Shown: positions 1 to 64,000 of the stretch, piece by piece | Position numbering within the stretch: position 1 is the stretch's first letter | Layout of the letters: each line of letters starts with the position of its first letter | Source of the DNA: a virus | Lineage: Duplodnaviria; Caudoviricetes | DNA length: 64,000 bases | Strand: one strand, 5' to 3' | IMG/VR virus record: IMGVR_UViG_3300042885_001472 | The notes under the pieces: generated by a model | Seen by the model: the letters and a program-made list of their open reading frames with translations, nothing else | Told to the model about the DNA's origin: nothing | Databases searched by the model: none | Translations under genes and position numbers: made by a program

Positions 1-81
1 TATGTAAATGATGGTAAAGAACTTGTAGAACGAATTGAAAAAAAATTAGTTACCAGTGATGGTAGAAGATTGTTAATATAA
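1..81 (+). CDS. 3' end of a CDS that begins before the window
   Basis: Open frame YVNDGKELVERIEKKLVTSDGRRLLI ending in TAA at 79-81. Confidence 0.5.
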   Translation, partial: YVNDGKELVERIEKKLVTSDGRRLLI

Positions 82-102
82 TAAGAATTAATCATATACC
101 AA

Positions 103-789
103 ATGTCAAAAAATTTAAAATCAGATTTATCAGAAACTCTAAAGAGATATAACTTATTAACAGAATATAAATTCTATGTCCCTCGTATGGATGAAGAAAA
201 TTATGACCAAGATGATATATTCTTAGATGAACAAGATGTCCCTATGGATGATGTTCCAACTGAAGAAGTACCTACTGAAGATGTTCCAATGGAAGAACCA
301 ACAACCCCAGAGATGGGTGTGACACCAGAACCAACTATGGATACGACAACTCCCCCTATGGGTGGTGAAGTTGAAGTGGATGTAACAGATATCGTAAAAG
401 ATACTAAAGAAACTAAAGACGCGGTTAATAGTGGTAATCAAAAAGTTGATGAGTTATTAAATAAATTAAAAGATTTAGAAACTAAATTAGCGTCAATGGA
501 TAGTTTAACAGCTAAAATTGATAATTTAGAAAGTGAGTTTGAAAAAAGAAATCCTACACCAGAAGAAAAATTGGAAATGAGATCATTAGATTCTTTTCCA
601 TATAATCTTAAATTAACTGATTATTGGGCTGGTAAAGAAGGAGCTTACAATGTTTTAAATAATGATAATAACAATTTAACTTCAATGGGTAAACAACCCG
701 CTGAAAAAGAATATGTATTAACACGAGATGAAATAGAAAAAGATTACAGTGAAGGTGATGTTTCTGATTCATTTTATCCGGAAGATTAA
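103..789 (+). CDS. Hypothetical acidic protein with DVP(T/M)EE repeats and a coiled coil; possible head-associated protein
   Basis: 228-aa ORF; low-complexity DVPMDDVPTEEVPTEDVPMEE; heptads in VDELLNKLKDLETKLASMDSL; LSE/LTE motifs near the N-terminus. Confidence 0.6.
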   Translation: MSKNLKSDLSETLKRYNLLTEYKFYVPRMDEENYDQDDIFLDEQDVPMDDVPTEEVPTEDVPMEEPTTPEMGVTPEPTMDTTTPPMGGEVEVDVTDIVKDTKETKDAVNSGNQKVDELLNKLKDLETKLASMDSLTAKIDNLESEFEKRNPTPEEKLEMRSLDSFPYNLKLTDYWAGKEGAYNVLNNDNNNLTSMGKQPAEKEYVLTRDEIEKDYSEGDVSDSFYPED

Positions 790-810
790 TAATTTTTTAA
801 AAAAAAGACT

Positions 811-839
811 AAGGGGACTTTACAGTCTCCTTTTTTTTT
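811..839 (+). terminator. Intrinsic terminator
   Basis: AAGGGGACT-TTAC-AGTCTCCTT followed by a T run, just after ORF 103..789. Confidence 0.75.
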
Positions 840-841
840 AC

Positions 842-849
842 TATATTTG
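842..849 (+). promoter_or_regulatory. Bacteroidota sigmaA-type -7 element (TAnnTTTG)
   Basis: TATATTTG 38 nt upstream of the SSB start; same motif at 45229, 46577 and 50549. Confidence 0.5.
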
Positions 850-886
850 TTGAAATAGAATGTTTAATTAATTAAAATTAGTAAAA

Positions 887-1810
887 ATGTCAGAAAAAAC
901 AAGTTCATTACAATCGATTCTCGATCAGTATGAAAAAAACAAGTCATCACAAAGTGGTGGAGGATTTGAAAGAAAGGAAGTAGATCTTACCAAGTATTTC
1001 TCCGAAAAATTAAGAGAAGGTCAAAAATCAGATGAGAAACGAGTGAGAATCTTACCTACAAAAGATGGTTCACCTTTCACTGAAGCTCATTGGCACGAAC
1101 TTCAAATTAACAAACAGTATAGTAAAATTTATTGTACTAAGAAAAATGATGGCACTAGATGTCCATTATGTGAGGCTCATGAAGCTTTAAAAATGACTGG
1201 TAACGCGACAGACAAAGAACTCGCTAAACAGTTCGCACCAAGATTATTCTACATCACTAAAGTGATTGATAGAGATAAAGAATCTGAAGGTGTTAAATTT
1301 TGGAGATTCAAACATTATTATAATGGTGAGGGTGTATTTGATAAATTAATCCCAATCATTAAAAAAAGAGGTGACATCCAAGACGCTAGAACAGGTAGAG
1401 ATATCACTATGACTTTGGAGAGAGATTCAAAAGGTAGAAGTAAATTAACTTCAATTATGGATGAAGATCCTTCTTTATTAACAGATCCTAAATCTGAGTA
1501 CGCAAAAGTTTGGATGACGAATGAAGAAACATATAAAGATGTTTATCGTCCAAAAAGTATTGAGTATATGGAAATCATCGCAAAAGGTTTAGAACCAGTT
1601 TGGGATAAGGAACAAAAGAAATTTGTTTCTAAAGATGATTTAGATAGTAAACCAGGTGGGAGTTTAGAATCTGAAATTAAAATGATGACTTCTGGTACTA
1701 AAAGTACACCGGTAGTTAAAAAACCAAGTCCAGTTGTTGATGAGGTTAGTGAGGAAGAAGTAGATTTAGTTGAAACTGAAGCTACTGATGATGATGAATT
1801 ACCATTTTAA
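887..1810 (+). CDS. T4 gp32-like single-stranded DNA-binding protein
   Basis: Zn-type motif YCTKKNDGTRCPLCEAH, FWRFKH, acidic C-terminal tail ending DDDELPF; next to recombination genes. Confidence 0.85.
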   Translation: MSEKTSSLQSILDQYEKNKSSQSGGGFERKEVDLTKYFSEKLREGQKSDEKRVRILPTKDGSPFTEAHWHELQINKQYSKIYCTKKNDGTRCPLCEAHEALKMTGNATDKELAKQFAPRLFYITKVIDRDKESEGVKFWRFKHYYNGEGVFDKLIPIIKKRGDIQDARTGRDITMTLERDSKGRSKLTSIMDEDPSLLTDPKSEYAKVWMTNEETYKDVYRPKSIEYMEIIAKGLEPVWDKEQKKFVSKDDLDSKPGGSLESEIKMMTSGTKSTPVVKKPSPVVDEVSEEEVDLVETEATDDDELPF

Positions 1811-1836
1811 TTTTAAAAATATAAAAATATAAAAAT

Positions 1837-2952
1837 ATGTCAGTCGAAAAAAGACCTAAAAAATCCACTAGTGGAATAAAAAAACAAGAATTTAATCTAA
1901 CCGAATTTAAAAAAGGTGTCGGTTTAAATTCATCTGTTAAAGATAAAGAATTGAGTTGGATTCCATTTTCACCAGCTTTTCACGAAGCTACAGGTGTACC
2001 TGGAATTCCTAAAGGATACGTGTCATTGAGTAGAGGTTTCAGTAATACTGGTAAATCAACCTCTATTTATGAAGCGGTTGTTTCTTGTCAAAAAATAGGT
2101 ATCTTACCTATTATTATTGACACTGAGAATAACTGGAGTTGGGATCACGCTAAATGTATTGGTGTTGATTTTAATGAAGTCGCTGATGAGAATGGTGAAG
2201 TTGTTGATTATGAAGGTTTTTTTATGTTCATCAACAATAAAACATTATTTGATAAGTACGGTAAGTTTCACCACGATGAAGGTGTTTACAAACAAAAAGA
2301 ATTCCGTAGAAAAGCTTGTATTGAAGATATTTCTTTATTCATTGAAGACTTATTAGATTTACAACAAAAAGAAGAGTTACCATATGAATTATGTTTTTTA
2401 TGGGATTCTATTGGAACTATTGATTGTTTTAGATCTGTTGTCGCCAAAACTAAGAATAATATGTGGAACGCAGGGGCATTGGAAACCGCGTTTAAAGGTA
2501 TCTTAAATAATGATATACCTTCTTCACGAAAAGAAGATTCAAAATATACTAACACATTCTTAGCGGTTCAAAAGATTTGGATTGATAATATGAATGGTGG
2601 TGGTGTTAAACACAAAGGTGGTGAAGGATTCTTTTACGGAGCTCGTTTTATTTTACACTTTGGTGGTGTTATTGGTCACGGAACTGAAACATTAACCGCA
2701 AGTAAAGGTGATAAAAAATATGGATTTGGTGTTCAATCTAAAGTTAAAGTTTGGAAAAACCAAGTTAATGGCATCACGTTTGAAGGTAAAATATGTTCAG
2801 TACCACATGGTTTCTGGAGTCCGGACAAGTTAAACGAATATAAAGATAAATATAAACCTTACTTACTTGAAAAATTAGGTATGGAATATGGTGACTTTAA
2901 TATCGAAACTGAACTAGTTTCAGACGCATCAGGATTATACGCAGAAGATTAA
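1837..2952 (+). CDS. recA: RecA/UvsX-like recombinase
   Basis: Walker A GFSNTGKST, IIIDTEN, Walker B LCFLWDS, KGGEGFFY. Confidence 0.85.
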   Translation: MSVEKRPKKSTSGIKKQEFNLTEFKKGVGLNSSVKDKELSWIPFSPAFHEATGVPGIPKGYVSLSRGFSNTGKSTSIYEAVVSCQKIGILPIIIDTENNWSWDHAKCIGVDFNEVADENGEVVDYEGFFMFINNKTLFDKYGKFHHDEGVYKQKEFRRKACIEDISLFIEDLLDLQQKEELPYELCFLWDSIGTIDCFRSVVAKTKNNMWNAGALETAFKGILNNDIPSSRKEDSKYTNTFLAVQKIWIDNMNGGGVKHKGGEGFFYGARFILHFGGVIGHGTETLTASKGDKKYGFGVQSKVKVWKNQVNGITFEGKICSVPHGFWSPDKLNEYKDKYKPYLLEKLGMEYGDFNIETELVSDASGLYAED

Positions 2953-2978
2953 TTATTTAACCATTTAACACTTTAAAA

Positions 2979-4034
2979 GTGAAAAGACCACCGAGGTACA
3001 AAGACAAAATTGAAATTAAAGTACCTGAAACTATACTTGTAGATGGTAACGCACTATTAAATGTGGCGTATCATGGAGCTAAAAATCTATATAATAGTGA
3101 TGGTATTCACATTGGTGGGTTATTTCAATTCTTTACAATTCTTAGGAAAATAGTATTGGATCAAGAACCAAGTAAATTATTTGTATTTTGGGATGGTATG
3201 TGTAGTGGTAGATTGAGGTATGAAATCTATAAAGATTATAAGGCTAATAGGGAAAAGAATTTTGAATACCATTTAGATTCTGATGATCCAATTAGAGAGT
3301 CTCAAAAATTAAGAATTAAACAATACGCTGAGGAACTTTTTATTAGACAATACCAAGATGATATCGTTGAAGCTGATGATTGTATTGCTTATTATTGTAA
3401 TACAATGTCACCATACGAAAAGATTACGATCTGTACTGGAGATAAGGATCTTTGTCAACTAATAGATGACAATGTTAGAATTTATTTTTTATCAAAGAAA
3501 AAATTTATAACAAAAGAAAATTATCTCTCAGTATTTGATCATCATCAAGAAAATGCTACTTTAGTTAAAGTTATTACTGGAGATTCTTCTGATAATATTA
3601 AAGGTGTTAAAGGAGTACAAGAAAAAACTTTAATAAAATTAATTCCGGGTATTATACAAAAAAAAGTGACTATTGACGAAATTTTTACTATACTTAAGGA
3701 AGAACAAAGTAAAAGGAAAAAACCGCTTAAAGTTATTGATAATATTCTAAATGGGATAACCGATGGTATCCAGGGAGACAAATTATATGAAATAAACCAA
3801 AAAATAATAAATTTAAAAGAACCATTACTAACAGAAAAAGTGATTAACGAAATTAATGATTTAATAGATTCACCAATTGATCCTGAAGGTAGAGATAATA
3901 AAAATTTATTTAGAATGATGAGTGAAGATAAATTTTTAAAAGAAATACCTGGGAAAGAAAATGGATATATTGAATATTTTAAACCGTTTTTAAAATTAAT
4001 AAAAAAAGAAAAAGAATTATTTAACAACAATTAA
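2979..4034 (+). CDS. 5'-3' exonuclease/flap endonuclease (Pol I N-terminal, T4 RNase H family)
   Basis: ILVDGN, VFWDG, EADD, GDKDL, H3TH motif ITGDSSDNIKGVKGV; GTG start. Confidence 0.9.
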   Translation: MKRPPRYKDKIEIKVPETILVDGNALLNVAYHGAKNLYNSDGIHIGGLFQFFTILRKIVLDQEPSKLFVFWDGMCSGRLRYEIYKDYKANREKNFEYHLDSDDPIRESQKLRIKQYAEELFIRQYQDDIVEADDCIAYYCNTMSPYEKITICTGDKDLCQLIDDNVRIYFLSKKKFITKENYLSVFDHHQENATLVKVITGDSSDNIKGVKGVQEKTLIKLIPGIIQKKVTIDEIFTILKEEQSKRKKPLKVIDNILNGITDGIQGDKLYEINQKIINLKEPLLTEKVINEINDLIDSPIDPEGRDNKNLFRMMSEDKFLKEIPGKENGYIEYFKPFLKLIKKEKELFNNN

Positions 4035-4035
4035 T

Positions 4036-4494
4036 ATGAAAAAAGAAATCGAAAAACTACCTTACGAATTTATTCTGTACATTAACAATAATATTGTATG
4101 TCAAAGATACTTCAATGTTAAAGGATTTAACCATAAATCAATAAATTCATATGAAATTAGAGAAGTCATTGAAGACTCTTGTGATATCATCAAAAGAGAT
4201 TTGAAAAAGAAAACTTTAGAATATCTTTGGAAGTTTTTCAACTCTTATGTTGAACAAAAAACTGAAGAAATTGATAGAAGAAATGTCTATGAAAATGAAG
4301 ATTTCTTTGATTTAGAGATAAAATTTGATGATAATGGCGACCGAAAAACAATTGCTATGCAACGATTCACTGGGAATGTTTATCCACCAAAAGTACGTTA
4401 CTCTGTGGATATCAGAGAGTTAATACCAAGTATTATTTCAAATATTCAAGAAGGTTTGAGTAGAAAAAATTACAATGTAATAGAAACCATATAG
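4036..4494 (+). CDS. Hypothetical protein
   Basis: 152-aa ORF tightly packed in the replication operon. Confidence 0.7.
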   Translation: MKKEIEKLPYEFILYINNNIVCQRYFNVKGFNHKSINSYEIREVIEDSCDIIKRDLKKKTLEYLWKFFNSYVEQKTEEIDRRNVYENEDFFDLEIKFDDNGDRKTIAMQRFTGNVYPPKVRYSVDIRELIPSIISNIQEGLSRKNYNVIETI

Positions 4495-4530
4495 TAAAAA
4501 CAAGATATTTATAATAAAATAAGTTTTAAA

Positions 4531-5931
4531 ATGACAAATAAAAGTACAGACAGTTTAGGTTATTTAGGTCACACATTTCAATTAAAATTATTAAATCAGA
4601 TATTATTAGATGATAAGTTTTCATCAACGATAATCGATGTTTTAGATCCAACTTATTTTGATAATGAATACCTTAGATTAATTTCTAGTAAAATTAAAGA
4701 TTACCACGAAAAGTATGAAACAATACCAGAGGTTAACACTTTAGAACAAATGTTAATCGTTGAGATTAAAAGAGAAGTTACCAGACAACATACTTTAGAC
4801 TTATTAAATGAGGTTAAAGATATATCTCAAAAAGATAGTATTTATACCCAAGAAACTGGGTTGATGTTTTGTAAACAACAGGAGTTAAAAAAAGCTACTA
4901 AGAAAATTCAAAAAATTCTTGATATGGGTGATTTTGATCGATACCAAGAATGTGAAGAAATACTTAAACAAGCTTTAACTGTTGGTAATTTAAAAGATAA
5001 TGGGGTTGATATTTTTAGTGGTATTGATGATGTATTATCTGATGACTTCAGAAATCCAATCCCAACCGGTATTCATGGGTTAGACAATCTAATGGATGGT
5101 GGTTTATCTAAAGGTGAGTTAGGTGTTATATTAGCCCCATTTGGTGTTGGTAAAACAACTATGGTAACTAAGTTAGCTAATACAGCGTATAACTTAGGAT
5201 TTAATGTAGTCCAAATATTCTTTGAGGATAATCCTAAAGTAATACAGAGAAAACATTTTACGTGTTGGACTGGTGTTGAGTTAAATAAATTAAATGAAGA
5301 AAGAGAACGAGTTAAGTTTGAGGTTGAGAGTATTAAAGAAAATTCAACCGGAAACCTAATTTTAAAGAAATTCCCAAGTGATGGTACGACAATACCACAC
5401 ATCAAACAATACCTTAGAAAATTAACATCTGATGGGATTAGACCAGATATCGTATTACTTGATTATATTGATTGTGTACAACCATCTAAACGAGTTGATG
5501 ATGTAAACGTTGGTGAAGGTAATGTGATGAGAGAATTTGAATCTATGATTGATGAGTTAAGTCTTGTTGGTTGGACTGCGATACAAGGTAATAGAGGTTC
5601 AATTGGTGCTCAAGTAGTTGAAGCTAATATGATTGGTGGTTCTATTAAGAAAGGTCAGATTGGTCACTTTATAGTTTCTATAGCTAAAACATTAGATCAA
5701 AAAGAAGAGGGTAGAGCTACTATGGCGATTCTTAAATCTAGATTTGGTAAAGATGGTGTTATATTTGAAGATATTGTTTTTGATAATGGAACAATTTGTA
5801 TTGATACTACATCTTCAAGTGATGTTTCTTTCTTAAGTTTTGAGAAGGGGTTAGATAAAAAGAAATCAAATAGAATACAAGATGCTCTTAAACTAAGAGA
5901 AGAGTTTTTAAATAAAAATAAAAGTAATTAA
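4531..5931 (+). CDS. dnaB: Replicative DNA helicase (DnaB/T4 gp41 family)
   Basis: Walker [10 protein letters not shown], Walker [24 protein letters not shown]. Confidence 0.9.
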
Positions 5932-5932
5932 T

Positions 5933-6883
5933 ATGGAACCAATACTAGTAACAAATCCTGATAGGTTTGTATTATTCCCAATTGAACATCAAGATTTGTG
6001 GGAATACTACAATATTGAAAAAGCTGCGATGTGGACAGCTGAAGAATTAGATTTATCAAAAGATATTGATCATTGGGAAAACAAATTAACTGATAATGAA
6101 AGATTTTTCATTAAAAATGTATTGGCTTTTTTCGCCGCGTCTGATGGTATTGTAAATGAAAATTTAGCTATCAATTTTTTAAATGAAGTACAATATACTG
6201 AAGCTAAGTTTTTTTATGGGTTTCAAATTATGATGGAGAATATACATAGTCATGTGTATTCTTTATTGATTGACACTTATATAAAGGATATTAAAGAAAG
6301 ACATAAATGTTTTAAGGCTATTGAGTACATGCCACCGGTTAAGAAGAAGGCTGATTGGGCTTTGAAATGGATTGAATCAGAATCATTTGTTGAAAGACTA
6401 TTAGCTTTTGTGGCGGTAGAAGGTATATTTTTTAGTGGTTCTTTTTGTAGTATATTCTATTTAAAGTCTAGAGGATTAATGCCGGGGTTATGTGATAGTA
6501 ACGCTTTCATATCAAGAGATGAAGCCTTACATTGTGATTTCGCGATACATTTATTAAACAATCATATTGTTAATAAACCATCTAAAGAAAAAATAAAGGA
6601 GATATTATTATCTGCGTTAGATATTGAAAAAGAATTTATATTAGAATCATTACCAGTATCACTTATTGGTATGAACGCTGATTTAATGAAACAATATTTG
6701 GAGTTTGTTGTTGATGGTTTACTATCAACACTCAATTGTGAAAAAGTATTTAACACAAAAAATCCATTTGAATTTATGAATCAAATTGCGTTAAAAACAA
6801 AACAAAACTTTTTTGAGGGGAGATCTACAGAATATAAAGCCGCTGATTTATCAGGACCAATATCATTTGACGAAGAAATTTAA
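5933..6883 (+). CDS. nrdB: Class Ia ribonucleotide reductase small subunit
   Basis: [63 protein letters not shown]. Confidence 0.95.
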
Positions 6884-6903
6884 ATTTTAAAAAAAATAAT
6901 TAT

Positions 6904-8469
6904 ATGCGAGTAATAAAAAGAAATGGGTCTAAGATTGATTTCAACCCAAATAAAATTTTAACTAGAATAAAAAAACAAGCGGAAGGGTTAAAAATAAATG
7001 CTGATGAAGTATTTCTTAAAGTTACTCAAGGTATTGCTGATAATATGACAACCGATGAAGTTGATGATTTAATTTCAGTTGTGTCAGAATCATTAGCTAT
7101 GAATCATCCAGACTATTCTAAGTTGGCCGCTAACATATCAATTAGTAAATTACATAAAGAAACTGAAGATTCTTTTATGAAGGCTACTAAAAGATTATAT
7201 AACGCTGGTTTATTAAATGATTTCTATTATAATAAAGTAAAAGAAAATATTGATCTGATTGAATCAGTAATTGATTATAAAAGAGATTATAGATTTGATT
7301 ATTTTGGATGGTGTTCACTTAAAGATATCTACTTATTAAAAATTGGTGATGAAATAACAGAAAGACCACAACACCTATACATTAGAGTAGCTTTAATGGT
7401 GACTAATAACCCTACTGATTTTAAAGAAAAGTATGAAGATTTAAGTTTACAAAGGGAATCTCCAGCTACGCCTATAAAAATTAATATTGGTACTAATATA
7501 GGACAAATTGCGTCATGTAATTTATCTATAGTTCCGGATGACTCAACTGAGGGGTTATTAAGTATGTTAAATAGAATATCAGTATCATCATCTAAAGCTG
7601 AAGGTATTGGTTTAGCTATATCTAACATTCGTTCAAAGGAAAGTAATGTTGGACAATCAAATGGTAAAGCTGGTGGTATTTTAAAATATTTAAAAGTTGT
7701 AAATGAAGCTTTAAGATTTTGGAATCAAAGAGGTAAACGACCTGGATCTTGCGCTGTTTATATTGAACCTTGGCATAAAGATGTATTTGATATTTTGGAT
7801 ATTAGAAAGAAAACTGGTGATGAAACACTTAGAGCACGAGATTTATTTTCAGCGTTATGGATACCGGATAACTTTATGAGAGCTGTTGAATCAAATGGGG
7901 ATTGGTATTTGTTTTGTCCTAATGACATTAAACAAGCTGGTTTAAAACCATTTTATGATATCTATGGTGAAGAATATGAGTTAGAATATAATAAGGCTGT
8001 TGAGATGGGTTTAGGTACTAAAATCAAAGCTCACGATTTGTGGTTAAGAATTATTGAATCACAAATTGAAAGTGGTATGCCTTATATGTGTTTTAAAGAT
8101 CATGCGAATAATAAATCAAATCAAAAGAATTTTGGTGTTATACATTCAAGTAACCTATGTTGTTTACATAGTGACACATTAATTACGATTATGTATGGTA
8201 ATGGTGAGATTAGAGAAGTAACTATGAAAAATGTTGTTGAAGAAATTAAAAAGGATAAAAATATAAAAGTTTTAAGTCAAGATAATATTTTTAGACCAAT
8301 GTTGGCTGCTGCGAAAATGAAATCAAACGCTGAAATTATAGAAGTTAGTGATGATGAGTTAGGGGTAAAAATAGTTTGTACACCAGATCACCAAATATTA
8401 ACAAAAAACAGAGGGTATGTTATGGCCGGTGAATTAAATGAAAATGATGAATTAATTATTAATAAATAA
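6904..8469 (+). CDS. nrdA: Ribonucleotide reductase large subunit, fragment 1 (ATP cone to catalytic Cys) fused to split-intein N-half
   Basis: MRVIKRNG ATP cone, QRGKRPGS, IEPWHKD, IESQIESGMPY, HSSNLC then intein block A CLHSDTLIT. Confidence 0.93.
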   Translation: MRVIKRNGSKIDFNPNKILTRIKKQAEGLKINADEVFLKVTQGIADNMTTDEVDDLISVVSESLAMNHPDYSKLAANISISKLHKETEDSFMKATKRLYNAGLLNDFYYNKVKENIDLIESVIDYKRDYRFDYFGWCSLKDIYLLKIGDEITERPQHLYIRVALMVTNNPTDFKEKYEDLSLQRESPATPIKINIGTNIGQIASCNLSIVPDDSTEGLLSMLNRISVSSSKAEGIGLAISNIRSKESNVGQSNGKAGGILKYLKVVNEALRFWNQRGKRPGSCAVYIEPWHKDVFDILDIRKKTGDETLRARDLFSALWIPDNFMRAVESNGDWYLFCPNDIKQAGLKPFYDIYGEEYELEYNKAVEMGLGTKIKAHDLWLRIIESQIESGMPYMCFKDHANNKSNQKNFGVIHSSNLCCLHSDTLITIMYGNGEIREVTMKNVVEEIKKDKNIKVLSQDNIFRPMLAAAKMKSNAEIIEVSDDELGVKIVCTPDHQILTKNRGYVMAGELNENDELIINK

Positions 8470-8569
8470 GATGATAAAAATAAAAAAATTAGAAGAAAAA
8501 ATTGATGTATATGATATACAAGTAGAAGAAACTAGTAATTTCTTTGCTAATAATATATTAGTACATAAT
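8161..8569 (+). mobile_element. Split intein 1 in NrdA: IntN 8161-8466 (102 aa), IntC 8471-8569 (33 aa)
   Basis: Block A CLHSDT, block B CTPDH, stop, TAAGATG junction, then MIKIKK...VYDIQV...VHN/S. Confidence 0.9.
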
Positions 8570-9457
8570 TCCGAAATTATGGAGGTAACTGATAAAGAAA
8601 CCACCGCCATCTGTACGCTAACGTCAATACCGGTTCAAAAATTTGTCATAGATAATGAGTATGATTTTAATGAATTAGGTCGTGTTACACGATCAATAAC
8701 AAAATCACTTAATATTGCGATAGATGTTAATGAATATTCAACTAAAGAAGGTAGAAAAGGTGGTTTAGAACAAAGAGCTTTAGGTATTGGTATCCAAGGA
8801 TTAGCTGACACTTTCGCTATGTTACGATTACCATTTGTATCTGAAGAAGCTAGATCATTAAATAAAAAAATATTTGAAACAATTTATTATAACGCTTTAA
8901 GACAATCTTGTGATTTAGCGAAAGAAACTGGATTAACTTATGATTTTTATGAAGGATCTCCAATTTCAAAAGGTATTTTCCAATGGGAAATGTGGGGTGT
9001 TGATGAATCTGAATTGAGTGGTATGTTTGATTGGAAACAATTAAGAAAAGATATTAAAAAATATGGTGTTAGAAACTCACTTGTCACGACCTGTCCGCCA
9101 ACCGCAAGTTGTCAAGTTATTGATACTAGAATACATACTGAAAATGGTGTTAAATCATTTAAAGATTTACTAGTTGAAAATGGTGTTGATTATGTTAAAT
9201 TAGAAGAATCTAATGAACAACAATGGGTTGAATTTAAAACACCTATAAAAGTAAAAACTTATAATGGGTATGAAGATGTAAGTCAAATAAAATATAATGG
9301 TCATTCTGAAGTTTATAAAATTGAAATGGAAGATGGTTCTATATTTGAAGCAACACCTAACCATAAATTTAGGATTAAAAGAGGTGATACTGAAATTTGG
9401 GTTAAAGTTGAGGATTTATTAACTACGGACGATATTATAAATATTTTTGAAAAATAA
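8471..9457 (+). CDS. nrdA: Ribonucleotide reductase large subunit, fragment 2 (IntC1 - extein - IntN2)
   Basis: After VHN: SEIMEV, CTLTSI, RALGIGIQGLAD, GVRNSLVTTCPPTAS, then a second intein block A CQVIDTRI. Confidence 0.92.
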   Translation: MIKIKKLEEKIDVYDIQVEETSNFFANNILVHNSEIMEVTDKETTAICTLTSIPVQKFVIDNEYDFNELGRVTRSITKSLNIAIDVNEYSTKEGRKGGLEQRALGIGIQGLADTFAMLRLPFVSEEARSLNKKIFETIYYNALRQSCDLAKETGLTYDFYEGSPISKGIFQWEMWGVDESELSGMFDWKQLRKDIKKYGVRNSLVTTCPPTASCQVIDTRIHTENGVKSFKDLLVENGVDYVKLEESNEQQWVEFKTPIKVKTYNGYEDVSQIKYNGHSEVYKIEMEDGSIFEATPNHKFRIKRGDTEIWVKVEDLLTTDDIINIFEK

Positions 9458-9593
9458 AATAAGTAATCTAATAAAAACAAAAAATAAAATGAAAATAAAA
9501 AGTATAATTAAAAACGGAGTTAAACCAACTTGGGATATTGAAGTACCAAATGTTCATCATTATATAATGGAAAATGGTTGTGTTAGTCATAAT
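9110..9593 (+). mobile_element. Split intein 2 in NrdA: IntN 9110-9454 (115 aa), IntC 9489-9593 (35 aa)
   Basis: CQVIDTRI...EATPNH...stop; MKIKSI...TWDIEV...SHN/S. Confidence 0.88.
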
Positions 9594-10106
9594 TCGGCCC
9601 GTGTCATAGGTTCTAATGAAGCTTTTGAACCGTTTACTTCTAATTTATATGTTCGTAAGGTAACTGGTGGTGAATTCGCTATGGTTAATAAACATTTGGT
9701 TAAAGATTTAGAATTAGAAGGGTTATGGAATAGGGACATTCTTAATGAATTGATAAAAAATGATGGTAGCGTTCAATCAATCCCAGTTATTAGTCAAGAA
9801 ATGAAGGAAAGATATAAAACTGTTTGGGAGATATCACAAAAATCTCTTATTGAAATGTCGGCCGAAAGAGCTCCATTCATTGATCAATCTCAAAGTCTTA
9901 ACATATTTTTCGCCACACCAACGGTTGGTAAATTAACTACCTCACACACATTAGCTTGGAAGTTAGGTTTAAAAACTGGTCAATACTACCTAAGAAGTCA
10001 ACCGGTAGAAATGAAAGGTAAACATTTAGCTATTGATATGGGTAAACAAATTAAACCTGAGAAACCTACTGATAGTCAATTTGAATGTTATGGTTGTAGT
10101 GCGTAA
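9489..10106 (+). CDS. nrdA: Ribonucleotide reductase large subunit, fragment 3 (IntC2 - C-terminal extein)
   Basis: SHN/SARVIGSNEAFEP, FIDQSQSLN, WKLGLKTGQYYLR, C-terminal CYGC; ATG 9489 preferred over TTG 9447. Confidence 0.92.
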   Translation: MKIKSIIKNGVKPTWDIEVPNVHHYIMENGCVSHNSARVIGSNEAFEPFTSNLYVRKVTGGEFAMVNKHLVKDLELEGLWNRDILNELIKNDGSVQSIPVISQEMKERYKTVWEISQKSLIEMSAERAPFIDQSQSLNIFFATPTVGKLTTSHTLAWKLGLKTGQYYLRSQPVEMKGKHLAIDMGKQIKPEKPTDSQFECYGCSA

Positions 10107-10137
10107 CTAAAATAGTTAAATTTTATATAAAATAGTT

Positions 10138-10165
10138 AAACTAGGGAAAATATCTCTAGTTTTTC
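10138..10165 (+). terminator. Intrinsic terminator after nrdA
   Basis: AAACTAGGGA-AAATA-TCTCTAGTTT plus T run. Confidence 0.65.
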
Positions 10166-10212
10166 TTTTTTTAAAAATATACAAATATTTTTTATTGTAT
10201 ATATTTATAGTA

Positions 10213-10593
10213 ATGGCTAAACAGTTTATTAACATAAGATACCCCTTTATAAATAGTCCGGAAGGATTTTTCTTAGATTTAACGACAACAACTATTGATG
10301 CGGTTAAATCTGATTTACAACATCTTTTATTAACTGAAAAGGGTGAGAGATTTTATTTACCAGATTTTGGAACAAATTTAAAAAGATTTTTATTTGATCC
10401 AAGTGACGAAAAAACATTGGCAGATATTGAAGATGACCTTAAAGTAACGGTTACTAAATATTTACCAGGATTAACTATAACCGGAGTAAAATTATACTCT
10501 GAAGATGATCAAAAAGGTGTCGCTGTTAGAGTTCATTTTACCATTGGTGATGGTATTTTCTCTAGTAGTGATTTCATAGAAATTAACGTATAA
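10213..10593 (+). CDS. Baseplate wedge subunit, gp25/GPW family
   Basis: LLLTEKGERFYLPDFGTNLKRFLFDP motif; ATG 10213 follows the ATATTTAT motif. Confidence 0.88.
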   Translation: MAKQFINIRYPFINSPEGFFLDLTTTTIDAVKSDLQHLLLTEKGERFYLPDFGTNLKRFLFDPSDEKTLADIEDDLKVTVTKYLPGLTITGVKLYSEDDQKGVAVRVHFTIGDGIFSSSDFIEINV

Positions 10594-10594
10594 T

Positions 10595-12415
10595 ATGGCA
10601 TATCAAACAAACTATTCAGCTAGAAATTTCGCTGACATAAGATTAGAATTATTAAATTATGTAAAACAATATTATCCTGATATATTCAGTGATTTTAATG
10701 ACGCGTCTGTGGGTACAATGTTACTTGAATTAAACGCGGCCACAGCTGATATTTTATCGTATCATACTGATAGGATGTTTCAAGAAACTCAAATTGATTA
10801 CGCTTATGAAAGAAGTTCATTACTTTCATTGGGGAGAACATTAGGTGTTAAAATACCTAACACAAGACCCAGTGTTAGCGTGGTTAATTGGTCGGTAGTA
10901 GTGCCGGTTAATGGTGCTACATTTGATCTTGACTATTGTCCAATAATTAAAAGAGGTTCACAAGCTACTGGTGCTGGTAAAATATTTGAAGTTTTAAATG
11001 ATATTGATTTTACATCAAGATATAATAATTTAGGTATACCTAATAGAACTATAGTACCTAATACTAATTCTAATGGTTCAATACAAAACTATACTATAGT
11101 TAAACAAGAAATTGTATTTAATGGTTATACTAAGGTTTTTAGTAAAGTATTAACTGAAGCTAATTCAGTACCATTCTTAGAAATTATACTACCAGAAGAT
11201 GATGTCTTATCTGTTGAAAATTTAATAATATTACCTGGGACTAATTATACTACTATACCAACATTATCTCAATTTTTAGATGTTAATAACGCTTGGTATG
11301 AGGTAGAGTCTTTAGCCGAAAATAAAATATTCATTGAAGATACAAATGTAACTACCATTACAAATGGTGTTAGAAAAGGTATTTGGAAAAATATTAGTAA
11401 AAAATTTATTAGAGAATACACTGATCAGGGTTTTTCTAAATTAACATTTGGTTCTGGTTATAAAGATATTAGTTTTACTAGTGAGTTTGATGAAAATTGT
11501 AAATTTTTAGTAGAGAAAATTGGTGATTTTATTAATAATACGGCTTTAGGTGAGATACCACCTTCTAATAGTACTATGTTTATTAGATATAGAGTTGGTG
11601 GTGGTGCGGACACTAATCTAGGTCCAAATACTATTACTGAATTGGGTATTGTTGATATTATTGTTGATGGACCAGATAACGCTAAGAATAACGCGGTTAG
11701 ACAATCATTAGAAGTTAATAATCCAATCCCAGCTACTGGTGGTGCTGATCAACCTGGTACTGAAGAATTAAGAGGATTAATAAAGTATAATTTTTCATCA
11801 CAAAATAGATGTGTAACTATAAAAGATTATAAGTCAAGAATAACTTTAATGCCGGGTAATTTTGGTGCTCCATTCAGAACTAATGTATGGGAAGAACAAA
11901 ATAAAATTGTAGCCGCTATTATGACATTAGATGAAAATAGTAACTTAAGTAATATAACAAATACTATCTTAAATCAAAATATCTCAGAATATCTATCAGA
12001 TTATAGAATGTTAAATGATTATATAGTGGTTAGACCAGCGAGGATTTTTAATTTAGGTTTTGATATTGATTTATTTGTTGATAAGAGTGTAACTAAATCA
12101 GAAATAATCGGTAATGTTATAGAAATTGTTAAGAATTATTTTGATATTTCAAAACAAGAAATGGCTCAAAATATTTATTTAGCTCAATTAGTTGAACAAA
12201 TTAATAATGTAGCTGGAGTATTAAATGTAATTGATATTAAAGTATTTAATAAAGTTGGTGGTGGTTCTTATTCATTAAATGAAGTTAGTCAACCATATAT
12301 TGATTCAACAACAAGACAGATTAATTTAATGGGATTATTTACATTATTCGCTGATCCAGATAGTATGTTTGAAATAAAATATCCGGAGAAAGATATTAGA
12401 GTTAGTATACGATAA
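10595..12415 (+). CDS. Baseplate wedge protein, T4 gp6 / baseplate J-like
   Basis: NYSARNFADIRLEL, DFNDASVGTMLLEL, YRVGGG, NPIPATGGAD, QNRCVTIKDY; follows gp25. Confidence 0.85.
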   Translation: MAYQTNYSARNFADIRLELLNYVKQYYPDIFSDFNDASVGTMLLELNAATADILSYHTDRMFQETQIDYAYERSSLLSLGRTLGVKIPNTRPSVSVVNWSVVVPVNGATFDLDYCPIIKRGSQATGAGKIFEVLNDIDFTSRYNNLGIPNRTIVPNTNSNGSIQNYTIVKQEIVFNGYTKVFSKVLTEANSVPFLEIILPEDDVLSVENLIILPGTNYTTIPTLSQFLDVNNAWYEVESLAENKIFIEDTNVTTITNGVRKGIWKNISKKFIREYTDQGFSKLTFGSGYKDISFTSEFDENCKFLVEKIGDFINNTALGEIPPSNSTMFIRYRVGGGADTNLGPNTITELGIVDIIVDGPDNAKNNAVRQSLEVNNPIPATGGADQPGTEELRGLIKYNFSSQNRCVTIKDYKSRITLMPGNFGAPFRTNVWEEQNKIVAAIMTLDENSNLSNITNTILNQNISEYLSDYRMLNDYIVVRPARIFNLGFDIDLFVDKSVTKSEIIGNVIEIVKNYFDISKQEMAQNIYLAQLVEQINNVAGVLNVIDIKVFNKVGGGSYSLNEVSQPYIDSTTRQINLMGLFTLFADPDSMFEIKYPEKDIRVSIR

Positions 12416-12465
12416 TATCTTTACTAATTTAAAATTATAGTTAATATTTAAATAAAAAAATTAAT

Positions 12466-12867
12466 ATGGGGTGTGGTTGTAAATCAAACAAAAATAGTGG
12501 TACACAAAATGAATTAATGGAAAATGCCTTGGCCGATATGAGTGGTAAAGGTATGAGTTCAATTATTAATAATAATTTAATCGTTAGGTTATTATATTTT
12601 TCAGTGGCTTTACCATTGGTAATCTTATTATTACCAATAGTTTTTATCATTTTATTTAATCATTTAGTTATGGGTAAATCGGTTGATTTAAGTAGTTTAT
12701 TAAAAAAAGTATTTTTAATTGATTTCTATAATAAAATGAAGAAAAAAAGGGAAGATAAACTTGATGAGGAAGAATATGATGAAGAGGAAGAAGATGATGA
12801 TGAGTATGAATATGAAGATGTTTATGTTACACCAATTGAAAAAATAGATTCCAAAGAAATTAAATAA
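12466..12867 (+). CDS. Hypothetical membrane protein
   Basis: MGCGCKS N-terminus, hydrophobic stretch LLYFSVALPLVILLLPIVFIILF, acidic tail. Confidence 0.65.
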   Translation: MGCGCKSNKNSGTQNELMENALADMSGKGMSSIINNNLIVRLLYFSVALPLVILLLPIVFIILFNHLVMGKSVDLSSLLKKVFLIDFYNKMKKKREDKLDEEEYDEEEEDDDEYEYEDVYVTPIEKIDSKEIK

Positions 12868-12893
12868 TAGATATTTATCATTAAAAGAATTTT

Positions 12894-15800
12894 ATGTCTA
12901 AATCCATTAGGATAAATACAACACCTCTAGGGAATGATAAACACTTAAAAGTAAAAATTGATCAAGATTTTGATTTTTTAGAGATTTTAAGTTTAAAAAT
13001 AACCCAAACTGAAGCGTACACTAAGTATTGTTCGGATTATGGTGTTGTAGTTGGTAGAGTTGTAGTTAATAACGGATTTGGTATTCCAAACGCTAAAATT
13101 TCTATTTTCATCCCATTAGCGGAAGAAGATAAATCAAGACCAGAGATTAATGGGTTATATCCATTTGAAACTATTTACACTAAAGATTATAAGGGGATTA
13201 GATATAATTTATTAAGTAATGAACCAAGACCAGATGATGAATGTCACGTTGCGGTAGGTACTTTCCCAGATAAACGACAAGTTTTAGATTGTGGTACAAC
13301 TTTGGAAGTATTTGAAAAATATTATAAGTTTACTACTACTACTAATAGTGCGGGTGATTATATGATATTCGGTGCTCCAGTTGGAGAACATACAATTCAT
13401 ATTGATGTTGATTTAAGTGATATAGGATTTATTAGTCAAAAACCTTATGAATTAATTGGTCAAGGTTTTAGTAAAAATTTATTTGCGAGTAATAGTCAAT
13501 TTAAAACAGGACAAAATTTAGATGTATTAAGTCAAATAAAAAGTAGAAATACTAGTGCGAGTGTAATTCCATTTTGGGGTGATTTAGAAGAATGTGAAGT
13601 TGGTATTACAAGAGTAGATTTTGATTTAAATTATGATATAATACCCACAGCGATTTTTATTGGGAATATTTTTGGTGATAATGAAAAAAATAGTGTTAAT
13701 AAAAGATGTAGACCTAGAAGAAAATTAGGAAATCTTTGTGAAACTGTTACCGGTGAAGGGACTATTGAAATGATTAGAAAAACACCGGAAGGACTTATAG
13801 AAAAGTTTTCGGTGGATGGTGATAATTTAATTAATGAAAATGGTGTTTGGTGTTATCAAATACCAATGAACTTAGATAAGTTAGTTACTGATGAGTTTGG
13901 TAATTTAGTACCATCAGAAGATCCGGAAAAGGGTGTACCAAGTAACGCTAAAGTTAGATTTAGAGTTGCTATGAATGAAACTGGTGATACTGGTAGAATA
14001 CGTTCTAGAGCTAAATTTTTAATACCGAATAGAGGTCTTGATTATAATTTTGATGATTCAACACCAGATACTGAATTCGCTGATTTAAGGTGGAAAAAAG
14101 TGTATACTGTTAGACAATTTATTGCTCGGTATCAAAAATATTGTGAGACAAAAGTTTGTGGAACTAAAAGATCTTTTATTGGTATAAAGGATGTTGATGA
14201 TTGTGGTGATCATACACCATTCCCATACAATAGAATTGATACTGATTTAAATCCGTTATATAGTATTATATGTTTAATCGTAACTATATTAATGACATTA
14301 ATAGAATTAATTAATGTAAGTTTAATTAGATTACTTAACATTGTTATAGGTGCTTTAAATGCTATACTTTGTTTTATTTGTAATATTATCTACGGATTAG
14401 GTCAATTTATTGACTCTATTGTTAGTGCCATTAATGGTCTTATCCCTGGTAACGGACCATTAAGTTTTAATGTTTGTAATTTTTGTATTGGTACTGGTTG
14501 TTGTACTTGTGGAAGTATAATGAATTATATGTCATGTATTTCTATTAAGTGTGATGAAAAATCATTCGCACCAGGGTGTTATAAACCATCATCATGTTCT
14601 TTACCAAGTGGTTGTAGTATACCATCAGATGTAGATAAACTTGGATGGTGTACGGCTAATAGTGGTCAACCACCAGAAAACTATCCTGGCGATGGTGTTA
14701 CTAATCAAATTGATTGTGGATCATATAACGCGAGTGATGCTCATGGGTGTTGTGGTCCCGCGGGAAGTGGTTTTATTCCATTCGCTGGCGCTATGGATTG
14801 TATTGAAATACAATTAGCGAGAGCTCTAAATGTTTTTAAATTTGATTTTTATAATGATTGGATTAATGGTAGTCTTTACGCTTTTTTATTCAAATATAAA
14901 GTTAGAAGAAAAAAGAGTAAAAAAAGAACTGTAGAAAAGTTTTGTGAATATGATTGTCACGACACGTATGAAAGTGATACAGATTCACCGGAACATAAGT
15001 ATAATAAGTGTAGAGATAATTTATTCTTAGTTGATACTTGTGTTGCTAACGATAATAACCCTATTAGTTTTAATAAGGTTGGTATAGATGAAGGTATTAT
15101 AAAAGAACATAAAGATGAATTATATTATGCTGCGATGACACATGATACCGCCAACTTATTATACGCTACAGATATAACTTGTCTTGGTAGTGCGGTTAAT
15201 TGTGATATTGATGGTAGACAAAAAATAGTTACTTATTTAGTTAACACTTCATATAAAATGCCACCAGATACAGCTGAATTAGATAGTAATAATGTTTTGG
15301 AAACTACCGCGATAGACCCATTATTATTATCTTTAAATTGTTTTAGGGTTAAAGTTGAAGATTATAATTGTAAAAATATTAAAAGAATTTGTGAAATTGG
15401 TATTGGTTTGGATGAAAATAGAGTTGATGATACACCACCGGGGGTAGCCGCTAATTGTAATATTGAAATATTTGATAGTCCAATTACTATCGCCACAACG
15501 GAAGAATTAGAAGGTGAATTTTTAAGAAATGAATTAGGTTCTTGTGCTACTGGAATTTATCAGTTTGATTGTACACAAGAACAAACAGATTACAATATAT
15601 TTAGAGGGTATAATAATCCAAACCCATTGGGGCTACCAACAGAAAATTCATATTTTTATTATTTTGGGATTAATCCTGGTAAGAGTGCGTTGGATTGTGC
15701 TATGGCCTCATATTTTGTCCCTTGTAAGCGAGATAAACAAAATCAAATCCCAGCTCAAATTACAACTATAGATAATACTTGTAATAATCAAAACGCTGGT

Positions 15801-17378
15801 TCTGTTACCGTTAATCTATTAGGTGGTAAAGAACCATTTACGTACACATTTGCTGATACTAATTCTAATTCAATATTAGGAAGTCCTTCATCACCAACAA
15901 CATCTAATTTTATATCATTCACTAATCTATTTGCTGGTTCATATCAATTAAGTGTGACCGATAAATATGGTGATAATTCATTATACAATATCAATATCAA
16001 TGAACCATTAAGTTTAATTGCTGTACCAACAAGTGTACAAAATACAACATCACCTATTTTAAGTAATGGTAGTATAGATATTAATGTATTTGGTGGTAAT
16101 CCACCTTACACATATCTTTGGTCGCCAGGTGGACAAACAACACAAGATTTGTCTGGAATTGGTGTTGGTGTTTACAATGTAACCATTAAAGATACTGCGA
16201 CACCTACTTGTAGTCAACAGACTATAACATTAACTGGGTTAACTATAGCATCACCTTCTGCGTTGAATTTTAATTATACAACAGTACCATCTAGTTGTTA
16301 TAATCAAGGTGATGCACAAATAGTGTTATCAAATATTACCGGTGGAACTTCTCCATATACAATATTTATTAATGGAACATTAACTACAAGTAGTATTGGT
16401 AATTTAACTGGTAATACTAGTGGTATACCATATACAATAACAGTTTATGACTCAACATCAGCACAAACTGTGACACAAATTGTTACTTTAACATCACCAC
16501 CTTTATTAACAGCAACAGCAGTACCTGGTACTATTTTATGTAATGGTTGTACCACTAATATTACTGTTAACCCTAATGGTGGAACATCACCATATACTTA
16601 CAAATGGAATGATTCAAATAATCAAACTACACAAACAGCCCTTAATTTATCTGAAGGTACTTATGTGTGTATGATAAAAGACGCTAAAGATTGTGAATAT
16701 AAAGTTACAACTACAATCACAGCACCACCAAAATTAGATATAAATAATGTATTTGTAACTAATGCGGTTTGCTTTAATGGCACAGCTCAAGTTAGTTTTA
16801 ATCTTGCTGGCGGTACTGGTAATTTAAGTTATGCTATATACAATGCCGCATTAAATACAACTTTAACACCGACTTGTAATAATTGTAATACACCAACAAG
16901 TACACCATGTACTTCATCTTGTGTATCATCACCTGGTACATTAGCGCAACCAATAACTAGTAATGTAACACCTGGGACTTATACATTTAATATACCGCAT
17001 ATTATGATTAGTAAACAATATTATATGGTGGTAACTGATACTAATGGTTGTAAAACTTGTACAACATTTATTGTAACATCACCACCACAATTATCTGGTT
17101 TATTTACATATAATTTAACTAATAGTATACCGTTTAAACAATATTCATTAAATATTACTGGTATAGGTGGGACTTTAACTACATCGTATACTATTAATTT
17201 ATATAATAGTGTTTTAGGTAATACTAATTGTAATCTTAGTACAACTCCAATAACACCTAATAGTTTTACACCAACAACTAAAGATTACATAAATTTAGGT
17301 AGTGGTGAATATATAATACAAATAAAAGATGATAATAATTGTCTATGGTGTAGTTCAACGTTCACTTTACCCTCATAA
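12894..17378 (+). CDS. Large putative virion (baseplate/tail) protein with Cys-rich core and C-terminal SprB-like repeats
   Basis: 1494 aa in the structural block; repeats such as GGNPPYTYLWSPGGQTTQDLSGIGVGVYNVTIKD and GGTSPYTYKWND..QTTQTALNLSEGTYVCMIKD. Confidence 0.7.
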   Translation: MSKSIRINTTPLGNDKHLKVKIDQDFDFLEILSLKITQTEAYTKYCSDYGVVVGRVVVNNGFGIPNAKISIFIPLAEEDKSRPEINGLYPFETIYTKDYKGIRYNLLSNEPRPDDECHVAVGTFPDKRQVLDCGTTLEVFEKYYKFTTTTNSAGDYMIFGAPVGEHTIHIDVDLSDIGFISQKPYELIGQGFSKNLFASNSQFKTGQNLDVLSQIKSRNTSASVIPFWGDLEECEVGITRVDFDLNYDIIPTAIFIGNIFGDNEKNSVNKRCRPRRKLGNLCETVTGEGTIEMIRKTPEGLIEKFSVDGDNLINENGVWCYQIPMNLDKLVTDEFGNLVPSEDPEKGVPSNAKVRFRVAMNETGDTGRIRSRAKFLIPNRGLDYNFDDSTPDTEFADLRWKKVYTVRQFIARYQKYCETKVCGTKRSFIGIKDVDDCGDHTPFPYNRIDTDLNPLYSIICLIVTILMTLIELINVSLIRLLNIVIGALNAILCFICNIIYGLGQFIDSIVSAINGLIPGNGPLSFNVCNFCIGTGCCTCGSIMNYMSCISIKCDEKSFAPGCYKPSSCSLPSGCSIPSDVDKLGWCTANSGQPPENYPGDGVTNQIDCGSYNASDAHGCCGPAGSGFIPFAGAMDCIEIQLARALNVFKFDFYNDWINGSLYAFLFKYKVRRKKSKKRTVEKFCEYDCHDTYESDTDSPEHKYNKCRDNLFLVDTCVANDNNPISFNKVGIDEGIIKEHKDELYYAAMTHDTANLLYATDITCLGSAVNCDIDGRQKIVTYLVNTSYKMPPDTAELDSNNVLETTAIDPLLLSLNCFRVKVEDYNCKNIKRICEIGIGLDENRVDDTPPGVAANCNIEIFDSPITIATTEELEGEFLRNELGSCATGIYQFDCTQEQTDYNIFRGYNNPNPLGLPTENSYFYYFGINPGKSALDCAMASYFVPCKRDKQNQIPAQITTIDNTCNNQNAGSVTVNLLGGKEPFTYTFADTNSNSILGSPSSPTTSNFISFTNLFAGSYQLSVTDKYGDNSLYNININEPLSLIAVPTSVQNTTSPILSNGSIDINVFGGNPPYTYLWSPGGQTTQDLSGIGVGVYNVTIKDTATPTCSQQTITLTGLTIASPSALNFNYTTVPSSCYNQGDAQIVLSNITGGTSPYTIFINGTLTTSSIGNLTGNTSGIPYTITVYDSTSAQTVTQIVTLTSPPLLTATAVPGTILCNGCTTNITVNPNGGTSPYTYKWNDSNNQTTQTALNLSEGTYVCMIKDAKDCEYKVTTTITAPPKLDINNVFVTNAVCFNGTAQVSFNLAGGTGNLSYAIYNAALNTTLTPTCNNCNTPTSTPCTSSCVSSPGTLAQPITSNVTPGTYTFNIPHIMISKQYYMVVTDTNGCKTCTTFIVTSPPQLSGLFTYNLTNSIPFKQYSLNITGIGGTLTTSYTINLYNSVLGNTNCNLSTTPITPNSFTPTTKDYINLGSGEYIIQIKDDNNCLWCSSTFTLPS

Positions 17379-18961
17379 TGAATACTGAAAGATTATATAA
17401 AATATTAGATTCACAGATTTCAAAAAAGTCTGTGAATAAAGATTTTAATATTAACATTGGGTTAAGTAATACTAATAAACCATTACCACTCAATCAAATT
17501 GATAGTGTTGTTGATCAATCCCAAGTCTTTGAAGATGAAAGAAATGTTAGTAATTTATATAGATTTTTAGGTTCAATTAGACCATTAATATCAAATGTTT
17601 TATTTGATATCACAGGTCCGGATTCATTACAAACTATTAATAGTATTATATCTTTATCAGATGAACAATTTTCACAAGTGAATCAACTATTAATTGAACA
17701 AAATGGTTGGTTTGGTTATTTCGTTCAAAATGGTAATAATTTATGTGAATTCGTTGATTTATACCCTAAAAAAAAAGATTTATTAATTGTTAAAGATGGT
17801 GTAAAAGATAACTGGTCATTAAAGATAACTTACCCTTATACCGGTTTATCTAATACAGTTTATTTTAACGCTAATAATGATCCATTACGACCAATTTATT
17901 TAAGTGATGGTATCGCGATTAGTTCTGTTTATCAAACAAAAGTTGGTGATGTTGATATGACTGGGTTTAAAATACCAATTTCACATGGTTTAAATGTGGG
18001 TGATGAGGTTAAGATTACCGGAGGAACTTTATATGATGGTATACATACAGTGATTTTATTGGGTGATAATGTTAATAATGAGTTTATAATTAACACTTTT
18101 ATTACTGGTTCAACTAGTGGTATTACATTTACAAACGCGTCAATGAAAAGAGTGGTTAATAATGTAGAATCAAAATATTATGCGAGATACTTTAGTGCGA
18201 TCACACAAACTAATGAAATAGATTTTTATCCAACAGCGTTTAGTACAACCATTTTTGGTGATGAAGTCATAGGTTTCAATACCAATAATAATATAGATAT
18301 ATCATTATATAGGGATTATTTAGATAGACCTATTACCGAAGTATATTTAACGATGGTTAAAACAAAAACATCCTCAAATTATTGGGGTAATTTAAAAGTT
18401 GGATTAGAAACAAAAGTTGATTTAGTTAATTATGACATAAAACAAATAAATGATCAACCCTACCCATTACCTGATTTAGGTATAATTAGTTCGACTAATA
18501 ATGTTTTCTTCGGTGATATTATTGATTACAACGATGAAAATATTAGTGAGATAATATTAGAAGGGGCTAGACATAGATTCAATTCTAATAATAGAAATAC
18601 TAACTCATATTATGAGGGGTATTATTATAAACCACATTATAAAATAGTTACACAATATTATTCAAGTCAAGTGGAATATAGTGATCCTAATATACCAACT
18701 ATTAATATACCAGATTACGCTTTATTTTCTAATGGTAGATATAGATGGAGAGATATATTAACAAAGGGATACTTTGATGAAACTAATAGAGGTGTTAATT
18801 ATCCATTTTTAAATGGGGTTACATATATCCACGAGAATTATTTTTTAAGTTTAAAGCGTCAAGATCCTACACTTTCGTATGATCATGGAACTTCATCAAT
18901 TAATGGTGCGACTTGTTCAAGTACACAACAATTTACAATAAACGATAACGATGTTTGTTAA
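17378..18961 (+). CDS. Putative virion structural protein
   Basis: 527-aa ORF translationally coupled within the baseplate block; beta-rich composition. Confidence 0.6.
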   Translation: MNTERLYKILDSQISKKSVNKDFNINIGLSNTNKPLPLNQIDSVVDQSQVFEDERNVSNLYRFLGSIRPLISNVLFDITGPDSLQTINSIISLSDEQFSQVNQLLIEQNGWFGYFVQNGNNLCEFVDLYPKKKDLLIVKDGVKDNWSLKITYPYTGLSNTVYFNANNDPLRPIYLSDGIAISSVYQTKVGDVDMTGFKIPISHGLNVGDEVKITGGTLYDGIHTVILLGDNVNNEFIINTFITGSTSGITFTNASMKRVVNNVESKYYARYFSAITQTNEIDFYPTAFSTTIFGDEVIGFNTNNNIDISLYRDYLDRPITEVYLTMVKTKTSSNYWGNLKVGLETKVDLVNYDIKQINDQPYPLPDLGIISSTNNVFFGDIIDYNDENISEIILEGARHRFNSNNRNTNSYYEGYYYKPHYKIVTQYYSSQVEYSDPNIPTINIPDYALFSNGRYRWRDILTKGYFDETNRGVNYPFLNGVTYIHENYFLSLKRQDPTLSYDHGTSSINGATCSSTQQFTINDNDVC

Positions 18962-19808
18962 TAGGTATAGAATATTAGCCGGTAGTTTACCGGATACGAG
19001 TGGTACGACTATGGTAGTACCATTTTCATTAGATTTTTTTCCGGTGGATAATTCTGAATTAATCCAAACTAATTTCGTTGATATGGAGACGGAAAAAGCG
19101 ATTAACCCTATCATTGATTATGAAAAATCAAGATTTTTACCATTTGTTAGTGGGGGTACACAAATTAGTGAAATTAAATATAAATTATTTAATGGACCAG
19201 GTTCTCCACTATATTACTCTGATTTAGGGATAACAGATGATGACGTTAAATTTAGAAGAAATAGATATTTAAACACTTTTTTAAAGTTATCATTTTATGA
19301 TTCTGATGAGGTAACAAATAGTAACTTCTTATTCTCAATTGACCACTTTAGTCAATTAGGGGATGATCAAGTTGATTTAACTGGATGTCCACCAGCTAGT
19401 AGTAGTTGTACTGGACCTATTAATGTTAATTATGGTAAACCAAAAGTAGTAACTTCAATGCCAGTATCTTATTTAAGTAGTGATCCAATTTCATTACCAA
19501 AAAAAATGGCTGAAGGATATTATATTTATTGGTTATTAAAAGATGTAATAAATAAACCAAAAGATATTTATGTTAGGGCGACTTTGAATAACGCTGTAAC
19601 TGGTAAAATTACCCAATTTTATGGTGTTTTAGATTTGTACCCATTAGAATACGACTCATCTATGTTTAAGAAAAGAAATATTAAATGTAAAATTTTTAAA
19701 GACCCAGTAGATGGGATTTTTAAATATAATATTGATGACACTGATAGATCAATATCTATTAACCAATTATTAACAACAATAAATCTTTATAAATTAATTG
19801 TTAAATAA
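18951..19808 (+). CDS. Putative virion structural protein
   Basis: 285-aa ORF overlapping its neighbours in the structural block. Confidence 0.55.
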   Translation: MFVNRYRILAGSLPDTSGTTMVVPFSLDFFPVDNSELIQTNFVDMETEKAINPIIDYEKSRFLPFVSGGTQISEIKYKLFNGPGSPLYYSDLGITDDDVKFRRNRYLNTFLKLSFYDSDEVTNSNFLFSIDHFSQLGDDQVDLTGCPPASSSCTGPINVNYGKPKVVTSMPVSYLSSDPISLPKKMAEGYYIYWLLKDVINKPKDIYVRATLNNAVTGKITQFYGVLDLYPLEYDSSMFKKRNIKCKIFKDPVDGIFKYNIDDTDRSISINQLLTTINLYKLIVK

Positions 19809-20734
19809 TGGAAATAATAAATAGGATAGTACCTTTAGAAGATTTAATTAGTAGAAAATCACCATTAAATTTGGATGGTAAAACTATTTCATTGGGTGGT
19901 AATAATTGTATTGTTATTCAAACTAAAGATATTATTTTAGAAAACGCCATTGATATTAGTTTTAATTGGGGTGAAATTATAGCTGAATCTTTTAGTATTA
20001 ACATTTTTTTAACTCAAAACATTGATGATATTGGTATTTATAAAGATATTGATAGTGTTGATGAAACACCTGATTATAGTATATTAGAGGGTTATTATAA
20101 TTATTATTTAACTGGTCTAACTTGGACAACCCCTTTACCACATGATGTAGTATTTACAGGACCCTACACAATTGATCAAACTTTATTATATCGATTAAGA
20201 GGTCAAACAGCCGTTGACCATTATTTTAGTGGTGGTACAGTGACAGGGTTAACTAGTAGTTTAATAGATACGGTTAAAACATATAAAAAAGCTACCCCAT
20301 ATCAAGTTGGGACTAATCTTAACACAGAACCTACACAATACTTTACTGGTATATTATCTTTAACAACCGGTAGTACTAGTTATGTTTTGGACGCGTCAAT
20401 TACAGATATTTTTAATACTGGTATTCGTTATGTAGATGATAATACCAAAAGAACTGTGTATGATGATACATTTAACATTGATATTATTATAAATAAAACT
20501 ACATTTGAATATAGTGCTCTTGGGTGGGATAGTTCAAATACTTCACTTTCGGCCTTAACAAAAGAAGAGTTAGATTTAGGAATAGTTTTTCCTCACAAAA
20601 TATATAATGATGTATTTATAGATAGGAGTGAAATATCGGTAGAAGAAACTCAAATGAAGTTATCTGAAATTGATACATTAGCTCAATTAATAAGATATGG
20701 GAATAAATTTTATAACATTAAAACACAAGATTAA
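19808..20734 (+). CDS. Putative virion structural protein
   Basis: 308-aa ORF, Thr/Gly-rich, coupled start. Confidence 0.55.
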   Translation: MEIINRIVPLEDLISRKSPLNLDGKTISLGGNNCIVIQTKDIILENAIDISFNWGEIIAESFSINIFLTQNIDDIGIYKDIDSVDETPDYSILEGYYNYYLTGLTWTTPLPHDVVFTGPYTIDQTLLYRLRGQTAVDHYFSGGTVTGLTSSLIDTVKTYKKATPYQVGTNLNTEPTQYFTGILSLTTGSTSYVLDASITDIFNTGIRYVDDNTKRTVYDDTFNIDIIINKTTFEYSALGWDSSNTSLSALTKEELDLGIVFPHKIYNDVFIDRSEISVEETQMKLSEIDTLAQLIRYGNKFYNIKTQD

Positions 20735-20737
20735 GTA

Positions 20738-21649
20738 ATGGCAACAGGCGTATATGGAACAATAAGACCAACAGATGTATCACCAAATGATATGGAAATT
20801 TACTATCATTATAGTCCATCTAGATCTACAACTGGTAATGTGGATTTAATTAAAATTAGTGACCCTAATGAAATTATTAAGAAAGTTGATGATCCTAGTA
20901 ACCCTGGACAAATTTTTGGTGGGATGTATACACTTACATTACCAACAACTATTTTTAATTTAAAGGGGATTTATAGTATTATTATTAGACCAAAACAAAT
21001 TAAGACTACTATAATGGATTGTGGAATTTTATCCGCGTTTCCAGATATAAAAGGTATTGTTCTTGATTCTAGTACAATTTTACCGGAAGATATTAGTAAG
21101 TTTGAAAACCAAGGTTTAGTTGGATTTAGGGTAGAGTACTTATCAACGAATCCTACCGCTAATGAGAAGAAAGTTCAAAATGTATTTAGAATTGTTACAT
21201 CAAATAACAAATGTGAACCAGTTTTAGGTAATCAGAATAATACATCACAAAAATCAACTACATATAGATTTAACGATAATTCAACAACCGTATTTTGTAC
21301 ATTAACACCTAGCTCAGCTCCAAATGTAAAACCAAACGCTTTACCATTTATTGGTGTTCCAGGTCAAAAAGTTATTATAACTAATACTTTTTTCAATCCA
21401 GTTATGATTGAAATTGAGATGGTTGAAAATGATTTTGATACATTAGCTAATGGGTTATTTGGTAATCAAACTAAATCAGACGCTGATGGTGTTTATACCA
21501 TTTACAATAATAGTAATGAAATTTATAAACAATATAATCTTTTTGAAATTAAAGATGAATTCGGTAAACCACTTTATGAAGTTAGAGAGGAGAGAACTAA
21601 TATTGATTTCACAAAAGACTTTAATCAAATTATTACCGGTGTTCAATAA
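20738..21649 (+). CDS. Putative virion structural protein
   Basis: 303-aa ORF in the structural block. Confidence 0.55.
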   Translation: MATGVYGTIRPTDVSPNDMEIYYHYSPSRSTTGNVDLIKISDPNEIIKKVDDPSNPGQIFGGMYTLTLPTTIFNLKGIYSIIIRPKQIKTTIMDCGILSAFPDIKGIVLDSSTILPEDISKFENQGLVGFRVEYLSTNPTANEKKVQNVFRIVTSNNKCEPVLGNQNNTSQKSTTYRFNDNSTTVFCTLTPSSAPNVKPNALPFIGVPGQKVIITNTFFNPVMIEIEMVENDFDTLANGLFGNQTKSDADGVYTIYNNSNEIYKQYNLFEIKDEFGKPLYEVREERTNIDFTKDFNQIITGVQ

Positions 21650-24600
21650 TGGCGACAAAATATAAAGTAATTGGGAATAATTTTAATGAATCGTTAGTTG
21701 GATTACAATTCGCAGCTGAAAATGGAACACCCTTGTTTACCATAGGTAATTTTCAGTTAGAAACAACACTTACTGAAAAAGAGAATAAAACTTATAATAT
21801 AGGTGAGGCTTCTGATTATTATACTTTAACTGATTTAGGTGAAACAACTCAGGAAGATAATACATTAAGAAAAAATAAGACAAGATTAAATTTAAACCCA
21901 GATTATACAAATCCTAAAAGTTATTCGTATTTTGGTTCTATTAAAGAATATTTTAGGGTTAATGTTGAAGGTATTATACAACAATGGCCAGCGTCAATTT
22001 ATGTTGACAAAGTTTTTAATAATACAACCGGTAACACCGTAGAAAATTATACTTATAATCCAATATTAAAAAAATCTAATTTTAAAGTTAATAATAATTA
22101 CTTTAATAATACCTTTGATATTAAATATACTAGTCAATATACTACTAGTAGTAATCTTGATAATAAGTTAAGAAATTTAAATGTTGAATATGGTAGATAT
22201 ACAATTTTTTATGAAGGTATAGAATACCCTATTACAAATTTTACTGGATCAACATTATTCTCAAATGATTATGTTTATTTTGAGGTTGATGGGAATCCAT
22301 TTCCATTAGTTACAGGAACAACATTGTCGAGTAATTATCATATCAAACCTAATAGTGTTGAAGTAGAAACTTTCTTTTCATCATTATCAGATTTATCTTA
22401 TGAATTATTAAATAGGTATGTAGTACCGGTGAATACAATTAAGTTTACTTACATTAGTGAATCAACCGGTGGACCATTTGACGTTGTTGTTAATAGGGAA
22501 TACACTTGGCCAGTAGTTGATGGTTATAATATTGACATAACCACAACTTTATTTGATACCTATTTAACATCAATTTATGAGTTTTGTGATTATTTTGATG
22601 AGAATGACACTAACATTATGAATAGAATGTTGGTAGCTGATTCTATTAATAAGTTAAATACTATTAGAAGAGGTGATGGTAGTGAAGATGAGAATGACGC
22701 TGAAAAGGTATCTAAATTAATTAATATCTACGCTAGAGAATTTGATGAAGTAAAAAAATATATGGATGGGATTTCTACTATTAGAAATGTCACTTATAAT
22801 AAAAACGCTAATACACCGGATAGTTTAGTTAAAGATGTGGCTAAAACATTTGGTTGGGAATTATTAACACCAATGTCAGATGTTAATTTAATATCAAGTT
22901 TTATTCCAACTAAATCTGTATACTCTGGTTATACTATAAATTATTCAAAATATGATGCTGAAGTAGAATTTTGGAGAAGACTAATTATGAATACCACCCA
23001 CTTATGGAAAAGTAAGGGTAGTAGAAAAGCGATAGAATTTTTATTTCAATATATTGGATCACCAGAACAGTTAGTTAGTTTTAATGAATATGTCTATGTC
23101 GCTAAAAAACCACTTAATGTTGAATTATTTAAAGTAATTATAAAACAACTTACAGGTACTGATGATATTAGTATATATAATTTAGATGAAGAAGGTTTCC
23201 CTAAAATATTACCAGAAACTCCATACAATTATTACCAATCAAATGGTTTATGGTATAGAGAGACTAGTGGTAATAACGCGGGTATAGATATATTAGATGG
23301 TAATAATCCACATACTGGTCCGTATGACGCGGGTAAAAATTATTTAAACCAATTTAGGTCATTAATCGGATCATTTAGTTCTTATACACAAAATAATGGT
23401 TCTACAATTAGAATCACTAATGAGTATATTGAATTTAGTAATTTATTTAAAAACTATTCCAATGGATTAATTAATGATTATTCTGGACAAGTTTATTTAG
23501 AAGATTATAATGTGGATGGGAAACCAAATTTATGTTTTAGTGTTAGTGGTACAGTAATTACTGACCCTGACCCTCAGTATGTTTTAGGTATATGTGGTTG
23601 TCCAATTGGTGTTAGTGATCACGCTTTAATGTTAGGTTTCAAAAAAGAAACTACTTTAAAACCTTGTGTGGTACAAAGTACTGGTGAAACTGTATCAATG
23701 GGTAGATGTCAATTTGAATATCAAACAATAACTAATGAACCACCAATTATATTATTTTCTAGTACAACTAACTCATCGGTATCATTAGTGGCGAGGGAAT
23801 GTTGTACATCAACAGTGATACCATTAAAGGGTAATGTTCAAACATCACCACCAACATGGATTAGTGTTGGGGAGGGTTTGGGTTATTGTTATTGGGATAA
23901 AACTTGTGGCGAATTAACTATATACGCTGTTGATGATGATAATAAAATTATTTTTATTAATGGTAATGGTATTATTGGTACTACTAGTGCTGAGTTACAA
24001 CAAAATGAAGGTGGAATTTTTAATTGTTGTAGTTATTTTGGTGGTACTTATGACTCAAAATCTGATACTTGTAATTTAAGTATAGTAACAACTACTACTG
24101 ATAGTACTACCGGTGCGACATGTCAATTAAACATTATAAAAGATATTAATGATGATATAATTTTAAACACTGATGGCACAGTTTCTTTTACTGATGGTCA
24201 AGGTGGTATCGTAGCTGGTAATTTAGAATGTTGTAGATACAATAGTACAAATATAACACCACTAACTTTTTGTGGTGGAAATTGTTATTGGAGTAATCCA
24301 TCAAAAGATTGTGATTACTATAATGATATTAAAGTTACTCTCGGTGTTGACGGGTCTGATGGTATTTATATACTATCTGGTTCAAATGAAAATTGTTATT
24401 TTCAAGTTGAATTTGATATGTTAATAAATTTTGATTGTACAAATTTATTAAATTGTATTGGTAATAATAGTATATTGGAAAGTTTAAGTGCGTTTACGAT
24501 TGACGCTACCGTGGAGTCTGCCACTGGGACTACCCCAACCACATTACAAGTATTTCCAGCTTATCAGTTCAATATAGATAATAAACCAACCGGTATTTAT

Positions 24601-27456
24601 TTTACTGGACGAGAAAGTAATTGTAATAGTTTAAATAATCAAATACTAATAGAGTTAAGTGGTAATTGTGATACGGTTACTAGTGAAACATTTAGTGCTA
24701 AATGGGTTACGGTTAAATTTAATATAAATGATTATATTGTTGGACAAAAAATAAAATTAGGGTTTAATTTTAATAATGTACCTTGTGAATTTAATTTTTT
24801 AGTTGATAATATAAAGATAGATAGACTTTGTGTCGTTACCAATGAAGATATATTAAACTTAACAAATTCACCTGGATTTGATATCACAAGGATTGTAGAT
24901 AACAAAAAATCTTGGGATTATACAGAAACTATGGTTAAACGTACCGTAGATTATTTAGATTTTAGAGAAACGTCTTATTATGAAAAAGATAGTAGATTAT
25001 TACTTAATTCAAAAGAAGTTGACTTAACATTAGATGCGGCTCAAGCGATTGATAACGATGTGTTATGTTATATAAGAAAAAATGATTGTTTTTTTACCGG
25101 CAACACAGGTACAACAATTAGTGATCCTTACCTTAACGTATTTAAAACAGAAATTGATGTTATTGATGATGTTAATGAGTTTAAAAATTTTGTTTTAACA
25201 AGATTAATAGACCCAAAAAGTAGACAAGTAATTAGATCATACCCATTATTGAGATATCTTTTTGATAAGTATTTAAATCTTTGTGGTATGAATACTTGTG
25301 ATAATTTAGGTAATCAATATAATTACGATTCATTACAAAATTTTATTGATTTAATTGGTGATTATTGGATTAATTTGGTGGAACAATTAGTACCATCAAC
25401 AAGTATATGGAAAGGTGCTACTAGGTATTATAGAAATACGGTATTTGATCAACCAAAATATAAATATAAAAATTATTCTTTATCATTTGATTGTAACCCA
25501 GATTGTGAAACAATATCTAGTCCCGGTTATGATTGTCAATTAACAATACCTGAAAGTAGTTTTAATGGAATTGTTAAAAACATTTACGCGTTAAGTAGTC
25601 CTAAAACATATGAGAGTTTAATTTATACTTGTTGGGGTAATAGTTATGGTTATTCTACACCGAAGGGTGAAGTAGCTGTAGCAGTCCCCGCTATTAGAGG
25701 TAGATATGGTTATAATGATATAACCGATGAACCAATATTATTAACCCCAGATCAATATGGTGTGATTGACGCTAGTTATGCTAGTGGAGTTGGAATTACT
25801 ACTAGACCCATTAAATTTGTTAAAAGTCAATATGAGGGTGGTGGATTGTATTATACATTACCTGATCCAATCCTTAGTTGTCTAAGTACTAGTGGTAAGA
25901 CATTAGACCTTGGGACAATAAGTGTTACCGGAGTAATTGATGATGGACTTTCTGGTATAACTATATTTAATGAATTAGTTCTTACTGGTCAAACTATAAA
26001 TGAACTAACTAATGTTGATTATAATGACATTTATAATTCAATGATAAATGGATTCACTAATATTGGGTATACTATTACATATAGTGGTACTAGTTTAATT
26101 GTAACATCTAATAATGATAATGATTGTGGTAAAGATTTAAGTATTAATGTGTGTATTGATATTGATCTTTCATGTACATCTGGTGGTACTGATCCATCAT
26201 GTGTACCTTACACATATATTGATACTATTAATTTTGATCCTAAATTACCACCAAAGTATGGTGCTTATTCACCTGTAAATAATTGTACATATGTAATATC
26301 AGATAACGCTTTAACTATTATAAGTGGTGGGACTAATGTCGGTATAATTAGTAGTGTGTTTAGTACTACTATTATGGCTGATATTATATATTGTCCAACT
26401 AATGATTCAGTCTATGTTTTAGAAACGTCACCGGCTTTTAAAGTTAGTGTAACGGATTGTACAACGAATACGATAACAAGTGTAATATCATTATCACCTA
26501 ATTCGCCAGTGAGTAATATTATTTCTAATAGAATGGTTTATAATTCAACTGATAATTTAATTTTTGTTAGTCATTATTCTGGTGTCTTAACCATTGATTG
26601 TAACACAAATACTATTGTTAATGTTATCAATAAAACTACAATACCTTATAAGGGTTTTCAAATGACACATAATACATTAAATAACACCATTTATATTTCT
26701 AATGGTCTTGGTGGTATTGATACTGTATTTGGTACTACTTATACTGAAAATGTAATATTAGTACCAAATAATAATGGGGGTGTTGGGTATAATCCAACAA
26801 ATAATCTATTGTATAGTACTTCCGTAAGTTTAGGTAACCCAATCACAATCATAGATGGTACTACAAATTCAATCTTAAATACTATTTATCCTACCGGTAC
26901 TACCACTTACTCTGAAACTCTTTATAATCCTTTAAATGATGATATGGTGTTTGTGGGTTACAAGAGTATAAATTATTCAGTTTTATCAACATCAAATGTA
27001 TTAGAGGTTAAAACTTTAATAAATAATTATAATCCTTTAGGTACTCAGTTAACTAGTTTTGTTTACAATAGTACTGATGAAGTTTTATATGGTATATTAA
27101 AAGATAGAACTGTACCGTCTGTAGAAATTATATGTTTAGGTGGTGTTAGTTCAACTGGTGGGACTATTGATACAATCACAACTAGTTGTATTAAATGTAT
27201 CCCTTTATTGGAATTAACTTTTGAACAGATTAATGTTTCCGGTACACCTATTTTTGATTGTAATAAATGTGTTGGTTACCAAGATAGTGGTGTTGAAATT
27301 ATTATTGAACCACTAACAATACCATATGGTACTGGTGTAACAACCACAAGTTGTATTGAAGTAAATAATTCAACAACATGTTCAAACATATACATTAAAA
27401 GTATCAATGATGATGTCACTTTTAGTGGAAAATATAACAACATATTTATAAGATAA
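21649..27456 (+). CDS. Large baseplate/tail protein with P2 gpI/T4 gp7-like motif, Cys-rich modules and a C-terminal YVTN-like beta-propeller
   Basis: 1935 aa; LWKSKGSRKAIEFLFQYIG; repeats MVYNSTDNLIFVS, VGYNPTNNLLYST, LYNPLNDDMVFVG, FVYNSTDEVLYG. Confidence 0.65.
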   Translation: MATKYKVIGNNFNESLVGLQFAAENGTPLFTIGNFQLETTLTEKENKTYNIGEASDYYTLTDLGETTQEDNTLRKNKTRLNLNPDYTNPKSYSYFGSIKEYFRVNVEGIIQQWPASIYVDKVFNNTTGNTVENYTYNPILKKSNFKVNNNYFNNTFDIKYTSQYTTSSNLDNKLRNLNVEYGRYTIFYEGIEYPITNFTGSTLFSNDYVYFEVDGNPFPLVTGTTLSSNYHIKPNSVEVETFFSSLSDLSYELLNRYVVPVNTIKFTYISESTGGPFDVVVNREYTWPVVDGYNIDITTTLFDTYLTSIYEFCDYFDENDTNIMNRMLVADSINKLNTIRRGDGSEDENDAEKVSKLINIYAREFDEVKKYMDGISTIRNVTYNKNANTPDSLVKDVAKTFGWELLTPMSDVNLISSFIPTKSVYSGYTINYSKYDAEVEFWRRLIMNTTHLWKSKGSRKAIEFLFQYIGSPEQLVSFNEYVYVAKKPLNVELFKVIIKQLTGTDDISIYNLDEEGFPKILPETPYNYYQSNGLWYRETSGNNAGIDILDGNNPHTGPYDAGKNYLNQFRSLIGSFSSYTQNNGSTIRITNEYIEFSNLFKNYSNGLINDYSGQVYLEDYNVDGKPNLCFSVSGTVITDPDPQYVLGICGCPIGVSDHALMLGFKKETTLKPCVVQSTGETVSMGRCQFEYQTITNEPPIILFSSTTNSSVSLVARECCTSTVIPLKGNVQTSPPTWISVGEGLGYCYWDKTCGELTIYAVDDDNKIIFINGNGIIGTTSAELQQNEGGIFNCCSYFGGTYDSKSDTCNLSIVTTTTDSTTGATCQLNIIKDINDDIILNTDGTVSFTDGQGGIVAGNLECCRYNSTNITPLTFCGGNCYWSNPSKDCDYYNDIKVTLGVDGSDGIYILSGSNENCYFQVEFDMLINFDCTNLLNCIGNNSILESLSAFTIDATVESATGTTPTTLQVFPAYQFNIDNKPTGIYFTGRESNCNSLNNQILIELSGNCDTVTSETFSAKWVTVKFNINDYIVGQKIKLGFNFNNVPCEFNFLVDNIKIDRLCVVTNEDILNLTNSPGFDITRIVDNKKSWDYTETMVKRTVDYLDFRETSYYEKDSRLLLNSKEVDLTLDAAQAIDNDVLCYIRKNDCFFTGNTGTTISDPYLNVFKTEIDVIDDVNEFKNFVLTRLIDPKSRQVIRSYPLLRYLFDKYLNLCGMNTCDNLGNQYNYDSLQNFIDLIGDYWINLVEQLVPSTSIWKGATRYYRNTVFDQPKYKYKNYSLSFDCNPDCETISSPGYDCQLTIPESSFNGIVKNIYALSSPKTYESLIYTCWGNSYGYSTPKGEVAVAVPAIRGRYGYNDITDEPILLTPDQYGVIDASYASGVGITTRPIKFVKSQYEGGGLYYTLPDPILSCLSTSGKTLDLGTISVTGVIDDGLSGITIFNELVLTGQTINELTNVDYNDIYNSMINGFTNIGYTITYSGTSLIVTSNNDNDCGKDLSINVCIDIDLSCTSGGTDPSCVPYTYIDTINFDPKLPPKYGAYSPVNNCTYVISDNALTIISGGTNVGIISSVFSTTIMADIIYCPTNDSVYVLETSPAFKVSVTDCTTNTITSVISLSPNSPVSNIISNRMVYNSTDNLIFVSHYSGVLTIDCNTNTIVNVINKTTIPYKGFQMTHNTLNNTIYISNGLGGIDTVFGTTYTENVILVPNNNGGVGYNPTNNLLYSTSVSLGNPITIIDGTTNSILNTIYPTGTTTYSETLYNPLNDDMVFVGYKSINYSVLSTSNVLEVKTLINNYNPLGTQLTSFVYNSTDEVLYGILKDRTVPSVEIICLGGVSSTGGTIDTITTSCIKCIPLLELTFEQINVSGTPIFDCNKCVGYQDSGVEIIIEPLTIPYGTGVTTTSCIEVNNSTTCSNIYIKSINDDVTFSGKYNNIFIR

Positions 27457-27458
27457 CA

Positions 27459-29126
27459 ATGCAATTATTAGATACAAGTACAAATACAATATTTCCTTAT
27501 ATAACATCCACTGAATTTATAGATGTTAAAACATTGTTTGCTGATGGTTCTTGGATTAGTCTACCTAATTATAATGCTAGTTGGGTAGATTTTGGTAATA
27601 TACTTGATACTGAAGAAATGGTGTTACCACCTTATTTTGGTTCTGTTTTTACTAACAAAATTACTTATGATTTTACTACCGAATCATCTAATGTACAATA
27701 TAATGAGGAATTAACTTTTGATGTTAGACCTAACAATGTGGAAAATAATGTAAAAATTATGAGATCTGCCTATTGTTTATTTGAGTCACCATATTATGAT
27801 GTTAGTAGAGTTGGTAAGGTAATGACCGGTTTAACTAGTGGTAGTACTGGGATATTATTAACAGGTAATTTAGGTGGTGAAGAACCACTTACATTTACTT
27901 TTTCCGGTAGTGTTAGTTACATTAGTGGGACTAGTGCTAATTTTGATTATAATGTTTATAAATATTATCCGAGTTATTATAACTTTTTAAAACCAGAGGT
28001 TATTAGAAATAGTGTTGATTATACTGTGTATGAAAATAGTCTTTTCTTTTATGTTAATTTAGATTTAACAAATTATGTTGATAATGAATTTTTAATTAAA
28101 GGTGGTTACACATTCTCTAATTGTACTCCTGGTGCGAAATTATTAGGTCTTAAAACATCTACAATGTCTATTAATCCGTTAATTAATTATGCGGAATATG
28201 ATTCAAAACAAGATTGGTATTTCGCCTATATTTTATCCGCGTTAACACCAGAGGTTAAAAGTGTGGTTAGTTTAGGTCAACCAAATGGTGTTTTTAAAGT
28301 AGAGTCATTGATACCTCAAACATTAACTAATGTGTATTACCCAACAGCTTCAGCTTCAGGGTATTATTTAGTTCATATTAATGGGGTTGCTTTAGAAAGG
28401 GGTGTTGAATATACATCTAGTTTAGATAGTTTCACGTTATTAGTTTCGATTTTAAGTACTGATGTATTAACAGTGGCTTATGTTGCTGACAATCTTAATG
28501 GTACTGCCGCGTTAGTATCAAGTGAAAGTTATTTAGTACCAAGTACAATACCAAATGGGACAACTATCTCTGTTGGACAAAAGATGTTATATAATACATC
28601 CACCAATAAATATGAATATTGGTTAGATAGTGAAGCCAGTAATAATGTAATTTTTTTAGTGAATGGTATTCAACAGTCAAGTGGTGAATATATTGTTTCA
28701 AGTAGTAATAAAAGGAGAGTTATCTTATTTTTTACACCAACATTTAATGATATAATAGAAGTATTTTATGGTGCGGTAGTACCTAGAGTTCAAGGTATTG
28801 GTGGTAACACTGTTGAGGCGGTATTTACGATATCAATACCTCCATCAAAAATTAATGGTTATTTTACCGTTAATTTCTATGATGTTACAGATATAACTTT
28901 ATCAACACCTTTATTTAGTGAAACTATTGATTATATTATAGGTCAGGGTAGTTATAAAACAAATATTTTAATACCAACAACTTATAGTATTGGTCAACAA
29001 TTTTTGTGGAGAGTAACTAATACTAAAAATTTTAAATTAGAGGTTACAGGTGATATCATAACAACTGTAGCTAATAGTGAAGTATATAACGCAACATTAA
29101 CAAGTAATCAAAATAATAATTACTAA
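27459..29126 (+). CDS. Putative tail/virion protein with Ig-like repeats
   Basis: Repeated VHING..LERGVEY / FLVNG.QQSSGEY motifs typical of beta-sandwich tail repeats. Confidence 0.55.
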   Translation: MQLLDTSTNTIFPYITSTEFIDVKTLFADGSWISLPNYNASWVDFGNILDTEEMVLPPYFGSVFTNKITYDFTTESSNVQYNEELTFDVRPNNVENNVKIMRSAYCLFESPYYDVSRVGKVMTGLTSGSTGILLTGNLGGEEPLTFTFSGSVSYISGTSANFDYNVYKYYPSYYNFLKPEVIRNSVDYTVYENSLFFYVNLDLTNYVDNEFLIKGGYTFSNCTPGAKLLGLKTSTMSINPLINYAEYDSKQDWYFAYILSALTPEVKSVVSLGQPNGVFKVESLIPQTLTNVYYPTASASGYYLVHINGVALERGVEYTSSLDSFTLLVSILSTDVLTVAYVADNLNGTAALVSSESYLVPSTIPNGTTISVGQKMLYNTSTNKYEYWLDSEASNNVIFLVNGIQQSSGEYIVSSSNKRRVILFFTPTFNDIIEVFYGAVVPRVQGIGGNTVEAVFTISIPPSKINGYFTVNFYDVTDITLSTPLFSETIDYIIGQGSYKTNILIPTTYSIGQQFLWRVTNTKNFKLEVTGDIITTVANSEVYNATLTSNQNNNY

Positions 29127-29166
29127 AAGTAAAATAATAATATTTATATAATAAAAAAACATAGAA

Positions 29167-31260
29167 ATGAGTTATATTTTAAAACAAAATGATCCAATGA
29201 TTAATGTAAAACTTACCGAAACTGGTAGGAAAAAATTGGCATCTGGACTATTAAACTTCGCTAGTTGGGGTGTAGGTGATTCTGAGATCGATTATGGGTA
29301 TATGTCACCTAATACACCTGGGGTTGACGCTAAAATCCTTAGACCTAAAGATAGAAATCCTAATATAAAAACATTCCTAAAAAATTCTAATGGAACTTTT
29401 TTACAAACAGTAACGCCAGCTGTATTAAATTTACTATCATTGACAGTAAATAATGCTGCTGATGAGAGAGGGTTTTTTAATTCAACTAGTGGTGTGACTA
29501 CCGGTTGGACTGTGATGACATCTACAACCTATGTGAATAGTACTGGATTTTTAGATATTTCATCATTTACTGGTGGTACTACTATTGATTTAGGTATTAC
29601 TGGGTTAACTAATTGTGACTTAATTGAATTTGTGTTTACAAATCCGGTTTTAGGTCAATTAACACCTAATGTCACTAATGAAGCGACACCTTGGTTATGG
29701 TATAAAGTACAAGGTCAAACTGGAACTACAATAGAAGTTGATAGAACATTACCTAACATCCCAGCTCAATATACTGGTTCGACAGGTATTAATGTACAAT
29801 ATTTTACTTACAATAATTGTAATAATAATAATGGTTGTTACACATCTGGTTGTACTTCAGCGTATTGGAATACCGGTACTTTAGAGTTTAATAGTAGTTG
29901 TGATATTTCCATTACAGATGTACCATTTTGGTGTCAAAATAATGTGTGGTGTGAGGAATTAGCTGGATTGAGTGCTACAACATATCAAGGATATGAATTA
30001 TTTGGTTCAATGGATTATATTGGACAAAAACAATATTTAGGATATACATGTGAATGTACACCAAGTGGAACTTCAATTAACCTTTGTGCTGATCAAAAAT
30101 CTTTTGATGATGACGTAGTAAAAGCGATTGCGATTACACATTACACTAATAATACAATTTCAAATTTTTATGGTGAATTTTTCTATATTGATACATTAAC
30201 TAATAAATTATTACAAGTTGATTATCCTACAGTGATGTGGGATAGAAGATCAGGATTTTCCGGATCAACAACTGGTACTTATATGGGTATGTCATTCGTT
30301 TCAAGTGGAGATGTTAAAACCGTAGGATTAAGTTCAATAGAATATTATGATTTGATGGAACATCCAGATATGACTATTGATCCATCAAATCCATTAGTTG
30401 TGGGTAGAGTTTATCCTCAATTAAAAATATTTACTATTCACGATGAAGAGTTGTTAGCGGCTTTGAGTTATAAATCAAATAGGAATTGGACATTACCAAA
30501 ACTAAACGCGACACTTTCTAACCCAGCGACTGGTACTAATACTGGTGTTTTACCACCAAACAGTACTATGTTTTTAACTTATCAATTAGATACTGATAGT
30601 GGTTTTACATCAACATTACCTTGTCAAAAATATGTTAAAATTATTAACACAACAAGTAGTAGTAAAGATGTACAATTTAGTATAGAAAATTTAGGTTTAT
30701 TACCTTATATGAGACAAGTTGAATCTAGTACTTATGATGGTAGAGGGTTTTACGCTCATAACTTTAATTTACTTTCACAAATAGTTAGTGATACAGATTG
30801 TAGACCTTTACCAACAGAATGGAGACAAGTTACCTGGGGTGGTTTATCTGGACAAACAATTGACCCATTAACATTGGAAGATCAAAATCCAATTATAAAT
30901 GATTTCATATTAACAAATGTGAGATATACTGGTGCGTCTATTTTTGATTTATCTTATTTAGGTTTACCAACTATAGCTCAATCAGATGTTTTAAATTTTG
31001 GTGATGAAAGATTTATGTATGGTAATATAAACACTTGGATTGGGGCTAGAATATTTAAAACAATTTTTAATATGACAGTTGATGGTAATTATTATACAAC
31101 TACTGATAACCCAACTAAAGATACCGCTACAACTTTATACTTTAATGAAGTCGCTATCTACGATAATGTAGGTGACTTAGTAATCATAGGTAAATTTAGT
31201 ACACCAATAAAATTAGCACCAGGGTTAACCGTGGGTGTGGAATTAACATTAGACTTTTAA
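29167..31260 (+). CDS. Tail-collar/fibre-attachment-like structural protein
   Basis: N-terminal KLTETGRKKLASG...GVGDSEIDY and C-terminal FNEVAIYDNVGDLVIIGKFSTPIKL..ELTLDF, resembling tail-collar fibre folds. Confidence 0.55.
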   Translation: MSYILKQNDPMINVKLTETGRKKLASGLLNFASWGVGDSEIDYGYMSPNTPGVDAKILRPKDRNPNIKTFLKNSNGTFLQTVTPAVLNLLSLTVNNAADERGFFNSTSGVTTGWTVMTSTTYVNSTGFLDISSFTGGTTIDLGITGLTNCDLIEFVFTNPVLGQLTPNVTNEATPWLWYKVQGQTGTTIEVDRTLPNIPAQYTGSTGINVQYFTYNNCNNNNGCYTSGCTSAYWNTGTLEFNSSCDISITDVPFWCQNNVWCEELAGLSATTYQGYELFGSMDYIGQKQYLGYTCECTPSGTSINLCADQKSFDDDVVKAIAITHYTNNTISNFYGEFFYIDTLTNKLLQVDYPTVMWDRRSGFSGSTTGTYMGMSFVSSGDVKTVGLSSIEYYDLMEHPDMTIDPSNPLVVGRVYPQLKIFTIHDEELLAALSYKSNRNWTLPKLNATLSNPATGTNTGVLPPNSTMFLTYQLDTDSGFTSTLPCQKYVKIINTTSSSKDVQFSIENLGLLPYMRQVESSTYDGRGFYAHNFNLLSQIVSDTDCRPLPTEWRQVTWGGLSGQTIDPLTLEDQNPIINDFILTNVRYTGASIFDLSYLGLPTIAQSDVLNFGDERFMYGNINTWIGARIFKTIFNMTVDGNYYTTTDNPTKDTATTLYFNEVAIYDNVGDLVIIGKFSTPIKLAPGLTVGVELTLDF

Positions 31261-31271
31261 AAACTTAAAAA

Positions 31272-32483
31272 ATGGCTTTTCAAAATAATTTAATACCCTT
31301 TCAAGTAGATTTCTACCCAACAACAGTTGGGGCTACAACACTTTTAAATGGTGGTATATCAAAATTTAAATATTATTCGTTATGTGATAGATACGCTTTT
31401 TATCCGTCAGATGAAAGTCAATTTGTACCTTCATTAGTTGGTTCAGCGTCATTTGATGGCTTTACCCAGACAATTATACCTAATGAATTAATGAATAGTT
31501 CTATCAATCAAGTTCCGGTATCAAGTGGTACTAACTTTAAAGATGAATTGTTTTTAGTTGGAGATGGTAAATTAAATACTAGTAAAATTAGTAGTGGATT
31601 TTTAAATTATAATAGTGCGTTAGTTGATTATAATTTAATTAGTACGACAGCCACAACTAATAGTTTTTTAGGTGTTCTTAATGGATTTGGTTTTCCATTA
31701 ACATCAACTGTTGCCAATAAATGGAATTTTACACCATCTCAAGGTGGGTATAAAGATTCAGCTGTTAGTGGTATGAATACAAGTAATTATTTAATGTTAT
31801 CGGTAAATAAAGATTTTTGTGCGATAGCCAATGGTAATACTGTTAAAATTGAAATACCGGTTAATAGTGGTAGTGGTGACACTTTAGTACAAATGTACGG
31901 AAGTCAAACTAATACTGGTTTAAATTTAAGTAGTTATGATTTAAATGACTGGGATAATTCACCAGAAATGTTATCATTATTTAATAATAATAAAGCGATT
32001 TTATTATTTAGTCCACAAATTAATGTGGCACAAAATGGTGTTGGTTGGGATACTGGTTACATATCAAGTATGTTATCACCATATAGTTCTTCTAACAAAC
32101 CTTTGGCTACATATTATAACCCAAGTAATATTACTTACCCAGCTTCTAATTCTGTTGGTGTGTATTTTGTTGGATCAAATATTGCGGTTATTTGGGAACC
32201 TAGTTTTGTTAATGGTTTTGACTTAGCTACGGGTAAGACTAATAGGAATATTACATTAGAAAATAAAGTTTTAAAAAATTATTTTTCATTTAACAGTTTA
32301 ATTACTGTAAATAAGTTTTATAATAGTTTAAATGGAAGTTTTAGTTCAAATTATAAAGTTAGATTAGATACTATGTTAGTTTGGGATGATGCGAATAATT
32401 TGTTAGGGGTTGGTGTTTATAATAAACCATTATTACATGGGGCTGGAGATCAATTCATCACACAAGTTAATTTATACATTTAA
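31272..32483 (+). CDS. Structural protein, distant paralogue of the preceding ORF
   Basis: C-terminal DTMLVWDDANNLLGVGVYNKPLL..FITQVNLYI parallels the C-terminus of 29167..31260. Confidence 0.5.
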   Translation: MAFQNNLIPFQVDFYPTTVGATTLLNGGISKFKYYSLCDRYAFYPSDESQFVPSLVGSASFDGFTQTIIPNELMNSSINQVPVSSGTNFKDELFLVGDGKLNTSKISSGFLNYNSALVDYNLISTTATTNSFLGVLNGFGFPLTSTVANKWNFTPSQGGYKDSAVSGMNTSNYLMLSVNKDFCAIANGNTVKIEIPVNSGSGDTLVQMYGSQTNTGLNLSSYDLNDWDNSPEMLSLFNNNKAILLFSPQINVAQNGVGWDTGYISSMLSPYSSSNKPLATYYNPSNITYPASNSVGVYFVGSNIAVIWEPSFVNGFDLATGKTNRNITLENKVLKNYFSFNSLITVNKFYNSLNGSFSSNYKVRLDTMLVWDDANNLLGVGVYNKPLLHGAGDQFITQVNLYI

Positions 32484-32509
32484 AATTAAATAAAAATAAA
32501 AAGTTACAT

Positions 32510-33151
32510 ATGAGTGAAGGTAAAACGAGTAAAAGAATATTAGGTTTAGATGTATCAACAACTACAATTGGTGTTGCGTTATTTGACTGGAGTGGTAAAT
32601 TATTAGAATTAACCCATATCACACCTAAAATTAAAAATAAAGAAAAGTTATCAGACATTGAAGTCTTAATTAAGAAAGTTCAAGTTTTTGAAGAAGAATT
32701 TCTTGAAAAATACGCTGATGAAGATATTGAGAAAGTTATTATAGAAGAACCTTTATTGGGTTCTAATAATGTGTACACAATTGCCACATTAATTAGATTT
32801 AATGGTATGATTAGTAGATCTGTTTATGAAACATTAAACGTTGTCCCAGAGTTCATTTCATCTTACGACTCAAGAAAATACGCTTTCCCTGAGTTAGTTG
32901 AAAAAAGAACTGTCAATAAAAAGGGTATCAGTTATACTGAGAAAGAAGTTGAAAAGGCTAAACCAGTACTATTTGGGGCTTACCCATTTGAAATTGATAA
33001 AAAGATGGTTATATGGGAAAAGGTTGCTCAATTAGAACCACAAATTGTTTGGTTTTATGATAAAAATCATAAACTAAAGAAAGAAAATTTTGATATGACA
33101 GACGCTTTCGCTTGTGTAAGAGGTGCTATGAAAAAACAAGGTATTTGGTAA
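32510..33151 (+). CDS. ruvC: RuvC-like Holliday junction resolvase
   Basis: ILGLDVSTTTIGVA, VIIEEP, DMTDAFAC acidic catalytic pattern. Confidence 0.8.
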   Translation: MSEGKTSKRILGLDVSTTTIGVALFDWSGKLLELTHITPKIKNKEKLSDIEVLIKKVQVFEEEFLEKYADEDIEKVIIEEPLLGSNNVYTIATLIRFNGMISRSVYETLNVVPEFISSYDSRKYAFPELVEKRTVNKKGISYTEKEVEKAKPVLFGAYPFEIDKKMVIWEKVAQLEPQIVWFYDKNHKLKKENFDMTDAFACVRGAMKKQGIW

Positions 33152-33192
33152 TAAATTTTCCTTTCTAATTTTTTTTTACTATAATTGTATCT

Positions 33193-34131
33193 ATGTCAGA
33201 ATTGGTAGTAGATATTTTATGTGATGTTTTAGGTACAATTAGAAAACACGATGAATCAAAAGGTGAAATCGGTTTTGATTGTCCAACATGTTCCGAAGAG
33301 AAAGGTTCATATGATGGTGATGGTAAAGGTAATTTAGAAATTAATTATCACGCTGGGGTATTTCAATGTTGGTCTTGTTCACAAACAAATGGTACTAAAG
33401 GTACGATACGTAAATTATTTAAAATATTTGGTAATAAAGGACATCAAAAAAAGTATGAGTTACTAATCCCAGATGAGAATTACGCTGATAAAAAAGAAAA
33501 AGAAAAGGTTGGTGGTTTAGAGAAAGAATTTATTCCGATCATAAATGGTAATGGTAAAGAACACTTTAGAGCTACTAAATACTTAGGTTCAAGAAACATT
33601 AATGAGGATATAATTAAAAAATTTGACTTTCATTATGTGGTTGAAGGTGACTATAGAGGTAAAATTGTAGTCCCATCATTAGCTGTTGATGGTACATATA
33701 ATTATTTTGTTTCAAGGACATATTGTAATCAAAAACCTAAATATATTAACCCAGAAGCGGATAAAAATATTATTATATTTAATGAGGGTAGATTATCCTG
33801 GGATTCTACAATATATTTAGTGGAGGGTGTATTTGATCATATAGTAGTACCTAACTCAATACCTTTACTTGGTAAAGTGGTATCTGATTATTTAAATGAA
33901 CAATTACAATTAAAGGCTTGTGGGAATGTTGTTATTTGTTTAGATGATGACGCTTGGGAAGATAGTATTAAAGTATATAAAAAATTAAACTCCGGAAGGT
34001 TATATGGTAAGATAAGAGTAATTAAAATGCCCAAGGGGTATGATTTATCAGAACTACATCAAAACTTCGGTAAACCGGCCATAATCAAGTTATTAAAAAA
34101 ATCATTTAAATTAAAAGAAAGTTTATTATAA
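33193..34131 (+). CDS. dnaG: DNA primase (Zn finger plus TOPRIM)
   Basis: CPTC...CWSC zinc finger, KYIN, YLVEGVFD, ICLDDDA. Confidence 0.9.
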   Translation: MSELVVDILCDVLGTIRKHDESKGEIGFDCPTCSEEKGSYDGDGKGNLEINYHAGVFQCWSCSQTNGTKGTIRKLFKIFGNKGHQKKYELLIPDENYADKKEKEKVGGLEKEFIPIINGNGKEHFRATKYLGSRNINEDIIKKFDFHYVVEGDYRGKIVVPSLAVDGTYNYFVSRTYCNQKPKYINPEADKNIIIFNEGRLSWDSTIYLVEGVFDHIVVPNSIPLLGKVVSDYLNEQLQLKACGNVVICLDDDAWEDSIKVYKKLNSGRLYGKIRVIKMPKGYDLSELHQNFGKPAIIKLLKKSFKLKESLL

Positions 34132-34994
34132 TGGATAAAGAATTATTAGATATCTCCAATGAGATTAAAGAATTATTAAGTATAAGAAGAAATGAGTTAG
34201 AGTTAGACTTTACTGAAGATGAACATAAATATAGAATGAAAGATCTTACTGGGACTCTTAGAGATGATTACCCATCTGTTTCAAAAGTACTAAAACTATT
34301 CTATGATGAATTCCCCACCGAGGAAGCCGCGTTTAAAAAAAGTAAGGGTGATCCTATCTTAAAAGATAAATTAATTAAGGAGTGGGCTGAAGCTGGATTA
34401 ATGTCAACAAATATGGGTAGTAGAGTACATTACCTATTGGAAATTGAATCGGTAAAAATGTTTAATTTAAATAAGGAAGTTAGACAACCAATTTTTGAAT
34501 GTGATTCTAACCAAATAAAGGTTGGTGATTATATGGTTAGAGCCGGAACTAATTATTTAAATTTAATGAATGAACGTGGGGCTGTTTTAATAGATACGGA
34601 AATTGTTTTAGGTGATCCACATTTAGGTTATACCGGTCAACCAGACAAAGTTTGGTTGATGAAAAATAGAGAAGGTGATGGTTATGGGTTAGTGATAACT
34701 GATTGGAAAACCAATAAACCAAAAAATTTCTTAGAAACAATCTTCACTAAAAAAATGTATCCACCATTTAACGATTTACCAAGTACAGCTTTAGGTCATT
34801 ACTACGCACAATTACCATTTTATGGTAAATTAATGATAAAAATGTTACAAGGTAGTAAATATGAAAATATTAATTTACTGGGTTGTGTTGTGGTACTATT
34901 AAAAGAAGATGGGGAGTATGAAGAGTATAGAACACCAAAAAAAGTTGTTAACACAATTTTAAATATGGATATGAAAAAATATTTGATTAAGTAA
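34131..34994 (+). CDS. PD-(D/E)XK exonuclease (RecB/Cas4-like phage nuclease)
   Basis: YPSVSKVL, GSRVHYLLE, GQPDKV, ITDWKT, HYYAQLPFY. Confidence 0.8.
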   Translation: MDKELLDISNEIKELLSIRRNELELDFTEDEHKYRMKDLTGTLRDDYPSVSKVLKLFYDEFPTEEAAFKKSKGDPILKDKLIKEWAEAGLMSTNMGSRVHYLLEIESVKMFNLNKEVRQPIFECDSNQIKVGDYMVRAGTNYLNLMNERGAVLIDTEIVLGDPHLGYTGQPDKVWLMKNREGDGYGLVITDWKTNKPKNFLETIFTKKMYPPFNDLPSTALGHYYAQLPFYGKLMIKMLQGSKYENINLLGCVVVLLKEDGEYEEYRTPKKVVNTILNMDMKKYLIK

Positions 34995-35017
34995 AAAATT
35001 TTAACTAAATTTATAAA

Positions 35018-35830
35018 ATGATAAAAAAAATTATACACATAGCTGATTTACATTTCAGAACATTTAAAAGACATGAAGAATATAGAGAACAAGCTGAAAA
35101 GTTCTTTAAAGAAGTTGATTTAATACTCACTAAATATAGTCCTGATGAAGTTAGGATAGCTATACTTGGTGATTTAGTACATCAAAAGATTACTATATCA
35201 AATGAACTTAGTATGGTATTAAGTTGGTTTCTAAATGAGTGTGCGGTAAGATGTAAGACAATCATCATACCTGGTAATCACGATTTATTAGAACATAATA
35301 CTGATCGATTAGATAGTATCACACCGATAGTTGAGATGATGAGAAATAAAAACATTTTTTATTATAAACATAGTGTTTGTGATGTGGACGATAATGTTGT
35401 ATGGTGTCCATACTCAATGATTGATGGTAATTCAAGACCTAATATTGATGAGGTTAAATTAGAGTATGGTAAAGATAAAACTTATATAGGTTTATACCAT
35501 GGTCCGTTAACTGGATCAAGAACTGATTTAGGTTTTGATATTGAGGGTGGGGATTTAACACAATTTGAAAATTTGGATATTGTTATGTTAGGTGATATAC
35601 ATATGAGACAAAAATTATCTTATAAAGGTATTCCCATAATTTATAGTGGATCATTCATTCAACAGGATTTCGCTGAATCGGCTGGCCACGGACACGGATA
35701 TTTAGTTTGGGATTTAATGTCAAAAGAATATGAAGAAGTTGATATAGATACTGATCATGGATTCTATACTTTTAAAATAAACTCTTTAGATGATATTGAA
35801 TCCGATAAAGAGATATTAGTCAATTCATAA
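35018..35830 (+). CDS. sbcD: SbcD/Mre11/T4 gp47 nuclease subunit
   Basis: HIADLH, LGDLVH, PGNHD, LYHG, LGDIH, YSGSFIQQDFAE. Confidence 0.9.
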   Translation: MIKKIIHIADLHFRTFKRHEEYREQAEKFFKEVDLILTKYSPDEVRIAILGDLVHQKITISNELSMVLSWFLNECAVRCKTIIIPGNHDLLEHNTDRLDSITPIVEMMRNKNIFYYKHSVCDVDDNVVWCPYSMIDGNSRPNIDEVKLEYGKDKTYIGLYHGPLTGSRTDLGFDIEGGDLTQFENLDIVMLGDIHMRQKLSYKGIPIIYSGSFIQQDFAESAGHGHGYLVWDLMSKEYEEVDIDTDHGFYTFKINSLDDIESDKEILVNS

Positions 35831-36018
35831 TGAAAGAATTAATTCAAGGTATAAAATGTATTGGAACATTAGATAATATTGAACCTAATACATATTTTAA
35901 AATATACTCAAGAATCAATTCAATTGAGAGTGTATTATCATTTAATGGTAGTGTAGTGGGATTATTTAATGATTACTATTTACCATTTTACCAAAATTTT
36001 GATAGATTTGATGATTAA
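35830..36018 (+). CDS. Small hypothetical protein
   Basis: 62-aa ORF coupled to the sbcD stop. Confidence 0.5.
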   Translation: MKELIQGIKCIGTLDNIEPNTYFKIYSRINSIESVLSFNGSVVGLFNDYYLPFYQNFDRFDD

Positions 36019-36409
36019 TCAATTACCAGAAAAATTAAAATATGATATTACTGAATATTGTCGTGTAAACAATATCCAGGATACTAATTCATTTATTTTA
36101 AAATTAATAAGACAAGCTTTTACCACTGAAAAATTTGGTTCAGTTCCAGAGATTTTTCGTAAAAAAAATGAGGTTGAAATAGTTGTTGAGGAAACGATTA
36201 AAGAAGAACCATTAATACCGGTAATTGATGAAATTGTTAAAGATAATGATGAGGTTAAAAAGTATGAGATTGATATTGATTTAAAAAAAGAAGAAATAAA
36301 AATTGTTAAACCACCAATTAAAGTGGATGATGACATTTATGGTGAAGGTAAAACCGGTTGGTTTGGTAATTCAAATTTATATGATATAATAAAGGGTAAA
36401 AACAAATAA
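36011..36409 (+). CDS. Hypothetical acidic protein
   Basis: ATG 36011 overlaps the upstream stop; ORF runs up to sbcC. Confidence 0.6.
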   Translation: MINQLPEKLKYDITEYCRVNNIQDTNSFILKLIRQAFTTEKFGSVPEIFRKKNEVEIVVEETIKEEPLIPVIDEIVKDNDEVKKYEIDIDLKKEEIKIVKPPIKVDDDIYGEGKTGWFGNSNLYDIIKGKNK

Positions 36410-36410
36410 T

Positions 36411-37013
36411 ATGGAAAAAGAAATGATTAAAAAAGACGGAGTAACTAGTACATTACCATCAAAGGCACAAGTAAAAGTTTATTGGGATGATAGACCGGAA
36501 AATAATTCAAATGAAGGTAAACAACGAATTAAAGCTTATTTCTCAAAAAAGTATGGTGTACCACCCACATCAATTAATGTTATTTTTAGGGCGGTTAAAG
36601 AAGGTAATAAACCAGAGTTAATAAGATTGTCTGATGGTGTGGTTGATAATATTATGGATACTACATATCAAAAAAACTTATTTAAAGAATGGTTAGATAG
36701 AGAAAAAATTGAAACTAATTGGGATCGTATCGTTAAGTTGGATGATAAAGTTAATGAGGAATATAAACTAATTAAAGATACTGATTATAGATATCGTAAA
36801 TGGTTTATTAAAACTATTGAGATTGATAACTTATTAAGTTTTGGTGATGATAATGTAATTAACTATTCTGACCTTAACGGTGTTAGTGTGGTTGTGTCGG
36901 ACCCACCAAACCAGGGGGGTAAATGCGTTAGGGCTGATACTCAAGTACTTATAGATTATAATGAGGAATATATCATTAAAAAATTAGGTTTTTTGCCAGA
37001 TGAGTTAAAATAA
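36411..37013 (+). CDS. sbcC: SbcC/Rad50/T4 gp46 ATPase, N-terminal fragment plus 29-aa split-intein N-half
   Basis: WFIKTIEIDNLLSFG, Walker A first half PPNQGGK, then CVRADTQVLI (intein block A) and a stop. Confidence 0.88.
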   Translation: MEKEMIKKDGVTSTLPSKAQVKVYWDDRPENNSNEGKQRIKAYFSKKYGVPPTSINVIFRAVKEGNKPELIRLSDGVVDNIMDTTYQKNLFKEWLDREKIETNWDRIVKLDDKVNEEYKLIKDTDYRYRKWFIKTIEIDNLLSFGDDNVINYSDLNGVSVVVSDPPNQGGKCVRADTQVLIDYNEEYIIKKLGFLPDELK

Positions 37014-38523
37014 ATATATTACTTTATTTACCTTTTTGGTTAGTCGGTTATATTTATATAAAAATGTAACTAAAATGGGTAATAAAAAACAATTCACGGA
37101 ATTAGAAATTAAAGATATGATTAAAATGTATACTGAAGATTTTGAATCAACAAAAAATATTGGTTTAAAATATGGTGTTGATCGAGAAGTAATAATTAAT
37201 AGGTTAAAAATGAATAATGTTAAAATACCGAAAAGTTCACCATATAGTGAAAAGTATTGGTTAGATAGGGGCTTACCAGAGGATAAAATATTAGAACATA
37301 TTAAGACATTAAGACCGGTAAATAAAGAACATTGGATTAAAAAGGGGTACTCAGAGTCCGAAGCTATTCTACAAATAGAAGGTCAGAAATTGGTCTCTCT
37401 AAGAGGGTGTATCGCTAGATTTGGTGAAATTGAGGGTAAACAAATATGGGATAGTAGAATGGAAAAAAGGAGTGAAAATGGTAAATTAGGTTCAGCTAAT
37501 TTAGAATATTGGTTAAATAAAGGTTATTCTAATGAGGAAGCGGTGAAATTAAGGTCAGAAAGACAAAATACATTTTCTTTAGAGAAATGTTTAAAGAAAC
37601 ATGGTGAAGAAAATGGACGAAAAATATTTGTGCAGAGACAAAATAATTGGCAAAAAAGTTTATATAAAAATGGTAAATTAAAATCAGGTTATTCAGAAGT
37701 AAGTCAAGAATTATTTTTAAAATTAATTGAAAATATTGAGGTTAATGAATTAAATTATTTTTTATTCGCAAAAAAGGGTGGGGAGTTTGTGTTAAATAAT
37801 TCTAATGGGTTTTATAGGTATGACTTTACCGATTTAAAAAATAAGAAAATTATTGAATATAATGGTGATGTCTATCATGCTAACCCAGAGATTTATAATG
37901 AAACTGATACTCCAAACCCATTTAGGAAGTATTTGTCAGCCCAAGAAATTTGGGAAAAAGATGGGAATAAAAAAAATATAGCTAATGAACATGGGTTTGA
38001 GTTATTAGTCGTTTGGGATTCTGAATATAAAAAAAATAAAGAAAGTGTTATTAATAAGTGTAAAAATTTTTTAAATTTAACTGGTTAAAAGTTAATGGAT
38101 ATTAATAAAGTTTGTATAAATAAAAATAGTTTTTAAAATAAAAAAAATAAAATGGAGAAAAGTTTAACAATAGGTGAATTAAATGAAATTTATAAAAAAT
38201 ATGGTGATTTAAGTTTTAAAGTTAGTACACCTTATGGATTCAAAGATATTGAATGGTGTGGTATTACGGAAGAAAATGCTGATGTTTATCGATGTGAATT
38301 AGAAGATGGTAAATACGTGGAAGGGGCTGATTATCATAAATTGAAAAAAGAAGATGGTGAATTTGTTGTCCTTAAAGAAATTGAAGTTGATACACCAATA
38401 CAGACGATTGATGGTATTAAGAAAGTTAAAAGTATTAAATTAATGGATTTTAAAGATACTTTATATGACATACAAGTAGCGGAAGTACATCAATACTATA
38501 CAAATGGTATTGTTTCCCATAAT
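36924..38523 (+). mobile_element. Atypically split intein (IntN 36924-37010, IntC 38152-38523) enclosing a free-standing endonuclease gene
   Basis: IntN CVRADTQVLIDYNEEYIIKKLGFLPDELK; IntC MEKSLTIGEL...GADYH...LYDIQV...SHN/T. Confidence 0.88.
37075..38088 (+). CDS. Free-standing Vsr-like (PD-(D/E)XK) homing endonuclease
   Basis: C-terminal YRYDFTDLKNKKIIEYNGDVYHANP...WEKD..K...A.EHGFELLVVWDSEY; repeated YW..KGYS..EA modules; sits between intein halves; ATATTTAT motif upstream. Confidence 0.8.
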   Translation: MGNKKQFTELEIKDMIKMYTEDFESTKNIGLKYGVDREVIINRLKMNNVKIPKSSPYSEKYWLDRGLPEDKILEHIKTLRPVNKEHWIKKGYSESEAILQIEGQKLVSLRGCIARFGEIEGKQIWDSRMEKRSENGKLGSANLEYWLNKGYSNEEAVKLRSERQNTFSLEKCLKKHGEENGRKIFVQRQNNWQKSLYKNGKLKSGYSEVSQELFLKLIENIEVNELNYFLFAKKGGEFVLNNSNGFYRYDFTDLKNKKIIEYNGDVYHANPEIYNETDTPNPFRKYLSAQEIWEKDGNKKNIANEHGFELLVVWDSEYKKNKESVINKCKNFLNLTG

Positions 38524-40389
38524 ACCACTTTTTCAGTTGACGCCCTTAAATTTTTATTTTTTGGTGAAACTACTAAGACAGAAAAAAATGAAGATATTTT
38601 CAATAGTTTTAGAGAAAGTAATATTGTTAGAGTTAAAGGTTTAATTGAGATTGATGGTGATGATTTTATGATTGAAAGAGTTATCAATAGAAAACCCAAA
38701 AAAGCTGGTGGGTGGAGTGTATCATCATCTGTTGAATATAAAAAAATATTACCAGATGGTACAGAGGAAGATTTAAAAGGTGAACAAACACAAGACACCA
38801 CTAAAAAAATCGCTGAAGCCATAGGTAGTGAAAGTGATTTTATGGCCACGATTATAGCTACCGGTGATAACCTTACAGATTTAATTGATTCTAAACCAAC
38901 AGAGAGGGGTAAAACACTAACCAAATTTATTGGACTTGAAGTGTTAGATGATAAAGAAGAGATCGCCAAGAAAATGACATCAGAGTTTAAAAAAACTATG
39001 AAGTCTAACATTTATAATATTGAAACGTTAAAGAATGAAATCATTAACAATGGTCTTACGATTGAAAACTTAGGTGTATCAAATTATGATACTAATAAAA
39101 GTTTGGAAGAATCCATTAAAACGATTGAAGAATTGAACTACGAGAGAGATGGGTTACTATCTAAAAAAGTTCAAATAGATCCTGAGATTTTAAAATTAAA
39201 CCCTGAGACATTAAAAACTGATATTGGTTTATTAACTAAAAATGGTGTTAATAAAAAAGCGGAATTAGATACTATTATTAAAGAATTAGAAACTTTAGGT
39301 AAATCAACATATGATGAAGATGGACATAAAAAAACTAAAGATAGTAGGAATGAAGTAGAACTTTCTAGGAGGGGTAATATTAGTGAGATTAATAAATTAA
39401 GTAGTCACATTAAAGCTCTTAAAGAAGGTGAATTTTGTCCAACTTGTAAAAGATCATTAGAAGATGTTGACCATAGTAAAGAAATTAGTGATAGTGAAAA
39501 TAAATCTATTGAATTAACTAAAATTAATGAGGGGTTAGTAATTGAATTAGGTGAACTAGATCTATTGATTAGTCGATATGATGTTCAAAAATCCGAATCA
39601 GATTCTATTGATAGAAAATCTTTAATGAAAGATAAGATTGAAGTTGATTTAGAACGAATGAGAGTAACCCTTAAAGAGAAGAATAATCAACTTAAGGAGT
39701 ATGAGAGAAACACTGAATTTATTGATTCCAATCAAAAATTAGAAAGTCAGTTAACCGGAGTTAATTCAAGGATTAGAATGGTCGATATTGATAAGAATAA
39801 TTTTATGAAACTAATTGAAAAAAATAATAATGAAATCATTAGATTAGAAGAGTCAACAATTGATAAAACCAAATTAATAGAAACCATTAGGAAAGAATTA
39901 GATGTTGAAAAAATATTTGACATCTATTGTAAAATGATTGGTAAAAATGGAATTGGTAAGTTAGTTTTAAGATCTGTAATACCAATTATTAATTCAGAGA
40001 TTCAACAAATGTTAGATGGGGCTTGTGATTTTGAATTGGAATTAAATGTTAATGATAAGAATGAGGTTGAATTCCTGATCATAAAAAACTTTATACCTAA
40101 ATTGGTTAAGTCTGGGTCTGGGTTTGAGAAAACATTAGCGGCTTTAGCTCTTAGATTAGTATTAGGTAAAGTTTCTACACTACCTAAACCAAATATCATA
40201 GTATTGGATGAGGTATTGGGTAAAGTGGCTGATGAGAATTTATCTTTAATGAGACCATTTTTTGAAAAAATTAAAAGTAGTTTTGATAGTATCTTATTGA
40301 TAACACATAGAGAATTGGTGAGAGATTGGGCTGACAACATTTTAATGATTAAAAAAGAAAATGATGTTTCATCTATAGTTTCAATTTAA
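38152..40389 (+). CDS. sbcC: Split-intein C-half plus SbcC/Rad50/gp46 C-terminal fragment
   Basis: After SHN: TTFSVDALKFLFFG, coiled coils, zinc hook CPTC, signature SGSGFEK, Walker B IVLDE, LITH. Confidence 0.92.
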   Translation: MEKSLTIGELNEIYKKYGDLSFKVSTPYGFKDIEWCGITEENADVYRCELEDGKYVEGADYHKLKKEDGEFVVLKEIEVDTPIQTIDGIKKVKSIKLMDFKDTLYDIQVAEVHQYYTNGIVSHNTTFSVDALKFLFFGETTKTEKNEDIFNSFRESNIVRVKGLIEIDGDDFMIERVINRKPKKAGGWSVSSSVEYKKILPDGTEEDLKGEQTQDTTKKIAEAIGSESDFMATIIATGDNLTDLIDSKPTERGKTLTKFIGLEVLDDKEEIAKKMTSEFKKTMKSNIYNIETLKNEIINNGLTIENLGVSNYDTNKSLEESIKTIEELNYERDGLLSKKVQIDPEILKLNPETLKTDIGLLTKNGVNKKAELDTIIKELETLGKSTYDEDGHKKTKDSRNEVELSRRGNISEINKLSSHIKALKEGEFCPTCKRSLEDVDHSKEISDSENKSIELTKINEGLVIELGELDLLISRYDVQKSESDSIDRKSLMKDKIEVDLERMRVTLKEKNNQLKEYERNTEFIDSNQKLESQLTGVNSRIRMVDIDKNNFMKLIEKNNNEIIRLEESTIDKTKLIETIRKELDVEKIFDIYCKMIGKNGIGKLVLRSVIPIINSEIQQMLDGACDFELELNVNDKNEVEFLIIKNFIPKLVKSGSGFEKTLAALALRLVLGKVSTLPKPNIIVLDEVLGKVADENLSLMRPFFEKIKSSFDSILLITHRELVRDWADNILMIKKENDVSSIVSI

Positions 40390-40396
40390 ATAATTT

Positions 40397-40597
40397 ATGG
40401 AAGTAAAACAAAAAATTGAAAAAATTATTGGCTCTTTTGATAATAGAGCTGAAGTCGTATCCAACCTGGATAAATTATTTAAAAACAATCATCTACAACT
40501 TATAGAAGAGATCGGTGGTTCTTTAGATAAAAGGAGTCCGGATTACAATAGAATTGTTAATAGATTACTATCAATAAAGATGGATATCACTAAATAA
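40397..40597 (+). CDS. Hypothetical protein
   Basis: 66-aa ORF coupled to sbcC. Confidence 0.55.
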   Translation: MEVKQKIEKIIGSFDNRAEVVSNLDKLFKNNHLQLIEEIGGSLDKRSPDYNRIVNRLLSIKMDITK

Positions 40598-40620
40598 AAT
40601 ATTACAAAAAAATAAATAAA

Positions 40621-40848
40621 ATGGGAGAAATTTATACAAACATCGTTTATCAAAAACCAGTTCCAATTAGTGAATTTAAACCAACATCACCAATGATTAA
40701 TCCAATTACTTATGAATTAATAAACCCAGAATCATGGGAAGATGGTTTATATTTATCACCAAATTTAATGGATGAAAATCTAAAGATAAATATGGTATTT
40801 GAAGTAAAGGATAAAAAAGTGGTTAGAGTATATAAATCGAAGGTATGA
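40621..40848 (+). CDS. Hypothetical protein, possibly the relic of a cassette
   Basis: 75-aa ORF; stop is followed at once by the cassette flank GTAGTATTGGTTATAAC. Confidence 0.55.
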   Translation: MGEIYTNIVYQKPVPISEFKPTSPMINPITYELINPESWEDGLYLSPNLMDENLKINMVFEVKDKKVVRVYKSKV

Positions 40849-41065
40849 TGTAGTATTGGTTATAACGGTTGGATATTGGCTTTCTAACCATTTATATAAT
40901 GCCAAAATGAGCTAATATTTTGTTAGTATTTCGTTTACTTTTACTTTTTTAGGGGTCCATTATAAAATTAAACTATCTGATTTATAGCACTTTACAAAAA
41001 TAATGTAAATATATGAGATGTATATAATATATATAATGTATATTTACACTATAAAACTAAACAAT

Positions 41066-41347
41066 ATGAGAAATTTAATATCAGTAAGCAATCAAACAGT
41101 AAGAGTAGGTAACTTTATTATTAGCAATGTTGCAGAATATGTTTTAGATAATGGAAATAACCAAATAGAATTTAAACTTGTTTCTGCTACTGACAATTTA
41201 GATATGGTTGTCTTAAAAAGTTTAGGTATTAAAAAGGTAGAGTTTAATGCAATGAATAATAACCACATTGATAAATTTATTGAAGGGTCAAAACAAGTTT
41301 ATTTCACAAATGATTTTTTTAATTCATTAATAAAATTAACAGTATAG
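41066..41347 (+). CDS. Cassette hypothetical protein
   Basis: Probable ATG 41066 within ORF 41018..41347. Confidence 0.55.
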   Translation: MRNLISVSNQTVRVGNFIISNVAEYVLDNGNNQIEFKLVSATDNLDMVVLKSLGIKKVEFNAMNNNHIDKFIEGSKQVYFTNDFFNSLIKLTV

Positions 41348-41577
41348 TAAAATGAAAAAACTTACTAAAATACTTCAAAGTTTAAATCGCTTTGCAATCG
41401 GTTTGATTTGTAACAATGTCTACCGAAACGCTAATAACAAAGATAACTGCTTAATGGACTTTTGCAAAGAAAAATAATAAATGTCTACCGTTTTTGCAAA
41501 AGCTTATACGTCTGCCAAACTGTTGCCAAAGCGTGTGTTATGTGACGTTTTTTTATTAATAAACTAAAATTAAAATT

Positions 41578-41775
41578 ATGGAAATAGGAAAATTAAAAGT
41601 AGTATTCATTCTGTCTAATGGTCAAACTTTGACAATTAAATGTAAAAAGTTTAGTATGACAAAACTTAGCGGAACAAAAGGTGAAAGGGAAATTTCGGTT
41701 GAAGGAGCTGATAGAATATGGTCTGTTGACTTAGATGAGGTAGTGGGAATAACTGCTAGATGGTGTCTACTTTAA
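41578..41775 (+). CDS. Cassette hypothetical protein
   Basis: 65 aa; unit 41537-41788 flanked by GTTATGTGAC / GACACATAAC. Confidence 0.65.
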   Translation: MEIGKLKVVFILSNGQTLTIKCKKFSMTKLSGTKGEREISVEGADRIWSVDLDEVVGITARWCLL

Positions 41776-41942
41776 AATGACACATAACGGTTGCAAATAT
41801 AAAACGTTTATTAAACTAAACTTAAATTGAAAAACAGAATATAAATATAAACACAACAATAAATTTGGAACACTGGAATAAATGTTTTATATTTGTTGTT
41901 ATAAGTATGTATTATTTTTTAAACACTAAATTAAATAGAATT

Positions 41943-42149
41943 ATGAAAGACATTAAAGAAATGGAAGTAGAAGAACTTCGCAAAGAAATGGACGAACTTT
42001 GGGGATATTTATATATGACAAGAGAAGTCGGTGCTTATGATAAATTTGAGTGGAACGGATTAGATTATTGGGATGCTGATAGAAGACATCACAAAGTATC
42101 ACAAGAAGTTCTTCTACGGAGTATATTAGAACTCACTGATAAAAAATAA
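41943..42149 (+). CDS. Cassette hypothetical protein
   Basis: ATG 41943; unit 41898-42162. Confidence 0.65.
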   Translation: MKDIKEMEVEELRKEMDELWGYLYMTREVGAYDKFEWNGLDYWDADRRHHKVSQEVLLRSILELTDKK

Positions 42150-42223
42150 TATTACCTATAACGATTTGCGTATATACGCAGTGCTAACGAAAATTTAATT
42201 TGAAATACAAAATTTAATAATAT

Positions 42224-42415
42224 ATGAAAACTTTAATTGGAAAAATGAAAGCATTGCGTATATACGCTGTTATAAGCAGTGCTTTTAAACACGATTGTTG
42301 GATGAACAAGAAAATGGTATCAGCTTCTTATTTCAAAGATGGTGATAGCAGTGTAATATTTTCAACTGGTAAAAAATATTGTTGTGAAAAATGTGGGAAT
42401 CAGTGGTCTGAATAG
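42224..42415 (+). CDS. Cassette protein with Cys motifs; start codon lies inside the hairpin loop
   Basis: HDC...CCEKC; reads through the right arm as ALRIYAVISS; unit 42269-42428. Confidence 0.6.
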   Translation: MKTLIGKMKALRIYAVISSAFKHDCWMNKKMVSASYFKDGDSSVIFSTGKKYCCEKCGNQWSE

Positions 42416-42519
42416 CATTGCTTATAACGTTTTGCAGCTAATAAATCGGCTTGCTGTTTATTAGGTGCGGTTATAGGTATGTGTTTTTTGCGTAGGAATT
42501 AACAACTAAAATTATAAAT

Positions 42520-42687
42520 ATGAAAATTAAAATTAAAACCGAAAAAGTAGAATTTGAATTTGATGATGAGAAAATTTTTCAAATGGGAAATTATTTTGAA
42601 AAGGAAAATAAAGCTGTTTTAGAATTTCTAAAGGAGTGTATTCAAAAGGTAAGTGAGGAATCGATTAAAATTAATAAACGTGAGTAG
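42520..42687 (+). CDS. Cassette hypothetical protein (55 aa, below the ORF-track cut-off)
   Basis: MKIKIKTEKVEFEFDDEKIF...KINKRE*; unit 42470-42715. Confidence 0.6.
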   Translation: MKIKIKTEKVEFEFDDEKIFQMGNYFEKENKAVLEFLKECIQKVSEESIKINKRE

Positions 42688-42772
42688 TGCGGTGGGTAAA
42701 AACATTACCTATAACGGTTTGCAGCTTTGAGCCGTTTAAACGAATATTAATTTAAAACAATAATTAACGAAT

Positions 42773-43000
42773 ATGAAAAATGAAACAATAAAAAATGGCT
42801 TAAAGGTGCTGTTAGTAGCTGTTATTTTTTGCGGTTGTGATACTACTGTAAGGAAAAATTTAACAGGTGAAAAATATTTTGGAAGTGATATAGAAGTGCT
42901 TGTAGTCGATAGTTGTGAGTATCTGATTTTTGCTTCTGGTACGAGAAGTGTAACGCATAAGGGGAACTGTAAATATTGTGCAGAACGTAGCAAAAAATAA
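42773..43000 (+). CDS. Cassette-encoded putative small lipoprotein
   Basis: MKNETIKNGLKVLLVAVIFCG-C signal/lipobox; C-terminal THKGNCKYC; paralogue of 52583..52846. Confidence 0.65.
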   Translation: MKNETIKNGLKVLLVAVIFCGCDTTVRKNLTGEKYFGSDIEVLVVDSCEYLIFASGTRSVTHKGNCKYCAERSKK

Positions 43001-43116
43001 TTGCTACTAACGGTTGAGGCTATGAGTAGTTGCCTTGTAAATACTGCTCAATTAACCACAAACGCTGATAGGCAATTGCTTATAGCCTTTGTTATAGGTT
43101 GTAAAATTTATGGATT

Positions 43117-43359
43117 ATGAAAGTAACAGATTTTATTGGAGTGAAAGCTAAATACGATGAAGATGGACAATTTATTTGGGGAATTGAAAAGGATGGTGGA
43201 CATCAAAAACTTGCTGATTTAAGAGGTTGGGGAGCAATTCAAAACTTATTCATCAATAAGGATAAAACTATTGATTTAGATGCAGCAGCAAGTTTTCAAG
43301 ATGAATTTGGCAGATGGATTGTCGAGGCTATAAACGAGAAATTGGAATGGGAACGGTAG
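43117..43359 (+). CDS. Cassette hypothetical protein
   Basis: 80 aa; unit 43091-43379. Confidence 0.7.
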   Translation: MKVTDFIGVKAKYDEDGQFIWGIEKDGGHQKLADLRGWGAIQNLFINKDKTIDLDAAASFQDEFGRWIVEAINEKLEWER

Positions 43360-43500
43360 TAAATTTTATTACCTATAACGGTTGGCGATTGGTGTCTGTT
43401 ATTTTGCCTTGCAGACATTTCAATTTTACGATAAACTTAATAGGCAAAATTATAGCACCAATTGCTTGTTAGCAGTATGTGTTTTTAAACTTTTTTAGCG

Positions 43501-43695
43501 ATGGCAGGATTAAATTATGGAAACTCTTTTACAAAAAAAAGAGGTATGTATAAAAATAAAAAGGTTGGAGTTAGTTACGCTGAGTTGGCGGATAAATGGA
43601 TTGTAAGAATATTAAAAAATGGAACAGTAACAACAATTGCACAATTTAAAACAAAGGAGGAAACGGATGAATATTACGGTGCGTTGGCAGTTTAA
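43501..43695 (+). CDS. Cassette hypothetical protein, possibly AP2-like DNA-binding
   Basis: VGVSYAELADKWIVRI...IAQFKTKEE loosely resembles AP2 domains; unit 43468-43711. Confidence 0.45.
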   Translation: MAGLNYGNSFTKKRGMYKNKKVGVSYAELADKWIVRILKNGTVTTIAQFKTKEETDEYYGALAV

Positions 43696-43762
43696 AAACA
43701 TTACTGCTAACGTTTTGCAGCTAAACTTAGTTTATTAACCGAATTTAAAACACAATGTAATT

Positions 43763-44011
43763 ATGGAATACAAATCAGAAGATTTTATATCATTTATAGA
43801 GAATAACAGACGAGATAAGGTAAGCCCTAACGGACTTGAATTAATTGCTAAACGTTTTAGGGAACTGGAATGCGAGGTTAATAAATTGAGTTTAGCTGCT
43901 GTTAGCGGTTCGTTGAGTAGTAAATGTTTTACGTTAGCGAATGAATTGGCAATAGCTGGTTATGGAAACGAAGCCGTTATGTTACACTCAATTAGTAATT
44001 CAATACAATGA
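43763..44011 (+). CDS. Cassette protein whose N-terminal half is encoded in the loop of a 195-nt hairpin
   Basis: Reads through the right arm as VNKLSLAAVSGS; unit 43901-44019. Confidence 0.6.
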   Translation: MEYKSEDFISFIENNRRDKVSPNGLELIAKRFRELECEVNKLSLAAVSGSLSSKCFTLANELAIAGYGNEAVMLHSISNSIQ

Positions 44012-44108
44012 CCGCTAACGTTATCGAGCCTTGCACAGCTAAGGTGTCGCCCGGGTTGGGTTATAGGTAGGTTGTAACGAATGTTTAATTAATACACAAT
44101 TTAAAAAT

Positions 44109-44369
44109 ATGGAAAATACAGATTTAATAGGAGAAGATTTTTATCAAATAGAAAAACAAAAAGGTAATATTTTAGATGTAAATAGTGCTATGGCTTTTAA
44201 AATAGCTTGGGATTATGCAATTGGTTATCATAAAAATAAGGTTAAAATAATAGAATTAGAGCTATTAAAATACAAAGAATTAGAAAAAAAAGTTCGTGAA
44301 ATTTCTGATAATATTAATACTAAGCAAAGTATATCTTATTGCGTTATGGAACATTTTAAAATTATATAA
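44109..44369 (+). CDS. Cassette hypothetical protein
   Basis: 86 aa; unit 44060-44408. Confidence 0.6.
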   Translation: MENTDLIGEDFYQIEKQKGNILDVNSAMAFKIAWDYAIGYHKNKVKIIELELLKYKELEKKVREISDNINTKQSISYCVMEHFKII

Positions 44370-44520
44370 TCAAAAATGTTTCTAAATGATACACAACTTA
44401 CCTATAACGTTTTCGAGCTAAGCCCTCGTTTTAATGGGGCTTAGGTTGTGTTACCTGCTGGCGGCAGAGAAATGTTGCTATAAGACTTTAATATAAAAAA
44501 TAACTTAAAATAAATATAAA

Positions 44521-44991
44521 ATGGAAAGAAGCGATTTTAGAATCATAGAAAGACTGAACTCATTTGGTAAATCTGAATTTATTATCCAACATAAAAAACA
44601 TAAAATGGTTGGAGGTTTCTTCGGACTATTTGGTGGTACTATGCAAGATGTATGGGAAGACTTCTACCTAGAAGTATATGAATGCTATGTAAACGACCAA
44701 CACAGATTTCATAAATATCTATTTATACAAAATTGGAAAGAAAATACAGAAGAAGAAATTGAGTTCTATATAGAACACTTCAATAGAAAACCAATTGAGT
44801 ATAGAGGATATAAATTAATTCCGATTGTTTCATACTTTGGTCAAAAATGCCTAACCTATTATGACCCTAAATCATTTTGTAGAAGAGGTAATTACAACTA
44901 TGGTTATAGAATATATAGTAGTGAATATGAATCCAAGAAGTATATAGATGATAAATTAGATAAAGGCAGAATATTAAATATTTATGAATAA
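44521..44991 (+). CDS. Cassette hypothetical protein (last cassette of array 1)
   Basis: 156 aa; unit 44450-45084. Confidence 0.7.
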   Translation: MERSDFRIIERLNSFGKSEFIIQHKKHKMVGGFFGLFGGTMQDVWEDFYLEVYECYVNDQHRFHKYLFIQNWKENTEEEIEFYIEHFNRKPIEYRGYKLIPIVSYFGQKCLTYYDPKSFCRRGNYNYGYRIYSSEYESKKYIDDKLDKGRILNIYE

Positions 44992-45081
44992 TATGAAGAT
45001 TCCAATAGGTGAAAATGAAATAGTTTAGATTTTTTTAACGGCACATACAAAACTATTTCAAAGTAGCTACCGCTTGCAGGT

Positions 45082-45170
45082 AACTATTATATATAAACAA
45101 GTATAGTCTAAACCCTTTAATAACAATACTTTGAACCAAAAAATTATAAAGATTTGTAAATAAAAGTTTA
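45082..45170. repeat. attI-like array-terminal site, copy 1
   Basis: AAC-TATTATATATAAACAAGTATAGTCTAAACCCTTTAA...GATTTGT..AAAAGTTTA; 83/89 identical to 54821-54909 by manual alignment; no hairpin. Confidence 0.75.
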
Positions 45171-45251
45171 ATTATCTTTTAAAGATGAAAATCACTAAAT
45201 AAAATTAGGAAAATATAAATTAATATGTTATCTTTGTAAAAAATATATGTT

Positions 45252-45710
45252 ATGGAAAGTTTAGATGTTAAAAATTTTTGTTTAGTTATATTAGGTAAAC
45301 AAAATGACGTTAAAAAAGAGTTAGAATTTATTTCTGAAGGACCAATAAATTATGTTGAGGGAAAATATTTATTCATCGCAACTTTTAAATCAACATTGTT
45401 CGCGAAGGATATTGAAATCTTTTTAAGTAGTTCCAATATAAATTATATCTTATCTGAAATGGTTTCTTCATTATTTTCGGCTGATCTTGGTGAGTTTAAT
45501 TCAGCACTATTTAATTTAAATCAAAATACTAATATTTTTGAGAAAAAAATTGTTGTAGATTATACTGGAACTGAAGAAGCTGTAATTATTGATGAAGAAG
45601 ATGAAAATTTAACTTTAGATGAATTATTGGATTTAGTGTCTGAAATAGGATTGGATAAATTAACAAGTAAACAAAAAGAACTTTTAAATAAATTTTCACT
45701 AAATAAATAA
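45252..45710 (+). CDS. Hypothetical protein
   Basis: 152 aa; TATCTTTG promoter element at 45229-45236. Confidence 0.7.
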   Translation: MESLDVKNFCLVILGKQNDVKKELEFISEGPINYVEGKYLFIATFKSTLFAKDIEIFLSSSNINYILSEMVSSLFSADLGEFNSALFNLNQNTNIFEKKIVVDYTGTEEAVIIDEEDENLTLDELLDLVSEIGLDKLTSKQKELLNKFSLNK

Positions 45711-45711
45711 T

Positions 45712-46521
45712 ATGGTAAATAAAAAATTCATTAATGGTCAAGAAGATTCAATTTCAAATTACCTTAAGGATGTAAAAAAGTGTGGTGTTATTAACACTGA
45801 CACTGAAGTTGAATTAGCTAAAAGAATACAAGAAGGTGATCAAGTTGCCGCTGATGAATTGGCTAAAGCTAATCTTAGATTTGTTATATCAATCGCCAAA
45901 GAATATCAAAATCAGGGATTACCATTAGCGGATTTAATTTCAGAAGGTAATTACGGATTGATTATAGCGGCTCAACGATTTGACTATACAAAAGGGTTTA
46001 AATTTATTTCTTACGCTGTATGGTGGATAAAACAATCTATTATGCAGTCACTAAACGAACATTCCAGAACTGTTCGGTTACCAACTAATGTTATCAATAA
46101 ACTTTCTAAAATTAAGAAAGAGATAGATGCGTTTGAGCAAAAGTTTGAAAGAAAACCAGTATTAGGTGATGAAATTGAAATGGTATTCCACCCAACAGTG
46201 ATATCGTTAAGTACAACAATAAATGATGATGGTGATGAGTTAATTGAAGTTATTGAAGATCCTAACATTAATAGTCCGGACAATGATCCATATAATGAGT
46301 ACGACATTAAAGAACGTATGAATAAAATTCTATCAATTCTTTCTGAAAGGGAGAAAAATGTGATTGAGTTATATTATGGTATAAATGGATCACCTTTAAC
46401 ATTGGAAGAAATTGGTGAGGAATATGATTTAACTAAAGAAAGAATTCGTCAAATTAAAGAAAAATGTATCAGAAAACTTAGAAATAATGCTGATGTCTTA
46501 CAACAACAATTATTTGGATAA
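45712..46521 (+). CDS. rpoD: RNA polymerase sigma70-family factor, Bacteroidota primary-sigma-like
   Basis: ANLRFVISIAKEYQNQG, DLISEGNYGL, GFKFISYAVWWIKQSI, RTVRLP, region 4 LTLEEIGEEYDLTKERIRQIKEK; no region 1.1. Confidence 0.92.
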   Translation: MVNKKFINGQEDSISNYLKDVKKCGVINTDTEVELAKRIQEGDQVAADELAKANLRFVISIAKEYQNQGLPLADLISEGNYGLIIAAQRFDYTKGFKFISYAVWWIKQSIMQSLNEHSRTVRLPTNVINKLSKIKKEIDAFEQKFERKPVLGDEIEMVFHPTVISLSTTINDDGDELIEVIEDPNINSPDNDPYNEYDIKERMNKILSILSEREKNVIELYYGINGSPLTLEEIGEEYDLTKERIRQIKEKCIRKLRNNADVLQQQLFG

Positions 46522-46666
46522 ATATGAATAAATTTAATGAGTGGTGGAACGAAGTTTTATTCGTTATTAATATTAGTATCTTTGAAATATCTGTTGATAA
46601 TGGAATGATTTGTTCATTGATATTGATAATTTTTGGATTAATGAGTTTATAAATAAAACAAATAAT

Positions 46667-46846
46667 ATGAAAAAAGACATTGAAATTAGTGTAACTGAAA
46701 CAAAATCAGTTGAACATGTTAGTTATGAAGAGTTGTATAACTCATTAAGAGATAGAATTAGATTAATTCAACAACTTAATGATAAATACGAAAATGATGA
46801 AGATTTTGGTAGAAATTTAAGAAAATTATTGAATTTAGGTGGGTAA
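46667..46846 (+). CDS. Hypothetical protein
   Basis: Probable ATG 46667; ends GGTGGGTAA just before the first hairpin of array 2. Confidence 0.55.
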   Translation: MKKDIEISVTETKSVEHVSYEELYNSLRDRIRLIQQLNDKYENDEDFGRNLRKLLNLGG

Positions 46847-46933
46847 AAATATTGATACTAACGGTATCGGACTTGGCGATGTTGCCGAAAACAAATGTTA
46901 ATTAGAATTACTAAACTTTAAATTATAGATAAA

Positions 46934-47230
46934 ATGTCAAACGAAGAAATGAACGGCAATATTGTCAAACCCGTGTTACCTGTTGTACTTATTTGCGATT
47001 GCAGTAGCCGTGAACACCAAATTATCATTGAACACAACAATGAAGATAACTTAACCTACTGCCATATTCATTTGGTAAAACACGGCTTTTGGCGAAGATT
47101 GAAAGTTGGTTTAAAATACATATTTGGTTATAAATGTAGATACGGTCAATGGGATGAATTTATATTAAAACCCGAACACGCTAACCAGCTTCGTGAATTG
47201 TCGAATTTTCTTTCACAGCATAGCAGGTAA
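46934..47230 (+). CDS. Cassette hypothetical protein starting in a hairpin loop
   Basis: MSNEEMNGNIVKPVLPVV...CDC...EH; stop TAA is part of the AAC core; unit 46975-47231. Confidence 0.65.
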   Translation: MSNEEMNGNIVKPVLPVVLICDCSSREHQIIIEHNNEDNLTYCHIHLVKHGFWRRLKVGLKYIFGYKCRYGQWDEFILKPEHANQLRELSNFLSQHSR

Positions 47231-47351
47231 CGGTTGAGTAGTAAAAAATTCTAAAACTAAAAATTATGTATACAAAAGATTTATATGGATTTAATCCAGT
47301 TACAATTGGCCAACACAGGTTGGTTATATTTATTTATTTATAACTAATAAC

Positions 47352-47651
47352 ATGAAAACTAAACAAGAAATAGAAAAGTTAGCTGAGCAATATTTACAAA
47401 AAAATAAACATAATTTTGATACTTGGAAAGAGATAGAACATGTTAAAATTAGTTATATAGATGCTTACACTCAATGCCAAGAAGATGTAGATTGGGAATT
47501 ATTAGTGAAGTTGATTAAAAGGTATACAGAAGAAGATTTACTTCACGCTTTTAGAGAAGGAGTTTTATTACCTAACTCACAAATTGGTATAATGGAAGAT
47601 ATATTTAAACAAGTAGTTCAATCACTAAACAAACAAGACAATGAAAACTAA
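47352..47651 (+). CDS. MKTK(E/Q)EIE..LAE family protein, copy 1
   Basis: Shared blocks MKTKxEIExLAE, YTQCQED, YTEED, SLNKxD. Confidence 0.7.
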   Translation: MKTKQEIEKLAEQYLQKNKHNFDTWKEIEHVKISYIDAYTQCQEDVDWELLVKLIKRYTEEDLLHAFREGVLLPNSQIGIMEDIFKQVVQSLNKQDNEN

Positions 47652-47907
47652 AGAAGAAATAGAACAGTTAGCTGAAGAATTTGGGGATAAATATGCTGAT
47701 AACGGAAATCATAAATATGGTTTTATCAAAGGCTACACTCAATGCCAAGAAGATATGGCTGATAAGAAATCCACAGAGGAAGATATTAGAAAGGCTATTG
47801 AAGTTGGTGTAAATGCAGAAGCCGGTGATTATCCAAAAGGTTTTACACACAAACTTGGAATTAGCTTAGAAGATTATTTTATTAACTCACTAAACAAAAA
47901 AGACTAA
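47641..47907 (+). CDS. MKTK(E/Q)EIE..LAE family protein, copy 2
   Basis: Same conserved blocks. Confidence 0.7.
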   Translation: MKTKEEIEQLAEEFGDKYADNGNHKYGFIKGYTQCQEDMADKKSTEEDIRKAIEVGVNAEAGDYPKGFTHKLGISLEDYFINSLNKKD

Positions 47908-47908
47908 T

Positions 47909-48196
47909 ATGAAAAGCAAAGAAGAAATAGAACAGTTAGCTGAAAATCAATATCCAATTGAAGTAGGAGGTTCGATGTGGATGCCTAATACTAATGATAT
48001 TAAAAAGGCTAATGAACAAGAAGGTTACATAAAAGGTTACATTCAATGCCAACAAGATATGGCTGATAAGAAATATACAAAGGCACAAATTATATGGGTA
48101 ATACAAGAAGCATACGGACACGGTAGAGATAGTGAAGACACTATTGAAGAAAGTATTGATTATATTTTTAACTCACTAAACAAACAAGACTTATGA
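47909..48196 (+). CDS. MKTK(E/Q)EIE..LAE family protein, copy 3
   Basis: Same conserved blocks. Confidence 0.7.
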   Translation: MKSKEEIEQLAENQYPIEVGGSMWMPNTNDIKKANEQEGYIKGYIQCQQDMADKKYTKAQIIWVIQEAYGHGRDSEDTIEESIDYIFNSLNKQDL

Positions 48197-48298
48197 TACA
48201 AAAGATTTATCTAAATGTAATTAGTTTTATATTTTTATTAATTGCAAAATTGATTATTAAATGTTTAGATTTTATCAACTCATTAAACAAACAAAACA

Positions 48299-49183
48299 AT
48301 GACCAGTAAAGAAGTAATGGATGCAGCATTTAATTTAGCTAATAATAAACAAAAGACAATGAAAAACATACACATATTGCCAACGGATAAACCAAGTATA
48401 TTACATTTATATACTGATGAAAATGGCACAAGACTTGAAACTTTTGAAGTAGAATATTCACACACAAGAGATACTCAACACATCTACATCACTTCTGATG
48501 AAGAAATTAAAGATGGAGATTGGTATTTAGACACCTTTAATAATCAAAGAATTAAAGCTAATGAATTTTCAGACCATAAACATTACGGAAATGCTTGTAA
48601 AAAAATCATCCTAACAACAGACCAAGACTTAATTACAGATGGTGTTCAAGCTATTGATGATAAGTTTTTAGAATGGTTTGTAAATAACAGTAGTTGTGAA
48701 AGTGTTGAGGTTGTAAAAGACGGTTTAAAAGTTAAAGAGGGAGGTATTCAAGAACTAATGGAAGATGAGTATTATCAAAAATTCCCAGAAGAGCTTCCAA
48801 ACTGCGTTTTTATTGATAAATATGAAATCATCATTCCACAAGAAGAACCTAAACAAGAAACACTTGAAGAAGTTCAATTAGCTATTTTATTTCATAATAC
48901 TTATGAGAATTTAGCACCAAATTTTGGTTATGAAACAAGAGCAGATACAAAATCATTTGAAACTACTACTCCAAATGGAATGTTAATGATTGCTGTTTGT
49001 AAAGAAATAATTAAATGGCAACAAGAAAGAAGTTATAGTGAGGAAGAAGTAAAAGAAATAATTAAACTTTCTTGTGAAAAAGGTATGCTGATTCAAAGAA
49101 CTATAAATGATAAAGTTAAAATTCCATATACAAGAATAAAAGACTTTACGATTAAAATGTTGGAACAATTTAAAAAGAAATAG
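48299..49183 (+). CDS. Hypothetical phage protein
   Basis: 294 aa; KNIHILPTDKPS, HIYITSDEEIKDGDW, CKKIILTTDQDL; C-terminal YSEEEV resembles the YTEED block of its neighbours. Confidence 0.7.
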   Translation: MTSKEVMDAAFNLANNKQKTMKNIHILPTDKPSILHLYTDENGTRLETFEVEYSHTRDTQHIYITSDEEIKDGDWYLDTFNNQRIKANEFSDHKHYGNACKKIILTTDQDLITDGVQAIDDKFLEWFVNNSSCESVEVVKDGLKVKEGGIQELMEDEYYQKFPEELPNCVFIDKYEIIIPQEEPKQETLEEVQLAILFHNTYENLAPNFGYETRADTKSFETTTPNGMLMIAVCKEIIKWQQERSYSEEEVKEIIKLSCEKGMLIQRTINDKVKIPYTRIKDFTIKMLEQFKKK

Positions 49184-49184
49184 T

Positions 49185-49511
49185 ATGAAAACTAAAGAAG
49201 AAATAGAACAGTTAGCTGAAAGCCAATATGGAACTGAAATAGGCAGTATAAGAGGGAGTAATCCTTATGACTTAGAAGGAAATAGAAAAAATGGCTTAAA
49301 GGTGCTGTTAGTGGATGATAAAATTAAGTATGATGATTTAAAAGACGGAGATATTTATGAGCAGGAACAAAGCAAAGGCGAATGGGTAAAAGGAAAAATT
49401 TGCCACCATTGGAGAGGTAGTTTAATGATAGAATTAATTGAAGGAAGATTGAATGGGAAGCAATGGTATTTGTTTCCTGATTTAAAGAGATTAAGGCGTG
49501 TGGCAGCTTAA
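49185..49511 (+). CDS. Chimeric ORF: MKTKEE-family N-terminus fused through an att right arm to a cassette gene
   Basis: First 36 nt identical to 47641; contains AAAAATGGCTTAAAGGTGCTGTTAGT, identical to 42792-42816; unit 49307-49528. Confidence 0.65.
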   Translation: MKTKEEIEQLAESQYGTEIGSIRGSNPYDLEGNRKNGLKVLLVDDKIKYDDLKDGDIYEQEQSKGEWVKGKICHHWRGSLMIELIEGRLNGKQWYLFPDLKRLRRVAA

Positions 49512-49774
49512 TTTTATTTGCCACTAACGGTTGAGTGTATGAGAAGGTTTGCTTTGTTAAACTTTCAAATTACCACCGACCTTTGTAGCTAACTTTCTTA
49601 TACACCTTGTTATAACCAGTACGGATAAATTAGCACTGAACTTGATACGAAGAACGAATAAAAACTTTTTAAAAATGTGCGGTGGAAAACTTGATTAATT
49701 TAAAAATAAGTAGTATATCTGTAATATCATAATAATAATAAACTAATAAACTAATAAACTAAAAAATTAAACAA

Positions 49775-50368
49775 ATGGCAAAATTTATTGAAACAATTTA
49801 TCCAACTATTGAAGATAGAGTAAGTAGATGGGAAACAATGGGAATGTTACATATAGTTAAATCTGATGATTCTAAAAAATTGGTGGCGATGGCACTTGAT
49901 GCAACTGCAATATATCTTACAGAATTTAATTTTAAAAATTTTGATAACGATACAAAAACGGTTTTAATACCAGTAATTGTAAGAATTTTCAACGAAACAA
50001 ACAAAGATTTCACATTAGAAACATTAACTAAATCAGTTAGAAGAATAATTGAAGATTTTGTGGAAAAATATGAAGAAGCAAAACCTAAGTTTAACCCATT
50101 AACTTCCGAAAGAGATGATGATGCTGAATTTATTGCGTTATATTGCGAAAACTATTCTTTTGATGAAAACAAAATTAAAATTAAATTTAAAATTACATTT
50201 TGGAAAGATATTCCAGAAAGAACATTTATAATTGATGATACCAACTTCTTTCCAAAATATTTTATGGGGTTGGATGGTATTTTATATGAAAATTATGGAA
50301 CAGAGGAAAAACCAATGTGGGAAAATGTTTTTGATAGTGACTATGAGATTGAAATTGTTAATCTTTAA
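49775..50368 (+). CDS. Cassette protein resembling the N-terminal region of T4-like major capsid proteins
   Basis: RWETMGMLH...MALDATAIYL...IPVIVRIF parallels gp23-type KW..GLL.GL...A.LLEN.A..L...P.VRR.F (recalled pattern, not searched). Confidence 0.4.
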   Translation: MAKFIETIYPTIEDRVSRWETMGMLHIVKSDDSKKLVAMALDATAIYLTEFNFKNFDNDTKTVLIPVIVRIFNETNKDFTLETLTKSVRRIIEDFVEKYEEAKPKFNPLTSERDDDAEFIALYCENYSFDENKIKIKFKITFWKDIPERTFIIDDTNFFPKYFMGLDGILYENYGTEEKPMWENVFDSDYEIEIVNL

Positions 50369-50570
50369 GGTGGGAAATTTTTAAAAAGTTTTTCTCACAG
50401 AACTTAAATATGGAACACGAATGTAGTATTGGTTATAACGGTTGGGTGTATGAGAAGGTTTGCTTAGATGAACTTTCAAATTATACACAACTGTTATAAC
50501 CAGTACGGTTAATTTAAGATAAAACTTGATTAAATGAATAATAATTAGTATATTTGTAAAAAAATAAATT

Positions 50571-51044
50571 ATGGAAAACATATTAAAAAGGCTTGAATAT
50601 AAAATATTTAAGAAATACGAAAAAAAGATTGAAGATGTAAAAGATTATGTATGGGATTATAAAAAAATCAATAATGACATTACTCAACTTGAACACAATG
50701 AAACATTGAGTCGTTTTGTGTTATATTATATGAAAGAATTTAACTTAGATGTAATAATTACATCTGGAGAAATTTGCACTATATTTCAAAACTTTAGTAA
50801 TTTTTATATTATTGGTGAAAACGATGTATATAATTATAAAAGATATAAATCTGACATTAGTAATGATTTTGAACCATTTTACCTTATCAAAGAAGAAGAT
50901 AATAATATTGGGGTTGTAATTAAAACCAATATTAGAATTGAACCGAATAATATTATACTAACAAACACTGAAGGTTCTAATTATAAAATAATTGATGTTT
51001 GGAATTTACCAAGTGTTAAACTAACTGAATGTTTTAAAAAATAA
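50571..51044 (+). CDS. Cassette hypothetical protein
   Basis: 157 aa; TATATTTG promoter at 50549; two-gene unit 50493-51405. Confidence 0.7.
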   Translation: MENILKRLEYKIFKKYEKKIEDVKDYVWDYKKINNDITQLEHNETLSRFVLYYMKEFNLDVIITSGEICTIFQNFSNFYIIGENDVYNYKRYKSDISNDFEPFYLIKEEDNNIGVVIKTNIRIEPNNIILTNTEGSNYKIIDVWNLPSVKLTECFKK

Positions 51045-51048
51045 AGAT

Positions 51049-51387
51049 ATGGAAAAAGAAAATTTAAAAACTGGGGTGTACCTCATAAAAGCGGATAGTA
51101 AAGATTATTCCTTAACAAAAGAGAAAGAAGAGAAAATAAATTCATTAGAAATTAATGAAGAACATAAAGATTTTTTCAAAAATCTTTTTAGAGAAGAACC
51201 AACACCAAAAGGTTATGATTTATTAGTTGAATTGGTTGGTCAAAATCCTTTTTTAAAAATCAAAAGTGTTAAAAATAATGATACTGGTGAAAATATTACT
51301 GAACAATTTACTGATAAAAATATTGATGATGTTAATTCTTTATGGTTATTTACTAAACATTTAGAATGGGTTCTTCAGAACATATAA
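51049..51387 (+). CDS. Cassette hypothetical protein
   Basis: 112 aa; second gene of unit 50493-51405. Confidence 0.7.
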   Translation: MEKENLKTGVYLIKADSKDYSLTKEKEEKINSLEINEEHKDFFKNLFREEPTPKGYDLLVELVGQNPFLKIKSVKNNDTGENITEQFTDKNIDDVNSLWLFTKHLEWVLQNI

Positions 51388-51532
51388 CGTAGTATTGGTT
51401 ATAACGTTTTGCAGCTTTAAGAAGTGGCTGCCTAACGGAAAGTTCAAAGTTCGCACAATGTTTATGGCAGCTTTTGCCAAACCGCTGTTATGTGCTGGGC
51501 GGATTATCAGTACTAATTTTAATTTAAAAACG

Positions 51533-51745
51533 ATGTACAAAGCATTTCAAAACAAAAAGTATTATTTGGCGTTTAACCGATTTCCTAAAACTGCCAAAAA
51601 AGTAGGGGGTGTGCATAAAGCATATTCAACAGGATTTAGAAAATGGAATTCTGATGATATGATTACCTACGCAATAGTTGTCGGCACATTCAGGATTATG
51701 TTTGGAATTAAAACGCCAAATTATACTTGTGATGAAGGATGTTAG
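51533..51745 (+). CDS. Cassette hypothetical protein
   Basis: ATG 51533 (the longer track ORF runs through the hairpin); unit 51487-51758. Confidence 0.6.
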   Translation: MYKAFQNKKYYLAFNRFPKTAKKVGGVHKAYSTGFRKWNSDDMITYAIVVGTFRIMFGIKTPNYTCDEGC

Positions 51746-51815
51746 CCTTGCACATAACGCTTTGCAGCTTTGAGCCGTTTACCAAATATTAATAACAAAA
51801 AAATAAATAACGAAT

Positions 51816-51995
51816 ATGCCAAAAACAATACATGCAAAAAGAGAAGATTTAATTTGCGGAAAAATAGACTTAGCACAAGATATGGCTATTAAATTAAAAA
51901 GTATCGAATTACTTGAATTATTAGATAGTATCAGATATGATGCTGTAAGAATGGAACAAAAACTTATTAGCAGAAAACAGGAATCAAAAATATAA
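51816..51995 (+). CDS. Cassette hypothetical protein (59 aa) starting at a hairpin-loop ATG
   Basis: MPKTIHAKREDLICGKIDL...QESKI*; same AACGAATATG context as 42773 and 53389. Confidence 0.55.
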   Translation: MPKTIHAKREDLICGKIDLAQDMAIKLKSIELLELLDSIRYDAVRMEQKLISRKQESKI

Positions 51996-52176
51996 ATAAC
52001 AGAACCACCGCTTGCAGGTAACGGTTTGCAGATTGCCGAAGGTGGCGAAATCGAAGCACTAAACTTGATATAAAAACGAATGTTAAACCGAAGCACAACA
52101 GTTGATATTAGCACTAAACCGCCACTTTTGGCAATGTGCTGTTATAAGCCGTTTTTCTTCACAAATCAAAAAATAA

Positions 52177-52516
52177 ATGGATTTACGAATTGAATACATT
52201 TTCAGAGAAGAAATGAAAAGAGATACATCTTTTCAAGAAAAAAAAAACTGGGTTAAGTTTGCTTTTCGGAACAAACAAATACTCTAAACAAGAAATGAGA
52301 GAAACTTGGGATAGAGGTATTAAACTTGGAATAGAAATAGGATTGCGAAAAGCAAGTTTAGAAGGACAAAGGATTGAACTTAATCACAATACACCCGAAG
52401 GAAAGCATAAGGAATTTCTTGAAAAGTTTTATCAATTGGCTGATGAATATAAATGTGCTGTCCAATTTCATCTCGAATTTGGAATGGTAGTAGTTGCTCG
52501 TCAAAATGGCTTATAA
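52177..52516 (+). pseudogene. Cassette gene frameshifted at an A10 tract (or slippage-controlled)
   Basis: ATG 52177 joins ORF 52259..52516 in frame if A10 at 52238-52247 were A9; unit 52141-52517. Confidence 0.55.
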
Positions 52517-52582
52517 CGGTTTGCAGATAAGCGAAGGCAAAGATTTAGAAACGAAAATTTTAACTTAAAAACAAATATAATT

Positions 52583-52846
52583 ATGAAAACGAGAACATCA
52601 TTAAACCACAGAACCTTTGCTTTTGCTTATGTGCTGTTAGTAGCTGTTATTTTTTGCGGCTGTGAGGATATGAATAGAGCCGAAGAACGCTCAAAAGTAT
52701 TTAAAACAGCAGTAGAAGTTAATGGCTACCAAATATCAATAATAGAATTTGATAGTTGTCAATACTTAATATCAGGCGTTGGCTACTCACAAATGATGAC
52801 ACATAAAGGGAACTGTAAATTTTGTACAGAACGTAGCAAAAAATAA
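52583..52846 (+). CDS. Cassette-encoded putative small lipoprotein
   Basis: ...FAYVLLVAVIFCG-C; C-terminal THKGNCKFC; unit 52636-52857. Confidence 0.65.
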   Translation: MKTRTSLNHRTFAFAYVLLVAVIFCGCEDMNRAEERSKVFKTAVEVNGYQISIIEFDSCQYLISGVGYSQMMTHKGNCKFCTERSKK

Positions 52847-52976
52847 TTGCTACTAACGTTTTGCAGCTAATAGACGGGCTGGAAACTTATATAATTCCGC
52901 CTGTTTATTAGGTGCTGTTATAGGTAGTGCCAAATATAAATACTAAAAGAATATTAATAATTAAAAAATAGAAATA

Positions 52977-53318
52977 ATGAACTTAAAAGAATTTGTAAAA
53001 TTTACATTTGAAAAATACGAAAAAAACGGGTATTGTTTTAGACCTAGAATAGTTTGTAATGATGGGTTTTCAATGAGTGTACAAGGTAGTAACGCATTAT
53101 ATTGTAGACCGAGAATTACACAAGATTGGTATGATAAAATGGAAATAGGTTATCCATCAGCAGAAGAAATTGATATAATAGAATTTGCTGAGGATATTAC
53201 AAAACCAACTGATACCGTTTATGGTTATGTGCCATGTGAACTTATTGAAAAAGTTATTTTAAAACACGGTGGTATTAACTCGGTTGAAACATTTAAAGCT
53301 TCTAAGGATATTAAATAG
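52977..53318 (+). CDS. Cassette conserved phage hypothetical protein
   Basis: CNDGFSMSVQGS..YC.PR...EIGYPS...PTDTVYGYVP...KHGG; unit 52917-53332. Confidence 0.7.
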   Translation: MNLKEFVKFTFEKYEKNGYCFRPRIVCNDGFSMSVQGSNALYCRPRITQDWYDKMEIGYPSAEEIDIIEFAEDITKPTDTVYGYVPCELIEKVILKHGGINSVETFKASKDIK

Positions 53319-53388
53319 GCATTACCTATAACGGTTTGCAGCTTTGAGCCGTTTAAACGAATATTAATTTAAAACTAAAACAACGAAT

Positions 53389-53484
53389 ATGAATAACAAT
53401 GAAATAGAAAATGGCGCAAAGGTGATGTTGGTACCAGTAGCCAAATTAAAATTTAAAAACAATAACTTAAAAATACAATTATGA
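53389..53484 (+). CDS. Hairpin-encoded leader peptide (31 aa) whose TGA overlaps the next ATG
   Basis: MNNNEIENGAKVMLVPVAKLKFKNNNLKIQL*; ATGA overlap at 53481-53484. Confidence 0.45.
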   Translation: MNNNEIENGAKVMLVPVAKLKFKNNNLKIQL

Positions 53485-53741
53485 AAAACAACAAAGAAAA
53501 ATCGTACCAATACGCATCGATGATACAAGAGGCAATAGCTGAATTGATTTCAGAACACGAATTATTAGCTGATTTTGATGATGAAAATAACGCAACTGCA
53601 TTTTTACACGCATTAGCTAATGTAGTGCCATGTAATATTTATAAGAAATTAACTAATGATAATACTGATATTTTAGGTTTTAATCATATTGCTAATAGAT
53701 TAGTATATCAATTTACAAAGCAGGACGAAGCCGAAGCGTAA
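53481..53741 (+). CDS. Cassette hypothetical protein
   Basis: 86 aa; unit 53427-53765. Confidence 0.7.
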   Translation: MKNNKEKSYQYASMIQEAIAELISEHELLADFDDENNATAFLHALANVVPCNIYKKLTNDNTDILGFNHIANRLVYQFTKQDEAEA

Positions 53742-53885
53742 ACGCCAAGGGCTATTGGTACTAACGGTCGGCAATATGAAACGGTTGCCCTTGTAAGACG
53801 TTTCAAAATATGATGCAGTTTTCTGGCAACTGTTTTATATTGCTTGTTATAGCCAGTTAATTTTAATCAATAAAAACGAAAAAAG

Positions 53886-54086
53886 ATGGAAGCACCTAAA
53901 TTAAATGAAGTATGGCATGTTCAATATGGAGAAGCCATTGGTAAAGAATACAATATCCTTGTAAGAATAGATGAGGATAAAAAAGAGTTAAATCCACCGA
54001 ATTGGAGAAGAAACAAGTATAAATGTGAGCATAAAAGTAAGGAACTGATGGTAGGTGGAAATATGTTCATTGAACGGTTTTCTTAA
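53886..54086 (+). CDS. Cassette hypothetical protein
   Basis: 66 aa; unit 53846-54097. Confidence 0.65.
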   Translation: MEAPKLNEVWHVQYGEAIGKEYNILVRIDEDKKELNPPNWRRNKYKCEHKSKELMVGGNMFIERFS

Positions 54087-54297
54087 TTGGCTATAACGGT
54101 TGGGTGTATGAGAAGGTTTGCTTAGATGAACTTTCAAATTATGCACAAATGCTGATAGCAAACTTTCTTATACACCTTGTTATGTGTAGGTGTGGTTAAT
54201 TAAGGTAGAATGTTCAATTGGATAACTGAACAAAAATTTTAAAAGAAAAAGAAAGGTGGATTTTTATTATTTTAATATTTATATATAAAAGAAAACA

Positions 54298-54747
54298 ATG
54301 AAAGATTTGAAACAATTTATTAAAACAACCATACGAGAGTTTTTGAATGAGAGTTCAATTGGGAATATTGAATATAAAATAACATATTCACCACCAGAAA
54401 ATATTCATGTTGTAGCAAAGATTGATGGTGTTATAATTGGAACATTATCTATAATAGATGATAGTCATTTCTTATCAACAGAAGATGAACCAACATTTAC
54501 AATTATGTCAGTATTTGTAGATAAAGAATATAGACAAAAAGGTATTTATATAAATTTAATCAAATATTTTTTACTAAATAATAAATATGGTGTCAAATCG
54601 TTATATTCTTCAAAAGAACCAGAATTTGATACAGAAAAAAGAACATCGGTTGCTGATGGTTTTTGGAAAAATGTTTATACAAATCAAAATAAATATGGTG
54701 TAAATGTTGATAAAATAGATAATGATTATGAAATTTCTTTAAAATAA
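54298..54747 (+). CDS. GNAT-family acetyltransferase-like protein (last cassette of array 2)
   Basis: FTIMSVFVDKEYRQKGIYINLI acetyl-CoA-binding motif A; ADGFWK; leader MKDLKQFIKTTIREFLNES. Confidence 0.7.
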   Translation: MKDLKQFIKTTIREFLNESSIGNIEYKITYSPPENIHVVAKIDGVIIGTLSIIDDSHFLSTEDEPTFTIMSVFVDKEYRQKGIYINLIKYFLLNNKYGVKSLYSSKEPEFDTEKRTSVADGFWKNVYTNQNKYGVNVDKIDNDYEISLK

Positions 54748-54820
54748 GTGCGGTGGTATTTTTCTTTTAAAATTTCCAACCGAAATATTGATTAGAAGGA
54801 TGAACGGAACACTTACACAT

Positions 54821-54909
54821 AACTATTATATATAAACAAGTATGGTCTAAACCCTTTAAAATTAATACTTTGAACCAAAAAATTATAAAGATTTGTTAAG
54901 AAAAGTTTA
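54821..54909. repeat. attI-like array-terminal site, copy 2
   Basis: Near-identical to 45082-45170 and begins at the AAC core of the last cassette. Confidence 0.75.
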
Positions 54910-55020
54910 TATATTATAAAATATAACCCAATAACACATAATTAATTCATTAATAACCTCCACTTTAACAATAAATTGATTATTTTTTTATTATAATAAT
55001 ATTTATATTAAAAAAAAGAT

Positions 55021-55326
55021 ATGGTTAAAGTAGTAAATTTTTTAAAAGTATGGGGGATATTAATTATTTCCGTACTATTATTCTTTAAAACTTGTTCAAT
55101 AACAAGTAAAGTGGAGAAGTTATCAAAAGAAACTAAAGAAGAACTTGTTAAGTTAGATAGTACGGTTAAAAGTGAGACTATTTCTGAAGAAGAATTCAAA
55201 AAAATGATCACTATTGAAGGTTTGAAATCAGAAAAAAGAATGATTCAATCAACAGATAGAAAAATTTTAGATGTTAATAGACAATCTGAAATTGATAAAG
55301 AAATTGAAAACTTAGAGAATAAATAA
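55021..55326 (+). CDS. Membrane-anchored coiled-coil hypothetical protein
   Basis: N-terminal WGILIISVLLFF then charged helices. Confidence 0.65.
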   Translation: MVKVVNFLKVWGILIISVLLFFKTCSITSKVEKLSKETKEELVKLDSTVKSETISEEEFKKMITIEGLKSEKRMIQSTDRKILDVNRQSEIDKEIENLENK

Positions 55327-56060
55327 TGGTGGGGGATGTGATTATATATACATTAGAATGTCCTTTAAGTAATAAAATTAAATATATAGGTAAAACTATG
55401 AATTTAAAGCTTAGATTATATGGTCATATTAACAAATCTAAAAATAAAAAAACATATAAAGATAAATGGGTTAATTCTTTAATAATTAAGGGTCATAAAC
55501 CAATTATGAATGTTTTAGATATTGTAAATGAAAATGAATGGGAATTTTGGGAAAAATTTTATATTTCTTTATTTAAGAGTTGGGGGTTTTCTTTGACTAA
55601 CCATACGGAAGGTGGTGATGGAGGATCTTTTAAAAAACATTCCATTGAAACCATAAAAAAAATGTCAAATAAAATACCGTGGAATAAAGGGATTCCATTT
55701 TCTGAAGATGTTAAGAAAAAAATGAGTGAGTCAGGAAAAGTAAAAGTTTTTACAAAAACTCATTTAGAAAATATGTCTAAATCACTTAAAGGTAAAAAAA
55801 GAGGTAGTTTTAGTGAAGAATGGAAACGTAATATCAGTAAAGGTAAGTTAAACACGATAATGTCTGAAGAAACTAAAGAAAAATTAAGAAATACGTCACC
55901 AAAAAGAAAGAAAATTATTTGTACAAGTACAAATATTATTTATAACAGCATATCTGAAGCTAGTAGACTTTTAAAAATACCAGTTAGTACAATTAATGGT
56001 GTGTTAAAAAAAAGAAGAAAGTTAGCTCATGGATTATTATTTAATTACTACAATGATTAA
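55326..56060 (+). CDS. GIY-YIG homing endonuclease with NUMOD3/NUMOD1-like repeats
   Basis: IIYTLECP....KYIGKT, LTNHTEGGDG, KHSIETIKKMS-type repeats, YNSISEASRLL. Confidence 0.88.
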   Translation: MVGDVIIYTLECPLSNKIKYIGKTMNLKLRLYGHINKSKNKKTYKDKWVNSLIIKGHKPIMNVLDIVNENEWEFWEKFYISLFKSWGFSLTNHTEGGDGGSFKKHSIETIKKMSNKIPWNKGIPFSEDVKKKMSESGKVKVFTKTHLENMSKSLKGKKRGSFSEEWKRNISKGKLNTIMSEETKEKLRNTSPKRKKIICTSTNIIYNSISEASRLLKIPVSTINGVLKKRRKLAHGLLFNYYND

Positions 56061-56928
56061 TTTTTTTAAAAAAAATAAGTTTAATATGATAAGATTTATG
56101 CTTATTATTCCAATAATACTAGTTAGTATTATAAGTATAAGTCATGTCACTATTTGGTATAACCTTTCAAATCCGTTAAGTTGGGCTTTATATTTATCGG
56201 TAGCTATTGAAATTGCCGCTATGGTTGCGGTAATGGCCGCTTCATTGAAAATGAAGGGTGGTGCGTGGTGGATTTTCATAATAGTTTCATTTATTCAATT
56301 TATAGGTAATATTTTCTATTCTTATAATGAAATAAACGTTAATAGTCCAGAATTCAAAAGTTGGGTAGAATTGGTCAGTCCAATATTTGATATTGTAGGT
56401 TTAGATTCTTCAGACGTACTTAGTCATAAAAGGTGGTTAACTTTATTAGAGGGAGGATTATTACCAATAATATCTTTAACTTGTTTACATTTCTTTATCA
56501 AATATAGTGGTGTGGATGAATCTAATCCAATACCAGAAGTTATTGAAGAAACTATCGTTAATGAGGATAAAGAGGAATTTTATGTAGTGGAAAATACTGA
56601 AGATGAAGAAGTAAAACCATTCAAAGAAGAAGATCTTATACCCTATGAAGAAACTGGGGATGAAAGTGAAGGGATATACTTTGAACCAGACACTTCACCC
56701 AAAGAAGAAATTGAAGAAATGGTTGTTGAACCAGAGATTTTAGTGGAAGAACCCAATTTAGAAATTTCTCAAATTGAGGAAGAAAAAAAAAATAACGATG
56801 ATTCAATCACAGATGTTGAATCAGGAGGACAACCTAATGAGGGGACCTTTAATAACTCCAAAATCCAAATGGGTTCGTCCAAATCAGGAGAGGGTATAAT
56901 CTATAAAAATCGTGGTCTTAGAAACTAA
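56053..56928 (+). CDS. Multi-pass membrane protein with acidic tail (holin/antiholin candidate)
   Basis: About four hydrophobic segments; immediately upstream of the amidase. Confidence 0.55.
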   Translation: MINFFKKNKFNMIRFMLIIPIILVSIISISHVTIWYNLSNPLSWALYLSVAIEIAAMVAVMAASLKMKGGAWWIFIIVSFIQFIGNIFYSYNEINVNSPEFKSWVELVSPIFDIVGLDSSDVLSHKRWLTLLEGGLLPIISLTCLHFFIKYSGVDESNPIPEVIEETIVNEDKEEFYVVENTEDEEVKPFKEEDLIPYEETGDESEGIYFEPDTSPKEEIEEMVVEPEILVEEPNLEISQIEEEKKNNDDSITDVESGGQPNEGTFNNSKIQMGSSKSGEGIIYKNRGLRN

Positions 56929-57523
56929 AAAGTATAAATTATCTGAATCTAATTATTATCAATCTGATAATCAAAAAAAACAAATTGTTATTGGACATTC
57001 TTTATCTAATGATATGTCATTTTTTAATGGATGGCTTAATAGGATGAATGGTAAGTATAAGAAAACAACACCTTACACTATTGACGTTAATGGTAAAGTG
57101 TATAACCATTATTCACCTAAAAATCACTCCGATTTTTTAGGTTTTGAACCACATGATTTGAATACAATTCCTATACTATTAGTTAATGAGGGTTGGTTAA
57201 TAAAAGATATTATAAATAATCGACACATAGACTGGGTTGGTAATATTTATAATAGAAAGGATAAAATTGTTGAACGTAGATGGAGAGGACATAATTATTG
57301 GTCTCCATATCCGGATAAACAAATTAAATCTTTGGTAAAACTAATAAATGATTTAACTAATGAATTCAATATTGAGAAAAAAGTTATAGAACATAATACA
57401 CAGGTAAGTGGAATTAACAAGTTTGAAGGTATTGTTTTTCGTAGTAATTATAATAAGAATACCACAGATCTAAGTCCCGCGTTTGAGTATAATAAATTTA
57501 AAAAATTAATAGAAAATGGATAA
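56912..57523 (+). CDS. N-acetylmuramoyl-L-alanine amidase (endolysin, Amidase_2-like)
   Basis: IVIGHS, YTIDVNGKVY, ILLVNEG, YPDKQIKSLVKL, IEHN, DLSP. Confidence 0.75.
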   Translation: MVLETKKYKLSESNYYQSDNQKKQIVIGHSLSNDMSFFNGWLNRMNGKYKKTTPYTIDVNGKVYNHYSPKNHSDFLGFEPHDLNTIPILLVNEGWLIKDIINNRHIDWVGNIYNRKDKIVERRWRGHNYWSPYPDKQIKSLVKLINDLTNEFNIEKKVIEHNTQVSGINKFEGIVFRSNYNKNTTDLSPAFEYNKFKKLIENG

Positions 57524-58058
57524 CACTGAAGAACAATTAAATGAATATGATGAATCAAAAAGAATACTTGATATCATTAGAGAAAGTAATTATAACCATA
57601 AAAAAAGTCGTTTTAAGGGTAGTTTATTAACGGAAGCTGTACAACCAGATCGAGTTGTTTTAGACGCTGGACAACAAAAAGATGAGGAAAAGAAGTTTAG
57701 AACTATAATTTCTTCTAGGGTTAAATTTGATCCATTGATAATTTACCCTAAAACTGGTAATGTTGAATGGGGTGGAAGTTTCCAAGACTCAAAAATACAA
57801 TGGTTTTACTCATTGGATGATACTCGTGGTGTTTACATTAGTTGTGAACTTTTAAAACTAGATGATAGTACTATTACGACCATCAAAAAATTAGTTGGTT
57901 TTTATGATAATTGGGCTAATGAATGGGGTAATAAATTGGCGGATGAGTACAGAAATGATGAAGTAACTGAGGAAGTTCCTAATGAAGAAGTTCCCAATGA
58001 AGATAATAACGATGAAGAAGTAACCGGTGAAGAACCACCAGTAGGTAGAGGTTTATAA
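57516..58058 (+). CDS. Hypothetical protein, possible head-internal protein
   Basis: LNE/IRE/LTE motifs; acidic EEVPNEEVPNE tail. Confidence 0.6.
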   Translation: MDNTEEQLNEYDESKRILDIIRESNYNHKKSRFKGSLLTEAVQPDRVVLDAGQQKDEEKKFRTIISSRVKFDPLIIYPKTGNVEWGGSFQDSKIQWFYSLDDTRGVYISCELLKLDDSTITTIKKLVGFYDNWANEWGNKLADEYRNDEVTEEVPNEEVPNEDNNDEEVTGEEPPVGRGL

Positions 58059-58420
58059 TGAAAGATTTAATCAAAAAATATATTAAACCAATTGGTATTG
58101 TGATTGGGGTTATTATTTTAGGGTATTTTATTTTTTTAGGTATTGACACCTATACTCAAAATAAGATTGAAAAACGGATAACTGATGAAAAAAGTAAAAT
58201 TGAGAAACTTGAAAAAGAATCTATTTATTGGAAAGTTAAATCTGAGATGGCCGAAAAGGAATCTAAAGATTTAAAAGATATCGTTGAGAAATCAAAACAA
58301 AACATAACTACAATTATAAACAAATATGATGAAAAACGTAATTCTACTAATCACCTTAGTGATGATGAATCTATCAAGTATCTGTCAGACAGGCTTAATA
58401 AAAAAAATAGTACTAAATAA
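58058..58420 (+). CDS. Rz/i-spanin-like protein
   Basis: N-terminal TM helix IGIVIGVIILGYFIFLGI followed by a coiled coil; near the endolysin. Confidence 0.55.
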   Translation: MKDLIKKYIKPIGIVIGVIILGYFIFLGIDTYTQNKIEKRITDEKSKIEKLEKESIYWKVKSEMAEKESKDLKDIVEKSKQNITTIINKYDEKRNSTNHLSDDESIKYLSDRLNKKNSTK

Positions 58421-58748
58421 TGATACTGGGGTGTTTGTCCCAATGAAAGGGGTTAGACAAATAAATAGTGTATTTGTTGATTTGGATGAGTGTAAAGAGA
58501 TTAATGACACTTTAAAGGGTATCATAACTAAATATGATTTAGCGTATGGTAAATTGGATAGTGCGTTAAAATATAAGAAAATTGAATGTTTAAAAAAAGA
58601 TAGTACGATTACATCTTATGATAATATCGTAATCAATCAGGAAAAACTTATTAAAAAAAATGATCGTAAAATACGATTGTTAAAAATACAGAGAAATGTC
58701 TTAGTACCAGCTTTAGGTGTCCTAATCTTACTTTTATTTATTATTTAG
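58326..58748 (+). CDS. Overlapping spanin-like protein (signal with Cys, coiled coil, C-terminal TM)
   Basis: MMKNVILLITLVMMNLSSIC; C-terminal VLVPALGVLILLLFII; overlaps the 3' 95 nt of the Rz-like gene. Confidence 0.5.
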   Translation: MMKNVILLITLVMMNLSSICQTGLIKKIVLNNDTGVFVPMKGVRQINSVFVDLDECKEINDTLKGIITKYDLAYGKLDSALKYKKIECLKKDSTITSYDNIVINQEKLIKKNDRKIRLLKIQRNVLVPALGVLILLLFII

Positions 58749-58796
58749 GGTAATTATACTAAGTAAACACATATTTATATATTAAATTAAATAGAT

Positions 58797-59924
58797 ATGA
58801 AACGTCCAGTTAAAGAAAGTATTAACCTTGGTAATAATGTAACAAAAGAATTTAAAAAAGCTTTCGTTGGTGTTAATCAAGCTATTAGTGGTAGTGGTTC
58901 TAAAACACCTAAATTAAAGGCTGAAACTATCTCACCAGAAGAAATGTTTGATGTTAACGCTTTTACCAATGATGAGATTGAAGAACAAACAACTACCGGT
59001 AGTGTTGGTGGTAGTTTTGTTGGTCCAGTAGGATTTACCCCTAAAAGAATGAGTTTATTCGCACCAAAAGGTTCTAAGGAACATGAGGAAGGTCGTAAAA
59101 TACTTAAACAATTAGAAAAACCGATTGGTGGTGTTTACACTAAAAAAAGTTTAAAAGAAATGTTTTCAAGTGTAGATGATATTGAAGAACAAACTACAGC
59201 TGGTTCTGTTGGTGGTTCTTATGTTGGTCCTAGTATGTGGGCTAAAGATCGTAAAAACTGGAGAGGTAACAAAAAACAATACCCTGGTGGTAAATTTGTT
59301 AAACCTAAAGAAAAATGTAAAAATTTCCCTTATTGTGATGAAGGTCCTGGAGCTATTGAATTAAGTGATACTCCACATAATAAGTTAGATAATTTATTCG
59401 GTGAAAGTAAAAGTTTTTATGAAATGGATTACGATGATGAAATTTATGAAAAAAGAGACAGTGACTATTCTAAATTAGAACAAATTATTTCAAGTGTTAA
59501 TAACTTAGTTCAATTACCAGCAATTAATAAGTTATGGGAATTATTCCAGAAAAAGTTTGAAGGTTATATGAGTGAAAACTTAATAAATCATATTGAAGAA
59601 TTATTGAGTTCAAAATATGATGAATTAACTAATAAAACTAAAATGGATGAAAGTGATGAATCTATTGAAACTATTAAAAAAAGTGGTCAAAAAATGAATG
59701 ATTTTGAAAAAACTCTAAAGGTGTTGAAAAGTGTTACAAATCAAAAACAATTTAATTCAGCTTTAAAAATGTGGATGAATTTATTAATTAAATATAAAGA
59801 TACTTTAACTAAAAAACAAGTGGAAGATGTTAAGGAACTAATCCATAAAAAAATTGAAGAGATAAAGGATGTGAAAGAAGAGATAAGTGAAAATAAAAGT
59901 GTACATCGTAAAATAACTACCTAA
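58797..59924 (+). CDS. Hypothetical protein with a duplicated EEQTT.GSVGGS.VGP motif
   Basis: 375 aa; two repeats; ATATTTAT motif upstream. Confidence 0.65.
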   Translation: MKRPVKESINLGNNVTKEFKKAFVGVNQAISGSGSKTPKLKAETISPEEMFDVNAFTNDEIEEQTTTGSVGGSFVGPVGFTPKRMSLFAPKGSKEHEEGRKILKQLEKPIGGVYTKKSLKEMFSSVDDIEEQTTAGSVGGSYVGPSMWAKDRKNWRGNKKQYPGGKFVKPKEKCKNFPYCDEGPGAIELSDTPHNKLDNLFGESKSFYEMDYDDEIYEKRDSDYSKLEQIISSVNNLVQLPAINKLWELFQKKFEGYMSENLINHIEELLSSKYDELTNKTKMDESDESIETIKKSGQKMNDFEKTLKVLKSVTNQKQFNSALKMWMNLLIKYKDTLTKKQVEDVKELIHKKIEEIKDVKEEISENKSVHRKITT

Positions 59925-59963
59925 TTTTTTACTTTAGGGTAATATTTATTATATAAACAATAA

Positions 59964-61286
59964 ATGATGAAAAAAAGAGATATATTAAAAAAAATAAGTG
60001 AACAAGTGGCTAGAGGTATTTTAAATCCTGACGCTGGTGAACCGGTGGGTTTAAAAATAACTAAACAAGCTTTAGTTAAATCTAAAAAAGAAAATGACGA
60101 TTACTATAAGAGTTTAGATAAAAAATTCACTGACTACCTTAAAATGGGTGGTAAAGATGAACCTTCTCCAAAAGTAAATATGACTGATGAGGAACGTAAG
60201 ATGTATTATGGTACTGGTATGGAAGGATTGAAATATGATGATGAAGGTACACCTAAATACGAGAAATTCGTTAAAAGAAATGAAGAGTTGAATAAACCCA
60301 GTAAAGATTATTATTTAGATAAAGATGAGGTTGATGATTCTTATGATAGAATTATGAAAGATGGTAAGACTTATAAGAAACATAAGTATGAAAAACCTGA
60401 TGAATATCAAAAAACACCTAAAGTAAGAGTAACTAATGAATCTACAAATAAAAAAACAATGAAACAATTAAATTTTAAAAAACCATTCATTACTCAAGAA
60501 AGAGTTATGAAATTAATACCAGAATCTTTTAAAGTTAATGGTAATAAATTTAAAATGACTGATGGTGTGGAAACTTACACTATTAAATGGGAAGGTGACA
60601 CCAAAACTGGTACACCAACACCATTACAATATAAAAATGGTACATTAATTAAAGAAGATGTTAGTAAAATGAAACATCTTTATGATTATAACTCTCAAGA
60701 TACTTTAATGAAAACCAATGATGCCTTAACGGAAAATCAAATTTTCTCTGAATTATTAGGTAAAAGTCGTTCTATTTTAAAAGAACAAGACGCTCAAGTA
60801 AGTACAGATCAAACTAAAACAGTTACACCTACGGATGGTGAAAAGAAAAAAGAGACGTTAACAATCGCATCAACAATTAATGGGGTAAAATATAAGTTAC
60901 CTAAAATTAAAACTGAAGAAGATATTAGTAAATTTATTAATTGGTCTCCAGATGTATTAGCGGGCGTTAAAAAATTAGTTGGTGAAGGTAGAGCTTTTCA
61001 ATATCCAATTAAGGAAGATGGTACTGGTGTTGGTAATAAACTTGTGTCATCATTAACGAATTTATTAAAGTTACACGCACTTCTTGGTGTGGTAAAACCA
61101 TATAATAATTTAGATAGTTTATTATCATGGACACCACCAACGGCTAGTTATGATAAAGATACGTTAGATAGTATAAAAAGTACACAAGCTAGTGTAAAAA
61201 ATGGTTTTGAATTTGTTAAAAAATACCCAGGGGATCTTAAATCATACTTGAAAGTTTATGCTGATGAGTTAAAGGCTAGAGTTTAA
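59964..61286 (+). CDS. Hypothetical protein, possible head-internal protein
   Basis: 440 aa, highly charged; ISE, TNE, IKE, LTE, LKE motifs; ATATTTAT upstream. Confidence 0.6.
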   Translation: MMKKRDILKKISEQVARGILNPDAGEPVGLKITKQALVKSKKENDDYYKSLDKKFTDYLKMGGKDEPSPKVNMTDEERKMYYGTGMEGLKYDDEGTPKYEKFVKRNEELNKPSKDYYLDKDEVDDSYDRIMKDGKTYKKHKYEKPDEYQKTPKVRVTNESTNKKTMKQLNFKKPFITQERVMKLIPESFKVNGNKFKMTDGVETYTIKWEGDTKTGTPTPLQYKNGTLIKEDVSKMKHLYDYNSQDTLMKTNDALTENQIFSELLGKSRSILKEQDAQVSTDQTKTVTPTDGEKKKETLTIASTINGVKYKLPKIKTEEDISKFINWSPDVLAGVKKLVGEGRAFQYPIKEDGTGVGNKLVSSLTNLLKLHALLGVVKPYNNLDSLLSWTPPTASYDKDTLDSIKSTQASVKNGFEFVKKYPGDLKSYLKVYADELKARV

Positions 61287-61309
61287 TATTACTAATCTGA
61301 TTAAAATAT

Positions 61310-61342
61310 AAATGTGAGTAGTTATCTACTCACATTTTTTTA
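61310..61342. terminator. Bidirectional intrinsic terminator between convergent genes
   Basis: AAATGTGAGTA-GTTATC-TACTCACATTT plus T run. Confidence 0.75.
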
Positions 61343-61777
61343 TTTAGAACAAACCACTTTTACATTACGTGAAAAGTAGCCTTCAGATTTAGTATCCCCC
61401 TTTTCGTAGTCAAACATTACAACTAATACGTAACCACCAGAAACTTGTTCTGTAACAGTAAATTTAGTTGTATATTTTCCATGAGTAAGTTCAAAATTAT
61501 ACCCAGTTTTAGATTTAGTGTAATTAACAAGATTAAATTGTTTTACAACTCCATTATGACATAAAAGATTAGCTTTCTTTTTATTTAGGTCAAATGTATA
61601 AGTAGAGTTACTAAGACTTAAATTAGTATATTCAACTAAATCATATTTCTCAGCTTCAGATAAAGTTACATTTAATGGCCAGCTCATTTCTTGTATAGTA
61701 TCTAAACTAACTTTTAATACTTGAGAGTGTGTTGTTAAACTTAAAACTAATACACTAAATAAAACTAATTTTTTCAT
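61340..61777 (-). CDS. Secreted/periplasmic hypothetical protein (the only credible minus-strand gene)
   Basis: Signal peptide MKKLVLFSVLVLSLTTHS-Q; occupies an otherwise empty gap. Confidence 0.75.
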   Translation of the reverse strand: MKKLVLFSVLVLSLTTHSQVLKVSLDTIQEMSWPLNVTLSEAEKYDLVEYTNLSLSNSTYTFDLNKKKANLLCHNGVVKQFNLVNYTKSKTGYNFELTHGKYTTKFTVTEQVSGGYVLVVMFDYEKGDTKSEGYFSRNVKVVCSK

Positions 61778-61910
61778 AACTTTAAAATTTAAATTGTTAA
61801 ACTATTTATTTTTATCTATAACAAAGGTATATTTAATAATTGGATTATACAAGTGAAATTTCATTTTTTATTGTAATTAACTGATAATCAATGTAATTAA
61901 TTTTTAATAT

Positions 61911-62384
61911 ATGAATGAATCTGAATTTTTAAGATATGTGTTAAGACCATTAACGGAGGAAGAACTAACCTTATTGTATAAGGCCAATAATATATGTTAT
62001 GAGAGGTGTTTATTATACTCAGACTTTATACAAACATTAATGGATCTAATCAAACACACCTATTTAGGTGATGATGTTATAACTAATAATAAAGAGAAAG
62101 AATCACATTTTAACTGGTGTTTCAATAAGGTGGTGTCTAATTTTAAAACTGAATTGATAAGTTTTAGTAAAACTAGTGATGTTTATGAGTTATTATACTC
62201 ATATTCTTTCGATTTTTTCTATAATGAAAAGGAAAAAGATAATATGGATGATAAAATCGTTAAATATTGGGCTCATATATTTAAATACTCAGCGATCAAA
62301 ACTAAATCAGAACTTGATACAATGGTAGATGTTTATAAGATATTAGAAAAAAGTTTGTTTAGTTTAGAAAAAATAGTTGATTAA
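61911..62384 (+). CDS. Hypothetical protein
   Basis: 157-aa helical ORF. Confidence 0.7.
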   Translation: MNESEFLRYVLRPLTEEELTLLYKANNICYERCLLYSDFIQTLMDLIKHTYLGDDVITNNKEKESHFNWCFNKVVSNFKTELISFSKTSDVYELLYSYSFDFFYNEKEKDNMDDKIVKYWAHIFKYSAIKTKSELDTMVDVYKILEKSLFSLEKIVD

Positions 62385-62422
62385 AACTTTATTTATTCAA
62401 TTTTAATGTATATAATTATGTT

Positions 62423-62653
62423 ATGAATATATTAGAATTAGTTTTAGGTGGTTTAGTACAAGAAAAAAATATCTTAGAAGCTGAATTAGAAAGAGTTATT
62501 AATGATAATAACTTAACTACATTAGAAAGGGTAGATAGATCAAAAAAATTATTGGTTACTATCACGGAAACATTTAATAATATTAATACAGTAACTGGAT
62601 ACCTCCCAGTTAAAAAACATAATGATGAGGTGATAACAAATAACGATAAATAA
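62423..62653 (+). CDS. Hypothetical coiled-coil protein
   Basis: 76 aa. Confidence 0.6.
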   Translation: MNILELVLGGLVQEKNILEAELERVINDNNLTTLERVDRSKKLLVTITETFNNINTVTGYLPVKKHNDEVITNNDK

Positions 62654-62663
62654 ATTAATTAAA

Positions 62664-62849
62664 ATGAGTACAACTAAATTTAATGAATTAAAAAATCTTT
62701 TGGAAGAAGTGGAATCTGATTACACTAAATTTAATGAAAAAGGTGTTAAAGCCGCTGGAGTTAGAATTAGAAAGTCGATGCAAGAAATTAAAAAAATAGC
62801 TCAAGAAATTAGAGTTGAGGTTTCACAAAAGAAAAGTAAAGAAGTGTAA
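62664..62849 (+). CDS. Histone H1-like Hc1-family nucleoid protein
   Basis: FNELKNLLEEVESDYTKFNEKGVKAAGVRIRKSMQEIKKIAQEIR matches the KF..KG.KAAG.R.RK..QE.K..AQ.IR pattern. Confidence 0.8.
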   Translation: MSTTKFNELKNLLEEVESDYTKFNEKGVKAAGVRIRKSMQEIKKIAQEIRVEVSQKKSKEV

Positions 62850-62860
62850 AAATAAAATAT

Positions 62861-63058
62861 ATGGTAATTGAAATAATCAACAAAGTATTAATTTTCCTAT
62901 TCTTCCTTTCAGGGTTGAATGTAATAAGAGCTTCATATTTTTTTGTCCAACACTGGATAGATAAAGAAAAGTTTAAATTAAATGAAAAATCTTTATTATT
63001 TTTAGGTATTTCAATTGCCTATATATTATTATGTATTATTAACGGTATAAAATTATAA
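62861..63058 (+). CDS. Small membrane protein with two TM helices
   Basis: 65 aa, two hydrophobic segments. Confidence 0.6.
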   Translation: MVIEIINKVLIFLFFLSGLNVIRASYFFVQHWIDKEKFKLNEKSLLFLGISIAYILLCIINGIKL

Positions 63059-63059
63059 G

Positions 63060-63506
63060 ATGAGTAGTATACAAGAAAGACTTGATAAGTTAAAACCATA
63101 TATTAAAGGTATGAGGTTTGTTAATAACTCAACAGTTGTTGACGCGTTATTAAAAGAAAATTGGAGTATACCCTCTTCAGAAACCATAATGGTTAAAAAG
63201 GGTAAAAGTGAAGAAAACTATTATATGTTTTATTCGGAAGAAAGTGGTAGTACCTTTGACTATATATTAGATTATGTTGAACAGGTAATTAATTTTAATA
63301 TTGAAAATGAAAAAAAATTAGAATTAATTAAGGTCAACATTGAGGAACTAAAAAAACATTTTGAAACTAAATCATTAGATGTTTTAAAAACATTAAAATT
63401 TCAATTTGATGAATTAACACCAGAGCGTGATAAAACTGTTTATTATGAAAATAGTAGTTTAAATCAAGAGAAATTAGAATTAGAACCTACTGAAGATACC
63501 CACTAA
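63060..63506 (+). CDS. Hypothetical protein
   Basis: 148 aa. Confidence 0.65.
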   Translation: MSSIQERLDKLKPYIKGMRFVNNSTVVDALLKENWSIPSSETIMVKKGKSEENYYMFYSEESGSTFDYILDYVEQVINFNIENEKKLELIKVNIEELKKHFETKSLDVLKTLKFQFDELTPERDKTVYYENSSLNQEKLELEPTEDTH

Positions 63507-63521
63507 TAAGTGGGTTTTTTT
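63498..63521 (+). terminator. Intrinsic terminator
   Basis: ACCCACT-AATA-AGTGGGT plus T run, overlapping the stop. Confidence 0.7.
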
Positions 63522-63553
63522 ATCTATAACATATTTACTAAAAATCAAAAATT

Positions 63554-63913
63554 ATGAATTTATTATTATTTATTTTAATCGCTTATGGGATATCTAACAT
63601 CCTTATCTTTGGATCTATTTTTAATGGATGGAGAACATTCTGGGAAAAACATAACCCAAGTTTTTTTGGGGCTTTATTTACTTGTATGATTTGTTTACCA
63701 ACTTACATTGGATTCATTGGTTCTTGGTTAATTTGGTCACCAACTGAGTATTATGGTATTGTGACAGATAGTTTAGATGTTTTTAATATCATAACCATAC
63801 CAAAAGGACTTATAAGTACATTTTTAGATGGATGTTTAACTTCTGGTTCTGTATGGTTAATACATACTTTCCAGGAAACTATGGAAAAAAGTCAAACTTC
63901 AAGTGAAAAATAA
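63554..63913 (+). CDS. Membrane protein, DUF1360-like
   Basis: LIAYGISNILIFGSIF, LFTCMICLPTYIG. Confidence 0.55.
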   Translation: MNLLLFILIAYGISNILIFGSIFNGWRTFWEKHNPSFFGALFTCMICLPTYIGFIGSWLIWSPTEYYGIVTDSLDVFNIITIPKGLISTFLDGCLTSGSVWLIHTFQETMEKSQTSSEK

Positions 63914-63941
63914 ATTTACAAAGTATTTATAATGAAACGAT

Positions 63942-64000
63942 ATGTCAGACATTGTAGGTTGTATTTTTATAAGTAATGATAGTGGTAAAGTTCTACTATT
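63942..64000 (+). CDS. 5' end of a CDS cut by the window edge, possibly a NUDIX hydrolase
   Basis: MSDIVGCIFISNDSGKVLL resembles NUDIX N-termini; the Nudix box is not visible. Confidence 0.35.
   Translation, partial: MSDIVGCIFISNDSGKVLL

Follow-up and report, generated by a model that had tools for sequence, protein, structure and literature searches.

The window, that is, the whole 64,000-nt stretch of phage DNA that was analysed, carries two arrays of gene cassettes on its + strand, each ending in a copy of the same 89-bp sequence (the 89-mer). Array 1 (40602..45084) comprises a first unit without a leading hairpin and 10 further units starting ...AAC|GKTT, with the junction C at 40866, 41788, 42162, 42428, 42715, 43011, 43379, 43711, 44019, and 44408. 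Array 2 (46660..54823) has a first unit followed by 12 others (about 20 ORFs), the junction C lying at 46862, 47231, 49528, 50439, 51405, 51758, 52022, 52517, 52857, 53332, 53765, and 54097. On the left, each array begins within a unit that lacks its hairpin. The junction motif is strand-specific and clustered, and the cassettes take the form GKTT-hairpin-GTTATAG...gene...YTAYTAAC, in which the hairpin belongs with the downstream gene, as several hairpins enclose that gene's start codon.

All 22 sites are imperfect hairpins that qualify as attC-type, since AAC pairs with GTT and is followed by a variable L stem (the L stems all differ in sequence and all pair). The + strand hairpin is more stable than that of the - strand in 20 of the 22 (mean -3.05 kcal/mol, p = 1.4e-4) and a G:T position recurs in the 15-bp R stem, as is required of integron sites, where one G:T-carrying strand folds better; the extrahelical bases near L'' are missing, and 3–5 unpaired nt are found instead on the arm carrying AAC, where they separate the R and L stems. 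A cassette's end pairs with its own hairpin arm better than a neighbour's end does in 18/20 comparisons (11.85 vs. 7.55 of 15 positions, p = 2.4e-4). The two 15-nt ends of a cassette are mutually complementary, as expected of former circles. No tyrosine recombinase was detected among the ten window proteins scanned (not every window ORF was scanned), and with 10 and 12 sites the arrays fulfil, within that limit, the definition of a CALIN (at least two attC-type sites and no integrase nearby).

The first-pass annotation had claimed that both arrays run into one attI-like site, whose copies at 45082-45170 (copy A) and 54821-54909 (copy B) differ at 6 of 89 positions, and sequence comparison reproduced these figures, with four mismatches in positions 1-49 and two in positions 50-88. 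Pieces of 31 and 20 nt from the 89-mer occur exactly twice in the window (shuffle expectations 0 and 0.2, respectively). Identity begins, as had been stated, at the (T)AAC that closes the last cassette, and the 15 nt to the left belong to that cassette: the R''-type 3' end of array 1 (45070..45084, + strand) is complementary to the GTT arm at 44450-44464 in 13/15 positions and that of array 2 (54809..54823, + strand) to 54179-54193 in 14/15. Both terminal cassettes are complete with matching ends fused to the docking site, and the end motif of array 1, GCAGGTAAC, also precedes an ordinary hairpin at 52022. The non-hairpin character of the 89-mer was borne out, as neither strand folds better than shuffled sequence (z between -0.36 and +1.22), while two cassette hairpins folded alongside it do so on the + strand (z -2.9 and -4.3).

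The attI-like reading holds for about 49 nt only, the last 40 nt being dead recombinase codons. The docking sites proper lie on the + strand at 45082..45130 (crossover triplet AAC 45082-45084, then the core TATTATATATA) and 54821..54869 (AAC 54821-54823); both are non-folding, align with 43 non-redundant phage loci and have a core equal to the family consensus. Positions 50-89 correspond to the first 13 codons of a recombinase gene, cut off and stop-containing. In copy A this dead 5' stub occupies 45131..45170 (+ strand; TTG start at 45131, codons 1-13, stop TAA at 45161-45163) and its homology to intact genes ends at about 45169; in copy B it occupies 54870..54915 (+ strand; TTG at 54870, TAA at 54897-54899) with homology extending to about +95. 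Both stop codons fall at codon 10 or 11; in intact relatives the sequence from the same TTG/ATG onwards is MNQKIIKICEEKFIYL..., and third codon positions vary synonymously between them. Of the several cores proposed earlier, which correspond to four or five AAC triplets on the + strand, the first alone is conserved throughout the family; the sole other candidate is a weaker TAA block near +27, and accessory direct repeats could not be established.

Docking site and recombinase gene in relatives

An exact 20-mer scan of metagenome contigs recovered eight homologues of the 89-mer (77–81 of 89 positions identical) with seven distinct left flanks, all of them cassette-end-like (ATTRCnnnT|AAC). Every copy found abuts a cassette end at its AAC, which agrees with the earlier expectation that the site adjoins a cassette flank; an integrase nearby had also been named as a point to check, and a homologous site lies directly upstream of a recombinase gene across the phage family. 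In four contigs (L070, L083, L092, L095) the homologue continues into a 266-aa gene starting with TTG/ATG at 89-mer position 50-52, whose product has a SAM-like N-terminal domain and matches Pfam Phage_integrase (1.7e-34 in L095 and 4.1e-38 in L092, the only two scanned). A protein-based search, independent of the DNA motif, yielded 61 IMG/VR loci with 26–85% identity, 58 of which hold the 5' end of the gene. In 56 of these 58, AAC|TAT..TATATA precedes the start codon by 48–58 nt (by 38 nt in one locus), and the other two have a one-letter core variant in the same place. The 43 non-redundant phage loci have a non-folding site with the core TAAC|TATTATATATA at 48–58 nt before the 266-aa Xer-like tyrosine recombinase gene, a variable cassette end always adjoining; TAAC and TAT..TATATA are nearly invariant in their alignment. 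The hairpin motif is enriched upstream of the recombinase on the same strand (e.g., 12:0 and 13:2). The relatives thereby possess a primary site beside the recombinase gene where cassettes enter; in the window, the gene itself survives only as stubs.

The 89-mer fixes the polarity of the system, because it shows both the end of the array and the direction of the recombinase gene: the cassette genes point towards the docking site and the recombinase, in the window as in its phage relatives. This supports the reversed polarity inferred from the window alone, and the integron rule that genes read away from attI, with expression driven by a promoter at attI/intI, does not fit, as all cassette genes run the other way.

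It had also been predicted that relatives would differ mainly in the cassettes next to the site, and otherwise identical site-plus-recombinase contigs do differ by whole cassettes at AAC|TATT. Two contigs, L070 and L082, are 100% identical on both sides, and L082 has five additional cassettes (1527 nt) placed exactly between ...CCTAAC and TATT; a similar indel of about 800 nt separates L123 from L125. Four further groups share an identical or 98.8%-identical site plus recombinase next to unrelated cassettes. The junctions fall at one triplet, with only 3–7 letters shared. Both indel cases come from short metagenomic contigs and the shared flanks (118–127 nt) are terminal in them, which leaves assembly-graph effects possible. 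The proposed deletion of the segment between copies A and B was not seen in any contig.

Related phages encoding a 152-aa protein 84–88% identical to that of the window carry neither array, and no 89-mer, at the same backbone positions: array 1 is missing from L063-L069, array 2 from L063, L066, and L068, and a single gene takes the place of array 2 in L069. The array blocks are bracketed by 18–26-nt direct repeats of backbone sequence. For array 1 plus its 89-mer this is a 26-nt repeat at 40575-40600 and 45180..45205 (+ strand), the right copy matching the 3' end of a 66-aa backbone gene at 24/26 positions; the relatives have a single copy, immediately before the 152-aa gene. Between stub B and the backbone, a junction remnant (54916..54929, + strand), judged against the empty site in L066 and against L069, resembles the backbone letters of the left junction (46650-46659). 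The backbone operons downstream of the copies comprise the 152-aa gene plus a sigma factor and a 101-aa gene with those following it.

Homologous recombinases (41–50% identical) occur in chromosomes of Flavobacterium, Aquimarina, and Tenacibaculum (loci L158-L188). The first-pass annotation had proposed that hairpins in Bacteroidota chromosomes are oriented oppositely to those of the phage, and this is the case in L170 (Flavobacterium), the one relative read in detail, where the sequence in gene direction is ...TAAC-A...AAC|GTTATAGG. Its recombinase gene is followed by a site on the other strand and by genes pointing away, each with a hairpin behind it whose antisense strand contains AACGKT. 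At 12 chromosomal loci a similar site is found 110–135 nt past the recombinase stop codon. The Flavobacteriaceae arrays resemble those of the phages in the homologous recombinase, in the core (AAC|TWGTTTATAT in the 12 loci) and in hairpins with TAAC...GTTATAG cores (read in L170), but differ in the placement of the site, which comes after the 3' end of the recombinase gene and is on the opposite strand, and, in L170, in the classical polarity of genes that point away from it.

Proposed mechanism and competing explanations

We consider it probable that each 89-mer is a copy of the array-recombinase junction of an integron-like system with reversed cassette polarity, carried by large phages of Bacteroidota type. 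Comparison of the contigs establishes the homology of the 89-mer to that junction and the exact cassette-sized differences at AAC|TATT, together with the reversed gene polarity and the mirror-image layout of the single chromosomal relative read in detail, whereas the chemistry, the recombined strand, action in trans, and the present-day activity of both copies are inferred from comparative evidence without any experiment. The recombinase would cut the gene-sense strand within AAC or right behind it (the exact position cannot be told from the sequence); as the better-folding one, this strand would be the equivalent of the integron 'bottom strand'. The enzyme would then join a folded cassette site to the docking site, so that new cassettes would enter immediately left of TATT and the newest gene would stand at the 3' end of the row, pointing to the docking site and the recombinase gene. 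The window copies, having no recombinase of their own, would need to be served in trans. It counts against this mechanism that the recombinase has no counterpart of the IntI-specific insertion, and that the unpaired bases of the hairpins are placed differently from those of classical attC sites.

More tentatively, and at somewhat less than even odds, a single Xer-like recombinase may serve several docking sites across the genome of a giant lytic-type phage, the satellite copies consisting of a site plus a dead stub and the captured genes being stacked in mirror image. Under such a multi-locus arrangement each array would feed a different backbone operon, one of which encodes a phage sigma factor.

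The explanation that survives best beside the docking-site reading is that array-site-recombinase modules decayed, or were copied in segments, and left the two copies behind; the site would then be unused and the arrays frozen, making the 89-mer a scar and not a working docking site. The stop codons in both stubs are compatible with this, as are the left ends inside hairpin-less units, which would be expected of non-specific block copying. Other loci likewise show a recombinase gene decaying in place, with an internal deletion in L153-L156 and with no more than a stub in L079 (24 codons) and L150 (83 codons). Moreover, no cassette variation was observed at the window copies in 99.8–100% identical contigs from separate samples (nine spanning junction A and eight junction B, thirteen distinct in all), hence present activity is unproven and the window copies may be inactive relics. 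Against it, L069 has an orthologous copy B with an identical right junction, and this same stub locus adjoins one gene there vs. 13 units in the window, the DNA to the right being 97.4% identical; both cores equal the family consensus, and both terminal cassettes are complete with matching ends. We consider frozen remains unlikely, but by no means a negligible possibility.

It is improbable that general recombination swaps the units at short motifs with the recombinase gene as a bystander, in the manner suggested for the promoter/stem-loop cassettes of T4-type phages, even though the phage is T4-like (an SbcC/gp46-type nuclease, many small early genes) and the direct repeats around the array blocks have a homology-driven look, given that the recombinase family is accompanied by one and the same core in 58 phage loci and has a similar one nearby in 12 chromosomal loci, that the junctions share no more than 3–7 letters at one triplet, and that self-complementary 15-nt cassette ends with a conserved one-strand G:T pair fit a folded-site mechanism. 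A duplicated promoter or leader region copied before two operons is scarcely tenable: both copies do lie upstream of backbone operons and positions 48-76 read TTTG-N19-AGATTTG, near the Bacteroidota -33/-7 consensus TTTG...TAnnTTTG, but the recombinase gene of relatives has this stretch as its codons 1-9, in relatives without arrays the downstream genes are preceded by a sequence of their own instead of the 89-mer, and each copy found adjoins a cassette end, so that a Bacteroidota sigma-A promoter conserved with the downstream genes was rejected.

Relation to known systems

The IntI enzyme is the defining feature of integrons, in which all cassettes are oriented away from attI; an IntI-specific insertion of roughly 50 residues is thought necessary for recombination of hairpin sites. 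The docking-site system of the phages shares with classical integrons (class 1, Vibrio chromosomal) mostly single-gene cassettes in a row, imperfect hairpins with AAC/GTT cores, a non-folding primary site by the 5' end of the recombinase gene, putative exchange in the AAC of the better-folding, G:T-carrying strand, and cassette ends that match as in excised circles. It differs in its 266-aa Xer-like enzyme, in cassette genes that lie on the folding strand and point to attI and the recombinase, in an R stem of about 15 bp, in its lytic-type giant phage carriers, and in extra docking sites within one genome that have no adjacent recombinase. The relatives' recombinase aligns with VchIntIA (2A3V) over residues 17-177 and 208-262, with 31 residues opposite 79, and its best PDB match is a XerC-like protein; the additional domain of IntI (I2 helix, between patches II and III; integron sensu Cury et al. 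2016 / IntegronFinder) is missing, and the system is for this reason integron-like and not an integron. Classical attC sites have their unpaired bases near L'' (Nivina et al. 2016, PMC5027507), whereas here they separate the R stem from the L stem on the AAC arm.

Qi et al. (2023, PMC9892861) report CALINs (attC clusters without integrase) in virulent phages, e.g., Polaribacter phage P12002L, and used bacterial IntI1 to test their sites. The main text of that study, as far as it was searched, describes no phage-specific recombinase (Xer is not mentioned), reversed polarity, or phage docking site. The window arrays, too, group hairpin sites in a phage without a recombinase gene detected in the vicinity, but each ends in a docking site plus a recombinase stub, and such stubs are a practical marker for orphan arrays. 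A literature search found no published description of the phage system, the virulent-phage CALINs (PMC9892861) being nearest; what the present analysis adds is that the 89-mer consists of a site and a stub of the recombinase gene, that there are relatives with an empty site, and that cassette indels fall exactly at the junction.

The phage system thus has the logic of integrons (folded sites, a docking site, circular cassettes) and departs from them in its plain Xer-like enzyme, reversed gene polarity, and carriage by phages. If active, it would provide, with the Flavobacteriaceae chromosome, a natural mirror-image pair for studying what determines the orientation of cassettes, and would account for some of the turnover of small genes in large aquatic phages. 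Arbiol and co-workers are said to have described, in 2010, a modular shuffling at promoter-early stem-loops (PeSL) in T4-type phages, with the exchange attributed to general recombination at repeats that carry promoters. There too, hyperplastic regions of a T4-like phage hold small accessory genes with repeated stem-loops on either side; the present system stands apart through its dedicated recombinase, its docking site, and junctions that are precise to one triplet. In CTX phage, attP in the form of folded single-stranded DNA is recombined at dif by XerC/XerD, which brings a whole phage genome into a chromosome and not gene cassettes into an array. It nevertheless offers the parallel of a Xer-type enzyme without the IntI insertion that can join a folded single-strand hairpin to a double-strand site, and an active phage system would mean that gene capture at hairpin sites does not need that insertion either.

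The proposed docking site and its recombinase

Two copies of an 89-bp sequence had been proposed as attI-like sites, and the presence of both was confirmed, at 45082-45170 (copy A, the right end of array 1) and 54821-54909 (copy B, the right end of array 2), with 6 differences over 89 nt. Across the 64 kb of the window, pieces of 20 nt and 31 nt each had exactly two occurrences; shuffled sequences contained them virtually never. When metagenome contigs were scanned for exact 20-mers, 8 true homologues (77-81/89 identical) were retrieved with 7 different left flanks, every one of the cassette-end type, and in all 8 the homology began at the (T)AAC. In L092, L095, L083, and L070 the homologue ran on into a gene for a 266-aa protein, which in the two contigs scanned (L092 and L095) matched Pfam Phage_integrase (down to 4e-38) and carried a SAM-like N-terminal domain.

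The recombinase start codon lies at positions 50-52 of the 89-mer (TTG, or ATG in L070), and as the changes separating relatives downstream of it are synonymous third-position ones, the frame from position 50 is coding. Since the gene starts here in intact relatives, positions 50-89 of the window copies represent recombinase codons 1-13; they translate as LNQKIIKICK-stop in copy A and LNQKIIKIC-stop in copy B, and the homology to intact genes stops at +88 and +95, respectively. From these alignments, we take only about 49 nt to be the site and the remainder to be a dead recombinase stub: the attI-like site itself is supported, its length of 89 bp is not. In intact relatives (e.g., L092), the docking site and the first recombinase codons are framed by an inverted repeat of 9-10 nt (TATATAAAC / GTTTATATA, at 8-16 and 83-91); copy A has this repeat only in truncated form. 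Of the four shortened copies that were compared first, three end within or just past its right arm (+88, +89, +95).

Folding of the 89-mer was no better than that of shuffles on either strand of either copy, so a hairpin was rejected, in keeping with the non-hairpin site originally described. A Bacteroidota promoter at positions 48-76 was dropped as well, the same letters being recombinase codons 1-9 in intact relatives.

The recombinase family was searched for by protein, independently of the DNA motif, yielding 61 IMG/VR loci (26-85% identical). Among the 58 loci containing the 5' end of the gene, 56 had AAC and then TAT..TATATA ahead of the start codon, at a distance of 48-58 nt (one locus: 38 nt), and the other two had the core with a one-letter variant at the same position. 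The left flank of the site was variable and of cassette type, and the hairpin motif was enriched upstream on the same strand, with no enrichment downstream. When 43 non-redundant sites were aligned together with copies A and B, TAAC and TAT..TATATA proved near-invariant, all other positions being only weakly conserved; the accessory direct repeats attributed to the site were abandoned, as no conservation of them was found in this alignment. The recombinase is Xer-like, and against VchIntIA (2A3V) it gave two aligned blocks with no space for the IntI-specific insertion.

Cassette units and their inferred gain or loss

The motif TAACGKT was found 23 times on the + strand of the window vs. 5 times on the - strand, 20 of the + strand matches lying within 40.8-44.4 kb and 46.8-54.1 kb. 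Each match there marks an imperfect hairpin at its 5' arm; the hairpin consists of YTAYTAAC, unpaired bases (GKTT; 3-5 nt), a stem and loop of variable sequence, and YTGTTATAG. Its partner arm was located by a bounded search, and the + strand hairpin was more stable than that of the - strand in 20 of the 22 sites, by 3.05 kcal/mol on average (p = 1.4e-4, Wilcoxon). Because the next gene has its start codon inside the hairpin in several cases (e.g., 42162, 42715, and 52517) and the paralogous genes at 42773 and 52583 are similar as far as ...CTACTAACG and diverge beyond it, the cassette unit was delimited as GKTT-hairpin-gene-...AAC, in which the hairpin belongs with the gene downstream of it. 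In the hairpins at 42162-42279, 42715-42830, and 52517-52645, the 3' arm lies within the next gene, with the ribosome site and start codon in the loop. In two paralogues, a hairpin arm codes for part of a lipoprotein-type signal peptide; the sequences of these two arm pairs differ, and the pairing is present in both.

The ends of a unit also match each other: the 15 nt from each GTT arm (the hairpin-side start of a cassette) were complementary to the last 15 nt of their own unit (mean 11.85/15) and more weakly to the end of the preceding one (mean 7.55/15), the own end pairing better in 18/20 units (p = 2.4e-4), usually with a single G:T position as the mismatch. The two ends of a cassette pair into an R stem of ~15 bp, in which a single G:T pair of the + strand, equivalent to C:A on the opposite strand, is almost always present ~10-11 nt away from the AAC. 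The units adjoining the two 89-mers are complete (own-end pairing 13/15 and 14/15), so the letters before the AAC belong to the cassettes, as claimed in the first-pass annotation. In both arrays the 3' end of the first unit is of cassette type, but no hairpin leads this unit.

The unit at 47231-49528 is 2.3 kb long, with no internal hairpin and four or five ORFs, several of which share their first ~12 residues (MKTKEEIEQLAE; repeats at 47339, 47628, 47896, and 49172). At 48699 (12988 in L058, 9561 in L059), inside the ORF at 48299-49183, these two population contigs, otherwise 99.8% identical, depart from the window, so that the C-terminal part of the product differs (347 aa in L059). Across 48.0-49.2 kb, public contigs have a 10-50x higher read depth, so far more abundant genomes share this segment of the gene. 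Two cassettes contain, between hairpin and gene, a Bacteroidota-type promoter close to consensus (TTG-N19/20-TAnnTTTG; 49686-49732 and 50521-50567), and some cassettes at least may thus drive their own expression.

Metagenomic contigs from loci of the recombinase family give evidence of cassette gain and loss at the AAC|TATT junction. Contigs L070 and L082 match at 100% identity for 127 nt on the left side and 121 nt on the right side of a point at which L082 has five additional whole cassettes (1527 nt), placed precisely between ...CCTAAC and TATT, and the pattern recurs with ~800 nt between L123 and L125; in both cases the shared left flank is at a contig end. Such whole-cassette differences between otherwise identical contigs support the exchange at AAC that had been deduced from the window. 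Furthermore, site plus recombinase (250 nt compared) were identical within the groups L122/L123/L125, L129/L131, and L134/L135, and 98.8% identical between L107 and L117, with unrelated adjoining cassettes within every one of these four groups. In the first three, the longer alignments (1.2-3.2 kb, 95.6-100% identical) start ≤ 3 nt from the AAC.

History and surroundings of the window copies

In backbone relatives (152-aa protein 84-88% identical), the backbone is the same and both arrays and the 89-mer are absent. There, 50 nt separate the 66-aa gene from the 152-aa gene downstream of it, and 0-3 unrelated small ORFs lie between the sigma gene and the 100-aa gene that comes after it. In the window, a direct repeat of 26 nt (24/26; 40575-40600 and 45180-45205), corresponding to the end of the 66-aa gene, flanks array 1 plus its 89-mer on both sides, and array 2 plus its 89-mer is flanked by similar, but shorter and more diverged, backbone letters (46650-46659 and 54916-54929). 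Given these bracketing repeats and the first units without a leading hairpin, the block boundaries on either side resemble breakpoints of a non-specific or short-homology kind. The flanking repeats suggest that short-homology recombination, and not the site-specific enzyme, brought the blocks in or is able to remove them. Either the entire module decayed in place, or a piece that starts within an array and extends 88-95 nt into the recombinase gene was copied to another location. Decay in place is evident at other loci, namely as stubs of 24 codons in L079 and 83 codons in L150, and in the four IMG/VR contigs L153-L156 (8001-8170) as an in-frame-looking deletion that fuses codon 37 to the last ~17 codons of the recombinase gene, with the upstream site and array intact.

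In the relative L069, site 1 (the position of array 1) is empty, and site 2 (that of array 2) holds a single gene whose last letters are ...GAGTAAC, followed by site and stub; the right junction is as in copy B, and the identity beyond it is 97.4%. Because the junction is that of copy B, the stub locus at site 2 is common to two lineages (1 vs. 13 units), and this difference is the only evidence for past use of a satellite site, i.e., a docking site without a recombinase beside it. The divergence of copy B from L069 (1/49 site positions) was uninformative about selection on the site, the neighbouring DNA being 97.4% identical. No cassette variation was seen at junction A (nine contigs) or B (eight contigs) among the contigs covering them, all 99.8-100% identical to the window, which counts against present activity of the window copies. 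All 24 matching public runs are available only as short contigs that break in the 89-mer; neither junction appeared among the subset of joints listed, so these runs say nothing about activity.

The window is phage-type, with 29% G+C and genes on one strand. It encodes an SbcC/gp46-like nuclease (38152-40389), a sigma-70 family protein (45712-46521), and, between a 101-aa and a 299-aa gene, a GIY-YIG/NUMOD homing endonuclease (55326-56060), the position of which is vacant in the relatives L063, L066, L067, and L068; L066 has a gene resembling the GIY-YIG endonuclease at a different place on the opposite strand. In the window (38152-40389 and 37036-38088), the SbcC-like protein has 745 aa vs. 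792 aa in relatives. Its N-terminus weakly matches a Pfam intein splicing domain (3e-4, residues 12-124), and it may be another intein-split gene of this genome. Megablast of 16 kb of the window gave no close GenBank phage match, an exact 26-mer scan of IMG/VR found nothing, and no Rfam family matched within 40000-56000. In relatives located via the sigma factor (57 IMG/VR loci; 26-63% identical, ≥ 42% in all except one), the hairpin motif was not in excess and the 89-mer was absent.

Polarity and comparison with integrons

On the gene strand, the phage order is cassette genes, site, and recombinase gene, all in one direction; genes thus read towards the site and the recombinase in the family loci, as the first-pass annotation had inferred in postulating a reversed polarity. 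Chromosomal relatives of the recombinase (41-50% identical) were found in Flavobacterium, Aquimarina, Tenacibaculum, and others, and in 12 of these loci a core resembling that of the phages (AAC|TWGTTTATAT) lies 110-135 nt beyond the stop codon, on the other strand. In L170, the sole chromosomal locus read in detail, the genes after the site point away from it and a hairpin follows each gene, reading ...ATAAC-A...GGGAAC|GTTATAGG, which places AACGKT on the antisense strand. The phage layout mirrors that of L170 relative to the genes, and the opposite orientation of chromosomal hairpins, stated in the first-pass annotation, was borne out at this one locus. Its interpretation (an attI-like site, exchange at AAC, and reversed polarity) is supported, as far as sequence comparison can tell.

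No published description of this system was found in the literature searched. The nearest work deals with CALINs in virulent phages, which were tested with IntI1 (PMC9892861). In classical integrons, exchange takes place in the AAC of the bottom strand, extrahelical bases lie near L'', G:T pairs are more numerous on the bottom strand, and reversed cassettes have never been observed (Nivina et al. 2016, PMC5027507). The phage sites keep the AAC-exchange and G:T-pair rules, but break those on extrahelical bases near L'' and on reversed cassettes. Judged by its predicted enzyme, its gene polarity, and the placement of the unpaired bases, the system fails membership of the integron family; it is integron-like in its working, but not an integron.

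Follow-up and report, generated by a model that had tools for sequence, protein, structure and literature searches.

Two gene cassettes of a T4-like phage belong to widespread, related families built on one chassis

Two cassettes in the integron-like arrays of a T4-like phage

We analyzed a 64-kb stretch of DNA (64,000 nucleotides; hereafter the window) from a large T4-like phage with integron-like arrays. Its proteins gave RNR, DnaB, baseplate wedge and Hoc-like matches, and further matches to SbcC/gp46 with an intein. The GC content is 29%, and the open reading frames (ORFs) of at least 100 amino acids lie nearly all on one strand. Among relatives, complete phage records of 319–349 kb with these cassette ends encode a Peptidase_S77 domain, as in gp21-type prohead proteases (E = 3.5e-8 in G001, 3.5e-9 in G002, weak in G005). 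Inverse core boxes (TAAC...GTTA) bound folded hairpins at 49525–49616, 50436–50500 and 54094–54185. No integrase was found within the 64-kb window. All features described below are on the plus strand.

Unit 1 (49609–50439) follows an attC-like hairpin (TAAC ... GTTATAAC, 49525–49616), which becomes the apical part of a rod in folding. Its left core with extension, GTTATAACCAGTAC (49609–49622; family consensus GTTATAcACAGTAC), pairs with the right core extension GTATTGGTTATAAC at 50426–50439, forming an outer inverted repeat as a continuation of the recombination core. Inside it come the left arm of an inner inverted repeat (IR-L, AAAAACTTTTTAAAAAT, 49660–49676; mean pairwise identity 95% over 32 cassettes), a G-rich box (GTGCGGTGG, 49677–49685; family consensus GTGnGGTGG) and a type-B leader (49686–49774) with a Bacteroidota-style promoter-like motif (TTG at 49691–49693, TATATCTG at 49714–49721). 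This leader, which from its motif is probably a promoter, is 83% identical to that of the adjacent cassette (50521–50567), and its type also stands directly 3′ of the G box in L067, L081 and L116. The cargo is a 197-amino-acid ORF (49775–50368) with no Pfam match and without a capsid-targeting-like leader; it is an in-frame fusion of what in L116 are two separate genes, of 138 and 66 amino acids. The right G-rich box (GGTGGG, 50369–50374) abuts the stop codon on its 3′ side and is followed by the right arm (IR-R, ATTTTTAAAAAGTTTTT, 50377–50393) and by the right flank (CTCACAGAACTT..., GAACACGAAT) with the core extension (50394–50439). Seven viral stretches and 86 from metagenomes have IR-R together with this flank.

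Unit 2 (54179–54823) is laid out in the same way, and the attC-like hairpin upstream of it (54094–54185) moves together with it. The left core with extension, GTTATGTGTAGGTGT (54179–54193), pairs with 54809–54823, so that the outer inverted repeat GTTATGTGTAGGTGT / ACACTTACACATAAC again extends the recombination core. IR-L (AAATTTTAAAAGAAAAA, 54234–54250; 18 nt in most relatives) and a left G-rich box (GGTGG, 54255–54259; family form GAAGGGTGGG) precede ATTTATATATAAA (54277–54289), a T4-late-promoter-like motif of putative function that is kept upstream of capsid-targeting-type genes. The cargo (54298–54747) encodes a 149-amino-acid GNAT acetyltransferase (PF00583, E = 7e-7), whose N-terminus, MKDLKQFIKTTIREFLNE, is a capsid-targeting-like leader ending in L-N-E. 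The right G-rich box (GTGCGGTGG, 54748–54756; family form GTG(C/G)GT(T/G)GG) abuts the 3′ side of the stop codon, and IR-R (TTTTTCTTTTAAAATTT, 54759–54775) and the right flank with core extension ACACTTACACATAAC (54776–54823) complete the unit at the array end. Beyond it lies a conserved, non-hairpin, attI-like sequence (TATTATATATAAACAAGTAT..., 54824–54909), a second copy of which occurs at 45085–45170. A compact form of the design, GTTATAGGTATGTGTTTTTT-GCGTAGG ... gene ... TAG-TGCGGTGGG-TAAAAACATTACCTATAAC, occupies 42470–42715.

Whole cassettes are mobile, with exact boundaries at the TAAC core: positions 54083–54823 are 99.6% identical to L001:434–1174 with unrelated flanks, and the L001 copy sits inside another array, with a normal attC next on its 3′ side. 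The cassette is thus shared by two arrays, and its breakpoints coincide with the core. Likewise, one gene is found with three different downstream hairpins (L014, L015 and L016).

A conserved chassis with exchangeable cargo

Units 1 and 2 are ordinary members of two widespread phage cassette families, which are homologous and have one chassis in common. The chassis is kept in more than 100 loci, viral and metagenomic alike, and spans metagenomes of lakes, sediments and digesters, with cargo that is unrelated from locus to locus. In order, it comprises a core extension (GTTAT...), a 35-nt flank, IR-L, a G-rich box, a promoter-like leader and the cargo, then a second G-rich box (often the source of the stop codon), IR-R, a flank and a core extension (...ATAAC); a direct repeat, TTGAAACACGAAT, is present in both flanks. 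Mean pairwise identity was 0.95 for IR-L, 0.75–0.82 for the flanks, 0.76 for the leader, 0.68 for the first 66 nt of the coding sequence and 0.55 for the body, the last of which we judge to be about the level for unrelated AT-rich sequence at these alignment settings. Differing bodies are also seen among unit-2-type cassettes alone (L006, L009–L011, L014–L016 and L023). Since the units are members of widespread, conserved families, the chassis is an old and stable architecture rather than a transitional state.

Fifty of 54 cargoes (44 recognized by regular expression and six by eye) open with MSKEMREQIDKVKNFKQFVNE or MEnDKKLKNFIKTTIREFLNE, a leader of about 20 residues that ends in L/V-N-E and is followed by a variable body. 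The bodies fall into at least 23 unrelated clusters, and the same body was found with either leader type. The GNAT protein of unit 2 is a typical chassis cargo and the ORF of unit 1 a rare untagged exception; at least four untagged cargo sets (that of the window together with L116, L067/L081, L033 and L023-A) have a different, host-type leader starting directly 3′ of the left G box.

These cargoes resemble the T4 internal proteins (IPI, IPII, IPIII and Alt) in joining a short N-terminal leader with an L/I-X-E end to unrelated bodies, an enzyme among them: GNAT here and, in T4, Alt, which is an ADP-ribosyltransferase. The leader here differs in being about 20 residues long and of other sequence, and it is capsid-targeting-like by sequence alone; also, the genes lie in recombinase-type cassettes instead of at one fixed locus. 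In T4, gp21 cuts after L/I-X-E, and the internal proteins, whose genes form a hypervariable set, are diverse, with the targeting sequence as their sole conserved part (PMC9026906, PMC3012670). We infer that the leader is a T4-type capsid-targeting propeptide. If so, the chassis would be a platform that expresses exchangeable proteins and loads them into the head, and the loaded proteins may be injected with the DNA.

Mosaic hybrids (L060 and L083), whose arms are mismatched, show homologous recombination between the two families. Recombination inside conserved segments brings cargo, leader type and chassis halves into new combinations. Other cassettes have only one arm (L126, L091/L078) or none (L145, L151). 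Given the mismatched-arm hybrids and the one-arm and armless cassettes, the arms are dispensable for the existence of a cassette. L113 has extra genes between IR-R and the cassette end. In L091, a leader and its gene, with a G box on either side and IR-R at the end, lie outside any array, so that IR-R and the G box 3′ of a leader-type gene could be part of the gene's own 3′ regulatory region.

Predicted pairing of the arms

A repeat search recovered the perfect 17-nt inverted repeats that the sequence-only reading had described, 49660–49676 / 50377–50393 and 54234–54250 / 54759–54775, both of which are 100% complementary. The arms are low-complexity A/T tracts, each with a palindrome, TTTTTAAAAA or TTTTAAAA. 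Although the arm sequences of units 1 and 2 differ, each pair is still perfectly complementary; in L122, where the T5A5 of one arm has become T4A6 and that of the other T6A4, the perfect repeat is 18 nt long. Both arms are so strongly conserved that, save for these few co-varying cases, a sequence-specific protein site and a pairing constraint are inseparable as sources of the conservation. We folded the circle junctions of both units, and the IR-R...attC...IR-L segment of L033, with DNA parameters. The energies were −42.2 kcal/mol for unit 2 (z = −8.4), −28.7 kcal/mol for unit 1 (z = −3.1) and −35.2 kcal/mol for L033 (z = −6.1), and the arms formed the basal stem in all three folds. In the predicted rod, the core-extension stem is set apart from the IR stem by a large internal loop (about 35/27 nt) with little pairing.

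The explanation that we favor, and to which we give an even chance, is that the units are normal, complete mobile cassettes of a T4-like phage, with a shared chassis whose arms fold in the excised circle. Both arms lie within one cassette, and its excision as a circle would make them contiguous with the attC-like hairpin; they would then extend, at its base, the folded recombination site that belongs to the cassette itself. The predicted rod, of about 230 nt, would run from the IR stem through an internal loop and the core-extension stem to the attC stems. The G-rich boxes would mark the inner edge of the conserved module.

The arrays share much with bacterial integrons. Imperfect hairpins, whose inverse core boxes read xxTAAC ... 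GTTAxx, separate small genes, and each gene region opens with a box complementary to the one at its close. A cassette can stand in different arrays with its boundaries exactly at the core, and arrays end at a conserved non-hairpin site. They differ in that the carrier is a lytic-type T4-like phage and the travelling hairpin is upstream of the gene, a reversed polarity. Integron cassettes are usually promoterless and expressed from Pc, whereas both units here hold, at the level of motifs, conserved promoter-like leaders inside the cassette. Furthermore, the complementarity of the cassette ends reaches 14–22 nt past the core here and, in both families, resumes as a 17–18-nt stem about 40–50 nt further in. 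To our knowledge, such extended and resuming end complementarity is not a feature of classical attC.

It is possible, though we are inclined to doubt it, that the flanks are instead transcription signals, kept for expression, whose portable homology is used in recombination. In that case, IR-R would belong to a 3′ element, and IR-L, the G box and the promoter to a 5′ element, and the complementarity of the arms would reflect a shared palindromic protein-binding or termination element and not intramolecular folding. T4-like phages have such modules, termed PeSL, which are composite non-coding motifs, conserved and about 100 nt long, beside ORFans in variable genome regions; with them, these phages shuffle ORFans by composite promoter/stem-loop motifs, even as mini-circles (PMC2839356, PMC4122927). 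Like the cassettes, PeSL modules have their own expression signals and are exchange points for unrelated genes, with circular intermediates proposed. The palindrome in each arm, the L091 elements outside any array, the homologous exchange in conserved segments proven by the hybrids and the direct repeat in both flanks all agree with this explanation. However, a PeSL is one intergenic stem-loop terminator with a sigma-70-like early promoter, and it is put to use by general homologous recombination, whereas the stem arms here are on opposite sides of the gene within attC-like, core-bounded cassettes, and no simple intergenic IR-R-loop-IR-L stem-loop was found. The compensatory changes between the unit-1 and unit-2 types and in L122 are not predicted by a shared protein site alone, and the arms, being A/T-only, would make a poor intrinsic terminator. 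A scan for sigma-70-type promoters showed no enrichment and was uninformative.

G-rich boxes and the origin of the cassettes

GGTGG is present at 49681, 50369, 54255 and 54752, just where it had been reported, and it adjoins stop codons at 42691 and 46838; one copy per unit is the longer GTGCGGTGG, at 49677 in unit 1 and 54748 in unit 2. GTGCGGTGG occurs exactly three times in the window (42687, 49677 and 54748), each time at a cassette-gene boundary, against an estimated 0.02 or so expected from base composition. GGTGG is enriched at gene boundaries as well, lying within 10 nt of the stop in 4 of about 30 array genes versus about 0.4 expected (Poisson estimate, p ~ 1e-3, from the window-wide rate of 86 per 64 kb). 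Across the family, the weakly conserved right-hand box most often reads G(C/T)GTAGG(G)AAA, which contains the stop codon TAG, and the exact GGTGG/GGTGG pair is therefore a minority state.

The sequence-only reading had taken these boxes as possible traces of cassette birth: an empty, palindromic cassette whose apex is (GTGC)GGTGG would capture promoter-plus-gene DNA and duplicate GGTGG, the two units being early stages. The topology, with arms outside and direct G-rich boxes inside, matches. Other genes do occur in the same flanks, as 23 unrelated body clusters plus the untagged cargo sets, of which at least four have a host-type leader that starts right after the left G box. Neither the inverted repeat nor GGTGG is present in L112 and L115, which have homologues of the unit-1 gene outside cassettes; both elements are thus part of the recipient frame and not of the gene. 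In L062 and L065, the direct repeat is lengthened to about 15–25 nt, ATG(T/C)GGTGGAAAATTT. Against this, no empty IR-GGTGG-IR allele was found in IMG/VR (both arm types), in GTDB genomes or among about 93 right-flank loci: the arms are 315–810 nt apart in the 54 loci where both were found, and the remaining right-flank loci have no short-range left arm. The boxes do not behave as a fresh target duplication, since the left and right boxes of one locus resemble each other no more than boxes of different loci do (similarity 5.18 versus 5.07; permutation p = 0.22, n = 44), the usual right box is GYGTAGG, with weak conservation, and L122 has perfectly complementary, co-varied arms with zero G boxes. 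Nor is GGTGG the usual insertion point: in 50 of the 54, the conserved left module takes in the promoter-like leader and reaches about 20 codons into the gene, which puts the usual swap point at the leader/body junction. Direct G-rich repeats just inside inverted repeats, as at a hairpin apex, do recall insertion with target-site duplication, but here they are family-level motifs and not locus-specific duplications, and neither an empty target nor an associated transposase-like gene was found. A pre-existing empty hairpin that captured a gene is disfavored as the origin of the arms, with contiguity in the excised circle in its place. Together with the age and wide distribution of the architecture, these results make such a birth unlikely. 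Exchange of cargo at the DNA level is supported, since a promoter-like leader of its own comes with the cargo; for cassette birth by duplication of GGTGG, we find no support.

We regard it as very unlikely that the stem acts in RNA, with IR-L and IR-R pairing in read-through transcripts, as the 16S rRNA flanks do, to form an element around each cargo mRNA that acts in its processing or stability. The co-variation fits RNA pairing, and all of the conserved G-T (G-U) appositions, which lie in the core extension (CAGTAC/GTATTG) and in the attC stems, are on the sense strand; however, strand-selective recombination of DNA hairpins predicts the same bias, and the promoter-like leader inside the arms would give the cargo transcripts of its own without IR-L. 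Accidental alignment of low-complexity A/T repeats and a common G-rich pentamer, for which the 29% GC genome, the A/T-tract arms and the 86 copies of GGTGG in the window might speak, is rejected as practically negligible, given an identical architecture in more than 100 independent loci, 95% identity of IR-L and the excess of GTGCGGTGG.

There is a small chance that the inverted repeat and G-box module is a second, nested recombination site, with the G boxes at the base of the long hairpin as points of crossover or capture. If this were true, promoter-plus-gene segments would enter a ready-made, mobile, hairpin-ended frame. This would be a DNA-level route for making integron-like cassettes, visible here since the phage keeps the frame while the cargo turns over.

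Nested repeats in two cassettes of a T4-like phage

The window belongs to a large T4-like phage of 29% GC, in which nearly all ORFs of at least 100 aa lie on one strand and protein matches include RNR, DnaB, a baseplate wedge, a Hoc-like protein, and SbcC/gp46 with an intein. Small genes with TAAC...GTTA hairpins between them form two arrays within 40.86-54.82 kb, and the right end of both arrays is the same ~90-nt sequence (TATTATATATAAACAAGTAT...). Two of the cassettes, unit 1 (49609-50439) and unit 2 (54179-54823), each carry a perfect 17-nt inverted repeat, identified by repeat search, whose arms, IR-L and IR-R, lie at 49660-49676 / 50377-50393 in unit 1 and at 54234-54250 / 54759-54775 in unit 2. 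Just inside each arm of both units is GGTGG; we refer to G-rich boxes containing or resembling this motif as G boxes. The nested design of arms and GGTGG put forward in the sequence-only reading thus matches the sequence. Within the 64 kb there are three copies of the 9-mer GTGCGGTGG (42687, 49677, and 54748), each at a cassette-gene boundary. In both units the recombination core is prolonged by an outer inverted repeat (GTTATAACCAGTAC / GTATTGGTTATAAC in unit 1; GTTATGTGTAGGTGT / ACACTTACACATAAC in unit 2).

Several further features were observed. In the core-extension stem (49609-49622 / 50426-50439) and the stem of attC, the integron-type cassette site (54101-54120 / 54160-54178), every non-Watson-Crick apposition reads as G-T on the + (sense) strand, which makes it A-C on the - strand. 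Folding should therefore favour the + strand, consistent with hairpin recombination that selects one strand and has reversed polarity. A direct repeat, TTGAAACACGAAT in the family consensus, is present in both flanks, its left copy adjoining IR-L and its right copy adjoining the core extension; in the window it reads GAAGAACGAAT / GAACACGAAT (49646-49659 and 50412-50421), and an accessory protein could use it as a site. GTGCG|GTGG, the left G box (49677-49685), is similar to GGTGC(T/G)|GTTA, the right-end junction of attC hairpins (42455-42475, 42803-42815, and 52909-52921), and the right junction TAA|GGTGGG is similar to the left hairpin end TAAC|GGTTGGG, a faint hint that could reflect a relic of half-sites or a common protein contact. 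We take a Chi-like role of GYGGTGG, and the likeness between GGTGCG and the XerC arm of dif, as leads only. The 65-nt hairpin at 50436-50500 derives by deletion from the 92-nt hairpin type seen at 49525-49616 and 54094-54185, the deletion falling between two TAT(G/A)CAC repeats. The segment 45086-46862, which follows the first attI-like (array-end) site, contains a sigma-70-family gene (45712-46521; regions 1.2, 2, 3, and 4) and closes with a G-box-bearing 3′ end of the cassette type, GGTGGGTAAAAATATTGATACTAAC.

A frame conserved around exchangeable cargo

A scan with the right flank of unit 1 identified 7 viral and 86 metagenome stretches (loci with L numbers are viral or metagenomic sequences). 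A search of the phage GenBank collection returned trivial matches only. Among 54 loci with both arms, spaced 315-810 nt apart, IR-L (AAAAACTTTTTAAAAAT) followed by GTG(C/T)GGTGG is almost invariant. The unit-1 and unit-2 frame types are homologous end to end, with the common left order of core extension, TTAAGGTAGAATGTT, IR-L, G box, ATTTATATATAAA, and leader and the common right order of stop, G box, IR-R, flank, and core extension. Mosaics of the two types occur in L060 and L083, and mixed-type right flanks also in L121 and L133. The left G box of the family is GTGnGGTGG; the right one, GYGTAGG(G)AAA, is weakly conserved and often holds the stop codon. The occurrence of this frame design in lake, sediment, and digester metagenomes marks it as old and stable.

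Unit-2-type frames enclose different bodies in L006, L009-L011, L014-L016, and L023; two loci found by the leader pattern TTAAGGTAGAATGTTNAATT, L024 and L025, proved spurious. Mean pairwise identity is 0.75-0.95 in the flank and IR-L, 0.76 in the leader, 0.68 in the first 66 nt of the CDS, and 0.55 in the body, the last being about background for AT-rich sequence in our judgement, made without a control run. This conservation, which spans the left flank and the leader and reaches into the beginning of the CDS, places the common swap point at the leader/body junction.

The frame forms the last cassette of its array in L067, where TAAC is followed by TATTATATAT..., like the attI-like site of the window, indicating that the array-end sequence is common to different phages. 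A gene with a capsid-targeting-like leader at L091:3320-3700 (= L078) has a left G box, a leader, and a right G box plus IR-R, lacks IR-L, and is not part of any TAAC/GTTA array; either the gene module occurs here in a backbone (donor-like) form, or this is a cassette that has decayed. A tRNA upstream of this gene was dropped from consideration, as ARAGORN finds none.

Mobility of the units and role of the arms

The segment 54083-54823, comprising the upstream hairpin and unit 2, is 99.6% identical to part of the phage contig L001, where the copy lies mid-array, is followed by an ordinary hairpin, and has flanks on both sides unrelated to those in the window. Because the match takes in the upstream hairpin and the flanks are unrelated, the hairpin travelling with the gene is the upstream one. 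In agreement with this, the family consensus keeps the upstream hairpin arm ATACACCTT|GTTAT, the same gene is found in L014, L015, and L016 with three different downstream hairpins, and the conserved array end is on the right side. Judged from these comparisons, the units are whole mobile cassettes. One cassette, in L054, has two tandem right ends, each with IR-R and a core end, separated by an AT-rich stretch of ~250 nt, pointing to an insertion or a partial cassette at the TAAC core.

The paired arms always lie in the same cassette, and in an excised circle they would become contiguous with the attC-like hairpin. With DNA parameters, the predicted circle junction folds into a single rod whose basal stem is made by the arms, in both unit 2 (-42.2 kcal/mol; z = -8.4) and unit 1 (-28.7 kcal/mol; z = -3.1), and IR-R...attC...IR-L between neighbouring same-type cassettes in L033 gives the same fold (-35.2 kcal/mol; z = -6.1). 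The arms of the unit-1 type, the unit-2 type, and L122 differ in sequence, each pair keeping perfect complementarity, and IR-L is the most conserved left-hand element, though it was not selected by the search. From the rod folds, the kept complementarity, and the conservation of IR-L, we read the arms as probably extending, at its base, the folded recombination site of the cassette itself. Such a co-varying extended stem across the gene is, to our knowledge, not familiar from bacterial attC sites. A serious rival is a regulatory or protein-binding role of the arms, like that of PeSLs, the promoter/stem-loop elements of T4-like phages (PMC2839356, PMC4122927). Cassettes whose arms are mismatched, single, or absent count against the reading as a recombination-site extension, as does the large unpaired region between the stems of the predicted rod. 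A search for an IR-R-loop-IR-L stem-loop as a PeSL-like ancestor gave zero matches, and a scan for sigma-70 promoters and terminators performed no better than on shuffled sequences.

The sequence-only reading had proposed that an empty cassette with a (GTGC)GGTGG apex takes up genes, inserted at a duplicated GGTGG. The alternatively filled alleles that it predicted were found, more than 20 unrelated cargoes occurring in the conserved frame. By contrast, the search for empty IR-GGTGG-IR alleles yielded 0 in IMG/VR (both arm types), 0 in GTDB genomes, and none among the ~93 right-flank loci. Within a locus, the two boxes resembled each other no more than they did boxes from other loci (p = 0.22); thus, the G boxes are not duplications from each insertion. 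L122, whose co-varied, perfectly complementary arms are accompanied by no G boxes at all, also counts against capture, as do the family-wide G-box motifs, the usual swap point at the leader/body junction, and the age and stability of the frame. The evidence supports cargo exchange at the DNA level; it does not support the birth of cassettes in an empty hairpin by GGTGG duplication, and this locus does not show a birth event. We consider a nested capture site at the G boxes unlikely. A giant attC with the gene in its loop was ruled out, the unit 2 polarity GTTA...TAAC being the reverse of attC, as were arms in direct instead of inverted orientation, which the order of flanking elements does not fit.

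Cargo proteins and a capsid-targeting-like leader

Fifty of the 54 cargo proteins (44 by regular expression and 6 by eye) open with MSKEMREQIDKVKNFKQFVNE or MEnDKKLKNFIKTTIREFLNE and diverge completely thereafter, into 23 body clusters without blastp relation to one another; the same body is found behind either leader type. The unit 2 GNAT (PF00583), which begins MKDLKQFIKTTIREFLNE, is a typical member. Unit 1 is an exception, in that such a leader is missing from its 197-aa protein. The protein is preceded by another leader, of host type (AAAACTTGATTAA...TATATCTG), which shares 83% identity with the leader of the neighbouring cassette. Other untagged cargo in the unit-1 variant frame is found in L067 (66 + 60 aa), L081 (116 + 67 + 60 aa), and L116 (138 + 66 aa). 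Since L116:1501-2127 has separate 138-aa and 66-aa genes in the same frame where the window has one ORF (49775-50368), the unit 1 ORF is an in-frame two-gene fusion. Most of its database relatives are 124-145 aa long and cover only the first two thirds, and homologues in ordinary phage operons (L112 and L115) have neither arms nor G boxes.

The internal proteins of T4 are diverse except for their targeting sequence, the one part that is conserved, and gp21 cleaves after L/I-X-E (PMC9026906, PMC3012670). The cargo leader resembles this capsid targeting sequence, and related complete phage records of 319-349 kb carrying these cassette ends encode a Peptidase_S77 domain. We infer that leader-bearing cargo may be packaged into the head and cleaved. 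With a conserved non-coding frame, more than 20 unrelated cargoes, definable breakpoints, natural hybrids, and non-cassette relatives of one cargo, cargo turnover becomes directly testable. The family links recombinase-type cassettes to a T4-style head-loading leader, from which we suggest that the phages maintain a stock of injected proteins that can be exchanged and that are candidates for anti-defence effectors.
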